NCBI RefSeq assembly: GCF_035594765.1
Contig: NC_085843.1
Location: 268,933,971 to 268,997,970, forward strand
Reading direction: 5' to 3'
Length of the DNA: 64,000 bases
Origin: Anolis carolinensis
Taxonomy: Eukaryota
The notes under the pieces were generated by a model. The model was not told the origin of the DNA. It saw only the letters and a program-made list of their open reading frames with translations, and searched no databases. Made by a program: the position numbers and the translations under genes. Positions 1 through 64,000 of the stretch are shown here, piece by piece; the first letter of the stretch is position 1; each line of letters opens with the position of its first letter.

Positions 1-3000
1 TTACTTGTCTTTTAACACCACTTTTTGGGAGGCAGGGCAGTTGGCATGGGTCCTGGATCAGAGACATCTATCACCGATAATGGAAGGGCTCCTTTGGGGG
101 GAATTTGGAAGTGTGGTGAATTATTGGTGTGGCCCAGTTCATGGTCTGGCACCTCTCTTGCACCCTCAGATGGCAGGGGAACATGCAGGAAGAGTGCCCC
201 CACCCCTTCGGGTTGTACCATTCTGCTATTCCATCTGTCAAAGGACTGGAGTATTGAGCTCATTGATCAATATGTGAATTGGTCACTAGTTGGATCCAGA
301 TCCATGCAGGGCTAACCCACATTCACAGCTATAACTAATCAAAGTTCTGGCCTCGCTCTTCTAATATTATATTGAGCATGGAGTATCATTTCAGCAGAGT
401 GGTTCTCACTCCAGAACAGGCAAGAGCAATTTTGATATCATGTGCCCTATAGCAATCTATGTTGAGATGGGATGCTGGTCTCAGCAATGCCTTGGAAACC
501 CTTTGATTGGGTTACTGCATGGCTTAAGAGGTAAGATTGTGGGTGGGTGAGTGGCATTGTCAGAGATAGCTACACAAATATAACTCCATCATCATAGCTG
601 ACAACTCAGGATCTCATCCAACAAAGTGGTAGGAATAGGACAGTTTTCTAGGGACACATGTGAGGAACATGGAGGCCTCCAGATAATGTTGATTGACAGC
701 TCCCATCACCCCTGGCCATGAGGACTTGGGATGATGGATTTTGGAGGACTATATCTGGAGAACATACATATTTTCCACCCTTACTCTAAGGCCTGGTGCT
801 GAGAATAAAGCAGAGAGCTGCTTTATCTTTTTGCAGCCAAGATGTTTTGTAGAAAAGAATGAATGGCAGAAATCCCAGAGCCTATCCCTCATGTTTTAGT
901 GAATGTTTCTTCTGCTAAATTCCTTTTGGTTTTTGCTTTATATGAACCTCAGCCAAGGACCACCACTCCTCCTCTTCATGACTCCACGGCCACCACGGCC
1001 ACCACTGAGCACTCCATACGGCTCCAGTTCAAGACAGATACTTTTCTATTCTTATCTATTATACACTGTTTGTACAGAACAATGTTGTGGACACTTGGCT
1101 GTTAACATTATTATAAAGAAAATATATTATAATCATAGTTTATGGTGAGGGGCAGCAATTATTTGTACTAGGAAATGAATCCAAGAAACAGTGTTATTCT
1201 ATCTTGCAAGAACATTGCATTTTAAATCTTTCAGAAATGACAGTGTGTTGATATGCTGTTCCAGATTTATGACCAAAGCTATCCTTGATTTGGTTTATAG
1301 TTTGACCTCTGCCTCCCCTATGGAAAGCATGGTTGTGGCTCTCAGGATATTTATTCCTGATCATCAGCCATGATGGTCAACAGTCCTATAACATCTGGAG
1401 GACCACAAGTTCTCAACACCTATCTTTAGAAGAATACAAGTAAGAACAATAGAGGGAATGCCAGTAATTGTTATAAGTAGTTCTGCTTCCACATATGTCT
1501 CTTCTACAGACAAGAGTTGAGTTTCACTTGATGGAATGTAAAAAGAAGTCAAGATCATTGCAATGAATCCGGCCTCTGTTGACTCATGGTGTGCATATGT
1601 GTAGTACTTCGTATATAGCACGAAAATGCTATCAGTGTATAAAATATTAACAATAAATGGAAATTTCAAGGTGAACATGCTAGAAGATTCAGATTGTATG
1701 GAATGAGAATGGATGAATTTAACAAGTAGGTTGATTTGCTTGTTGATTGGCTACAATCAAAGAGGTTCTGACTTTATCCTGAATGTTGCTTTGGTGCATA
1801 TTATTAAGAAGCATTGTGGAATATAACACTGAGATTTTGACCACCAGTTAAGGCTCACATGTGTAATAATCACATTTTACATATACTATACTCTTTTGCC
1901 TATATTGAATAACAGTGTTTTCAGTTAGTGGTGAACTACAGGAATAGCTGAATCATGCAGTATAGCTCTTGCTGGACTGTACCACTGCGTACAGGAAGAA
2001 AAAGATCACACAACAACACCCTCTCAATAGAAGCACGTAGCAAGCAACAACTGAAGTTTTTCTGCAAGTATAAAAATTATCATGGGAAATGGACCTCCTA
2101 TATGCATGGAGTTATTTTATTGTCTACGGAAATAACTTTCCCCTTCATCAAGAGTCTGAAGAGCTAAGGACTAGCAAGACTGGTGTATGTGAGTTCGCTG
2201 GTCATGAATCCATTTTTATGGGAGTCAAATTGCCACTGTGCCCGGGTTCTGTCTGCGAGATTATTTTATTCACAGAATCTCGACAACTGATGAAATGAAT
2301 AAATACATGAAAGGAAGCATCTAAAAAAACCAGTGCACAAACTTCAGCTGGTTGACACTGAAATCAAGTAAAGTGGTGAAGAAATATTATTCACCAGTAA
2401 ACAAATCAAAGCTTCTGTGAAAGCATGAACAGCAACCAAGAACACATGAAACCAAATCCAAAGGAAAGGCCAGGTAAGTCAAAGAGTGAAAATATTTTGT
2501 TTAGTGAGATGTATTTGCTTTCTAGATATGATAGAAGAAATACTGGCTTGTCTCAATCTATTGTCAAGGGGAAATGCTGTGCCTGCAGTCTGAAAAGATC
2601 TATCTATGGATGTTTCTCCCTATGTTTGCCTTCTTTTAGAAAAGGTCGACAAACCATGAGTAACATTCTGATGGCCTCCTGTGTCCATGGATTTTGTATC
2701 CACAGTTTTTTTTATAAAATCCCAAAATCAAACCTTGATTTTGCCATTTTATATAAGTGACACCATTTTACTACAGCATTGTATATAATGCATTCACAGA
2801 TATTAGTATCCATGAGTTTTCCGAGAACCAAATCCCAGTATTTGCCAAATAGTCAGTGGTCTCCAAGATGGCCATGAACATTCTGTATTGCAAAGCCCAC
2901 AGAATATGAGCATTATGCCAATGGAAACTCACTGTATTTATCAAGCACTCACTTTGCTGGGTTCAGCTTCCATTGGGACTATACATCATTGCAACAGAAG

Positions 3001-3372
3001 GCTCATGGGTGATATGGTTCCTAGGCTCAGGAAGATTTTGTGGGCCAAACTAGTTTATATCATAGGTTAGCTCCTGACAACATTCAGTGAAATAGAGCTA
3101 TTATTGATGATGACATTGGGTGGAACGGGATGAGAATCCAAAACCTTTTTGTGTGTTTAATTTGGCATTCTGTTGATTCAGGACAAGCACTTGAGAGAAC
3201 CTTCCTGAAGATCAGAAAATAAGTGACAGAGTGAGTGATGGAGTTGCTGGAAAAACACCAGAACATTTATAGAAAGGCTGCATCTGAAATGAATGCAAAA
3301 AACAAAGCCATTGAATTGAGCCCAAAGGTTAGCTTAGTGACACAGAGTGAAACGGTTGGGTTTCCATCATAT
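1..3372 (-). other. Probable SLC7A14 3'UTR / downstream region
   Basis: Follows the stop codon; minus-strand AATAAA candidates at 2270-2265, 2121-2116 and 1355-1350; the true 3' end is not determinable. Confidence 0.5.
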
Positions 3373-3692
3373 CTACTCTGGTGAGTAGTCTAACTCATCA
3401 TTTGAAATGAGCGCATCTGAGTTCTGCTTGTGTTTGCTTTTGCTTTTTGCTTTGCTACTTGTCCGACTGCTCTCCTTTGTTTCCGACATCTGCTGGTAAG
3501 AGAAACCTTTGTCATCGGCAGGATCCCAGTCCTGGTAGTTTTCACTCTCAGCGTAGGCAAAGCCATCGTCAACAGAGAAGGGATCAACATCAACATCGTA
3601 GCGTTGGTATGTACTCTGATGCAAAGCTTCTTCCCGAGCTGTGATTTCCAATGTACTATTCCAAATGCCATAGCCAAAGTAAATTAACAACC
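3373..3692 (-). CDS. SLC7A14: SLC7A14 last coding exon (GLLIYFGYGIWNS...NDELDYSPE*)
   Basis: Acceptor TCCTCCAG at 3694/3693; TAG stop 3375-3373; 320 nt. Confidence 0.97.
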
Positions 3693-4529
3693 CTGGAGGA
3701 GAGAAAGGAGAGACTTTGGTTGGTAAATGCCTTTTACTACAGTGTGAGTTTGTCTTCAAGAGAAGGCAGTTCAAACCTTCACAGATCTATCAATACTTCT
3801 GTACAATATTTTTGCTGCTTCCACAGGAAGTTCTTTTTCTAAAACATATTTTATTTATTAGGTTTTTCAGCTGCAAAGAAAGTCAGCATGGCAGAGAAGG
3901 GGAAAAAGTAGGACAACTGAAATTTTCAGTATTCCTTAGTTTTATATCTCTAGGATTTTCACTGGAGCATTATCAAGTAACAAATATATTTATACTATGT
4001 GAAAAGACCATAAACACAAAGAAGTCTTGGATGTAAGTTTCTATATACATTTTTACTATGACTTTGTTTGATTCCCTGCCTTCCAAGATCAGAAAGATAA
4101 AGATAAATAGCACAAATAAATCATATGACATTAGTTTTTAAAATAACTAGCAGGTTTTTCTTTTTGTTGCATTCCACTGTGCTGTCATATAGTTTTCCTA
4201 TCCACGGGGTCACCCAACATTCTCAGATGTTCCCAGGACATTTGCCTAGTGCAATTAATATTACATTATGGTAGTGGTGCACAACCTGTGGCTGTCTAGT
4301 TGTTTGGGACACCAACTCACTGAAGTCCTAACCAGCTTGTCCAATGGTCAGGAATTCTGGGAGCTGAAACCCAAAACACCTGGAGGGCCACAGATTATTT
4401 ACCACTAAATTATCGTCAAATCAAGTGATATCATATCATAATTTACCAATCAAAACTACTCTAGCTATAGTTTCAGAGAATTATCTCAGATATATTGTGA
4501 GAGGCAGATGATGGTTTTGTTCATGGCAG

Positions 4530-4665
4530 CTGATCGATATATTTTTTCAGGAGCTACTTTGGGTCTACAGGAGCTATCGAAGGTGCTACAACAATTTGGT
4601 GAGTAAGGTTCAACACCTTGGATATCTCCAGTAAAATTTAGATTCATTCTGGTAAAATATAGCAT
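4530..4665. repeat. Fold-back element with divergent RE1-like pair
   Basis: GGAGCTATCGAAGGTGCTACA (4570-4590), 18-nt spacer, TTCAACACCTTGGATATCTCC (4609-4629). Confidence 0.5.
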
Positions 4666-4741
4666 GCATCCAACTCTCTGAGGTAATAGAGCTAAAGCTG
4701 CTTCTGCATATCATGGTCAAATTTTCTCATTCAAGACTTAC

Positions 4742-5619
4742 CCACAAAACACCAGACAGCAAAACGGATCCATGTGATCTTTGAGAGTTTCAGCATAAGA
4801 TATATGTTCACAAGCATAGCAAAGGCAGGGACAAAAGGTAGGCAAGGAGCCATATAAGGGAGCTTTTTGGGATTCTCTGGCTGTTGAAGAATGACAAACA
4901 CCAACACAACTATCAGCAGGACCATCAGAACCACCAGGAGAATTGCCCACCAACTTTGGTCATACAGGTAGTCCAACCCAAAAATGATGAAAGAGCAGAA
5001 GATGAACATGAGGACAAACAGCAAGAGCACACAGGTGGTGACAGTCTGGCCAGTAGCTGCTGTGGGACGATCCATTTTCCCAGGTAGCCCAAGATGAATC
5101 CTCATAGTGTAGTAGCGTGGTCCTATTAGTTTCTTCAGCTTGATCAGGTAGATGTTTTCAGATTCGTCTGCTTCTATTCCTGAAGTCATGTCAACTGTAC
5201 CATAGTTAGGGTGGTTGACATTGTAGGTGGTCTTATCTGACTTTCCAATGAGCATTTCATTGTCTCCCAAGGATGGAAGATTCTTTGCACCACATGTGTT
5301 GGTAGGTGGACCTGCAAATTCCTCTCCTTCACTTCCTGGAGAACAAATTTCCTTTTCACAGTCTGCTAAAATCCCTTCCTTCTTCTTTGTATGCTCTTCA
5401 GAAAGAAATTTGACAAAGCCATCAATGTCACTCTCTGGTTGGTAGCGGAGAAGCAGAACACAGACGGAAACCAAAGTGTACGCAAGCAGTGTGCCAATGG
5501 ACATCATCTCTATCAGATCCCTCAGGCTTACCAGCAAGGAGAGTAGTGCTGCAAGAAATCCTGAGACTATGCAAGCTACTACAGGGGTTTCAGTATAAGA
5601 ACTTACATGGGACAAGAAC
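4742..5619 (-). CDS. SLC7A14: SLC7A14 coding exon 6 (FLSHVSSYTETP...AVWCFV-G)
   Basis: Acceptor TTTTCCTATAG at 5621/5620, donor GTAAGT at 4741; 878 nt; includes the large cytoplasmic loop. Confidence 0.97.
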
Positions 5620-5695
5620 CTATAGGAAAAAGAATGAAAATTAAAACTAACTCCACATCTATCTTTTGTACTATCATTCCAAGCATCTATTGGAC

Positions 5696-5810
5696 TGCCA
5701 CACTATGGAACAATGAATATGCCCTAAGCTTTAGACTGAATTTTAAAGGAGTTATCTAAGGCCCTCAAACTATTTTGGAAATAGTGTTCAGTACATTGGA
5801 CAGCTCTGTT
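5696..5810. repeat. Fold-back element with divergent RE1-like pair
   Basis: Left arm CAATGAATATGCCCTAAGCTTTAG...AAAGGAG resembles the 23644 copy; GGAGTTATCTAAGGCCCTCAA (5748-5768), 18-nt spacer, TTCAGTACATTGGACAGCTCT (5787-5807). Confidence 0.55.
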
Positions 5811-6129
5811 ACTTGGAGCATCGAAGCTGGTAACCTTCTGGGACATCATCCTGTGTATCTGCTCAGTCTGCTATTCAGATTCTAAGCATTGACAGGCATT
5901 CTCAATGCCCTGACTTTACAGTCTATAGTTGTTTACAGCAGAATTTGATTGGGTAGCCCTTCAAACAGAAATTGTCCACTGGAAGCCTTTCTTATAGATA
6001 TTGTGCTTCATACAATACAAGGGCAAAGCCCTCTTGATCTCATAGTGATTGCAAATATTGCAGTAACAACTATCAGATAAGATGTTCCAGTGTCTCTTCT
6101 CATATGAGCTCTGGTTAGATGGAACTTAC

Positions 6130-6338
6130 CTGAAGAGAAGCCCATCACCAGCCATTGCATAAATTATACGAGGCATGGGGAAGAGGGAGCCCAACAAGCT
6201 CACGGTCAAGCCAGCCACAGAACCAATGGCAACAATGAATTTAGCGGTGTAGAATCCATGGGCTGCAAACATTTCCATCAGGGGGGATTCGGTATCAATC
6301 TCATTGTATGGCACCATCAGAGTTAAAATAATGCTCAC
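6130..6338 (-). CDS. SLC7A14: SLC7A14 coding exon 5 ([11 protein letters not shown]...AGDGLLFR)
   Basis: Acceptor CAATAG at 6340/6339, donor GTAAGT at 6129; 209 nt. Confidence 0.97.
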
Positions 6339-7221
6339 CTATTGCAAGGGGAGGAGAAAGGTGACATCATGTTTAGATGAAGCAGAGTACTTGTTGTGCA
6401 CATTTGTGGGTTTGACTTTTGGTGATTTGATTATTTGCAGATTTGATTAAAATGGCCTCTTCAGGAATCTCTAGGACTTCCAGCACAGTTTTATGGTCAA
6501 CTTCCAGCGGAAGCTGACAAGAGAGCTACACTGGGGGACCTAGATATCCTGCGAGATGTGTTCTCTTAGATTTAAAAAAAAAATAGTTTTTTTTTCCACC
6601 TTGGAGAACATGGACATCCTACTGCACTGGTCTTTGAGATGTTTAAAGTTTTAAATGGAAAAGGCATTTCATGAAATGTCACTGACACTCAAGGTAGACA
6701 AAAATCAGGTGGAATGAATCATCATTCTATTTTGGTGCAAGTCAGCTTCTCATCCATCCACTATTTGTTTGCAAAATCAAAGCCTGCTTTGGATAATCTA
6801 GAAGGACTCAATACTGTATATTAGAAGTGTGAATTGTTTGGCTCACTAGACATAGAATGGTAACTCCCAGCCAATGAATGGTAAGTCCCAGCTTGCATAG
6901 CCAATGATGAAGAATTCTAGGAGCTGCAGTCCAGTAATATTTGGAGGGCTGCACAAGTTCCACACTTGCTATATAAAGTTACCTGAGCATAAGTCCCATT
7001 GAATGCAGTTAGACCTAACTAACTCTGAGTAAACATATATAGGATTGCAGTTTAGGAAGTTTAGCATGAGCATAAAGCATGCTAGGTGGCTACCTCCAGA
7101 TGTTTTCTGTGGACTGCAGTTCCCACAATCCCTGAGCATTGCCTAGGCTGGCTAGGGCTGATGGGTGTTGTAGATCAGTTCTGGTATTATGAGACATTAG
7201 TGAAAAAATGATTAGAATATA

Positions 7222-7544
7222 CAGTAGAGTCTCACTTATCCAACATAAACGGGCCGGCAGAACTTTGGATAAGCGAATATGTTGGATAATAAGGAGGGAT
7301 TAAGGAAAAGCCTATTACACATCAAATTAGGTTATGATTTTACAAACTAAACACCAAAACATCATGTTATACAACAAATTTGACAGAAAAAGTAGTTCAA
7401 TACGCAGTAATGCTATGTAGTAATTACTGTATTTACGAATTTAGCACTAAAATATCACGATGTATTGAAAATATTGACTACAAAAATGCGTTGGATAATC
7501 CAGAACGTTGGATAAGCGAGTGTTGGATAAGTGAGACTCTACTG
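7222..7544. mobile_element. Tc1/mariner (pogo/Tigger-like) MITE
   Basis: TIR CAGTAGAGTCTCACTTATCCAAC, TA TSD. Confidence 0.9.
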
Positions 7545-8038
7545 TACTTGAAGATAAAAATAATGGACTTTTGGTCAGTTTGTTCCCCTTTCCTCTGTAA
7601 AATGAAACAATGCAAACCCCTAAATATAGGCTGCTTCTGCAGCTATTGGCTACTCATACTTTGACTTCATTAGTTCGATAAGTTCTCTGCAGTCATTGGC
7701 TCAGCAGGCAAGATGCGGGATGTTTATGAATATTCCAATGGATTACCTTTTCTTGTTAAAAAGCAGCACTATCACAACAGTAGCTAACTGTTAGAGGACA
7801 TGCATAGTATGTGTGGGAGCAGTATGTGAATGGGGTGTGTGAGTAGTATTTGTGTTGTATGTCAGCAATGAAGTGGGTGTGCAAGAGAGATGGAGAGAAG
7901 GGAGAGAGAATATGAAAGAAGAATGGGCACAGAATACAGAAACAATTATAAACAGCAAGCTTGCCCCAGCTTTGATTAGATAATTTTTTGCCTGATAGGA
8001 ACAATTAATGGTGCCCTATCCTTGCTCCCCAACCCTTC

Positions 8039-8550
8039 TCATCATCATCATCATCAACAACAACAATTTATTGATTAGCCAGTTGGCCTTATCAAAGACA
8101 GACAATACAAAAACAACATACAACATACATCTGGTTCACTTAAAATAAAATACAGATATACAGGTGTCTGCCTGCTTTGTGCCAATGTAGTTTAGCTAAA
8201 GATCTCTGCATCAACTATCCTCATCTCTCCTGCACTGCACCCCAATCTGATCTATGTACTCTGATCTCCTTTTAGCAGCTTTAAACAAATACAGGGCTAC
8301 TTTTGTTGTCAGAGTGGGGCTATACCTGGCTAACAAAAATGAAGTTTTGGCCTCAATAACCCAGCTTGTTTTATTACCAATAAAAGGCCATAAGTATTGT
8401 TTCCTTTCTTTTTTATATAGGTTACAGTTGTGCAAAATGTGGTTCAAATTTTCAACTTCAGGGCTGCCACAAATACATAATCCTTCTTCATACGGGATAT
8501 GATTGAATCTGCCGTGTCTCTCCATGGACTCCATTTGTTCAAATCTTGCC
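8039..8550 (-). mobile_element. Non-LTR retrotransposon 3' fragment (RTE-X-like)
   Basis: C-terminal zinc knuckle CICGSPEVENLNHILHNCNLY..R, short 3'UTR, AATAAA then (TTG)n(ATG)n tail; clade assignment is tentative. Confidence 0.7.
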
Positions 8551-9576
8551 CTTGTGCCCTTGTTCCCTTCTCAAGGAACAGAGTATCCAAGGCTGGCCTA
8601 GTTATTTTGGCTCCTGATATCTCTGCTTCCTCACTGGCAGCCAAACTATTACAACAATAATTAAACAAATATCTATCCATTTGTTATGCTTTCCTGACAC
8701 TGCAAACTCAGCTGTTTATAACATGGATCAAAAGCAACCAGCTCAACACACGAAATCAATCTAGACTGCAAAAATCAGAGGTGCCAATATTTCTACCAAT
8801 AATCATCAACTTTCCCAATTTGGCAAAAACAGTCTTGATCAATCCTCTCTCAGCCTGCCTTTCTAGCTGCTTCTCTCCCACTTTTCCACTTTCCCACTTT
8901 GTCCTGAGTTTATGTCCCTTGCAATAAACTGAGTTAAAAAGCAAAAAACAGTTTGTGCTCCTTTAACTAGTGAGAGGAGAGAGCAAAAGCTTGCTCTTCT
9001 CTGTAGCCCAAGGCAAAAGCAAACTACTGCTGTCTCTCCTGGATTGTGTGTGTTATTTTTCATTACTAACTTTTGCCATCTTGACCAAACTTGGATGTTG
9101 CTTGGCCACATCTCCTAGTTTTCATACTTGAAATATTGGAGGATATGTAAATGCAGTGAAAAAAAATGCTGGGCCAACAGGTATGCTAGCAGTGGGGAGT
9201 TGGATTGCTAGGCATGATGTTCCCCCTTCCCCACAAAATCAATACCCATTATATTAAAAATGTTCTGGACTTTGCTTGCTAGCTGCACATGCTTGGTCTT
9301 TTTAAAAAATGCCCATAACCATAGTTTTCAAGATGTTACCCTTGCATATTTAGAAGGATGCTTTGGTGTTTTGCATTACCTCGTAATTTTAACAAGTACT
9401 CTATAATGTATAGCATCATTAGTATCTTTATATTGCAAGAGATGGAGGGAAGGGATGCTGAGAAATAAGGTAGCTTTGAGGAGGAACTTCCTGGCTCATC
9501 ACGTACACTTCTACCTATTGTTATTACCTCTAAGGGGAGAATTAGTCTGAGCACAATCTTGAAATGTGTTACTTAC

Positions 9577-9723
9577 AGACACATAAGCCGTGAGGCATGT
9601 GACCAGCGAGGCAGTGATGGCATAAGGGATGGAAGTGTTGGGACTTTTTGCCTCTTCTCCAGTGGTTGCAATGATATCAAATCCAATAAAGGCATAGAAA
9701 CAGGTTGCTGCACCTTGTAGTAC
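9577..9723 (-). CDS. SLC7A14: SLC7A14 coding exon 4 ([16 protein letters not shown]...TAYVS)
   Basis: Acceptor CTTGCAG at 9725/9724, donor GTAAGT at 9576; 147 nt; TM6 motif FYAFIGFD. Confidence 0.97.
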
Positions 9724-12700
9724 CTGCAAGTAAAGAAACATAGTTCTAGATTATATGGCAATGCCCATCCTTGAAAAGAGATCGTCAACTTTCTAAAGAA
9801 TGCATAAAGGAAAGGGGGTATTTCCCACGGGATCTGGGAAGGTCACATTTTTCCTGCCGTCTTTTATACTTGTTTTAGCTGTAAACACCTCCGAAATGTC
9901 ATCTAGTAGCCTGGGAAGAGGTCACTTTCCCTGGGTTTTTGATCCCCTAATATGCTTTGGAAATTATAATGCTTTTCAACAAGTCTCCTGTAACTTTGAT
10001 GAGATGTTTGGAGCCATCTACATATAATCAGTAAAATCCCTTTCTCTTCTCCTTGCAGATATTTCCTGACCATAGGAACGTGGAGCCAAAATGCACGAGG
10101 CTGTCTTCTTTTAATCTTAAAGCAAAATCCAGCAAATGCCCAAAGGAGATTGACTGTGAATAGGGTGAATTCTAGAAATGGAATGGAAATGTCATTTAAA
10201 GACAGAGTATGGAAATCTTATCTACAGCTTTCAAAAAACCTCAGAGACCATATTGGCTGGAGGATTCTATGAGTAATAGAAAAACACATAAACAAATCAA
10301 TCTGTTTGCAAGCTATGGCTAAAAACAGAAACATGTAAAGTCTGCTTTATTAGAATCAAATCTAGGTAACTAGACTAGCAGTCTCTTCTCTAACCTTTCC
10401 AGGCTTTATGCTGAAAATTTCCACTTCTTTGTAATGAAATTTTTACCATGTCTCTTCCCTGAGCCTTTTCAAATGGCCAGTAGCTTTTGAAATGATGAAG
10501 TATTTGAGAAATGTTAATCCAAAAAGATAACTTTCTCAGGTTCTGGCTTTCCCACCCTTTGCTTAGAGAGGCCAATCTATCAGCTCCACTTTCTTCCAGT
10601 TCTGAATGTTTTACTTCTCAAATCGCTTTCACCCTACTTTTGATGAAATGTGCCAAATCTTGTTAAGTTTATATCAGCTCACATTACTTCCACAATGCAA
10701 GTGAAGTTCTCATCCCAATAGGGAGCTGAAGCAATGAAGGAATAGACTGACAATTGCTTGCAACAAATCAAGTCAAAATCCATATTCCTTTGAAAGAAAT
10801 TGAGTTTCTTGGTGCCATTTTATCCAGCTTTTTCTCCAGCAAAGTCAATTTAAAGATGAAATACCAGCTTGTTGGATGAGCATTAAACATCACTTCTATT
10901 CCACTTCTATTCTACTCCATACTAAGAGTCAAGTAATAGAAACCCAATAAATTAATTCAGAATCCAGCGTATCTTTCACATTTCTGGTGGCATGGCCATG
11001 ACTGAGGTTCTTTCCACTTTGGCTTTATGGGGTGAGAGCAAACCATAGAGAAAAGCTGGTTTTGGGGATATAGGGATCAAGGATTATCCAAAGAGTCAAT
11101 ATTTCTTTTAGTGTTCTGTAGCGACCACAGAAAAGACAATGGCTTGAAATCAGCCATATTAGGCTCTCTGCTGAATTTGCCCTAGCTTTCAAACTGAATA
11201 AAGTCCAAGAAAAGCACCCTTCCATTGGAATAATAAATCACCTTATAAGAAGAGTTAAGACTGGGAACCTCTTCAGTTTAAAGGCAAGTTTATTTACTTT
11301 TCAAACTGGGGCCCCATCTACACTGCAGAAATTTTAACTGCATTGAACTGGATTATATGAGTCTCCACCAGTCATGGTCAAACTTTGGCCCTCCAAGTGT
11401 TTTGGACTTCAACTCCCACAATTCTTAACAGCCTGGTCTACACTGACATATAATACAGTTCAATGCAGATAAACTGCATTATATGAGGCCCCATTTGCAC
11501 TGCCATATAATGCAGATTGAACTGGATTATATGGCAGTGTACTCATATAATGAAGTTAAATGCAGTTCAGTCTACACTGACCAAGCTTTTTAGGTAACAA
11601 GAACCCCTTCCTTTTGCCAATTTCAATGAATTAATTTGGAGCCCAGGGGCCCTTTCATACTTCACAGTTATAGCACTATAAATCAATTTAAGATGCCACG
11701 GTTCCATCCATTGCAATTTTCAAAGAAGTCTTTTGAATTTTATTGCCTTACTAAGCAACCAGCTTCTGAATTCCAGAGGATGTAGCCATGGCAACTAAAG
11801 TGGAATCATAGTGTGAGAATTGCCAATGTGGACATTTACAGTCTCTGCTCATCCTCTTCCTCTGCATGGAAGACCATCCAAATCTGTTCAGATTCCCAGT
11901 GGAGCTTTTCAGCTAATATATGCACAAGAAACATCACCAACTTGGCAGCACGAGGAAAGAAAGCAAACGCTTTCAGGGCCTTCAGCTTTCTTTTTACTGT
12001 TGAGCAGCCAAATCAAATATCAGCTCAGTGTCTACATTTTACAGGAGAGGCAATATTGTTGCTCAGTTCTTTTGCTACAAAGGCCTGATGCATGCAAGGA
12101 AGTGTTTCTTTTCTGAAAATCTATTTTTAAAACATTACCAGGACTCAATTCTCCCCATAGTAAGCATAAACAAACCCTAGTGATTTCAGTGGTAAAAGTT
12201 GCATGCCTTCATGGGATCGTGGAGTGGCTTTTGAACATTCAGATTGCGAGTTTCCATATGTTTACATTGTTTAATTTGTTATTGAAATGAACTCACTAAT
12301 TATACCCTTGACTCTGAAAACTGCTGATCTATCACAAGTTTGAAATATTTATCACTCAATCAATCCTTTCCCTGAAATCCGCATGATTGTTAAAGCAGCT
12401 GTCTTGGATGCACTTTCAAGGAATACAGTGGTGTTTATTTCTAAACAGATTTATGTAGAATTATGCTGTAATAGAATTTAACTTTGGTTTATGCACGTGT
12501 TATATCTTTTTGAACAGTGTACTGTATGTTGTTCTGTTGTGTTCCAACCAGAGGAAAAATTCAGGGTCAGGGACATTTAGAGGAGAAAGAACGCTGCCGT
12601 CTTTGTTGAAAAAATATTGCAAATGCTGAAAAGGAATGAGAGCTATTTTGGCGGAAAGAACAAATACAGGCAGTCCCCGAGTTGCAAAGTTCTTACTTAC

Positions 12701-13379
12701 AAACTACTGATGATATGATGGAGAAAAGGGCATGGCTATCTGGGGAACTACAGTTAGTCTGTATTTGACCCCAAGGTGTGAGGTCCCATACTATTTTAGA
12801 CAACTCTTTAACAGACCTTTTCTGTTAGACTAAAGGCAGAAGAAATAATGAGAAAGATCATATAGGTGTAGATTTGGAGATATTATCTAACTCTCCCATA
12901 AATGTCCACAAATGAGTGGATGTGATCACATAGTGAAGATACTGTCTAGAAGCACCAATTGGACTCCCTAAAAATTATGTGAATAAAACTAAAATTGAAC
13001 TATACAAGCCATGTCTGGCATGTAGATCTTCCTCAATTGTACCTGCTAACATTTTTCGTTTGCTCTTGTGACAGCAAAACATTTGTCTACCTTTTGGCGC
13101 TGCACATTTGTATTAGGCGTCTCTGACGGGATCAGTTGTAATGGGCTTGTTAAATCATCAACTCTCCAAAGAGGAGGATAATTATGTTTATATATTGGTA
13201 ATTTTACTCCATTGAGCAATCCCACATTAGATGCCATTCAGTTTGCCAGCTGGGTAAGTGTTTTCTTTTTTATATATCTCTTAAATGAAATGCTATAGAG
13301 ATATAAAAAAAAGAAAACACTTACCCAGCTGGCAAACTGAATGGCATCTAATGTGGGATATCTCTTAAATAAAATGCTA

Positions 13380-13709
13380 GGGGCCTCCAGTGGCAAAGTG
13401 TGTTAAAGCGCTGAGCTGCTGAACTTGCGGACCAAAAGGTCCCAGGTTCAAATCCCGGGAGCGGAATGAGCGCCCGCTGTTAGCCCCAGCTCCTGCCAAC
13501 CTAGCAATTCGAAAACATGCAAATGTGAGTAGATCAATAGGTACTGCTCTGGCGGGAAGGTAATGGTGCTCCATGCAATCATGCCGGACACATGATCTGG
13601 AGATGTCTATGGATAACGCTGGCTCTTTGGCTTAGAAATTGAGATGAGTACCAACCCCCAGAGTCGGTCACGACTGGACTTAATGTCAGGGAAACCTTTA
13701 CCTTTTACC
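13380..13709 (+). mobile_element. Sauria SINE, full length
   Basis: tRNA-like head with B box GGTTCAAATCC, (ACCTTT)n tail, TSD TAAATAAAATGCT. Confidence 0.88.
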
Positions 13710-14297
13710 TAAATAAAATGCTGGCATATAGTTGGAAGTGGTGTTATTTATTTGGATAGCTAAAAGAGGGGAACGTTTGAGTTAACAAGAGGAGCTCAAT
13801 ATTCCATTTTAGGAAAACCTAAGGCAGAGATTGAGGAATTTCTCCTGGAAATGGAAGATGGCAAATTTGTTAAGAGAGTCACATTAGAGCAGGCATGTTA
13901 GGAATCGTGGGAGTTGAAGTCCAAAACACCAGGAGGGCCCAAGTTTGCCCATGCCTGCATTAGAGGCATCAATGAGGCCAGGCAACAAAACAACAATAAC
14001 TTGAGAATTAGCTGTTCATCCTTTGCAGACGGGATCAGAGGAACATGTGGTCCTTTTAGATATTGCTGGATTATAATGCCTATCAGTTATGACCATTGAC
14101 CATACTGTTTCAGTCTGACTGGCACTGAAATCAATCGTGAAATATATAAATTAAATTATTTATTGCTATTGCGATGATAAAACAAGGGAGAACAAGTGGA
14201 AGACAAGTTTACTTTAAATGCTAGCAATGTCATACACATGACATTTCCTTATGACATATGACGTGAGTGCTGCAGTACCCCTTTCTCCTTGGAAGTA

Positions 14298-14636
14298 CAG
14301 TAGAGTCTCACTTATCCAACATAAACAGGCCAGCAGAATGTTGGATAAGCGAAAATGCTGGATAATAAGGAGGGATTAAGGAAAAGCCTATTAAACATCA
14401 AATTACATTATGATTTTACAAATTAAGAACCAAAACAGCATGTTTTACAACAAATTGATAGAAAAAGCAGTTCAATACATGGTAACGTTATGTAGTAATT
14501 ATTTATGACTTTAGCACCAAAACATTGCAATGTATGGAATGCATTGACTACAAAAACATTAACTACTAAAAGGCAAACTGTGTTGGATAATACAGAATGT
14601 TGGATAAGCGAAGGTTGGATAAGTGAGACTCTACTG
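14298..14636. mobile_element. Tc1/mariner MITE, same family
   Basis: Same TIRs, TA TSD. Confidence 0.9.
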
Positions 14637-15029
14637 TATTACAATAATTTTATATTAGAAAAATCTTTGCAGATGTACCTTTATGTTTCAATTTTCACAT
14701 TCCTGCGACATGAAATTGAACTGTTGGTTAATATGGTTGGCACCTCTGTGCTTTTACTTTTGCTAAAAGCCTACATTTCTGTTTCCACGCACACAACTAA
14801 ATCTGCAACCCAATGTGTAGTCACATCAGCAACTGAGCTGCACAACCAGAGTCTGACTGCCAATTTTGGCACGGATACATCACTTGAGAATGCGCAATTT
14901 CACATCCACAATACTGAACTGAATGCAAATATTTCACAATATTAAATAATGTCCATCTGCTTCCATGATGGAACTTCCACATGCATAACAAACAAACAAA
15001 ACAGAATATGGGTCACTAGCCCACATTTC

Positions 15030-15173
15030 NNNNNNNNNNNNNNNNNNNNNNNNNNNNNNNNNNNNNNNNNNNNNNNNNNNNNNNNNNNNNNNNNNNNNNN
15101 NNNNNNNNNNNNNNNNNNNNNNNNNNNNNNNNNNNNNNNNNNNNNNNNNNNNNNNNNNNNNNNNNNNNNNNNN
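15030..15173. other. Assembly gap (144 N)
   Basis: N run. Confidence 1.
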
Positions 15174-15862
15174 ATGTGCATGCTCTGGGGGTCTCCTCAC
15201 AAAGAACAAATGAGGGATGTTATGCTCCATTCCTTTAAACTCCTTTTTTTTTTTTAGTTTCTATGCTTTTAGGCTAATGTTGTACACAAGGTAGGGCCAT
15301 AAGGCAATGGAGGACAACTTCAAGTTTATTGTGAGATATACGTCTATTTTTACTAGAAGCAGGCAGTTGCTCAACCAGAGTACAATATAGTGCCATATGT
15401 AAGCCCAGCTGTTCATAAAAGTTAATGGGAGAGAATGAAGAATAAAGGAATAGATGCCTCTGAGCAAACACTTGGCCCAGGCTTTTGTGATCAGTAGGAG
15501 AGCTTGAATACATTTTTACAAATAGCCATCAAGAAATCTCTGATCAGTAGTCAAGCCAATGCCACAAACACTTCCACAAAATGGGATCAACTTCTAAATG
15601 TTATTCAAGGACAAGCATTATTTTGCCTAATTAGTCTCAATTAGGGAAGAGCATTGAATCATCTGAATGTACCAATGTGTTGACTCCTCCTTTGGAAGTT
15701 GTGAATAAGCAAATGGATTCAAAACCATTGTCCCAAACCATTGTCTCAAGCTTCTTAGTATCTGCTATGAGACAAGCATTGATTAATATCTTTCTTGATC
15801 TACTATGAACCAAGTAGAAATTTGCAAGGTGGTCCCATGCTACCTTGCTGTGAGATACTCAC

Positions 15863-16080
15863 CCCTGACCATCCAAATGGCAAGAACTGCCCTTCAACCC
15901 AGTTTTCTCCATTGACATATACAAGTCCAGCAATCATGATGAAGACCCAAACAACCAGATTAATCACATTGAGGATGTTGTTGAATCCAACAGAGTTCTT
16001 CACACCCAGGGCAACAATGATTGTTACAACAACTGCAATCACCAGAGCTAGGAGGTCTGGATATGATTCTTCACCTTTAC
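15863..16080 (-). CDS. SLC7A14: SLC7A14 coding exon 3 (GKGEESYPD...PFGWSG)
   Basis: Acceptor TTTTTGCAG at 16082/16081, donor GTGAGT at 15862; 218 nt. Confidence 0.97.
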
Positions 16081-17072
16081 CTGCAAAAAGGAAAGGGAAA
16101 GAAAACATTCAATGGGACTTTGAACAATTTAGAAGCACAGGAACTGGCTGCCAACTTCAGAAATCCTTAGGAGCTTCCATACGAAGGATTCACTGAGGAA
16201 TCTCCGTCCTTTGTTTATTCAGATTTCATGGGGGATTTTCATGATTCCGGGATGCATTCAGTCTTTGATGTACTCAAAGTAAGCCCATTGCAGTCAATGG
16301 GATGTATGTTGGTCATGGTTAACAAGTCACATTGATTTAAATGGATTTACTTATATGACCAAGTGTAGCTCAAAGATGCATGTAATTTAAATTTGAAATT
16401 GGGTCATGGTTAGGACCAACTCTAGGTGAGGAATTCCTGAACAAAGTGCCGTCTGATGGACTCCATGCCATCTAAGATGTAGTCCAACACATCTAGTGGA
16501 AATTAGGTGTGAGGAAGCTGCTCTAGGGCACTGTAGAAATCTAAAAGGTGAATGGACCAAGACACCGGCATTCTTTGGAGCACCAAAATGGGTTGTTTTT
16601 AGGTTGGGGGTCTGTGGTGGTCTCTGCCATTGTACTTTTAATCTGATATCAGCTGTCAAGGATTGTCCATATTTTACCTGAAGGGAGATACTCAGATGTT
16701 TCCTTCTTCAGGAGACATCAGTATTCATGGAAGAAAGCCATCAATGGGCTATTCAACATATTCTCATCCATCACTGGTCACTTTTGGACATACAAATCCA
16801 ATGGAGACCAGCTGAATTACCTTCCATGCTGACTGGTATTATTAAAGCAAGACACATAGCACTTGAAACTCTTAACTCTCTTTGGGTTTCAACCATAATT
16901 TAGTTGTCTCTTGATGCCAAACAGGAAATGTAGGAAATGTAGAAGTTGTTATATTTCAAGTGCCAGAATCTGGCTGGGAGTAGCAATCTTTAACCCCCCC
17001 CCCCAAAGTTCTGCCTAACAGTTGCAATCTGGCATTGAGACAATCACTGCATGCATTCAAGCTCCATCTCAC

Positions 17073-17309
17073 CCAGCCCGTTCAAGGTCCCGACGCTGTC
17101 AATCATCCAGTGGCTGATGGTGTGATTGGCCAAGGAGTCGAACATGCTGCTGAGAGCGCTGGCGCCTGCGGCTGTGCCAATGAGATATTCCAGGATGAGG
17201 TTCCACCCAATGAAAAATGCCACAAACTCTCCCACCGTGACGTAGCTGTAGGTGTAGGCAGAGCCAGTGGTCTTCGGGACCCGCACACCAAACTCAGCAT
17301 AGCAGACCC
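17073..17309 (-). CDS. SLC7A14: SLC7A14 coding exon 2 ([19 protein letters not shown]...TLNGL-G)
   Basis: Acceptor TTCAG at 17311/17310, donor GTGAGA at 17072; 237 nt; CAT-family motif CYAEFGxRVPxxGSAY. Confidence 0.97.
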
Positions 17310-17357
17310 CTGAACAGAGAAAAACAAGGAAAACTGTGAAACTATAGCAATGTATAG

Positions 17358-17614
17358 GAGCCCCGGTGGCCAAGTGTGTTAAAGCACTGAGCTGCTAAAC
17401 TTGCAGACCGAAAGGTCCCAGGTTCAAATCCCGGGAGCAGAGTGAGCACCCGCTGTTAGCTCCAGCTCCTGCCAAACTAGCAGTTCGAAAACATGCCAAT
17501 GTGAGTAGATCAATAGGTACCGCTTCAGCAGGAAGGTAACAGCGCTCCATGCAGTCATGCCAGCCACATGACCTTGAAGGTGTCTACGGACAACTCCGAA
17601 AAAAAAAATCCCAA
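17358..17614 (+). mobile_element. Sauria SINE, 3'-truncated with A-run
   Basis: Same head and body as the 13380 copy; TSD CAATGTA(T/C)AG (17348-17357 / 17615-17624). Confidence 0.85.
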
Positions 17615-17943
17615 CAATGTACAGATCAAAACACTAATAAAAAGAATAAAAAGACTCGTCCAGAAATCTAGCAGAAGATCAACATTCTGTCATTGAAATT
17701 TGCTTTGATGATTTGTTTTTGCAATGTAACCCCCTTGAATTAACAGTACAGTTTAACAATCTTCTGTCCAAAATGTTTGAGGCCAAAAGTATTTTGGATT
17801 TCACATATGTGGAAGATTTTGGAATGCCCGTATTTGCATAAACATAAACGGTTGCATTGTAACTATGTTTTAATGTTTGATTTTATAGATTATTTAACTA
17901 TGAGCCATGCCTTGAGCCAAAAGCAGAGTCAGTAATACATAAA

Positions 17944-17993
<50 letters not shown>

Positions 17994-18008
17994 CATTATT
18001 ATTATTAT
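17944..18008. repeat. (TTA)n microsatellite, probably a LINE tail
   Basis: Direct reading. Confidence 0.95.
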
Positions 18009-19159
18009 AATATAAGATATCCTGGAGGTGGAACCCAAGTTTAAACATGAAATTCACTTATGTGTCATATACATCTTGTACACATAATATTTAATTATTT
18101 TGTGGATGAAATGAATTTTGTGTACACTGATCCACCAGAAAGCAAAGATGTCACTATCTCAGTCACCCTTGTGGACAATTTTGGAGTATTCCAGAATTTT
18201 GGATAAGGGATAATGAGCCTGCATTTGCTTATAGTGATTTAAATGTTGGACTAGGGCTCTGGGATAATAGGGTGAGATGGGTGACCTTGGGCAAGTCTCA
18301 TTCTCTCAATTTCAGAGGAATTTCCTCTGAATAAACGTTGCCAAAAAAACCCCCAGGTTTTCCATGAAATAACAACAATGGCATTTGTTCACATTTGTTC
18401 ACATTCTTCCCTCCCGCTTTCTTTTGCTATCTCTGTTGTCTCCCTATTCTGTTTTTACTGCATGCTCTGAAAGAATAGAGGTTTGTCTTGGCTGTTTTTA
18501 AACTGATGTTACTCTGTGTACTGACTAAATTCAGACTGTGACTCCTTGACCAAGGTTTGATAGCATACACTAAATAAGAAAACTGGTAACTTTGTCCACC
18601 AAAAACAGCAGAAGAGAAAGGGGTGGAAGGAGAGGCCTTATCTTTGTATTATTCCTTTGTCCTCCCTCTGCCAACCTCTTGTCCAGAGAAAAACAGGACA
18701 CAAAGTGATAAGATAATAGCAGCCCTGACACTTTCCAGTCAATTGCCAGTCAACTCTCTCTGGACTAGAGAGACTGGGTGAGCAGGTGGCAAGGAGAGCA
18801 ACACGAAGGCTAGTCTCCATTGGGAACTCTTGCTAAGATGTGCGCCTTGGCATATGCCCATCAATGCCAACCCCTGATGCCAGCAATTGGCAATTATTTA
18901 TCATACTGACATTCCAACTTCTTTCTATGAAACAACTCAAATGTGACAATCATGGAGATCAGGTATCCAGGTAGTGAGTGACTGCATCTAGAATTGTTTA
19001 ACTTCCAAAAAGAATTATGCAATTTCAGTCTATATCTTGGGATCAAGATATTTACTTGTACTGAACATTATTCCTTTCTCAAGGTTGTCATAATACTTGC
19101 ATTCAGTGGGTTGTTGTATGTCTTTTGGGCTGTGTGGCCATGTTCCAGAAGTATTCTCT

Positions 19160-19200
19160 CCTGACGTTTCGCCCACATCTATGGCAGGCATCCTCAGAGG
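19160..19200 (-). ncRNA. Minimal type I hammerhead ribozyme motif (Penelope pLTR), intact core
   Basis: CCU-CUGAGGA-U-GCCUGC-CAUAGAU-GUGGGC-GAAAC-GUC-AGG: core CUGANGA/GAAA/NUH, helix II, and short helix I (CCU/AGG). Confidence 0.75.
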
Positions 19201-19217
19201 CTATGTGTGCCACACAG

Positions 19218-19258
19218 CCTCTGAGGATGTCTGCCATAGATGTGGGTGAAACGTCAGG
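19218..19258 (+). ncRNA. Minimal type I hammerhead ribozyme motif, intact core
   Basis: CTGAGGA 19221-19227, GAAAC 19248-19252, GTC 19253-19255. Confidence 0.7.
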
Positions 19259-20825
19259 AGACAATACTTCTGGAACATGGCCACACAGCCCAAAAGACAT
19301 ACAACAACTCTGTGATCCTGGCCATGAAGGCCTTCGACAACACTTGCATTCAGTGTTAGAAATATCTTTGGGTAGATAGTAGAGTTTGGTTAGAACTTTG
19401 AAAAGCTACCTTTTTGACTATAACTCCCAGAATCCTCTAGTCATGCTGGTTGGGAGTTGTAATCCAAAACTGTAATTTCCCCAGGTTCTGGGACTGACCC
19501 ATGGCTGACACCTTCTCTGGTTACTAGCTATTGATATTTGGTGATAAGATACTATTTAAATTTCTAAAGGTGCCCAGGGTTTTACTCAGCACTTACTTTG
19601 TTGAAAATAATACTTGTTCATAGAAGTATCATATTCACAAGAGAAAATGCCGGTTTCTGTGGAGAAAATGTTGAGTTTGGTGCAAAACAACTATGTGCAA
19701 ATTTTACAGAGATTAAGTCTCAATTTGTGAACTTTCTTGTAGTGGGAAGAACATTGCTAAAATTACTCATTGCTTTTTTTCAAGTAGAAAATTAGTGAGG
19801 AAATACATCTTTGCTGGAAATCATCAAAAGTATAGTTTTTCTGTTTGGGAGCTTTAACAACACTTGGTTTAGAACTTTGAAGGATCTATATGGAATAGTA
19901 ATACAATATTCATTTTCAAGGGATCACTGTAATTGGCCTTTCTGAACAACCCCTCTCCAGGTCGATAATAGTAGATTTGTTGCTTATTCAAAGCTGTTTC
20001 TTCTCCTCTGTTTCTAACAGGAATGTTGTTTTTAAAGTTGATGGCAGCAATACCAGTCTAGACTGCCAATAATACCACGTAAAAGAAGAGTACGTGCTCA
20101 CAAATGTTGTTTTCTTCTGGAGTTTTAAAAAACAGGTATGACAGACATTGAGAGCATGCCAATTCAGTGATTTTCCAAGGACACAAATTGGACTATTTTT
20201 CTGGTTGACATTTTCTGATTGCATTTCTAGCACAGTAAATTCTGAAAGTGTATGCTAGGACACACTCATCCTGCCATGAGATAACTTCTGCCATGGTGTA
20301 GAAAATTACTTAAATAATTCAAGGCTTTCATGAAACTACAGAAGATCCACTGATACATGAGCCTGGCTATAAATGCATCTCAACAGAAGAGGCAGCGAAA
20401 AGAATTTTGGCCAGAGAACTGCAGTCCTTTTCAGAGAGCATTTCGGTGGCTTCCTGCCAGAGCTGGGGTGGCATTAAAGTAAGGGGTAGACCCACACAAT
20501 TATTTCTGTTTCATATTTGCACACGCGCATGCACATTCTCTCTTCATATGAACCTTTGTTGTTTGTTTTTTGTGCCTTCAAGTTGACTCCAATTTCTAGC
20601 ATATCATAGGATTTTCTTGGCAAGATTCATTCAGAGGAGGTTCCTCTGAGCCTGAGAGAGTGTGACTTGCCCAGAATCACCCTTTGGGTTTCCATGGCTG
20701 GGAGGGGATTCAAATGATGGTCTCCTGAGACACAATTTCAATGTTCAAACTACTACAACATGCTGACCCAACACACCATTTATTCATTCACACAACTATC
20801 TTCATACACAACACCCTCAATTTAT

Positions 20826-20945
20826 CCACATCTCCAGGGGTGGCCTGTGAATCTGCTTGAACCCTTATCCCAGACTTAAAAGGAGCTATCCAAAGTTACT
20901 AACCTTATTACCAAACTGGTTCAACACCTTGGGTTGTTTGTAATA
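20826..20945. repeat. Fold-back element with divergent RE1-like pair (right part degenerate)
   Basis: AAAAGGAGCTATCCAAAGTTACTAA (to 20902), 17-nt spacer, TTCAACACCTTGG (from 20920). Confidence 0.5.
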
Positions 20946-20961
20946 AAACTCTGAGTGGATG

Positions 20962-21212
20962 TATTGTCAAAGGCTTTCCTAGCTGGGATCACAGGGTTGT
21001 TGTATGTTTTCCGGGCTGTATGGCCATGTTCCAGAAGTATTCTTTCCTGACATTTCTCCCACATCTATGGCAGATATTCTCAGAGGTTGTGCGGTATGTA
21101 ATTGGCCTTTCTACCTCACAACCTCTAAGGATGCTTGCCATAGATGTGGGCGAAATGTCAGGAGAGAATACTTCTGAAACATGGCCATACAGCCTGGAAA
21201 ACATACAACCCA
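20962..21212 (-). mobile_element. Short palindromic Penelope-like insertion
   Basis: Same arms, tail on the left; flanking duplication CTGAGTGGATG at 20951 and 21213. Confidence 0.88.
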
Positions 21213-21671
21213 CTGAGTGGATGCATTGTCACACTGCTATGGAAAACCCTGGCTACCCTAACACTTATTCCCCCTTCTGTCTCACAGAGTCTCTTTCCTG
21301 AAAAAGTCTCCATGATAGGGATATGAAGAGTGACAGTGGCAATACTCTCATGAAGAAATGAACAAGCAGAAGTATCTTCCATGGTTGCTCACCATGTCCC
21401 TGAAAAAGCTGCAAACATGCAAATAAAGGCTGGCAAACAACTTCTAAAGGGTATGGTAAGCAGCAGTGGTGGCATCCTCACAAATGAATGAAAGAACAAG
21501 CAGGAGTGCCCACCTTCACCTCTAATTGCCACATCTTGATTTTTTCACAATTTGATGTGTTGCTGTTTCCTATTTTGCATCTATTGTTGGTTAAATCTGC
21601 AGATATGAAGTGGTCCACTGTATATCCTTAGGTATGCAGTTATGCTTGATTTCCAGTGTATGATTCAATGT

Positions 21672-21691
21672 GTTGTCGAAGGCTTTCATGG
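21672..21691 (-). mobile_element. Ultra-short Penelope-like tail insertion
   Basis: GTTGTCGAAGGCTTTCATGG is the reverse complement of the element tail; flanked by TTCAATGT duplication (21664-21671 / 21692-21699). Confidence 0.7.
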
Positions 21692-23643
21692 TTCAATGTT
21701 CACTTGAGCATGCAACGGACCTTTCCTTTTGGAAACCACAGCAGCGTGAGCAAGTGCCAAAGGGATGCCCCATTCCAAATCCAGAAGTTGCTGATGGCTT
21801 CTATGTCAGTGGATGATTTCAGGTTTCAAGCTGAACTATAATAAATATATCTCACAGGATGAAACATGTCTCCCAAACAAGTCCAGCACTTTGGACAACT
21901 CCTTTACAGCTAGTATTAAAAGCAGGAATGGCTTCACTCCCCAACTGACATGGAAGCCACCAGGTGCCATTCACTTGCCTGCAACATCACCAAAACATAT
22001 CTTTGCCCAACATCCTGTAGCTGACAAGCCCAAGTGTAAATACATTATACATGTGTGTATGCATTTTTCTGGTCATTCTAGAGGTTGGTATTCTCTTCCT
22101 CCATACTCAAAACCCCCGAAATGGAGGGTTTCCATTCACTGTTGTGATAATTGCCCCACATAGCCATACTATTGTTGTGGGGGGATTGGAGAAACATCTG
22201 GTTTTGTCTCCATAGCTAGATGTGGACTGATGAGATAGATATTCATTGAAACATCAGTAGGACTCAGCAGAACTTGGAAAATGTCCTTGTTCTGCATCTA
22301 GCTGAGGAAATCCTCAGACTATTCTCTTTTTTTCTTCCAGCTTCCACCAGCAACAGAATGGTCATGGGAGGAAGCATCACAATGTAATGGTGTTGACAGG
22401 GACTCACTGTGCATACAGATCTCTTCGTCATGTAAGTCTCAACCTCTGTGTCTTCACTTACATTTGAGTACTCATGTTTTCATGTCACTTTATATTAACA
22501 ATTTAAAAAGAATGCGCGTGTGGAACTTATGGATTAGTGAGTAGCAATGATTACTTCTCCAAACATTTGTGATTCCCTATTCATTCTCCCCCAGCATTTT
22601 CAGCTGCAATATATTTGCATTTAATATGAACAAAAGAATGCTTTCTCTGCTCCCTAAGAAATGGTCTTTGTAAGTCCTTTAGCTCCCTCAAACTACTTTT
22701 TCTGGAACTGTCCCTAGAAAAGTATTCTGTGCACTTTTCTTTTCTATCGGGATTTGGTTACGTGACCCCCCCCCCCCCCGATACCAAAATTAATGGACCC
22801 TCAATTTACATTAGATACAATGGCATAGTAAAATGACATCCCTTATGCAAAATGGCAAAATCGAAGCATTTTTTTGACATTTTTTGGAATATTGGTTGAA
22901 TCCCTCAATACATAATTTGTGGTTATAGAGGGATGACTGTATCAAAGACACCTTGTCAATTACACAAGTTCTGAATCTGTAACTAGTCTGACATCTCTAG
23001 AGGGTGATTGATTCCACTGCAGCTGTTTTATCTTACCTCTGTTTTTGTGATAAAGCTTCTGGATGTGCAAAACTGCACACGCACACACACATATGCTGGT
23101 GATATAAATACTTTCATTATTGAAGGTCTTGTATATTTCATGCATTTTTAAATGTGCTCAGATAATAAAAGCTTTCAAAGGGATATTTGAGACTTCAATT
23201 TCTATTACACATCTCAGAGATGTGGAAGAAAGAAAGAAAAATACGCCCCACCCCACAAGCAACCCTCCAATAGTTGACTTGGATATAAAGTCATTTCATC
23301 AAAGCTGATTAAAATTGCATGTAAGCTGCAAATGCAAGAGACCAGTGGGAAAGTACATGCCTGAAAGATTTATGAAACAGATGCCGGCATGAAGACAGGT
23401 ATTCTGTTCCAGATTTTGACTTGAAAAATTGTAGTGGTGTTGGCTGCTAACTGCACAGACAGGTGAGGTATGAAGAAAGACTCTCCTTGACATGCATAAT
23501 AATAGCCTACCCAGAGAAATATAAATAATATATGACAAGCTGGCTAGAATTCCCATGATAATTTTCAGATGAACTACTTGCATCAGTTCCTTATATACAA
23601 ACGACACGCAGAATCCAAAGAGGGCAATGTTTGCCTGCTTGTT

Positions 23644-23818
23644 GTGCTCTCTGCCATGTCAGTGGGGCAATGAATAGCCTCAGGTTTAGGATAGCTTGAA
23701 AGGAGCTGTCTGAGGTCCTGAACTTCTTTGGAGGCTAGGGTTAGCACCTTGGATAGCTCTTGTAAAACCTAGAGTAAAGCTTGGAATGGATTCACTGTTT
23801 CAGTGGCATGGGAGACAC
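23644..23818. repeat. Old fold-back (MITE-like) element with divergent RE1-like pair, best-preserved copy
   Basis: Minus-strand TTCAGGACCTCAGACAGCTCC (23722-23702), 17-nt spacer, plus-strand GTTAGCACCTTGGATAGCTCT (23740-23760); flanks are degenerate inverted repeats. Confidence 0.65.
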
Positions 23819-26800
23819 CATGCCAAATATTGTACAGTGGCTGTTGTTGCTGTTGTTGTCTGCCTACAAGTCATTCTTGACCTATGGCGACCCCCATGAT
23901 GAAGCAATCATAGGGTTTTCTAGGGCAGAGAGTGTGTGATTTGCTGGGTCAGCAGCTACTCATTTCCCTTTCCTGTGGCATTTCCCTTAACTATACTCCA
24001 AGATGCTCATGTAGAAGAGGAGGAACTGGTCTCCACAGGAAGAGAGAGTGAGCTGAAAGGCTCTTGTGCTCTGACTATTATTTCATAAGCTCATTTGGAT
24101 ATCAGCTGTGGTACTCTCTTCATTTATAATAAGTGGGAAATACCAGCTGAATGCCATTATGATCAGCACGCTGGGAGTATGCACGGCTCCTTAAAATGTA
24201 TAATTGGACTTATCTCTGCCCCAAGGGACCAACAATAAAAAAAACTGGGAAATTACAAAGGAAGGGAAGACAGGTGACAGAAGGGGAAAACAAAGGAAGA
24301 ATCTGCATTTCTTTTAATTAGACAAAACAATTGCCATGAGGTGGGCCATACACTTCTGTGGTCCTTGGAATCTTTCCCAATTGTGTCTATGTGTAGCACA
24401 TGTAGGTGCAAAGGAAGAAGGAAAAGAACCCTAGAAGCTCTCATGAATTGTTCTTCTGCAAGTCATGATGTCCTGTCTTCCTTTAATGAAAAACAAGAAA
24501 AGAACAAAAAACAGACCACTTCTTGTTTTAATAAAGACTAATTGAGAAAATTGTTGGGATACAACATTAATGGTTCATGGGGAAGACTGATTTCCAAGCC
24601 TATTAAAATTGTCTGTCCTTATAAGTGCTTTTAGAAGATGTTTCCAGTATGTCTGTTGGCATGCACAAGATAGGATGGCATCCCCTGGATGACTTTAAAT
24701 GACAGTTGAAATATTGCCTCATGGGACCAGAAGAAATTGACAGGAACAAGAGTATAGATGCTAAGGCCACACTGGGCAGAGTTATAGCAAAAGGATCCAG
24801 GCTGAAGTCAGCTCTTGGCACGGAGGAAGGAAAAAGACCAAATTTTTTCTATTTGATGCCTACTGTCCACATTTAGAATTCTGGAAAGTGATTGGCTATG
24901 CCAAAGGTGAGGAATTTTTGGCCATCCAGGGTTTTTTTTTGGATGTCAGCTCTCTGAATTTCTAGTAATTATAGCCAATGATAAGGGACTGTGGGAGTTG
25001 TAGTACCAAATATCAAAAATATTTTTGTATTTTGAACTCAGTTTGCAGCAACTGAAGTAAGCTGTGGATGAAGGAGGGAAATGGAAAGGGATAAGAGAAA
25101 CCGGGATGTTTTGAAGAAAGTGGGATGGCAGAGGATTAACTGGGGTTATTTCGACCAAATCAGGACAGTTGGGAGATTTGTTTCACTGTCCAAGACTTTA
25201 AAATACTCATTCATTGACTGCAGATACCAGTATTCCTTAGTATGGAACCATGGCAGTGAAAGTGGAATCATAGTAATGTTTAATGTATAATACATGTAAT
25301 GTAATGTAATGTATAATGCAAAAGGCCCCCTGGGTTATATGCACCAGAGTCACAGATAGCAGCTTTTGAGATCATTTAACTGCAATTTGAAAATGTTTGC
25401 TTACTTTCCTTCTTAATTTTCTTTCTCCAGGTATGTCATGTTACATATATGATAGCTCCCAGAATTCCCAGCTAGCATAGACACTGACGGAAATTATAGT
25501 CCAAAAAAGCTGATTTTTCAAAGCTCTGGATTTTTTGTTGTTAGTCTTTGCTAGAGCAGACCCATTGAATCAATGGGATATATCAATGTATTGACTCCCC
25601 ATTCAACAATTAATTGAATGTATCTACTTAAATTGGGACTAACCAAGAGAACGCCAACTTATGACCTTTAAAAATATGTCACTGTGATTGGAAAGGGAAC
25701 AAAACAGTTATTTTCCTCCCATTAAAAATTTTATACACCATGAAAGAACTATTTTGCTCCCATTCCAATGATGGTGACATAATGTTAAAAGTTTGTGAAG
25801 TTACATAGCTAAGGTAACATCTTGCAAAATTTTCCTGAGCTACTATCCCAATGCCTTTGTCTTAGTAAAAGACAGGAAAATTCATTTTGGGTTCTCTTGG
25901 ATGAACCCAGGTTGATTTCCCCCCCTCCAACTCCTTTTCCCTTTATAAAACAACACAGATCTAATGCATCCCTGATGCCTTGAGGCTAGACATATCTGCC
26001 AGAAATCCAATTATTTTGCATCTAAGTCAATTTGTGTATGTGACAAGAATACAGTACTAGCTTACTGGACTATTAAATATTCTCAGAGGCAGAGAAGTTC
26101 TGCTGGAGATAATATTTTTTAATGACCCGAGCTTCTAGCAAGAGGACCTAACGTGGCACCATGACATTTCTTTGAATTAGGATTAGATTTGCCCAATTTG
26201 GCATAATTGTAGTTTTAGAAAATCAAAATCAAATAGTCCTGTGAAACAGCTGGTTGGTAATGGATATATGACAATTTACATCTCCTTCCCGCACTGCCTC
26301 AGCTCTCAAGTAACCTAGCAATATCTTCGCTGGTATGACATTGTTCTTGATAATATGTTTCAGGAACAAACAAACACAGCTGAATACTTGGGGCTTTCGT
26401 AGGACTGCCTACAACATTCTATTTATAACTTCAAAAATATTCTTTGATTCCTTGAAGCACGTGGGACATCAGACACATCTTTCTCACATCAACACTGATC
26501 CAGAAGTTACTGTTTATTTAGTCTTGGAGAAATTGCAGTATTGTCTTCATAATACTTTAAAATCTCACAAGATTCCTATGCACATGGAGATTAACCTTCT
26601 GTTAGTGAGATGTACAAACCTAAGTCCAACATATGACTATGTACAATGCGTCTTCTTTATAGTTGCATTCTCTTGCTTCCACCACTTTGAGGAAAGCACC
26701 CCCTACCCACTGAGCTCACTCTTTTGCTATGATATTTCCTCTCCATGGCCATTCAGTGGCTGGTGAAGAACCAAGAGCATCAGAGATGCTTCTGGCAATG

Positions 26801-27214
26801 TCTTCTTACCAAACTGAAAGACAATTACATCCTCTGCTGAGACTTCCAGAAGACCCCCATGGATCTCAATGGATGATGCTATGAGCAGGATTTGAACCTT
26901 GGTTTCTTTAGTCCAACACACAAATCGCAATAGCTAATTGAGATACACTCTACAATATAGGATTTTAGCTAGCAACCACAACTTGTCAAAGTCATTTTGC
27001 AAGTGAACATGATGGAACAAGAATGACAAACTTTGTCTTCTATCATGGTTGTTGTGCACCTTCAAGTAATTTCTGAACTCATGGAGATACTAAGGTGACC
27101 CTTTCAAAAGGTTTTCTATAACAACACAATGGAAACCATACCACCCTTCATGTAGTCTGGCTGTGCTATTAGGAAGAGTGAGGTTAACATCTCAGATGGC
27201 AGATCTCAGGTGTC

Positions 27215-28085
27215 TCTATGGAATCTTAGTAGATCACAAGCTGAACATGAGTCAACAATGTGATGTGGCAGCTAAAATAACCAATGCAATTCTAGGCTTT
27301 TTTTCATGTCAGGAGAGACTTGAAAAACCAGAAGTCTCTTCTGGTGTGAGAGAATTGGCCGTCTGCAAGGACGTTTCCCAGGGGATGCTCTGATGTTTTG
27401 ATGTTTTGACCATCCTTGTGGGAAGCTTCTCTCATGTCCCCGCATGGAGTTGGAGCCGACAGAGGGAACTCATCCGTGCTCTCCCCGGGTTGAATCTGAA
27501 CCGGCAACCTTCAGGTCAGCAACCCAACCTTCAAGTCATCAGTCCTGCCAGCACAAGGGTTTAACCCATTGTGCCACTTGGGGCTCCATTCTAGGCTGTA
27601 TCAACAGGAGTTTAGTGTTTAGATTGGGAAAATAATAGTACTATTCTATTCCGCTTTGGTTAGACCTTACCTGGAATACTGTGTCCAATTCAAGAAGGAA
27701 CATGACCAGAGAAGGGTGACCAAAATTATCAAGCCCTGTGAGGAATGGTTTGGGGAACTGTGTATATATAACCTGAAGACGAATAGGTCAAGAAGGGACA
27801 ATATAGCCATGTTTAAATATGTGAAAGGATACTGAAGACGAACCAGGTTTGTTTTCTATTGCTCTAGAAACTAGGACAGAGCAGTAGATCCAAACCAGAA
27901 GAGATTCTACCTGAATATTAGGAAAGAATTTGTGATGGTGACAACTATTTGGCTATGGAATCCATTGCCTTGGATTGTGGTGGAGTCTCCTTCTTTGAAG
28001 GCTGTTAAACTGAAACTGGATGTCCATGTGTTGGAAGTGTTTTGATTGTGTATTTCTTCATGGCAGGGGATTGGACATGTTGGTG
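27215..28085 (+). mobile_element. Decayed CR1 LINE 3' fragment (interrupted by a SINE)
   Basis: GILVDHKLNMSQQCDVAAK..NAILG / CINRS typical of CR1 ORF2. Confidence 0.85.
27299..27587 (-). mobile_element. Anolis SINE2-type (Vingi-tailed) SINE nested in CR1
   Basis: Head GGAGCCCC..GTGGCACAATGGGTTAAA, tail ..CTCCTGACATGAAAAAA; 10-bp TSD ATTCTAGGCT. Confidence 0.82.
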
Positions 28086-29194
28086 GACAGAGTGGACACC
28101 TTAAAGTGCCAGAGTTATATCACTTACCCTGCTTTGCTAGTGCTCTCTACATCTCAATATCTGCCACCTGAAATGGCTGCTTCTCGGTGTCTAATGATAC
28201 ACTCAGCCCTACTAGCAGTTCTTGAAAATGGGACCCTGAGAACTGAGCCCAAGTGCTGTTTATATCCCAGATGTCCATGGGAGATGCTGCCAAAAGGTTA
28301 AGCAGAAGGTGAAACAAAAGATTGGGTTACATCTCTTTTGTAATTTTGTAGCTCCAGCCTCCCTTTCGCTTTCCAAGAATGTGTTGCTGTTATAAATAAC
28401 AAAAACTCAAGAATGATCAAAAAGGGAGAAATGGCTGTGGAGACTATAAAAATATATCGGGATGTTTTTCCTTGCGGGTATGAAAGCAAATCAAGATGAA
28501 AGAAGAAAAGGAACAATCAACACTTCAAACTTGCAATAATCTTAAAATTTTAAAACATAGCCCCCCGTGGAGAAGATACAATATCTTGAATCATTTTGTA
28601 TATTGCTTTAGATTATAGTGCGGTCATGTTGTTTGTACCAAAGCCATTTCTGAATGGAAAACTACCAAGGTCAGTCTGGTTAGAATATATGTGTTTCATA
28701 AACATAAGGGATGTGATATAGCTCCAGAGCAGACCACATCCTCTGCATATAGATGATCCCAGGTTCTGTCTCCAAAATCTCCAAGTATATCAGCAAAGGA
28801 TTGTGTTTGAAACCCACAGGGAGCTGTTTCCAATTCTTGTAGATGGTATTCAGAATTCAATTTATGTTTCTCATTAAATTGTAAGAAAAAACGCAACCCA
28901 TACTGATAAGAACCCTGTAAAAGTAACTTATTGAATTGGCCACTGCCTTGAATTGCTTTTAAAGAGAGAACCTTGGGATTGAAGGACGCAATAAGACTTG
29001 AAAAATTCTTGTTTGTGTGACTCTGAAATTGCCTTAAAAAGTAATTTTTAAAAAATGATTAGAAAACACGGCTTGTGGCACCAGGTAGGTGATTTCATTC
29101 CCACTTGTTGTGCTAGTTTTCAGATGTAATTGTGTTATACCCATGTTACCCCACTTCTCACAAAAGTAACTGGCTGGTGGCTCTCATATCATTG

Positions 29195-29300
29195 AGATGG
29201 TGAATTTGGTTTGAGCTTTAACATCAACTTTAAAGGACTAGTGCTGAGCCTACATTTGGGGAAACAGGACTCAGCACCTGTGATAGGACCTTTAAAGTCT
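29195..29300. repeat. Fold-back element with RE1-like motif (left motif partly deleted)
   Basis: CTTTAAAGG..GTGCTGAG / CTCAGCACCTGTGATAGGACCTTTAAAG inverted arrangement; left arm GTGAATTTGGTTTGAGCTTTAAC resembles the other copies. Confidence 0.45.
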
Positions 29301-29411
29301 GCTTAGAGGAAAGATCTGTTTTTGTAAACACAAATTCAGCTGAAACGTTTTATGGTATTGCATTTCCAATTAATGTTTCACATATTGATTAAATGCATTA
29401 AAAATGATCTT

Positions 29412-29634
29412 GTGGTGTAGTGCATTGAATGTTGGACTGCAGTTCTAGAGACCAGAGTACAAAGCCCTGCTCAGCCATAGAAATGCACTCAGTGAACTTG
29501 AGCAAGTCATATTCTCTTAATCTCAGAAGAAAGCAAAAGCTTCTGAACAAATCTTGCCAAGAAAGCTTCATGATAGGCTTGCCTTAGGGTTGCCATAAAT
29601 TGGAAACAAAAACAAAAAAAAGGCACACAACAAC
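29412..29634 (+). mobile_element. Older tRNA-derived squamate SINE with (CAA)n tail
   Basis: TGGTGTAGTG..GTTGGACT..TTGAGCAAGTCA..AAATCTTGCCAAGAAA..TTAGGGTTGCCATAA..AAGGCACACAACAAC; related copies at ~18235-18375(+), 20560-20765(-), 23850-23950(-), 50935-51115(-), 54158-54357(-), 60545-60700(+). Confidence 0.65.
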
Positions 29635-29898
29635 ACTTCACAATTAATATTTCACATACTGTTTCAATACATCAAAAACTCAAAAGCCTCTTTTCAAGGG
29701 CTTGGCTTGGAACATTTTGTCTGTGTGCTACCATTGAACTGTAAAGGACAATTGCTGGGAATAAACAGACTCACGTGGAAAGCACAGACCAATTTATACC
29801 CTTGGCTAAATACAACCAAGGAAAGCAGGACTCAGTGACATCTGTTTTACACTTCATTACTTCTTTCTTCTGTTTTCAGGTACTGAACTAGCCCAGTA

Positions 29899-30559
29899 CA
29901 GCCAGTCTCCAAGTTACGGACAAGATTTAGGTTTGGTCTTAAGTTGAATTTGCTTGTAAGTCAGAACAGGCACATTATTTAATTGCAACTCCATCCAAAT
30001 GCATATATTTCTTTGCTTTGAACAGCATAGGGAAGGGTTAACACCCTTGTGTTGTTTGTTTTGCTATTTGTGCCCCTGTTCAGAAGATTTCACCTCACTT
30101 TCTGTCCCTATGATAATAGGGTTTTGAAAATTTTGGTTTGTTGTGGAAACAATTATTTTTTTATCATGTCAGAAGTGACTTGAGAACATACTCCAAGTCG
30201 CTTCTGGTGTGAGAGAATTGGCTGTCTACAGAGACATTGCCCAGGGGACACCCAGATGTGTTACCATCCTGCTGGGAGGCTTCTCTCATGTCCCTGCAAG
30301 CTAGAGCTGACAGAAGGGATTGGAACTGGCAACCTTCAGGTCAGCAACCTAACCTTCAGGTCAGCAGTCCAGCCGGCACACTGTGGCTCACACGGATTGG
30401 TGATAAAGCTTCAGTTGATACACCTTTCCCCCATGATAACTTTTTCAGGAGTGAATTTCTCTTCTAAGGGATAGATTTTTCTGACTTCCTGTTGTCTCAA
30501 CCCCATTCTTAACTATGAGTCATTTGCAAGTCAGATGTTTGTAACTTGGGGACTGCCTG
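29899..30559. mobile_element. Tc1/mariner (Tigger-like) non-autonomous element with nested SINE
   Basis: TIR CAGCCAGTCTCCAAGTTAC / GTAACTTGGGGACTGCCTG, TA TSD. Confidence 0.8.
30153..30385 (-). mobile_element. Same SINE family, nested in a mariner-type MITE
   Basis: Similarity to 27299-27587. Confidence 0.75.
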
Positions 30560-30726
30560 TATACTGTTTCTAGAGGTGTAAATGTCTTCATCCTCCCTTT
30601 TTTTTGTTTCTTACATCTGGTATTTGGAAAATTATGATCACTGTGCATGGTAGTTCCACTGAACTATCAAAGCTATTATTGACACAACAACATTGTATGA
30701 CACAGCAAACAAGATAGATATGCTGG

Positions 30727-30727
<1 letters not shown>

Positions 30728-30772
<45 letters not shown>
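30728..30772. repeat. (TTA)n microsatellite adjoining an L2-like 3' end
   Basis: Direct reading. Confidence 0.95.
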
Positions 30773-30773
<1 letters not shown>

Positions 30774-31128
30774 ATTACTTTATTTCTATCCCACCTTTCT
30801 CTCCACAGGGACTCAAGGCAGATAACCATCATATGGCACAACCTAATAAAAGTTTAAAATAAGACAACGCTAATACAGATAGAAACATCCTTTCTCTCTC
30901 AAAACTCCCATTATCCTCCCTTTGGTCTACCAACGTGTTATCAATGGAGAATGGACCAAAATACAGTTTGTATTGCATTACTAGGCCAATTGCATGAACT
31001 CAGAACATAAGTGGGTTTTTGCTGGATCAGGTTAAATAAGATCTGGCATATCTAATACAGCTTTCTGCTTATGGAAGCCCAAATCTTGGTTAGTCTTAAC
31101 TAATCAAGTCCACTGAATCAACTGATGA

Positions 31129-31137
<9 letters not shown>

Positions 31138-31164
<27 letters not shown>
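31138..31164. repeat. (TG)n microsatellite
   Basis: Direct reading. Confidence 0.95.
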
Positions 31165-31586
31165 ACACAAATTTCACTGATTCAGTGTGTTTGCTTCAGT
31201 TAAGACAAATATTTAGGATCCATACTACAGTGTCCAACCAACTGCCTTGAGGAAGCCCTATAGCAGGATATGCAACATCTCTACTTTCTCCTTTGCATCA
31301 CTGGTGCATAAACACATGGAATTTCTGATAGTGGAAGTGATGTGCAGTCATTCAGAGTAGAAGCTGAAGCTAGCCCTAATCTTCTTTTGAACTGTCCATG
31401 CAGACTGCCATTAGTGGATGAGACTTGGGAATGCATTTACACTATCAAATTAATGCAGTCGGACACCACCTTAACTATCCCTTTGGAAGAGAAGGCTAAA
31501 GACCTTGTAAAACTACAGCTTCCATGATTTGATAACATTGGGCCATTTGACAGTGGAAAAGGCTGGGGATTGCAGGATGCATCTTT

Positions 31587-31738
31587 GGGCCCTTTCAGAC
31601 AGGCCCTATATCCCAGGATCTGACCCCAGGTTTTCTGTTTACCCCAAATTATCTGGCAGTGGGGACTCATATAATCCAGTTTAAAGCTGAAAATCTGGGA
31701 TCGGATCCTGGAATATAGGGCCTGTCAGGAAGGGCCCC
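31587..31738. mobile_element. Harbinger-like palindromic MITE
   Basis: GGGCCCTTTCAGACAGGCCCTATAT / ATATAGGGCCTGTCAGGAAGGGCCC long inverted termini. Confidence 0.65.
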
Positions 31739-31830
31739 TAGTTATGTTATTGATATTTAATGTATATAGAGGTACATTAAATGAAGGCCAAAACATGCTT
31801 TTAGAACCTCATGTAGCCATCTCCCTAGAT

Positions 31831-31965
31831 CAGTGGTTCTCCACCTGTGGATCCCCAGGTGTTTTGGCCTTCAACTCCCAGAAATCCTAACAGCTGGTAA
31901 ACTGGCTGGGATTTCTGGGAGTTGTAGGCCAAAACACCTGGAGACCCACAAGTTGAGAACCACTT
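31831..31965. mobile_element. hAT fold-back MITE
   Basis: CAGTGGTTCTCCACCTGTGG / CCACAAGTTGAGAACCACT, TSD C(C/T)(C/T)TAGAT. Confidence 0.8.
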
Positions 31966-32500
31966 CTTTAGATCCTATTTTTTCCTTGAGCTTGACATTT
32001 TATATGAAATATTTCATAAATTATGAAGCCCCCAGAAGTTTCCTTTAATATAGAGCTCTTGTGGAGATGTTTGTTGACAAATGCAGCTTCATAACAGTGC
32101 AAGATTATATTGATCTCATCACTTCCGTCATTACATAATACTTATTTAATTTGCTAAATGACTACAGTGAGTCAGAAAAGAGATACAGAATACTTACATA
32201 ATTAGACTCAGTTCAGTTTGGAAGTGACCACGGGGTCCAATTTATTTATTACATTTCTTGGGTCATTGCTATTTAATTGGGACTCTAATAACATCTCTCA
32301 AAAAGCACTTTAAATATCAGCATCATTGTTAATGGCAAATGCCAAAATTGTTTTAATGGGGAGAATGTACCAGCAACGTCTGACATGTAGATGAACCAGT
32401 GTTTGCTGTTGTGTTGCCTTCAAATCATTTCCCAATTATGGCAACTTTAAGGCAAACCAGCCATTCGTTTAGATAACCTGCAAAGATTAATCAAGTAAGC

Positions 32501-32718
32501 GGGTGTATCTACGTTGTAAAATTAATACAGTTTGAGACCACTTTAACTGCCGTAGCTCAATACTGTGGAATTATGGGAATTGTACATGTCCATTATCTTT
32601 AACTTTCTTTGTCAAATAGAACTGGCGCCTTGCCAAACTACAAATCTCAGGATTCCATAGCATTGATCCAAGTAGTTAAAGTGGTGTCAAACTGCATTTA
32701 TTCTACACTGTAGATGCC
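32501..32718. mobile_element. Harbinger-like MITE
   Basis: GGGTGTATCTAC..CAGTTTGAGACCACTTT / AAAGTGGTGTCAAACTG..GTAGATGCCC; related copies at ~33945-34142 and 39142-39312. Confidence 0.6.
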
Positions 32719-32767
32719 CTCAAGGAAGGAAGCAGTGAACACCGTGTAAATATGAATGTTAAGAATA

Positions 32768-33090
32768 CAGCAGAGTCTCACTTATCCAACATAAACGGGC
32801 CGGCAGAACGTTGGATAAGCGAATATGTTGGATAATAAGGAGGGATTAAGGAAAAGCCTATTACACATCAAATTAGGTTATGATTTTACAAATTAAGCAC
32901 CAAAACATCATGTTTAACAACAAATTTGACAGAAAAAGTAGTTCAATATGCAGTAATGCTATGTAGTAATTACTGTATTTACGAATTTAGCACCAAAATA
33001 TCACAATGTATTGAAAACATTGACTACAAAAATGCGTTGGATAATCCAGAATGTTGGATAAGCGAGTGTTGGATAAGTGAGACTCTACTG
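32768..33090. mobile_element. Tc1/mariner MITE, same family
   Basis: Same TIRs, TA TSD; near-identical to 7222-7544. Confidence 0.9.
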
Positions 33091-33583
33091 TAGTAAGTTC
33101 ACTGTTAAAAAGCAAACAGCTCAATAAATGTGGTTAAAGATCCAATATGAATTCAGCCAGCAAACAGAAATAATGGCTGAATGAGCGGGATCATTGCTTG
33201 CAATAAAAGTAAGCACAGAAATGGCTTCAAGCAGCTACTTTTTACATAAACAATAAAAGATTTAAATTGAACTTGATAATATGCATTTTATCAATACTAT
33301 CTATGTATTCCTGGCTCTGCTGTATTCAACGCAGCTGTGAACTTTAACATAAGCTTACAAAGGTGGATTTATCATAGGATGCTACAAATTACGTAGATTG
33401 AGAGAATAACCAAAGAAGGGGCATTGAGAATGAATAAAGAACTTATAGAAAAATGAAATGTTTCGGTGATATAATGTGAAATGTAGGGGGGCAGGCAGAG
33501 CATTACAGCTGATTTACAGTGGAGAAAAGGTGCAAGAAGGATAAAGATTGGGATTCAATATAGTATCATTATATTATATAGAA

Positions 33584-33761
33584 TAGGCATGGGCAAACTT
33601 TGGCTCTACAAGTCCCACCATTCCTAACAGCTTCAGGCCCCTTCCTTTTCCCCCTCAGCCGCTTAAGCGGCTGAGGGGGAAAAGGAAAGGGCCTGAAGCT
33701 GTTAGGAATGGTGGGAGTTGGAGTCCAAAACACATGTAGAGCCAAAGTTTGCCTATGCTTG
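33584..33761. mobile_element. hAT fold-back MITE
   Basis: TAGGCATGGGCAAACTT / AAGTTTGCCTATGCTTG termini, 8-bp TSD ATATAGA(A/G). Confidence 0.8.
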
Positions 33762-34190
33762 ATATAGAGGAAGGAGGAGATGTTTTTCCTCTGCCTTTTC
33801 ACTGAGAAATCGAGCCCCAGCAAGCACATAATATCTATTTTTAAAAGATTAAAACCAGATTAGGGAATTTTAAATCCTTTAAATCATGACATTAATAATA
33901 ATGTTCAAATAAACAACATTCTGTTTAAAAAGAGAGTTTGAAACTGATGCCACTACGCTGGCAAATTAATGCATTTTGAAGCCATTTTAACTGCCGTGGC
34001 TGGGATTTGTAGCTTGTGGAAACACCAGCACGTTTTTGGCAGAGAAAGCTAACGACCTTGTAAAACTACAACTCTTGAGGTTTCCATAGCATTGAGCCAT
34101 GGCAGTGTTAAACTGCATTAATCAAACACTGTAGATGCACCCTAAGTCTTTGCATGAGATAATATATTATGGGAAATAAAAAACAGTTCT

Positions 34191-34408
34191 GGGTTGCTGT
34201 GAGTTTTCCAAGCTGTATGGCCATGTTCCAGAAGCATTCTCTCCTGATGTTTCACCCAAATCTATGGCAGTAATCCTCAGAGGATGTGGGCAAAACATCA
34301 GGAGATTTGGGAAAAACATCAGATGAGAATGCTTCTGGAACATGGCCATACAACCTGGAAAACTCACAGCAACCTAGTGATTCTGACCATGAAAGCCTTT
34401 GACAACAC
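34191..34408 (+). mobile_element. Older palindromic Penelope-like insertion
   Basis: GGGTTGCTGTGAGTTTTCC...GGAAAACTCACAGCAACC + tail CCATGAAAGCCTTTGACAACAC; AAAA(C/T)AGTTCTG duplication. Confidence 0.85.
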
Positions 34409-34710
34409 AAAATAGTTCTGAATACAGTAGACACATGATATCCAATGTGGTTTGAATCCAGAACCCCTGTGGATACCAAAATCAGTGGATGTTGAATCCC
34501 ATTATGTACAATGGTGTGATAAAATTGTTCTTTAGGCATACAGAGAGTTGGCTATATTTTAAAAAAATACACTTACATATAGAACCCAGATTTCCCCAGT
34601 CAGCATGGTTAATGGACATTGTTTGGGAGGTTCTTGAAGATTTTTCCAAAAAGCAAACTTTTAGACAAGTTCTGAATACAACATACTGTATATCTTTTGG
34701 AAAGACTCAC

Positions 34711-35014
34711 CGGACAAGATTGAGGCCACAGCAGCAATGATGAAGGATACGATGACACCAGGTCCCGCCATCTCCTTCGCAACCAGCCCAGAAACGACAT
34801 ACATTCCCGTACCAACACAGCTTCCAACACCGAGTGAAACAAGATCCACAGTTGTGAGCACTTGTGCCAGTTTTGTTCCATGGGAGGTGGTGGTGCCTGT
34901 CCCCTCGAGCATGGACTCCACTGGCTTGGTGCGGAGGATTCGGGAATGGACGGCATACCAGGTGGCACCCCACTGGATCCGCCGTGGGTCCAGGTATTGA
35001 AGGATGCCACTCAT
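34711..35014 (-). CDS. SLC7A14: SLC7A14 coding exon 1 (MSGILQYLDPRR...AAVASILS-G)
   Basis: ATG at 35014; TM1 motif GVGSCVGTGMY; donor G|GTGAGT at 34711/34710; 304 nt, phase 1. Confidence 0.97.
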
Positions 35015-35091
35015 TGTGATGTCAAAAGATGGAAACCAAGGCCAACCAAAATAGCAACGTTGTTAGTTCTAGTAATGAAGCTCAACAGCAT
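35011..35091 (-). other. uORF, 26 aa (MLLSFITRTNNVAILVGLGFHLLTSQ*), stop overlapping the main ATG
   Basis: ATG at 35091, 27 codons ending ...CAA TGA where ATGA contains the SLC7A14 start; a second mini-uORF MWL* lies at 35140-35129. Confidence 0.55.
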
Positions 35092-35203
35092 TAATGTTTA
35101 ACAGATGAGTAGTCCACTTCCAAGAAGGTCAAAGCCACATCCTTCAGAAGGCGAAACAAAGTTTTCACGACTCTTCTGGGGTTCACTTTCTTCTTGTAAG
35201 TTC
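35015..35203 (-). other. SLC7A14: Probable 5'UTR portion of the first coding exon
   Basis: Pyrimidine tract plus AG (CCTTCCCTCTCTAATAG|GAAC) at 35205/35204; the acceptor is inferred without transcript data. Confidence 0.6.
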
Positions 35204-38077
35204 CTATTAGAGAGGGAAGGAAATAATCATGACAATGAAGACAGAAAGCATTTAATGTCATTATCCTATAGGGAATGAAAATGGACTTCCATTGACTTTA
35301 TCCATGGTTCTCATGTGGCCAAAAAGGAATGGCCTCTGTCTGATTTGAACCTCTTAGGACCATCTTAATTGAAAACAGATACATATCTGAGATAGTCATC
35401 TTGAATCCCATTTAGGATAAAGGCAGGATATACACTTAAATAAATAAATAACATTAAAAATCCTGTATTATTTTTAGCATTCTTGCTATCGCCTGTAAAG
35501 AAGATGGCTTCAAAACCTTGCAGAATGCAAGGCTGGGCAATAAAGGTATTGCCCTGTGGCATAAAGGGAGTCGATGCATCATTAGCTTTTGTCCAACTTG
35601 CAGTGAAAATAATCGTGCTGCTGCCATTTTTGTTGTAGTTTGCTGTATAGCCAACATTTTGCTGTATGACCAATGTATTTCCAGTAATGTTCATGTGTAC
35701 TGTTCCAGGGAGCACTTCAGAAGTCCTCAGCACTATACAAAGTGGTTGACCATATGGGAAGATCAGATGTAAGAGGTGAGGTCACCTCAGCATGTTGGCA
35801 TATGTGTTATATTTGGGAAGTGGCTGTCGCACATAGCTAGATCACATGCTTTTCATATAAAAGCTCCCAAATCCAATCCCTGGCATCTCTAGATAGACTT
35901 AAGAAGGTCTGCCTGAAATTCTTCCTGGAGAGTCTGTCAGTTCATGTAGACAGTATTGCATTAGATCATTAAGCTTGTTCTCCTCAAGGTCAACATCAGC
36001 CTTATGGTTGCCTTCAAAGGGCCATTGAATCCATGAATGGAGAATCCATGGATACAGAACATAGTGGTTGTTGCTGTTTAGTTTTTATCCAGTTTGGGTT
36101 CCCAGATGTTATTGACAACTCCCATTATTTTTGATGATCCATGATATGGAGTATGGATAATGGGAATTGCAATCCATCAGCCCTTGTGGTTTTAAGATTG
36201 TGGGAGGGTTACAGGACATTTTAAATTCAGACATCATATCCACAAACCTTGTATCTAAATCCAAACCCCACTCTCCTGACTAAACAGAACAAACATCAGC
36301 CTTCCAGATGTTACTGTATCAACTCCAGTCATGATGTGTAATGATGACGGATATAGGAGTTGTAGTCCAACATCTGGAGGGCCACATAAAATGCCATGGA
36401 GGGCCGAATTTGGTCCATGGGCCCTTGAGTTCAAATATGTGTGCATTAGCTGGAGCAAACATCTAATTTAGAATAGGACACTTTTCTATTTGAATATTAC
36501 TGAACCCCAGGCAGAAAACTTTCTAGGTATCTTTTTCAAAAATTAATTTAAACTATACAAGTCATATTTATTTTATGCATGGAATATTATACTTTGAATA
36601 CATGTAAAAAGAACAGGCTAATTATACAATAGAACTGGTGGGGAACAACAACAAGAACACAGTACATCAGTTAAAGGAGCATATAAAATACGTACTAAAT
36701 TAAAATACATCAGTAAATAAATATGTTAAAATATAATTTAAAATAATTTGGATAGGTTTGAAATTATCTACACTTGATTCACTTGGAATTGTCTATACAG
36801 ACACATTTGAGGAGTTAGGTGCACAAGACCTCAGTGAAAGTGGGAAAACCATGAATATCATAAGCCCATCCCCAACATACATGGTACAGAGCCACCAGAA
36901 CCCTACAACCAGATTTTACATCACTTTTCATATCATTAGCCTCCTCTTCCTCTCAATCCATTCACTTCCCCTTAATCTGCTGTCCTTCCAAAAGCACCAG
37001 ATTTAAACCCCCTTTTCAGTCCATTGATCTCAATCTCCTATTTTTTAACAGAGCCATCTAGATTTGTCCATTTCTATCACCCACTTTCTGTGCAGCAGCC
37101 ACTGCTAGCAACAGGGATCTGTTCCCCTGTTGATTGATAAGCAGCTGACATTCCCAGTCCCTCCCTTGAACTTTCTCCATTGCAACAGTCAGAGGCAGGA
37201 GTCCTGTTGAAATTCCCCTTCACACCAGACATTGTTGCAGGGAGCTTCAAAATGTCAATCAATTGCTTCCTGATCCACAAGGAAACAGACACTTGTTGCT
37301 TGCAGAATCTGCTGCCCAATAAGTGGGGCCTGGTGGACTTTCTCAATCTCTATTTTTCCCCTGAAGCAGTAAATTAATAAAATATTGTGAATATGAATTA
37401 GTCATGAATGATTCCAACCTGTATTCAGCTTGCAGTCCTATCAATACCTAAATGTAAGTAAGACTTATTAAGTATAGTGGGACATATTTTAAATAAATAT
37501 ACACAGAATTATGCTGGAGATAAACAGTTGCTGAACATGTGAAATTGTTCCAGGGTTTGTGTGCTTGCTTCTGCTCTTATTGCTTTTGTCCCAATGTATT
37601 GTATATTAGTAAAGTAATATAAGAACCCTGCATTTTTTCTGTCATGACATTTATTGTTTAAAGGTTTCCATGAACTTTCAGTTGTTTGGAGGAGCAGGTA
37701 AAAACATTTTTCCAACCAGAAAAAAAAGAAGAAAACCCCCATATGTCCCTTCTTAATTTCCCAGCCAAAAATACATTGTTTTGTTCTGTAATTTATGTTT
37801 CTTTTAAATAAATACACTGATTTAGCCAAGTTGCAAAAACACGGTGCTAATCTGATTATTTGGGGTTGACTAAAATCTAGACAGTGAAATAGTAACCTGG
37901 AAAGAACTCAAGGCATGCTCTACTTAGTTCTCCAAATATTTTTCCCAAACAGAATACTGATCTCGAAAGAACTTAAAAGTATACACCATTTCATAGTGTA
38001 GATGCACCCTGACCCACCCCTACTATTAGGCATCATGAAGCAGCTGATTTTAAGTGCAGTGAAGTAACAGCAAATGG

Positions 38078-38173
38078 GTTGCTGCTGAGTCTTTCAGGCT
38101 GTATGGCTATGTATGGCTGAAAGACTCACAGCAACCCAGTGATTCCAGCCATGAAAGCCTTCGACAATACATT
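38078..38173 (+). mobile_element. Mini-hairpin Penelope-like insertion
   Basis: About 25-bp inverted arms + tail CCATGAAAGCCTTCGACAATAC; TAACAG(C/A)AAATGG duplication. Confidence 0.8.
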
Positions 38174-39885
38174 TAACAGAAAATGGTTTGCAATTACATT
38201 GCATTGTATGTTTATTATTAAGAAAAAGAAAGCTGCTTTTGGAATTTTCTGCCTTATTTATCAATATAAATTTGTCTGGTTTTGAGTGATTTGTACTTTG
38301 ACTGGAGGATGAAGGAGAGGGCTGCCCTTTGTTCTGGTTTCCTTTTTAATGCATCAGGCAGCAGATTGCCTTGGGTTGGCTCTAATTGGACAGTAGTCTC
38401 ACTTCACATAGGGCGGCTCATACATATAAAGTTGGCAACTTTTCCCTGAAGTTGTGTGGCTTCAGTAAGTACCCAACACCCTGCTTTTATAGTGATGGTG
38501 TTTAAACATCTGGATAGGTTTCAGCTGAGAGCTTCATAATTAAACTTGGAAGCAGCTTGCTATTAATTCATAGAAAACCTGGAGGCATCTATTGCATCTC
38601 ATGGCCCAGGCTCCACATTTAGCATCTATTCCACTACTGCTCTTATTACCTATAGTAAGCAGAGCAAATGCCACAACATATTTTGGAGAAGGATTTTATT
38701 AAACATCAAAGGCAGGAGTTGGTCGTTTGATGGAATTTTTTCCCCTGGGGAAATATTTGCTCATTTCATTGGCAAACAACTTCTGAACCCAACATCCAGC
38801 CAAAGAAGGACATTTTCTGTATTTGTGGACCAATTCATAGTGAAATACATGCCACCCTCCTCCCCAATGACTGCACTCTGTACAAAATTAAATTCGCCAA
38901 TTAAAGTACTGTCCTGGGGCATGGGAATTAATTTTCGTATTTGGCTGCATCATGTAAATGGAGGATCAAATTGAACAGCCACATGCTGCCAGGTACAGAT
39001 AGCATTACATACATTTTTGGGACCTCTACACCAGGAATGGGCAAACTTTGGTCCTCCAGGTGTTTTGGACTCCAACTCCCATAATTCCACACAGCCTCAG
39101 GCCCTTTCCTTTTCCCCCTCAGCTGCTTATGCCCATGCCTGATCTACACTGTCAAATTAATGCAACTTAACACCATATTAATTGCCATAGACTTTAGCCT
39201 CCTCTGCCAATGAGTGCTGCTGCCTAACCAAACCACACATCCCAACATTTCATGGCACAGAACTATGGCAGTAAAAATGGTTTCCAACTGCATTAATTAG
39301 ACCGTGTAGAAGACGTAGCCTTCCTCTGAATGCATACAATGTCAGCTCTCTACTACTGTTAATCGATAAGGACTCTGCTCATGAATTTTAACTGGTTTTC
39401 CTCGTTATTTTTCATTGTCAATCAAAGGTTTACCGCCTACTCCTATGATGGCGTACTTATTAAGCAGGAGGAATTATTTGCACCACAACACTGTTCTTCA
39501 TTAGCAAAAATAAACCAAAACAGCAATCACTGCAGAGAGAGTTTGACATTTGCAGGTGCAAATCAACTTTAGCCGTGGAAGTATTTTCTGCATTATTCAT
39601 GCCCAACCAAATTGCAGTTAGTTGCCTTCCTGACTTCTAGCCCAAATTTGATCAGCCACTGGATATGTGGAATTGGCTGGACTTGCCTGTGCATATATTA
39701 AAGAGCAGTGAAATAGCCTGCACATTGGCTGATTTCCCATCTGCTTTGTCCTCAGCAGCACCTGTGGCCTGTGTTTTGATCAGCCAGATAGGAAGAGAGA
39801 TGAAGAACAAGAGCTGATCTAGGATTATTTTCATAGAGCTGTCTGCAGCTCTCTGCAAATGGCCAAATGAAACAATGATGGATGT

Positions 39886-40523
39886 AGGGTTGTTGTATGT
39901 ATTCCGGGCTGTATGGCCATGTTCTAGAAGTATTATCTCCTGATGTTTTGCCCACATTTATGGCAGGCATCCTCAGAGGTTGTGAGGTATGGAGAAACTA
40001 AGCAAGGAAGATTAATATATATCTGTGGAAAGTCCAGGGTGTGAGAAGAACTCTTTGTTAGTCGGAAGCCAGTGTGAATGTTGCAGTTAATCACCTTAAT
40101 TAGCATTGGAAAGGTTCATTTCCTGGCTTTTCCTGCCTGGGGGCATCCTTTGTTCAGAGTCATTAGCCGTCCCTGGAACTCTTCTGTTATCAGAGTGTTG
40201 CTTCTTATTTACTGTTCTGATTTTTGAGTTTTTTTAATACTGGTAGCCAGATTTTGTTCATTTTCATTTTTATGGTTTCCTCCTTTCTGTTGAAGTTGTC
40301 CACATGCTTGTGAATTTAAATGGCTTCTCTGTGTAGTCTGACATGATAGTTCCACAGATATATATTAACCTTCCTTGCTTAGTTTCTCCATACCTCACAA
40401 CCTCTGAGGATGCCTGCCTTAGATGTGGGCGAAACATCAGGAGAGAATACTTCTGGAACATAGCCGTACAGCTGGAATACCTAAAACAACCCTGTGATCC
40501 CGGCCATGAAAGCCTTCGACAAC
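39886..40523 (+). mobile_element. Penelope-like insertion with long inverted arm and short sense arm
   Basis: 39886-~40345 is antisense to the element 3' region, ~40350-40523 is sense; 14-bp TSD ACAATGATGGATGT (39872-39885 / 40524-40537). Confidence 0.9.
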
Positions 40524-41133
40524 ACAATGATGGATGTGTTTCCTCTCCTTCCTCCAGCAAATTGGAGCCTCTGCTTTGGAGGAAAGATAAGGAAGACTTG
40601 CATTTTTTGCAGCTCTTTGTGGAAATGGAACTCACTTGCATATAATTCCCATGTAACAAAAAATGTGAAAATAAATTAGGAAAGTTTGAAACTTAACCAT
40701 TCTTGAATGTAAATCTCAGATATCAACCAGAATACTCATCCAAGTTACAAATAGGGTGAGTGTGTGCTCTCCTCCATCCTCCAGTCAAAAAGCAGTTCTT
40801 CCTTTGTTGGTTTAGTCCAAGCAAGGCTGAAAAGTAGCCATAAGAAGGAGAACAGTAGGTGCCTTGGAACTGTCTATAGTATCCAACAGGTAGAGTGAGC
40901 AGGTGCATTGATTGCCTGATCACAGTGTTCTCTGTTTGAGTGTGTAAGATTTCTCTTTAGATCTTGACTTTGTGCAGGGACCATACAACACTATGAACAA
41001 TCTGATTAAAAGGATGGAAAGGATGCCCAGTGAAAAGCACTCAAACACCATTTTCAAAGTAATAGAGAGAAAATAAAAGTCAAAGAGTTCATGAAACTCT
41101 TGAAGACTATTCATGGGGACCCTTGTTTTAGAG

Positions 41134-41268
41134 CAGACATGGACAAACTTTGGTCCTCCAGGTGTTTTGGACTTCAACTCCCAGAAATCATAGCCAGCTT
41201 ACTGGCTGTTAGGAATTGTGGGAGTTGAAGTCCAAAACAACTGGAGGGCCAAAGTTTGCCTAAGCCTG
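41134..41268. mobile_element. hAT fold-back MITE
   Basis: CAGACATGGACAAACTTTGG / CCAAAGTTTGCCTAAGCCTG, TSD (T/C)TTTAGAG; related copies at ~11370-11433, 13890-13957, 39032-39141, 62371-62503. Confidence 0.8.
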
Positions 41269-41965
41269 CTTTAGAGCCCATCGTGCGATTTCCTGTGTTG
41301 CATGCATGGAGCGTTACACCTTACAAGTAACAGCTTCCTGTCTCTTTCCCCTTTTTGCTGTCAATACTTGGTGGGACAACATTGCAGCTGTTCACTGGGG
41401 CTGGATCTACACTGCCATATAATGCAGTTTGGAACTGCAGCCTCAGTGAACAGCTGCAATGTTGTCCCACCAAGCATTTTATGGGTCCACACTGACCATA
41501 TAGTGCAGTTCCAAACTTCATCATATGGCAGTGTAGATTCAGTCTAGGTCTTGGGAGGTGACTCCACCAACCAAGAAATGATCCCTCTTGTTTGTAAGAA
41601 GAAGAAAAAGTCATTTTCCTTCCCAGACACTACTCTTGTTTCTCTTCCCACTTGCAGTGGAGACAGATTGCATTTTATGTGATTAGAAAAAGCAAACATA
41701 CTACGATACAATTCCTTTTGAACCCCTCTTTTGCTCTTTCTTCCTTCTCCTAGCAACCTCTTGACTTCAGGCTGTTGCGCTCCAGATCTTCTCAGCCTTG
41801 CAAGCTTATTTGCTTGAGTTAGTATTTCCCTATCCTGAAGGAAGAGGAACCAATTAGTTGCATTTGCTGTGTATTATTTTAAATTTTAGAAACTCTCCCC
41901 TGGTATTTGCTATGCCCCAATACAATTATTGTGTATAGTAATAAAATCAATGTATACATCCAGAA

Positions 41966-42292
41966 GGGCCCCTGGTGGCACAGTGTGTTAAAGCACTGAG
42001 CTGCTGAACATGCGGACCAAAAGGTCCCAGGTTCAAATCCCGGGAGCGGAATGAGCGCCCGCTGTTAGCTCCAGCTCTTGCCAACCCAGCAGTTCGAAAA
42101 CATGCAAATGTGAGTAGATTAATAGGTACCACTCTGGCAGGAAGGTAACGGTGCTCCATGCAGTCATGCTGGCCACATGACATTGGAGGTGTCTACGGAC
42201 AACGCCGGCTCTTCAGCTTAGAAATGGAGATGAGCACCAACCCCCAGAGTCGGTCAAGACTGGACTTAATGTCAGGGGAAAACCTTTACCTC
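41966..42292 (+). mobile_element. Sauria SINE, full length
   Basis: Closely similar to the 13380 copy; ACCTTTACC tail; TATACAT duplication. Confidence 0.88.
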
Positions 42293-43580
42293 TATACATT
42301 GATTCCTGTGTGTTCAGCATAATTATCCTATGGATGCTACCATGGGGGTGTGGGGTATTTCAACTTGGTTATGTTGCTCTACTGCCAACAAGATGCCTTA
42401 CGGGTGTATATGTTCAGATCACGCCTTTACTCTGAGACTATATCTGACATCAGAGATCAGTACACCCTACAAACCCTTTTTTGACAAATGAAGTATGTTT
42501 ACTATGCATGGGTGATAAAGTATGTTGAGCTATCACCAAAATTCAGAAAGGCAATGGATCACAGGGAAAGATTTGCAAATATAAAGGCAAAGCTAGAGAC
42601 AGAAATATGCACAGAGAGGCAGAATCCATGTCAGAGGGGCATAGCTATTTCAGTCCCTTGTGGCACTGGCAGCTGACCCTCAGCTGGATGGAGCAGATGG
42701 TCTCGTGCTAAAGCACAGCAAAAGCTGGTTGCTGCTAAAGCTGCGTCCCTGAAACAGACTACGTCATGGCCTTGCAAAAGGGAATTATATGGCGGAGAAA
42801 AATGAGCACAGGAAATTACGCCTCCGGTTCATAGGCACTGCTCTCTTCATACTACTATGGTATGAAACTGATGATCTTTGTGCCTTTAGCATTAAGCCTG
42901 TCTTGGTGACAACTCAATTGACTGCTACAGCACTGATTTAGGATAGTTCTGTTCTTTCTCCCTGTGCCTTATTCTTTCTCATCTCAGCCTTTGGAACAGC
43001 CTTGTGTTGTTTTATCCTGTAAATGGTAACACAGAATCAGAATCTGACTCTGGGGAATGAGGTTTTTTTTATTACTTGCTGCCAGAGATAATAACACGAA
43101 ACAAAAAAAGATCTGACTCAAACATTACAAGAAGAACTGAAAAAAGGGAGGAAAACATCAGCAAAGGCCAATAAAAATAACTTACCACAGAATATGAATT
43201 TTCAATTGACAAATATAGAAGGAAATAGATATCAGTTGAAATGTTTTAGGTTGAGATCCTATAGTCCCGTGTTTCACCAAACATAGACACTGCCTTATAT
43301 TTATTTTTCCTCAAGAAGACCCACAGACTGTTGCTGGTTGGTGTTGGGAGAGAGACCCACAGTGCTGAGTAAAATGGCAGCCACAGCTTTACTTCTTCCC
43401 CCTGAGGAGCGTCCTGCTCCTGAAGTCACTAAGGAGACTTTCACTTTCACTTTCTATGTCTCCCACTGTGCCTCAGTTTGCAGCATGCAAAGAACGACCG
43501 GGATCTGACAGGGGAGCCACCCGTGTACACTGCATAGCTATGCCTATCACTATGTTTTATTTTCGGGGAATGGCTTGTAT

Positions 43581-44459
43581 TGTAACACCCCTAAGCAGCG
43601 CGAACACTGGAAACCAATACCGAGGCAAATAAACAATCTAATATCTTTATTAAAGCAATAAAAGAATAAAACAAAAGTATGCAGAGTATATAGTCAAGCA
43701 ATTGTCCTTTTAGGAAAGATCAAAAATAGTCCAAATAAATGAAGTTATATGTCCAGTATTAGAGTCCAAAGTCTATAATCCAATAACTGAAACACACTCA
43801 AACTCTTTGGAAGTTTGAGTGGGGAAAGAGCAAGGATTCACAGGGAGATTCTTAAGTAAAGTCCAGACAAGGATTTGAGGCTAGGCAAGGTAAATTCGTG
43901 GTGGATCTGAAACGCAGTCCAAACTTGATCAGGAGTGGAAACGCAACTCCCAGTCTACTCGAGAGTAAGCGCACCGGAGGGCTGCTTAGAAGCTCGGAAA
44001 CAAGAGTCGATGTTCTTCTTTGAATAGTCACGTTGACACCGCGATACGGAAAGCTCAGTCCAGAACTTTTATGGAAGTTCAAGAGCTTCCCCCAACAGGT
44101 GTTTAACTCCCCAAATCTTCCCAGAGAATGAAGCTGTTTCAACATGCCTGCCTCCCCAAAACTTCCCAAGGGAAACGGTTTAATTACAATCGTCTCTCTC
44201 TGCTAATCTTGCGCTTCGTCTTAGAAACTGCTTATGGGAGCGATGTGTTTTGAGAAAGGCCTTCCTATCAAACATAACACTTTCCGGGGAACCAGGCTCT
44301 GTTTCAAGGGTGTCCCTAATTGGCTTTGGCATGAAAATGTCAACAGGGGACATCTGGAATGGAACAGAATCTTGCTGAGATGGGAAAAAGCCCAAATCCT
44401 CTTCAGTTTGATCTATGATGGCTGCGGGGTCATGGGCCAAAGGTCCCTGAGACATCACA
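43581..44459 (-). mobile_element. Solo LTR (879 bp; Gypsy/BEL-type)
   Basis: TGT...ACA termini; 5-bp TSD TGTAT (43576-43580 / 44460-44464); CpG-rich relative to flanks; orientation inferred from minus-strand AATAAA near 43650 and the ORF direction. Confidence 0.85.
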
Positions 44460-46044
44460 TGTATTGCACAAATACAAATATAATTTGCCATATAAAATCT
44501 AGATTATCTGCTTTGAACTGGATTATGCGGCAGTGTAGATTCGGCTAATCCAGTTCAAAGCAGATAATGTGGATTATTTGATAATCTGGATGGTATGGCA
44601 GTGTAGAAGGGGCCATAGATCAATGATCAAACCACTGCACCAATGGGCTCTTATATGTGCTATATTTATGTGGTGTCTCTGCTCGACCCTTTTCTTTGGA
44701 TGCTACAACCATATTTCTAAATGTTCAGTGAACGTTTTAGGTTATGGCAATGCTAGAAGTGATGGATTGAAGGAAAATTCAATTTATGAAGGCAGAGTTT
44801 TTAATATGAAAGGAAACCTCCCTTATGTTGCCCACCCCCATCTGTAGTTATATCCCTGGCCATGGCTTACATTAAGATTCACAGAATTTATTGCTTTTCA
44901 TAGCCTTTTGCTTTGATCAATTGGCCAACAGCAACATAAAAGAAGAGCGTAATCCTTCATAGCAGTAAAAACAATGGTAATGGCTTGATCACATTAATCA
45001 AAGCATGTGTTGCTGCAAAAAAAGAGGGTTCAGTCCCGCTCTCAACCAAGAACAAAGAGGAGAGGGACACGTGTGTTTACAGCTGCAGGGCTAGATCACA
45101 ATAGTAGAAGCATGCATTACCAGGAAAAGAGGGTTGCATTCATTTCTGAACCAAGAACATCACAATTGAGAGGCTCCTGTGTTTACACTTTGCGGTCTTT
45201 CCATTATTCCACCTTCAATGAAATTACAGGAAATACTGGGAGGCTATTGAAAGGGAGGTGGATTTTCCTAAAAGCAGAAGGGAAGCAAATCCTTTATCAA
45301 AGTAACGTCTCTAATGATGAAAGCTGCCAAGACCTCTTCTCTTAAACCTGGCAGAAGTTTTATTTACCTATGGCCTGATCACTGGCAGAATGGCCTCCTC
45401 CCCATGCAGCAATGTAGGAAATATTGATATTGCATCTGTGGCACAATTGTAACTTGGGGTTGTCTACACGAGAAAAAAAAAGGATACTTCTATTCTGGTG
45501 CTGTAGGACCAAGGCACAACCATTTTAAGAATGAAAGCACTTCTTTTAGTCTTTAATACATTTTTAAGAAACTCGTTTCTTGTTCTGCAGTTTCCATTTG
45601 GATCCATTTGGATTGAGGTGACATGGGGCAAGGAGGATAAATTGGTGGGTGGGAATATATATAGGGCAATATGATTGAAAAGGCAAAATAGAGTGTGTCT
45701 TTCTCCATGGGGCCACTGAAATACCGCAGAGCTCTTCTTTGGAAATCACTTGCTTTAAGGTCACTCAGCCATGGGATACATGGTGAAGGGGTCAATTGGG
45801 ATGATTTCATTTACGGCTTGGACCAATTTAAATTAAGTCAGGGAAAACATGTGAGCTTTAATACAATGTCAGTGTGGTGTGTTATGAGTAGATATGGCAC
45901 TAAGTGGGGCACAGGATCCAAAGCGACTCCAGGGCAAAATACTCTAAATCTCAACTGGATTATTTTGCTGGTGAAGAATACCCCAGAATAGTGTGAATAT
46001 CCAATAGTCTAGATTAACTGCTGTATATTAACTGTTCCTATATA

Positions 46045-47453
46045 GGGTTGTTGAATGTCTTTCGGGCTGTGTGGCCATGTTCCAGAAGTATTCTCTCCTG
46101 ACGTTTTGCCCACATCTATGGCAGGCATCCTCAGAGGTTGTGAGGCATGGATAAGCTAGGCAAGGAAGGTAAGTATATATCTGTGGAGAGTCCAGGGTGT
46201 GACAAGAGTCCTATGTCAGTTGGAAGCCAGCGTTAATGTTGCAATTAATCACCCTAATAAGCATTGGAAAGGTTTGTTTCTTGTCTGGGGGGCATCCTTT
46301 GTTCAGAGTCACTAGCCGTCCATTTCTAGATGTTCTGGTCATCTGCAAACCCAATCAACAACTGGGCCACACAGTTTACAGAAAACCTACACACACAGAT
46401 AGACACCTTCATAAAAACTCCAACCATCACCCAAGTCAAAAAAGAAGCACAATCAAAGCCCTGACAGACCGTGCACAAAGAATCTGCGAACCTCACCTCC
46501 TCCAAGGTGAACTAAACCACCTAAACTGGGTTCTTCAGGCCAGCCACAGACATCAGAAGAGCTGCAAGGCCAAGAACAAGCCATGAGAGTCAAGACAAAG
46601 ATCCACCCAGAGGAATGGTGTTCTTACCATACATCAAGGGAACCACTGACCGCATAGGCAAACTGATGAAGAAGCACAACCTACATGCACAATCTACAGA
46701 CCCACAAAGAAAATCCAACAAATGCTACGGTCAGCGAAAGACAAGAGGGATCCTCTCTCTTCTGCAGGAGTCTACCGGATACCATGCAGCTGTGGACAAG
46801 TCTACATAGGGACCACCAAACGTAGCGCCCAAACATGAGTCAAAGAACATGAAAGGCACTGCAGACTCACTCAACCAGAGAAATCAGCCATAGCAGAGCA
46901 CTTGATGAACCAACCTGGAAAACAGTATATTATTTGAGAACACAGAAATGCTTGACCACTCCAACAACTATCATGTCAAGCTACACAGAGAAGCCATTGA
47001 AATCTACAAACATGTGGACAACTTCAACAGAAAGGAGGAAACCATGAAAATGAACAAACTCTGGCTACCAGTATTAAAAAAACTCAAAAACCAGAACAGT
47101 AGATGGGAAGCAACACTCTGAGGGCAGAGGAGCCCCAAGGATGGCTAATGACTCTGAACAAAGGATGCCCCCCAGGCAAGAGACAAACCTTTCCAATGCT
47201 GATTAGGGTGATTAATTGCAACATTAATGCTGGCTTCCAACTGACATAGGACTCCTGTCACACCCTGGACTCTCCACAGATATATATTCTTTCCTTTCCT
47301 TACTTAGTTTATCCATACCTCACAACCTCTGAGGATGCCTGCCATAGATGTGGGTGAAACGTCAGGAGAGAATACTTCTGGAACATGGCCACACAGCCCG
47401 AAAGACATACAACAACCCTGTGATCCCGGCCATGAAAGCCTTCGACAACACAT
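46045..47453 (+). mobile_element. Penelope-like retroelement, 5'-truncated, with inverted pseudo-LTR (46045-~46320), RT C-terminus and GIY-YIG endonuclease remnant
   Basis: FLDVLV..GHTVYRKPTHTDRHL (RT C-terminus), LPYIKG, and GVYRIPCSCGQVYIGTTKR (GIY-YIG motif 46767-46811) with stops/frameshifts; 12-bp TSD TGTTCCTATATA (46033-46044 / 47454-47465). Confidence 0.93.
47326..47366 (+). ncRNA. Minimal type I hammerhead ribozyme motif, intact core
   Basis: CTGAGGA 47329-47335, GAAAC 47356-47360, GTC 47361-47363. Confidence 0.72.
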
Positions 47454-47672
47454 TGTTCCTATATACCACAACTGATACAGAATACTGGCCTATATGCTTA
47501 TCAATAAAAATAACTTCATGTAGCATATTCAAGGTGGCAACCTGTGAGTGAAATATCAAAACCCACGTCCAAGAATAACAGCATAAACCCATTCCACATT
47601 TTTGCTCATTACAGAGAGAGAGATTTTTAAACACATAATGACTAATATTCCCCCTAAATCCACTTTTTAAGG

Positions 47673-49286
47673 CAGTGGTTCCCAATCTTTATTTTTTTGA
47701 CTAGGGATCATTTTGTCCAGGGACCACTCTCCAGCATTAGTACCAAAAGGGCTACCGATCAGTTTTTGGTCAACTTTAGTTTTCAGTTTGGTTATTTCAG
47801 GTGCTGATTCAGAAAATTATGTTGTATAGACCACATCAGCTCTAGTTTCGGATACAGAACATATGTCTTCCAGTAATAATAATAATAATAATAAAACTTT
47901 ATTTATACCCCGCCACCATCTCCCCAATGGGGACTCGGGGCGGCTTACATGGGGCCATGCCCGGGAAAAATACAATATAACACAATATAAAAACAACATA
48001 TCATAATACAATTACAACAATACAATAAAGAATCATATACAGTACAACACAAAATCCAAAGAGCAGTATAACAGGGCAGGCCGCACTGACACTCAGTTAA
48101 AACTCGGGGTGAGAAAAGGATAAGAAAAAGGATAAGAATAAAACCACAGGGAACTAGGAAAAGATAGCAGACAGTCTAGAGGATAAATAATGGGGGCGTA
48201 ACAAAAGCATGTAACAGTTACTCTCCGAAAGCACATCGGAAGAGCCATGTTTTTAGATCTTTCCTAAAGTCTGAAAGAGTGGGGGCTTGCCTGATTTCAA
48301 TGGGCAATGAGTTCCATAAACGGGGGGCCACAGCAGAAAAGGCCCTCTCCCTAGTTCCTACAAGGCGGGTCTGGGATAAAGGCAGTGGCGACAGGAGGGC
48401 CTCCCCTGACGATCGCAGAGATCGGGCAGGTTTATGGTAGGAGATACGGTCACGAAGGTAGGTGGGTCCCAAACCGTTTAGGGCTTTATATATGATGGTC
48501 TGCACCTTGAATTGGGATCGGAAAATGAACGGAAGCCAGTGGAGCTCCTTAAACAGGGGAGTAGATCTCTCCCTGTAATTCGCCCCAGTTATTAATCTGG
48601 CAGCCGAGCGTTGGACCAGTTGTAATTTCCGAGCCGTCTTCAAGGGAAGCCCCACGTAGAGCGCATTACAGTAGTCCAGTCTAGAGGTAACTAGGGCATG
48701 GACCACCGTGGTCAAGTCAGACTTCACGAGGTATGGTCGCAGTTGGCGCACAAGTTTGAGTTGTGCGAAAGCCCTCCTGGCCACCGCCGACACCTGCGCT
48801 TCAAGCGTCAACGCTGAATCCAGGAGGACCCCCAAACTGCGGACCTGTGATTTCAGGGGGAGTGCAACCCCGTCCAGCACAGGTTGCCACCCAATACCCC
48901 GATCTGACGAGCGACTGACCAGGAGGGCCTCTGTCTTGTCAGGATTGATCCTCAGCTTGTTCCTCCTCATCCAGTCCGCCACAGCGGCCAGGCACTGGTT
49001 CAGCATCCGAGGGGCTTCCTTGGAGTTAGATGGAAATGAGTAGTGGATTTGTGTGTCATCTGCGTAGAGATGGCAACAACCTGTAGTTACCACCTGCTTG
49101 CCCACAGAAAACCATACTTAATAATCTAGAGCTGATGTGGTCTATCCAATGCAATGGTCAGGTCTGCAGAAAGGAGCGGAAATAAAATTAATAAAATAAA
49201 ATATTAAAGAGGAAGGAGGTCCACGGACCGGATTTTTGTTCTTGCAGCCCACTGTTGAGCCACAGCCCACAAGTTAAGAACCATCA
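47673..49286. mobile_element. Non-autonomous hAT element split by the L2 insertion
   Basis: CAGTGGTTCCCAA...TTAAGAACCATCA termini; 8-bp TSD TTTTAAGG (47665-47672 / 49287-49294). Confidence 0.75.
47873..49080 (-). mobile_element. L2-clade LINE, 5'-truncated, young
   Basis: Uninterrupted ORF2 3' end (YADDTQ, LRINPDKTE, SRLDYCN, LHWLP, APRLWNSLP; stop at 48218), 3'UTR and (TTA)n tail at ~47873-47893. Confidence 0.93.
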
Positions 49287-52200
49287 TTTTAAGGGATGAA
49301 GCCTTTTCCCAGCGTGACCTATTCTGTTTCATTGAAGAGCTAGGAAATCAATGGAGATTCATCTAGCTATTTTCCTGTAGCAGGATGCCCTGCAAGGATA
49401 TTAAGGTCCTTGTTGCAGCATGTCAACCTACAGCTAGTAGACATGTCTCCTCTGGACCCTTTGCTTTCTAACAACATAGAAATTGCTGTCTTGGGGTAAG
49501 GGGATGGGGGAAAAGTTTCAGCCAGCAGTCTGCTACGGAGTCCAGAGAGATCTTCCTATTAATGCAGTTTGTTGTGCCATACTAAATAAAATAAGACATC
49601 CTCTGAAATTAAGCCATAGTATGTCTTAAATAGCAATGCATACCTATTACCTGCCAGAGCAGCACCGTGCAAGGTAGACCTTGGAGGGGTCTTTGTAGTA
49701 TTTTTTGATTGGGAGAAACCAATGGTCAAAACAAGAAGCCTATGTAGTACTTCCTACTCAAGGAAAACCAATAGCCAGTCTAAGTGGGTGAAATTACTTT
49801 TGAATCCAAAACCCAACAGAACAGAAGCATGGTGATGTATATTCCTGCATCCAACTCTAGCAACTCCACACATGGCATTATTTCCATATAGAAAGGCAGT
49901 GTGTATAGTAACTGTACTATTCAAAGCCTTATTTATATAGAACTACGTATATACATTTCAGAGTTTAATGTTTTTAGTGTGGGATTCTAGATTTTCTGCC
50001 AATGTTTAGCCTGTAGCCATGTGATTTCCATACACCTCTGCAAAGAATGTTTCTGCTACCTTCGCCACAGCTATGCACTGATACAGCAATACCACCATCC
50101 CTTTTGTTCAAGCAATCGTTCACCTTCCTGCTGGGGTTGGAGAAACCCTGTAATTTTATAGATGTAAATGAATTAACTTTTTCTTTTAAGCCCGTGAGTT
50201 ACAGCGCTGTAACTCCTGTTTCCTTTGACAGCCTGCCCTGTCGACATAATTTATAGCTATTATGGAGCTGAGTAAATTATTGATACAGCCACATAAAGGG
50301 AGAGGAAGAAAGAAGCCAGCGGATGGGTCTGGAATCCTTTTGGCAGATTTTTCCACTTGCTGTTTTTATTTTCTGTAAATGCCTGGGTTTCGGCATGACG
50401 GCTTTATTGACAATGGGCAGAGTATTATTATAAAGGGAGGATGCTGTGCTCCAGAAACATTACAGAGCACAAAAGAATTGGGTAGCAGAGGCAGCGGGAA
50501 CTCCCTCAGCCCTGGTTTGGAGTTTGAATCAATAAGTATGAAGCCCCTGGGCAAAATTAATTCTCCGCGAGAGGCAAAGAATAGCTGAGAAAACTGGGGT
50601 GGAACTCAAGATGCTGTAGCAAGAAGCTGGATGGCGCCTGACTTTCATAGCTCCATGGTGCTTCGGTCTTTATGAATTAGTAATTGTTTACGAAGCTCTA
50701 ACATTTATAACACTGACTCATTTCTCCCTCCTCCTTAGCTATGGTGGTGTAAAATAGTAGTAACTTATACTAAAGCAATGACTCAGAGCAGATTCAACGA
50801 TTAGAGCACTTATGTGAAAGATCAGCCACTGATTCTGTCTGGCCAGGCTGTTAGCTGGGGTGGGGTGGGATGCATGTTTCAATGCTCCAGTGCTCTTTAT
50901 ATATCTCTGGTCTGACTCTTATTGGTAATCCAAACTGTGTTGTTATATGCCTTCAAGTCAATTCTGACTCATGGCAACCTTAAGGTGACCCTATTACAGG
51001 GTTTCCTTGAGCTGAGAGAGTGTAGCCTACCCAAGATCACCCAGGAGGCTTTCATGGTTGAGCAGGATTCCAACCCTGGTCTCCAGAGTCAAACTTAAAC
51101 CACTAAACCATGCTGGATCTCAACAATAGATCTAGCGAATCAGCAGAATTTATCTCTATCTTAATTCACCATACAACAAGTTATGTGTTTGCTCTTCTCT
51201 GCTGGGGACTAACTAACAGTATTTAAGGGTGTAGTTCAGAAGATAGATAGAGGGATTGGTCACCAGCTTCCTGTTCGTGACATGGGCAAAATTAAGTCTA
51301 CCTTTATCCTTGTAGAGTTTCATATTATCTTCCATTGACCAAAATCCCATGTCTCCAATTGCCTCCTGAACAGGAATGCTGTGACTGGTGGACATTGTGT
51401 GAGATCAGAGAAGCATCCAGTTATGCCCCATAGCCAGACGTATACTTATAACGCCATCTCCCGAGACCCTAGATGAGGCTTGCACAACCCACATCCCTTC
51501 AGGTATTTTGGACTTCGGCACCCATAATTCCTATCAATTAGACAAGCTGGCTAGGGTTTCTGGGAATTGGAGTCCCATAACCTGGAGGGCCACAGGTTGT
51601 GGAGGCCTGCCTGGTGGATCCTATGGGAGATGTCATTGGTCTGCATCTGGCTATGGGGAAGATCCAGAAACTACTCCTGCTGTCTATCAACCATAAAATG
51701 TCTGTTCAGGGAGTCTATCACAGCAAAGCTGGGATACCAGAGGATGGCTAACAGGGAGCTCTACTGGAGTTTCACCTCCAGAACTCTTATGCTACTTTGA
51801 GCAAGATAGGAGGTCAGTCAATGTACATTACAAAAGCTATTACTGAACAGCAATGTAACAGTAAATTTCAAAGTGAAGTTGATGAGCACGACAGTGACCA
51901 TAACCATACGTATAAGGAAAGCCCCCAAAATGGAAGTTAAAGTGCTTATCCATATCAACAAAATAGTACTAGCCGCATTAGGAACTGATAGACTGTAAAA
52001 CAAATATGTCTCTTATTGCTCACCCAAGATCAAGCCACATCACAACCTATCTATCTACAGGAGATCACCTGTGGTCGAGTATGATTGTCTTCCGGGGATA
52101 GAGCCTTGGCAATAGGCTGCACTGGAAAAGATAGATTGTTGCTAAGAAAATCAACTTCTTTCCTCATTCTCTAAACTGTGAGGTTTTCAGCTAAGCTCCA

Positions 52201-55200
52201 ACGGAGACAGAAAGTTCAGATGAGGCAACAGATATCATCATCATCTCTGATCACAGTTGGTGGGCAAGCCCGGAATCACAAGTTGATCTCTTTCTATTCC
52301 TACTCATTGGATTATTTTTCATTAGATGAAAGCAAATGCTAGCAAGGATGGATAAAATGTGGCTTTCCAGGTGCTTGTGGATTACAACTCTCATAGTCTC
52401 TCACTGTTTGCAGTTTTGGCTGATAGAAATCACAGTGCAAAATTATTTTAAGAACCACCTCTAAATTATTTGTTTATTTATATTCATGTATTTATATCCC
52501 ACCATCAGTCATAAGATAGCAGCATATAGACAAAACATTAATGTAGAACCATTTAGAACAATTTATGTTCCAAAACATATAATAATTTTAAAAATGTAAA
52601 ACAATTTAATACCTGTGTAGAAATAATCAACTTTTTGAAGACAAAGAAATCCCACAGACTTTGGTGAAGTCAGGTGCCTTGCTGCCAAGTGAAGTCAACA
52701 TTGATGCCAATTCGGTCTATAGAAGAAGACTATACTAAAATTGGGTGCCACGGGATAATAGGCCCTCTCCCATGTTCCCACATATATACATGCATGGAGT
52801 ACATCCAGTGATCATAAGCATTGGTGTCACTGGCAAGCACCTGTGTTGGGGATCAGTTCTGCATTTGGAAAGGCATCAGAGAACAGTTGCAAAAGCCAGA
52901 TCAAGGACTGTACACATGTTTAGGCCTAATGTGATGTTTAAGAGTACTTAGAACCACAACAGTTTTATCTGAAATGAAGTCAACCCTTTTTTAAGACACA
53001 AACCTTATGAATCACAGCAGTGGGAAAGGATAATGGAAGCAGATTTCAGATTGTGAGCCCACTGAGGCAAAAGTTCTGATTCTGATTCCATTTTTATATA
53101 ACGCTATAAATATTTATAGAGTCCCTAGGAACTTCTGATGGAAGACGATGCTTCAAGATAAATTAAATTAAATTTCAGTGCAAAAGACTAATGCATGATG
53201 CCATTTTCAGTCCAGTTCTCTATGCCATGTGCATATTGAAACAATCTATGCGCTTTAGAGCATTTTTTGTAACTTTGGAAGACGCATCAGGTGATGCAGG
53301 CATAGCTTACTGATACCTGGTCTAAGGTTTCCTTTTCCTTACTCCATTCTTGCCAAAGTAACTTGTGTTTCCTGACTTTTTTGCTTCTACAATTATTGTT
53401 ATCCCAGCGTCTCTTAGGAAACCACCTTTCAGACTATTTCATCCAAGACTGGCCAGGATCTCAGATGGCTTTCATGCCTCCAGTCCTTAGCAATTGAAAC
53501 TGAGACCTTAAAAAGTTTTCTGCTAGCTCTGTTTCGTCTTCTAACTTCACCACACTTCTGGTTTCAGCTCTAATTTCATTTCTTATTTGCTTTGTTTAAT
53601 CATACTGTTTCCCTTGATGTGACTCATTGTTTTACCCTTGCTTTTATTCTGGACTTTTGCTTTTAGGCCCTTTTGGGACTTTATTTATCTTTATAAACTG
53701 TGTAGATCTGAAGATGTCAGTGCGGTATATGTAACAATATAACCGGCAATATATTGTCAATGCAATAGAAGGTAATTTGAACTAAATGGCAGGGAAAGCT
53801 TGCCATTGTTGGGGCATGTTGAATTTTGGAGGAAAGACTGTTCCACACTAAGTGCCCTACTATGAACTGTGGAGCACAGCTAAAAATAATGTGGTCCCAT
53901 CATGAGGGCTTCTCCAGATGTCTTTTTAGAGTGAATGCACCTATGACGGAGAAGAAAGTATCCATGGTGTGAAAGTCAGTCTGCATCACCAGTTCATGAA
54001 TTAGTAAAATAGACATGTATCAAGAAACTTTGCTATGGGAGCAGTATTGGCAGAAAGTTCATAGCAAGTGTTTTCATTGCCATCATTTTATTCAGATGGG
54101 AACATAAGGCTCAGTCGGGAAGCCTTTCACAATCTGGTGTCCAGTTAATGGGCTACCTGTTGTTGCTGTGTGGTTTCAAGTAGTTCGCAAGTGGGACTGT
54201 CTTGGTAAGATTTATTCAGAGGGGATTTGCTATTACCTCTTTCCGAGGCTGAAGGTATGGAACTTTCCGAAGGTCACCCAATGTATTTCTATGGTTGAGT
54301 GGAGGTTTTAACTTTGGTCTCCTAATGTCCTCATTCAACACTAAAATCACTACACCATACTCGTGTTTGGCTCTTACAATCCTTGGTCAAGTTGGCCACT
54401 GAAAACGAGTTGAATCCCTACTGTTTGAGACTAGGAAATTCTACTATAGGATACGAATACTGGCTGAGGATTACAGAAGTTTTGTCTGACTAATAATAAT
54501 TGTAATACTAATATATTTTATTTGCTACCCTTCTCTCCTCACTGCTAGAGGTGGGGACAACATTGTTAAACACATAGATAAAACACAAGACCTTTAAGTA
54601 CATATATTAAAATAGATCAAAGATTAAAACCTCAATATAATGTAAAATTAAAATTAATGGTTTAAAATTGACTGGGTAAGTCTTCTTAATGAGGAGCTTG
54701 GGAAATTGCTTTTTATTTGAAGAGATATCATGCTATGCTGAAGTCACCTATAACTGAGAATTAATAAAACAGTGTCCAATGGGTCCCAGAATATTATCCA
54801 GACACTATTTAAGTAATGGATACTTTCAACACATCATGTTATTCCTTCATTTAAAAATAATAATTTCCAAGCTCTAGTCCAATCAAATTAGAGGGGTTCT
54901 GACTGAGGAATAATGTTTTAAAGAATCCCTGCCTCCTGAGATATTAGGACACTCTTTTACCTATATCACACTTATTTTAGGAGGAAGAAGAGAAAAAAGA
55001 CATTTTTTCCTACTACATTCTCTAGAAAAATTGCTTTCTCCTAAAAACAAGTTTCTGTTTTTCCTCTGCTTTGGTAAAAAGAGTTTACCAAAGACCAAAA
55101 CCAATGGTTGAAGGAGGTGCATATCATTCCCATATCTAATGGTTGCACCTAGGAAACTGTTTGAGCTCAGATCTTCACCTTATGTCTGCATTTGCACTTT

Positions 55201-55485
55201 AGCTTAGTCACAGACTTTTAATTCAAGCCATTTAAACCTGTAGATTTATCACAAGAGGTGGGCTAACAGGGCAACAGGGAACAAAAATGACATCTGCTGC
55301 AGAGGAAAGCTCTGCGTGTATCATCTCCTGTAGGAGCCCAAAGCATTGACTGCTAGGAACTGGGAATGAACAACATCAGGCTCCATTCAATTGCTTTTCC
55401 CGTGCTTTGTTTACATTTCTGAAACAGCCAATATTGACATAGTATATGAAGCTGATATACAGTCTTGCTCTATGAGAACTAAAGC

Positions 55486-55506
55486 TTCAGCACCTTGGAC
55501 AGCTTC
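55486..55506 (+). promoter_or_regulatory. RE1/NRSE (REST binding site), near-canonical
   Basis: TTCAGCACCTTGGACAGCTTC vs consensus TTCAGCACCnnGGACAGCnCC; both half-sites intact with 2-nt spacer. Confidence 0.8.
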
Positions 55507-55899
55507 CCTGCCTCTTTATTCACTTTAGTATACTGGATTGCTAAGAGTCTACCCAGTCTGGCACATGTATAGATATTTTAAATTAATTGCCTATCTTTTC
55601 ACCTACCCAACCACACACTCTGTTCCAAGAAGGGAGTGCTTTGAATATTTGTTCCTGACGTTGCTTAGGATTGCTGTAGGTATTTCAATTATAGTCTGTA
55701 TATCCTTTCCCCCTTCTCATTCTTTTCCCATGAGTTGACTAAAACCTGGACTATATGCAAGCAGAAATTTATTTCAGATCATTTGTCAGCATTGTTTTCC
55801 TGCTATTTGCATTATTATTTGTGTATATGAGAGATATTGTTCATGCTTGGCAATTGTTTATTCTAAAATGCACAGATATAGGATGAGTGACACCTGGCT

Positions 55900-56548
55900 T
55901 GAAAGCTGTATAACAGAAATTGACCTAGGAACTTTAGTAGACAACATTCTGAATACAGGCCAACAGTGAGATGCAGCAAATAAAAATCCAATGTGCTCCT
56001 GGGTTTTATTAATAAACATATAGTGTCTAGATAGAGGGAAATAATAGTATCACTTTGTTCTGCTTTGGTTGAACCTTAACTGTGTCCACTTCTAGGCACC
56101 ACAATTCAAGAAAGATACCGAAGAGCTAGAGCATGTCTTAGAAAAGACTGACCAAAGTGATGAAAGCTCTGGAAGCCAAGCTCTTAGGGAGCTGGGTATG
56201 TTTAATCTGGAGAAGAGCAGGCGGAGAGGAGACATGATAGTCATGCTTAAATATGGGAAAGAACATCATATTGAGGAGGGAGAAAACCTGTTTTCTGCTG
56301 CTTTAGTAATTCGAACACAGAGCAATGGATTCAAACTACAGGTAAGAAGCCAGATCTTCCCATTAAACAGTAGGAAGAACATCCTAGTTGGGAGAGCATT
56401 TGAACAATGGAATGTGCTGTATCAGAGTATAGTGGTCTCCTTCTCTGGAAGTTTTAAAACAGGGGCTGGATGGCCATCTGTTGGGTGTGCTTTGATTGTA
56501 TGGAAGGGATTTGGACTAGATGTTCCTTGGAGTCTCTTCCAACTATGA
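55900..56548 (+). mobile_element. Decayed CR1 LINE 3' fragment
   Basis: MFNLEKSRRRGDMI..LFS..RTQSNGFKLQ..RKN CR1 ORF2 C-terminus and CR1-type 3' end (GGACTAGATG...TTCCAAC). Confidence 0.85.
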
Positions 56549-59499
56549 ATCTGTGACTAGAAAAAGTTATTGAGGAAGTAGTTATAAGTCAAAGAAAAAT
56601 CTTAAAACCTTTCTGAGTATAACAGGGAAAACAAAAGTAAATACAACCACAGATATAGTGGCAGGTATATAGAAAGATATATGGCTATTTGGACTGTTTG
56701 GGGATCTCTATGAACCAAAAGCCATGATAAAAATGGAAAGAGGGATATACTTGTAATTAGGTCTGATCAATTCTGATGAAGATTTTCCCTAAAATTTTAT
56801 TAAGTGGAAGGCAGGTTTTCAGAATGAGTAAAATTTTAATAGTGTCTGGTGACACATTTATAGCAGAAATGGGCAATTTCTAGAAATCTGGAGGCCACCT
56901 CAGTCCCTGATGCAGAGTTTGAAGGTCTATGGCCTTTGAACTTCCTGTGTCTCTCCCCAAATTACCTTTTTTTGTTTTGTTTACAAAGACCTCTTTTGTC
57001 TCAAAAGATAAACTTCACTATTTCTTACTTATGAGTGAATTGTATGCACTCTATCTCCATGAAAGTGAAAATAAAAATGACAGCAGTAATACTTTGGGAT
57101 TAATTTCAACAGAGTTCGAAAGGCATTACCATTTTTCTATAGCCTTTGTTAATCAGAATATAGTATGCATTGTATGCCTGACTTCCCGTGAATGGTGGAA
57201 ACACAACAAAAGGCACAATACCTTTTATAAAGTCCCATTATTTTGGTGATAATAGACAGAAGATTTGTTCTCTGAAATGTGAGCTGGCATCCTGATCATG
57301 ATTTATACAATCATAAACCAGACTAATGGTCTTGTAACTTTTGGGATTCATGCTTATGGTTGTTAATGACTGTCTGAGACTCCAAAAATCAATCTCTTAA
57401 ATCAACCAATATATCAACAGGTGGGTTTCCAAGGTGTGCAGGATAGGACACTGGGAAATGATAACTCACATTCTCCTGATCGTAAGGCATTTTGAGACAA
57501 ATAGGACCCTGAGACGGCCTCTCCATTTGCTCGTCAGAATGTGCCCTGCAACTAGAAGATTGCTACAATTCTCATTTCTCAGTTCCCCATTCCACAGCAC
57601 TTCAGAAATCCTTCAGTTGGGTCTCTGTCTGGCCTAAAAGGTAGTTTTTTGGTTGGCTTAGTATTCTTAGAAGTACCTACAACAATGGAACTGTGTTGTT
57701 ATAACCTATGTCTGGAAATGCATGATTTTAGCTGTGGTTTGCAATTTCTTATATCCTTGTGGCAAGATTTGTATTCATTTTCAAGCACAAACAGGCTTCA
57801 TAATTTATTCTGGGGATTTGTGGACTTAGAGCAATGCAACAATATGTCTTCTGTGCAAAGGACACTTTTGCTAAACAGTGGCACCCAAGATGAGGTCCCA
57901 GAATACGTGACTATTAGCAATGCTGGCTGTGGTTTATGGGAGCTGAAGGCCGACAACGTCTAGAGATGAGGAAGAAAAATATTGTCCTTGTGGTGTTAAT
58001 GATACCATTAAAAACATTTAATCATCAGGTTAAGACATTTTTTATTTATCTGACATTTGGAACCCATTTTCTTGTGTCTGTCTGCAGTTTTATAGGGGTT
58101 TTGCCCCACAATATTAAGTTATATGAAAGATGACATTGCACTTTTATTATATTGCACTTTTGTTTCTGCGAACTGTCCTAGAATCCATTAGAATGTAGGG
58201 CAGTCTAGACATTAAAAATACAGACACTGTATAATTTTGACACTGTACAGTTTTAGAAGTCAAGATGACTAAGCTGAGACTTTCATGCCACAAGGTGCCC
58301 CAAGACTCCTTGCTGTTTTGACTTTGATCTGTCCCTTACATGAAAATGGGGTGAACAAAAACACAATATAGTACCAGCCACCGATAACCTATATTGGTTA
58401 GTTAGTTATAAATATATAACTAAGTAATGTCTCCTGTCCATCCCCTTGAGTCTGCCTTAGGAACCAGCAGCCATATTGAGCATAGGATCTGTTCAGCTGC
58501 ACATCATCCTCTTTGGGACACAAAGAGATGGTGTTTCCAATCCCTTTCTGACAATGAGTAAATCTTCAATGAGGAATTGCAACAGGAGTGCTACTTCTGA
58601 TTACCCCAAAATCCCTTATATGGCTACTGGCTCTTTAAGTGGAAGGTTCACAGCAGTAGTGCCATAATTTTGACTATGTAGATTTACTAAATACAGAGCC
58701 ATTAGGGATCCATAACACTAGGTTATGGATCTGTAACTGAAATAGACAATGCCAGCTATAAACTACTAAAGATCATAGTGCAATGGTGTCAATGAGTATA
58801 CAGTACAGAGATGAAAATGGCCCTGTTTTTACAAGAACAGGGAAAGAAATGCAAATTGAAGAAAAAGAAAAAGAGTCCTCCATCATCATAGTAGAAACAC
58901 TGCAAAACATTACCAAAATTCAAGAGCAAAACAGGCAGCATTGAGAGGGACTGTGAACACAATAACAGGAAAGCCTTGCATGTCAAAATAAGTGCTTTGT
59001 CTACTGAATACAAACAATGGAGTTGATAATATGGAAAATGTTATCTGTTACACAAAACACGAAGGAAAAGCCCTGCTGTGTCAGACTAAAGGTCTGTTGC
59101 TCTGCATTTTGCATCTGGTAGCAGCTAGCCAAATGTCTCTAAAGAGGTGACAAGCAGGGCACAAAGTCATCATCTGTTTCCAAACGTTTGATTCCAGTGC
59201 CTACTATGTATTTCTAAACTTTATAGATATAATGCTGCTAAATCTGGAGACTGAACCTATATTTTTGGTCTACTGATAATTGAGATATTTATCTTCTACT
59301 CATTTGTTAATTCTTTAAAAAAATTGAATCCAGCTAATTATCATCAGATCAAGGAGACTAAATTACATAAATTAGTTATATGCAAAAACTCACATGGTTT
59401 ATGCATGAAACTATTTATGCTTTAACCTTACTACTGGAGTGGAACTATATTTATGACCTATTTTACTATTAATTGGGATACATTGGCTGGCAGGGGCCT

Positions 59500-59692
59500 A
59501 AAAGCCTGAAAGGTGCCAGATTCTGACTGATCTTAGAAGCTAAGTAAGACCAGATCTGGTTAGTACTTAGATGGGAGACTGCCACAAAATACCAGGAACT
59601 GGCAAACCAACCTCTGAATATTCCTTGCCTAAGAAAACCGTATGAAATCTCATAGACCCCATAAATAGGCAACTTGGCAGCACATATACACA
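59500..59692 (+). mobile_element. 5S rRNA-derived SINE (5S-Sauria-like)
   Basis: CTGATCTTAGAAGCTAAG...CTGGTTAGTACTTAGATGGGAGACTGCC..AATACCAGG matches the 5S rRNA internal promoter region; followed by a squamate SINE-type tail (CTTGCCTAAGAAAACC..). Confidence 0.78.
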
Positions 59693-60737
59693 GCAGTTGG
59701 CAGTGTCATATGTGAGTTGTTTACTTTGTTATTACTGTAGGTTTTTACTGTCAAGGAGATGTGTGTGAAATTTATTGCTCTTTGACTTGTTTGGGTGGGC
59801 AGGCTGTGCCATTTCTTGCTTATCCACTGCTAGTAGCACAATGTCTTGAACTGGCCCTCCTTGTCCATCAATTCTGATAGAAATATGGATTAATACACTT
59901 CCTTGATGGTCACTAAATGTACCTCTTTAAGCACTGGCTTGACAATAAATAAAAGTAATTTCACATATTAAATTGAAGCAATTTGTAGGTGCAATTTAGG
60001 AAACATTCACAGACATTATGTACCCAAGCCTGCATAATACACAGATTTGTCAAACCCGTATTGTCATCTTTGTATATCACATTGTTACACCAGCTCATAA
60101 AACCTTCTATGCACATATCCTCAGCATGTAATGGCTGACATCATGTTTGTTAGTCCTACCTAGACTGTGCCTATGTGACCCATTGTTAAATCTATTGATT
60201 CAATGGGTCTGCTTTAGTCAGGACAGAGGCCATTGAGGCCAATATGTGAAACAGCTCTAGTGTTTTCAACAGCTATTTCTGTGCCATTAGTGGCTGCATA
60301 TCTGAGAGGCTGAGTTTGGAAGATCATCCACCCTTAGCAATCCATTCAATGGAGAGACTTCACAGGAAGAAGGACTTCTATAGAATAGATCTCAGTGAGA
60401 GACAGTGGTTGGACCAGTTCATACTTGTACACAGCATGGTGTATAAGTATGATCTTGGATTAGTTCATCCTTGCATGAAAGGATGAGTTATTACAGCAAT
60501 TTTCTCCTCACTGCACCAGAAAACAAATAATAGAATTATACAACCCACTGAGTTACTTTGGCCACATCACACTCTCTCAGCCTCAGAGGAAGGCAAGACT
60601 CTTCTGAACAAATCTTGACAAGAAACCCCTGTGATAAAAACCTTAGGGTTGCTCTAGATTGAAAACAACTTGAAGGCACACAACAACAACAACAACATCA
60701 ACAACAAAAAGGTTGGTATAAACAACATAAGGGTTCC

Positions 60738-60869
60738 ACAACCTCTGAGGATGCCCGCCATAAATGTGGGTGAAACGTCAGGAGATAATACTTCTAGAAC
60801 ATGGCCATACAGCCTGGTAAACATACAACAACCCTGTGATCCCAGCCATGAAAGCCTTTGACAACACAT
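60738..60869 (+). mobile_element. Penelope-like 3' fragment (no inversion)
   Basis: Matches 47322-47453; GGTTCCA duplication at the flanks. Confidence 0.88.
60742..60782 (+). ncRNA. Minimal type I hammerhead ribozyme motif, intact core
   Basis: CTGAGGA 60745-60751, helix II GCCCGC/GTGGGT, GAAAC 60772-60776, GTC 60777-60779. Confidence 0.72.
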
Positions 60870-61579
60870 TGGTTCCATGTCTATCAGAATTACCATTTTC
60901 AAAAAACTATTCTTGGACAATGGTGACTTTTTATGACTGTTGCTGTGGCTATAATTGTTGTTAGATTCAAGGATCAGTAGCCCATTTGTGCCAAAAGTCT
61001 TTCCATTTCTTCACTGACAGCAATTCACAGTGTTAAACCAGTTTTCCTTTGACATCCAGCCTTACTGATATCTAGAAGAGAAATCTAATGGATCATCTTG
61101 ACAGATATCTTGCAACCCTCTCTCCCTGGCTTGTTTTTCTCCCTCTCCCCATCATTTCCTTTCTCTGCTTTCATTTGCTCCTGTATCTGTTGCAGATGCT
61201 TTCTCATTTTGTTTCATAACCTGACACAAAGATGGGTTGGGTTCTCCTTGTCGTCGTTTTTCTGTGAGAGGTGGGGGCAGACGCAGCCTTCTCTACGATT
61301 TCAGTGAGATCTACTTGGGCTTATCCATTCACTCCACCATCCCTTTCACTCTCAGTTTCTATTAATCCTTACTAGCTCATCACTGGTAAATCCCTCATGC
61401 CCTCTGTTCCCCTTTCTATGTTGGCAGCTGGAACTTTAAAAAACATAATAACTACCAACAACTATGAGGTGACCCGGAGTTCCTTCTTGGAGATGGGTCA
61501 AGCTGAGAGGCTCAGAGTAGCTCACAAAACTGTCCTCCTTTACCTTATGGACATCTGCCACATAAAGAATCAAAGGAGA

Positions 61580-61718
61580 TCCATGCCTCACAACCTCTGA
61601 GGATGCCTGCCATAGATGTGGGTGAAACGACAGGAGAGAATACTTCTGGAACATGGCCACACAGCCCGAAAGACATACAACAACCCTGTGATCCCGGCCA
61701 TGAAAGCCTTCGACAACA
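61580..61718 (+). mobile_element. Penelope-like 3' fragment (no inversion)
   Basis: Matches 47312-47450; 12-bp TSD AATCAAAGGAGA (61568-61579 / 61719-61730). Confidence 0.9.
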
Positions 61719-62548
61719 AATCAAAGGAGAATCTCAATGAACTGGGTGGGAGGAGGGAGACTGTGGAAGCCATTGGGAAAGAAAGAAGTCATAGATCTCT
61801 CAGATAGATTTCTGTCTGTGCAGATCGTTATTTCCCAGAGGTGAGAAGCACCATTGAAATCCTCCTCCCTGCCCTTTCCACTGGCAGTGTATTATTACCA
61901 GCTCCTCTCACAAACATCCCAGGCAGTGCTTATGAAACGATCAAAGCCGATCTCACCTTCCTCTTGTCATGATAATAACAACAATAACAATACAAATAAA
62001 ACCAGCTGAAAGAGAGCTGGTAAGGCTGATCTATGAATTGGGCAGAATAAAACCCTCTGCTAAGGATCTACATGTTAGCCTGAGGCCCATTTCCCTGAGG
62101 CTATTAAGTGGATCCCTAGCAAAGTGGTTTTATTCTCAACCCAAAGCAGGAGCTACCCAGTCCATGAGCCCTCAGCATTCCTTTGGTAAAATGTTACAAT
62201 GAAAACAGTCTGCTTCGCAATTTCATACCAAGACAGTGAAGATAGTGAATGTGTGAAATAGCTGAAACAGTTAGGAAATATATTGCACACATAAATCCTG
62301 TTTATTACTATGGAGGAGGAGGAGAGGGAAAGGGGGAAAAACCCAACTGTTGGACGAGTATGTTCTATAACAGTCATGGGCAAATGTCGGCCCTCCAGGT
62401 GTTTTGGACTACAACTCCCATAATTCCTAACTGCCTACCGGCAGTTAGGAATTATGGGAGTTGAAGTCCAAAACACCTGGAGGGCTGAAGTTTGCCCATT
62501 GCTGTTCTATACTGCGAAGAAAAGCCATTGTGGGTTGACTGTTGGACT

Positions 62549-62817
62549 TTTTTTCTCTTTGTGTCAGGAGCAACTTGAGTTGCTTCTGGAGTGAGAGAAT
62601 TGGCCATCTGCAAGGACGTTGCCCAGGGAACGCCCGGATGTTTGATGTTTTTACCATCCTTGTGGGAGGCTTCTCTCATGTCCCCGCATGGAGCTGGAGC
62701 TGATAGAGGGAGCTCATCCGTGCTCTCCCCGGGTAGGATTCGAACCTGGCAGCCTTCAGGTCAGCAATCCAACTTTCAAGTCACAAGGCTTTTATCCCCT
62801 AGGCCACCGGAGGCTCT
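62549..62817 (-). mobile_element. Same SINE family
   Basis: Similarity to 27299-27587; 11-bp TSD ACTGTTGGACT (62538-62548 / 62818-62828). Confidence 0.82.
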
Positions 62818-62880
62818 ACTGTTGGACTATGATCTGGGGACTGGAGTTCAAATCCCAGCTCTGCCACAAAACCCAAAAGA

Positions 62881-63133
62881 TTTTTTTTCGTGTCAGGAGC
62901 AACTTGAGTCGCTTCTGGAACGAGAGAATTGGCCGTCTGCAAGGACGTTGCCCAGGGGACGCCCAGATGTTTTGATGTTTTTACCATCCTTGTGGGAGGC
63001 TTCTGTCATGTCCCTGCATGGAGCTGGAGCTGATAGAGGGAGCTCATCCATGCTCTCCCCAGGTGGGATTCAAACCTGGCAGCTTTCAGGTCAGCAATCC
63101 AACCTTCAGTCACTTAGTCCACTACGCCATCTG
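62881..63133 (-). mobile_element. Same SINE family, second adjacent copy nested in an older SINE (62818-63242)
   Basis: Closely similar to 62549-62817; the flanks join into an older tRNA-derived SINE. Confidence 0.8.
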
Positions 63134-63449
63134 GTGCAAGTCACACTTTCTCAGCCTTAGAGAGAGGCTGAACTAATAGTATTGCCAAGAAAACCCCATG
63201 ATACATTTGCCTTAGGGTTGCCGTAAGTTAGAAAATGACTTAGTTTGGGATTGCCCTCTTTATCCATTCTATTTTTATAGTATTTTTACTCCTTAGCCAT
63301 ATATAGTCTTAGGTGTATGCCTCCTCCAGCACTTTAATGGGATAATAGTCCCTGGTACCTACCTCTTTCCTAATCTGTACTTTACAAAACTATTTGCACT
63401 TTTCTGGCCCACTACCCCTTTTAGGAGCCAACCCAGGTTTTTATCAAAG

Positions 63450-63569
63450 TGTGTTTATTGGTATATGTGATTTTATTTGTTTATGGTTTGTTTTTATTGT
63501 TCAGTTTTATATTGCTTATTGCCTGGGCTTGGCCCCATGTAAGCCGCCCTGAGTCCCCTTGGGGAGATG
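63450..63569 (+). mobile_element. L2 3'-end fragment abutting the gap
   Basis: GGCCCCATGTAAGCCGCCCTGAGTCCCC matches the reverse complement of the L2 3'UTR at 47920-47960. Confidence 0.75.
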
Positions 63570-63700
63570 NNNNNNNNNNNNNNNNNNNNNNNNNNNNNNN
63601 NNNNNNNNNNNNNNNNNNNNNNNNNNNNNNNNNNNNNNNNNNNNNNNNNNNNNNNNNNNNNNNNNNNNNNNNNNNNNNNNNNNNNNNNNNNNNNNNNNNN
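63570..63700. other. Assembly gap (131 N)
   Basis: N run, flanked by two converging LINE 3' ends. Confidence 1.
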
Positions 63701-64000
63701 TGCCCTTCTCACCTGAGGGGACTCAGGGCGGCTTACAAAAATTGGCAAAATTTAATGCCCAAATTGCAATAATAAAAACAAAACAATATAAACAGATCTG
63801 TTAATAACATTGTTAAAACACATTATAAAAACCTTAAAAACGTATATATAATTAATTCCATTCATCCGAGATCCTCATGCTTCATCCTTAAATATTGTGA
63901 AGCCCTTCTGCTAAAACCTATTATGAAACTGTGATGTAGGGGGTGTTTGTGGACCTTTGTCCCAATGAAACCCCTCCCAAATCCCCCGCAATACAAACTT

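What the first reader, a model, noticed from the sequence alone, without database searches (positions are those of the whole stretch)
23644..23818. Ancient fold-back repeat carrying back-to-back REST/RE1 sites, five copies within a neuronal gene
Seen: the same architecture recurs at 4570-4629, 5748-5807, 20882-20940, 23702-23760 and, partly deleted, 29230-29290. Each has a shared arm (..GAAT..AGCTTTA..AAAGGAG), a minus-strand RE1-like 21-mer, a 17-18 nt spacer and a plus-strand RE1-like 21-mer. The 23644 copy is a degenerate ~175-bp palindrome. By eye the RE1-like parts are better preserved than the arms. Established: REST binds TTCAGCACCnnGGACAGCnCC to silence neuronal genes outside neurons, and SLC7A14 is neuron-enriched. 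Inference: an old palindromic DNA-transposon derivative seeded paired REST sites that were retained in this gene, forming a multi-copy silencer array. From recall only, amniote Harbinger-type repeats such as UCON29/Chompy are REST-bound; identity with this family is unverified.
Basis: partly seen in the sequence, partly recalled or inferred. Interest (0 to 1): 0.8.

Follow-up and report, generated by a model that had tools for sequence, protein, structure and literature searches.

The report
Decayed lizard MITE with REST-like motifs
Six worn-out copies of an old ~200-bp palindromic transposon, whose founder carried two near-perfect REST-repressor motifs, lie in introns of the green anole's neuronal gene SLC7A14, but the motifs have drifted at the same rate as the surrounding introns, so they look like relics and not a working silencer array.

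Summary
The window is Anolis carolinensis SLC7A14, on the minus strand. It holds six copies, not five, of a ~200-bp palindromic non-autonomous DNA transposon (MITE). All six are intronic, between 4.5 and 29.3 kb. The copies align well beyond the motifs (nhmmer E 1e-7 to 1e-3 pairwise).

The family arm consensus contains TTCAGCACCTTGGATAGCTCC. This matches the canonical RE1 at 17 of 18 specified bases. It fails the published degenerate NRSE consensus only at position 15 (T where C or G is required).

The silencer-array reading is not supported.
- Orthologous copies exist in A. sagrei (5 of 6) and Sceloporus (4 of 6).
- RE1 half-site positions differ between the two anoles exactly as much as neutral intron does: 88.7% versus 88.9% identity, against 95.8% in exons.
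- Lineage-specific deletions have removed RE1 halves.
- REST-irrelevant spacer positions are kept as well as REST-critical ones.
- No arm now matches the degenerate consensus. The best copy, 23633-23831, is one mismatch off in each arm.
- The only full RE1 in the window is an isolated site at 55486, outside any copy.

UCON29/Chompy identity could not be tested and is not supported by the literature I read. Genome-wide copy number and enrichment near neuronal genes could not be tested here.

The parts
4498..4708 (.). MITE copy c4522, in the intron just downstream of the large SLC7A14 exon. RE1-like 21-mers at 4570-4590 (-) with 4 mismatches and 4609-4629 (+) with 3 mismatches.
   Evidence: nhmmer; motif scan. 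Orthologous in A. sagrei and Sceloporus; the right motif is largely deleted in Sceloporus.
5679..5873 (.). MITE copy c5696, in the ~490-bp intron just upstream of the large exon. RE1-like 21-mers at 5748-5768 (-) with 6 mismatches and 5787-5807 (+) with 3 mismatches.
   Evidence: Orthologous in A. sagrei (88%) and Sceloporus. The Sceloporus copy keeps a clearer terminus, CTGGTGGCTC.
20829..20969 (.). MITE copy c20844, main part. RE1-like 21-mers at 20882-20902 (-) and 20920-20940 (+), both badly decayed. A younger SINE interrupts the right arm.
   Evidence: Orthologous in Sceloporus; not found in A. sagrei.
20970..21212 (.). Younger SINE inserted into the right arm of c20844. It is not part of the family. 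Its 19-bp target-site duplication lies at 20951-20969 and 21213-21231.
   Evidence: Sequence. Contigs of related species B and C join 20950 directly to 21213 (table 8).
21232..21257 (.). Distal end of the right arm of c20844, beyond the SINE.
   Evidence: The arm HMM hits 21212/21213-21254/21257.
21779..21973 (.). It has the best-kept termini: GATGGCTTCTATGTCAGTGG ... CCAACTGACATGGAAGCCACCAG. RE1-like 21-mer at 21882-21902 (+) with 3 mismatches. The left motif at 21843-21863 is decayed.
   Evidence: Orthologous in A. sagrei, where the left motif carries a 12-bp deletion.
23633..23831 (.). RE1-like 21-mers at 23702-23722 (-) with 2 mismatches (C6G, G12A) and 23740-23760 (+) with 4 mismatches. 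Each arm is one mismatch from the degenerate NRSE consensus.
   Evidence: Orthologous in A. sagrei, where a ~1.2-kb insertion splits it at 23689/23694, and in Sceloporus, where deletions have removed most of both motifs.
29171..29309 (.). MITE copy c29174. The left motif at 29234-29250 (-) has a 6-7 bp deletion specific to A. carolinensis. The right motif is at 29270-29290 (+) with 4 mismatches. The distal right arm is lost in A. carolinensis but kept in A. sagrei.
55486..55506 (+). Context only: an isolated near-canonical RE1 (TTCAGCACCTTGGACAGCTTC). It is the only exact match in the window to the degenerate NRSE consensus and is not inside a detectable MITE copy.
   Evidence: The arm HMM matches only over the motif itself.
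3376..35014 (-). Context only: the SLC7A14 coding region. Exons lie at about 34691-35014, 17062-17319, 15860-16081, 9571-9750, 6124-6340, 4740-5636 and 3376-3693. All six MITE copies lie in its introns.
   Evidence: 100% identical to the A. carolinensis locus L007.

Best explanation
These are six neutral relics of one old family of non-autonomous cut-and-paste DNA transposons (a palindromic MITE of about 200 bp).

Shown:
- The family's arm runs from the central loop outward. It reads as a near-canonical RE1-like 21-mer, then TTTAAAG, a variable middle, and a terminal block of the form CCACTGACATGGAAGCCACCAGCTGC.
- Because the element is a fold-back, the single motif appears twice, back to back, 17-19 nt apart.
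- At least four of the six copies entered SLC7A14 introns before the Anolis-Sceloporus split, and a fifth before the A. carolinensis-A. sagrei split.
- No newer copies arose at this locus in any of the three iguanians.
- Since then, motif and non-motif positions have mutated and lost bases at the same rate as ordinary intron.

Inferred:
- The motif belonged to the master element and was not acquired copy by copy.
- Its better preservation among paralogs, and that of the terminal block, reflects conservation among the source elements and easier alignment near the centre. It does not reflect host selection after insertion.
- Today the copies most likely do nothing for SLC7A14. If REST regulates this gene in the anole, the isolated canonical RE1 at 55486 is the candidate.

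Open: whether the founder motif ever bound REST. Its consensus has T at position 15 of the right half-site, where 32 bona fide sites have C or G.
For: Family reality:
- Pairwise nhmmer E 1.8e-7 to 4.7e-3 over 90-170 bp, plus reverse-strand self hits.
- Profile hits at E 1e-38 to 1e-21.
- Flanks are unrelated.

Motif in the consensus:
- The consensus of 12 arms, and of 24 arms from three species, holds TTCAGCACCTTGGATAGCTCC.
- That is 17 of 18 specified canonical bases. My arithmetic gives a chance of about 1.6e-7 for a 100-nt arm on both strands.

Age:
- Contigs of three related species span the three copies in the 20.7-24.1 kb stretch that was laid.
- Orthologs are present in A. sagrei and Sceloporus.
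- Arms within a copy are as diverged as arms between copies (50% versus 51%).

Neutrality, A. carolinensis versus A. sagrei identity:
- Non-MITE intron 0.889 (about 28,800 sites).
- MITE outside the motifs 0.888.
- RE1 half-site positions 0.887 (126 of 142), plus 10 deleted positions.
- RE1 spacer and 3' positions 0.941.
- Exons 0.958.

Further points against constraint:
- Lineage-specific deletions remove motif halves in A. carolinensis (c29174), A. sagrei (c21793) and Sceloporus (c4522, c5696 spacer, c23631).
- Among paralogs, the half-site positions that PMC3320604 names as constrained are 74% conserved, against 76% for its weakly constrained positions. G12 and G17 survive in only 6 of 12 arms.
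- No arm fits NTYAGMRCCNNRGMSAG (consensus from PMC4430910; scan).
- RE1-like TE motifs that fit a consensus yet do not bind REST are documented for hERV class I (PMC1557810).
Against: - The motif block is more conserved among paralogs than the rest of the arm (75% versus 59%). I attribute this to source-element conservation and alignment, but did not prove it.
- Selection that acted only before the Anolis-Sceloporus split, or only on one copy, would escape the test. The pooled half-site sample is small (142 sites).
- All six copies lie in the 32-kb coding span and none in the other 32 kb of the window (binomial p about 0.02). This may hint at non-random placement.
- The two arms of c23631 remain one mismatch from the degenerate consensus, and REST tolerates some weak sites (PMC1557810).
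- No target-site duplication could be resolved, so the superfamily is unknown. The transposon nature rests on the palindromic termini and the dispersed copies.
Confidence: 0.78

Rival explanations
1. A partly live REST element. Most copies are dead, but the fullest copy (23633-23831) keeps two closely spaced sites, each one mismatch from the NRSE consensus. These sites still recruit REST weakly and add to repression by the canonical site at 55486.
For: Both arms of this copy are within one mismatch of the degenerate consensus. Below-cutoff RE1s can bind REST weakly or at high REST levels, and one gene can use several sites of different affinity (PMC1557810). In A. sagrei the two motifs of this copy are also largely kept.
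Against: Between the two anoles this copy's motifs carry 4 substitutions in 42 positions, the same rate as its flanks. In Sceloporus, deletions have removed most of both motifs. In A. sagrei a 1.2-kb insertion splits the element. One mismatch in A. carolinensis is G12A in the right half-site. The other arm has T at position 15, where the 32-site consensus allows only C or G (PMC4430910).
Confidence: 0.12
2. One reading: paired REST sites seeded by the transposon were retained by selection in this neuronal gene and act together as a multi-copy silencer array.
For: There are six copies within one neuron-enriched gene, all in the coding span. The consensus motif is near-canonical. The motif block is better kept among paralogs than the arms. 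TE-borne RE1s that bind REST are known in mammals (PMC1557810).
Against: Half-site positions evolve at the neutral rate. Motif halves are deleted in single lineages. REST-indifferent positions are kept as well as critical ones. No arm matches the degenerate consensus. One copy was lost in A. sagrei and two could not be found in Sceloporus.
Confidence: 0.04
3. The RE1 resemblance is functionally unrelated to REST. On this reading the conserved core is a feature the transposon needed for itself, for example an internal transposase or host-factor binding site or the tip of the hairpin, and it only happens to read like an RE1.
For: The conserved block extends beyond the 21-mer into AAGG and TTTAAAG. 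The spacer bases that REST does not read are as conserved as the rest. The consensus carries T at position 15, which is outside the NRSE consensus (PMC4430910). hERV class I elements are a precedent for RE1 look-alikes that do not bind REST (PMC1557810).
Against: A 17-of-18 match to a 21-bp motif is very unlikely by chance (about 1.6e-7 for one arm by my arithmetic), even allowing for thousands of repeat families. It is compatible with the best explanation, which leaves the ancestral function open.
Confidence: 0.3

Closest known systems
Transposon-borne RE1 families in mammals (LINE2, Alu, LINE1; Johnson et al. 2006, PMC1557810)
   Same: An RE1-like 21-mer forms part of a repeat family's sequence and is spread to many loci by transposition, including into neuronal genes.
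   Different: Those are retrotransposons in human and mouse, and several were shown to bind REST by EMSA and ChIP. Here the carrier is a palindromic DNA-transposon derivative in iguanian lizards, so the motif comes as a mirrored pair. Binding is untested, and the copies examined are decaying neutrally.
hERV class I RE1-like motif (PMC1557810)
   Same: A repeat family whose sequence fits the RE1 consensus closely.
   Different: That motif was tested and does not bind REST. The lizard motif has not been tested. It differs from the canonical site at one right-half-site base.
Non-autonomous DNA transposons (MITEs) of Anolis carolinensis (Novick et al. 2011, PMC3014272)
   Same: A short, non-coding element with inverted termini, in the same genome.
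   Different: The families catalogued there are mostly young (a few percent to about 20% divergence), and the authors note a near absence of ancient elements. This family is much older: arms are about 25-40% from consensus and copies are shared with Sceloporus. Short strings from its termini (GGTGGC, GCCACC, CAGCTG) do not occur in that paper's text, which holds its TIR tables.
UCON29 / Chompy
   Same: Old DNA-transposon-derived repeats linked with neural regulatory activity. UCON29 is a brain enhancer family (PMC6904449).
   Different: UCON29 is classified as Kolobok in Repbase (PMC5753468), and I found no statement that REST binds it. No copy of the present family was detectable outside pleurodont iguanians at this locus.

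Membership tests
MITE / non-autonomous class II DNA transposon | Short, non-coding element in several dispersed copies with unrelated flanks | tested here: met
   Six copies of about 140-210 bp. Similarity stops within a few bases of the terminal block CCACCAGCTGC. No Rfam hit.
MITE / non-autonomous class II DNA transposon | Terminal inverted repeats | tested here: met
   The whole element is a fold-back. Both arms end in CCACTGACATGG.AGCCACCAG(CTGC). Each copy hits its own reverse complement.
MITE / non-autonomous class II DNA transposon | Target-site duplication of a length typical of a superfamily | tested here: inconclusive
   Flanks of all copies in three species were inspected. The exact termini are blurred and no consistent duplication was seen, so no superfamily can be assigned.
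MITE / non-autonomous class II DNA transposon | Empty orthologous site in a lineage that lacks the insertion | tested here: inconclusive
   No copies in the Pogona, python or skink loci. Introns there are not alignable, so absence cannot be told from decay.
Functional RE1/NRSE (REST binding site) | Fit to the 17-bp degenerate consensus NTYAGMRCCNNRGMSAG built from 32 bona fide sites (PMC4430910) | tested here: not met
   0 of 12 arms fit. Two arms, both in c23631, are one mismatch off. The family consensus fails at position 15 (T). Only the isolated site at 55487-55502 fits.
Functional RE1/NRSE (REST binding site) | Purifying selection on the two half-sites (positions 1-9 and 12-17; PMC3320604) | tested here: not met
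   Half-site identity between A. carolinensis and A. sagrei is 0.887, against 0.889 for neutral intron and 0.958 for exons. Deletions occur in single lineages.
Functional RE1/NRSE (REST binding site) | REST occupancy or in-vitro binding | not testable with these tools
   No lizard REST ChIP data or binding assay is available here. No numeric REST matrix was available, so no PSSM or JASPAR score was computed.
TE-borne RE1 family (as LINE2-RE1 in mammals) | RE1-like motif is part of the repeat consensus and not acquired copy by copy | tested here: met
   The motif is the best-conserved block of the 12-arm and 24-arm consensus.
TE-borne RE1 family (as LINE2-RE1 in mammals) | Genome-wide excess of copies or intact motifs near REST-type (neuronal) genes | not testable with these tools
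   Only this locus of the genome was available. Contig depth over the cores is 10-18 times single-copy level at 80% likeness or more. This shows further paralogs exist but gives no count.
UCON29 / Chompy | Sequence similarity to the Repbase/Dfam consensus | not testable with these tools
   No repeat library was available.
UCON29 / Chompy | Amniote-wide distribution | tested here: inconclusive
   At the SLC7A14 locus, copies were found only in Anolis and Sceloporus. None was found in Pogona, Liasis, Tiliqua or the non-squamate loci L001-L003. One locus cannot exclude the family elsewhere in those genomes.

The most novel reading that the evidence does not exclude
A palindromic MITE family carried a mirrored pair of near-canonical RE1 motifs and spread thousands of potential REST sites through the genome of early pleurodont iguanians. 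That would be a lizard counterpart, driven by a DNA transposon, of the LINE2-driven growth of the mammalian REST regulon. Under this reading a minority of copies elsewhere, not the six examined here, would have been kept as neuron-restrictive silencers.
Probability: 0.15. Interest if true: 0.6.

Novelty: new member of a known kind. Interest (0 to 1): 0.25.

Why it matters
Transposons spreading ready-made REST sites is an established idea for mammalian retrotransposons. A DNA-transposon family doing so in a reptile, with the sites in mirrored pairs, would extend that idea to another vertebrate lineage and another transposon class.

The family and its RE1-like core are real and old. At this gene, however, the motifs are neutral debris. 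The finding should not be read as a REST silencer array in SLC7A14.

It is also a worked example of a general point. A striking match between a repeat's consensus and a transcription-factor motif, with many copies in a fitting gene, does not show function.

Tried and rejected
- Exact look-up of the window's own 258-aa exon product to fetch contigs of close relatives found nothing on record. The 294-aa product has an alternative start written as M. I could not give it by reference, and I did not type it.
- The first exon-based loci were of little use. L001-L003 align at about 80% in exons and 0% in introns. L004-L006 are short contigs of unknown squamates. None holds a copy.
- I tested whether the isolated RE1 at 55486 is a relic of a seventh copy. 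The arm HMMs match it only over the motif, so I cannot tell.
- The read-laying table of per-base differences was truncated and showed nothing for 22504-23958. It therefore could not be used for a footprint. I used the annotated loci of A. sagrei and Sceloporus instead.
- My first segment-wise identity test suggested the motifs were slightly better conserved (p 0.03). That came from non-homologous stretches aligned in the flanks. The BLAST-chained test against about 29,000 intron sites removed the effect.
- A loose fuzzy search for the terminal block gave mostly noise.
- Target-site duplications could not be resolved.
- A note-index search by sequence and by words gave no other record of this family.
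- Mortazavi et al. 2006 (PMC1581430) is not held.
- I did not scan metagenome contigs for the core. A 19-28-mer of so old a family would return mainly chance or contaminant hits.
- L007 contains letters at the window's masked stretch 15030-15173. I did not read or print them.
- Human and primate proteins appeared in the list. I did not fetch, save or compare them.

Full report
**Where we are**

The window is 100% identical over 1-15029 and 15174-45014 to the Anolis carolinensis locus L007 (GCA_035594765.1, CM069369.1). I did not read L007 at the window's masked stretch 15030-15173. The gene is SLC7A14 on the minus strand. The large exon is 95-97% identical in protein to bird, turtle and Varanus SLC7A14. 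The A. carolinensis protein maps to seven exons between 35014 and 3376.

**The observation**

A sixth copy lies at 21779-21973.

- With the 23630-23830 copy as sole query, nhmmer finds the other five at E 1.8e-7 to 4.7e-3 over 90-170 bp. It also finds reverse-strand hits, including the copy against itself at E 2.5e-6.
- The similarity is therefore not confined to the motifs, and the elements are fold-backs.
- Profile HMMs built from the copies, from the 12 half-elements and from 24 half-elements of three species find no seventh copy.
- The palindrome is badly worn. Arms of one copy are about 50% identical, the same as arms of different copies. No ungapped inverted repeat of 10 bp survives in the best copy. 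Its DNA hairpin energy is ordinary, z -0.99.
- The copy at 20829 is interrupted by a younger SINE (20970-21212) with a 19-bp target duplication. Contigs of two related species lack this SINE. The MITE arm resumes beyond it.

**Anatomy**

I aligned the 12 half-elements from the centre outward. The consensus reads in this order:

1. a short A-rich loop half;
2. TTCAGCACCTTGGATAGCTCC;
3. TTTAAAG;
4. a poorly conserved middle;
5. CCACTGACATGGAAGCCACCAGCTGC, after which different copies share nothing.

The 21-mer matches the canonical RE1 TTCAGCACCnnGGACAGCnCC at 17 of 18 specified bases. By my arithmetic that is about 1.6e-7 by chance for one arm. The back-to-back pair is just the mirror image of one motif.

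Against the published degenerate consensus NTYAGMRCCNNRGMSAG (from 32 bona fide sites; PMC4430910), the family consensus fails at one base: T at position 15, where C or G is required. C occurs there in three A. carolinensis arms. Two of those arms have T in A. sagrei, and a T arm has C in Sceloporus. The state therefore flips by ordinary substitution, and T is the majority.

**Age and spread**

- Contigs from three related species (about 4-10% diverged) span the three copies in the stretch that was laid, 20700-24100.
- In the annotated A. sagrei locus, five of six copies are orthologous.
  - One of these is split by a 1.2-kb insertion.
  - The sixth copy (c20844) is absent.
- In Sceloporus undulatus, four are recognisable: c4522, c5696, c20844 and c23631.
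- No species has a copy the others lack as a new insertion, so the family was already inactive.
- No copy is detectable in the SLC7A14 loci of Pogona, Liasis or Tiliqua, or in the non-squamate loci L001-L003 of unknown species. Introns there no longer align, so this is absence or decay. Amniote-wide age is not shown.
- Contig depth over the cores is 10-18 times the single-copy level at 80% likeness or more in three of the four runs, and about 4-5 times in the fourth, low-coverage run. More paralogs therefore exist elsewhere, but the tool's depth is not a copy number.

**Is anything being kept?**

Four independent checks say no.

1. I chained BLAST alignments of the whole window against A. sagrei.

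| Class of position | Identity | Sites |
|---|---|---|
| Non-MITE intron and intergenic | 0.889 | about 28,800 |
| MITE positions outside the motifs | 0.888 | 735 |
| RE1 half-site positions | 0.887 | 126 of 142, plus 10 deleted |
| RE1 spacer and 3' positions | 0.941 | 48 of 51 |
| Exons | 0.958 | 2,830 |

   Against Sceloporus the half-sites are 0.778 and the aligned intron 0.803. A quarter of the aligned half-site positions are deleted.

2. Deletions hit motif halves in single lineages.
   - A. carolinensis: c29174.
   - A. sagrei: c21793.
   - Sceloporus: c4522, c23631 and the spacer of c5696.

3. PMC3320604 names positions 1-9 and 12-17 as strongly constrained and the spacer and 3' end as weakly constrained. 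Among the 12 paralogous arms these two classes are 74% and 76% conserved. G12 and G17 survive in only 6 of 12 arms.

4. No arm fits the degenerate consensus. Both arms of c23631 are one mismatch off. The only exact match in 64 kb is the isolated site at 55487-55502 (4 hits within one mismatch against 0.51 expected).

However, the good block is wider than the motif, and the terminal block is also above the middle. I read this as conservation among the source elements plus easier alignment near the anchor. This is inference.

**Literature**

- RE1 spread by transposons is established for mammalian LINE2, Alu and LINE1, with binding shown. The same paper shows that hERV class I look-alikes fit the consensus and do not bind REST (PMC1557810).
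- Non-conserved human REST peaks are enriched in all TE classes, DNA transposons included (PMC4499139).
- I found no paper linking REST to a lizard MITE.
- UCON29 is Kolobok in Repbase (PMC5753468) and a brain enhancer family (PMC6904449). I found no REST statement.
- The anole DNA-transposon survey reports a near absence of ancient elements and no TIR-bearing Harbinger copies. Short strings from this family's termini do not occur in its text (PMC3014272).

**Verdict**

This is a real, old, palindromic MITE family with a near-canonical RE1-like core: six intronic relics in SLC7A14 that evolve neutrally. The transposon origin is supported. The retained silencer array and the UCON29/Chompy link are not.

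Several questions remain open for lack of a genome-wide search, a repeat library and binding data. These are the family's name, superfamily and copy number, whether the founder motif bound REST, and whether copies elsewhere were exapted. A first-stage note in this scan (s1-546014) reports paired RE1-like motifs in a GABRA2 intron of the same genome. I could not see that sequence, so whether it is the same family is unknown.

Noticed in passing
window 55486-55506 (+): An isolated near-canonical RE1 (one mismatch, at weakly constrained position 20) lies about 20 kb upstream of the SLC7A14 start codon. It shares the TT spacer and the T at position 19 with the MITE motif. No MITE flank is detectable around it.
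   Followed up: partly
window 20970-21212: A SINE with a 19-bp target-site duplication (20951-20969 and 21213-21231) is inserted into the MITE copy. Contigs of two related Anolis-like species (runs X10, X11) join the flanks without it, so the insertion is young.
   Followed up: partly
L008 23620-24834 (A. sagrei), at window 23689/23694: A ~1.2-kb insertion splits the A. sagrei ortholog of the fullest MITE copy. Contigs of run X14 break at the same point. Homology with Sceloporus is also disturbed there. I did not examine the nature of the insert.
   Followed up: no
window 19109-19341: An earlier first-stage note reports a Penelope insertion with hammerhead ribozyme motifs here. A whole-window Rfam search at gathering thresholds returned no family at all, so no hammerhead reached threshold.
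   Followed up: partly
window 5637-6123: The intron between the exon at 6124-6340 and the large exon varies widely in length. It is about 490 bp in both anoles (mostly MITE), about 2.1 kb in Sceloporus, 1.3-3.0 kb in python, skink and Pogona, and only about 100 bp in the non-squamate loci L001-L003.
   Followed up: no
window 48221-49117 (-): A 299-aa open frame with a reverse-transcriptase-like look (YADD motif) lies here, presumably a LINE fragment in the upstream region.
   Followed up: no
window 15030-15173: This is a masked N run. I neither read nor printed them.
   Followed up: no
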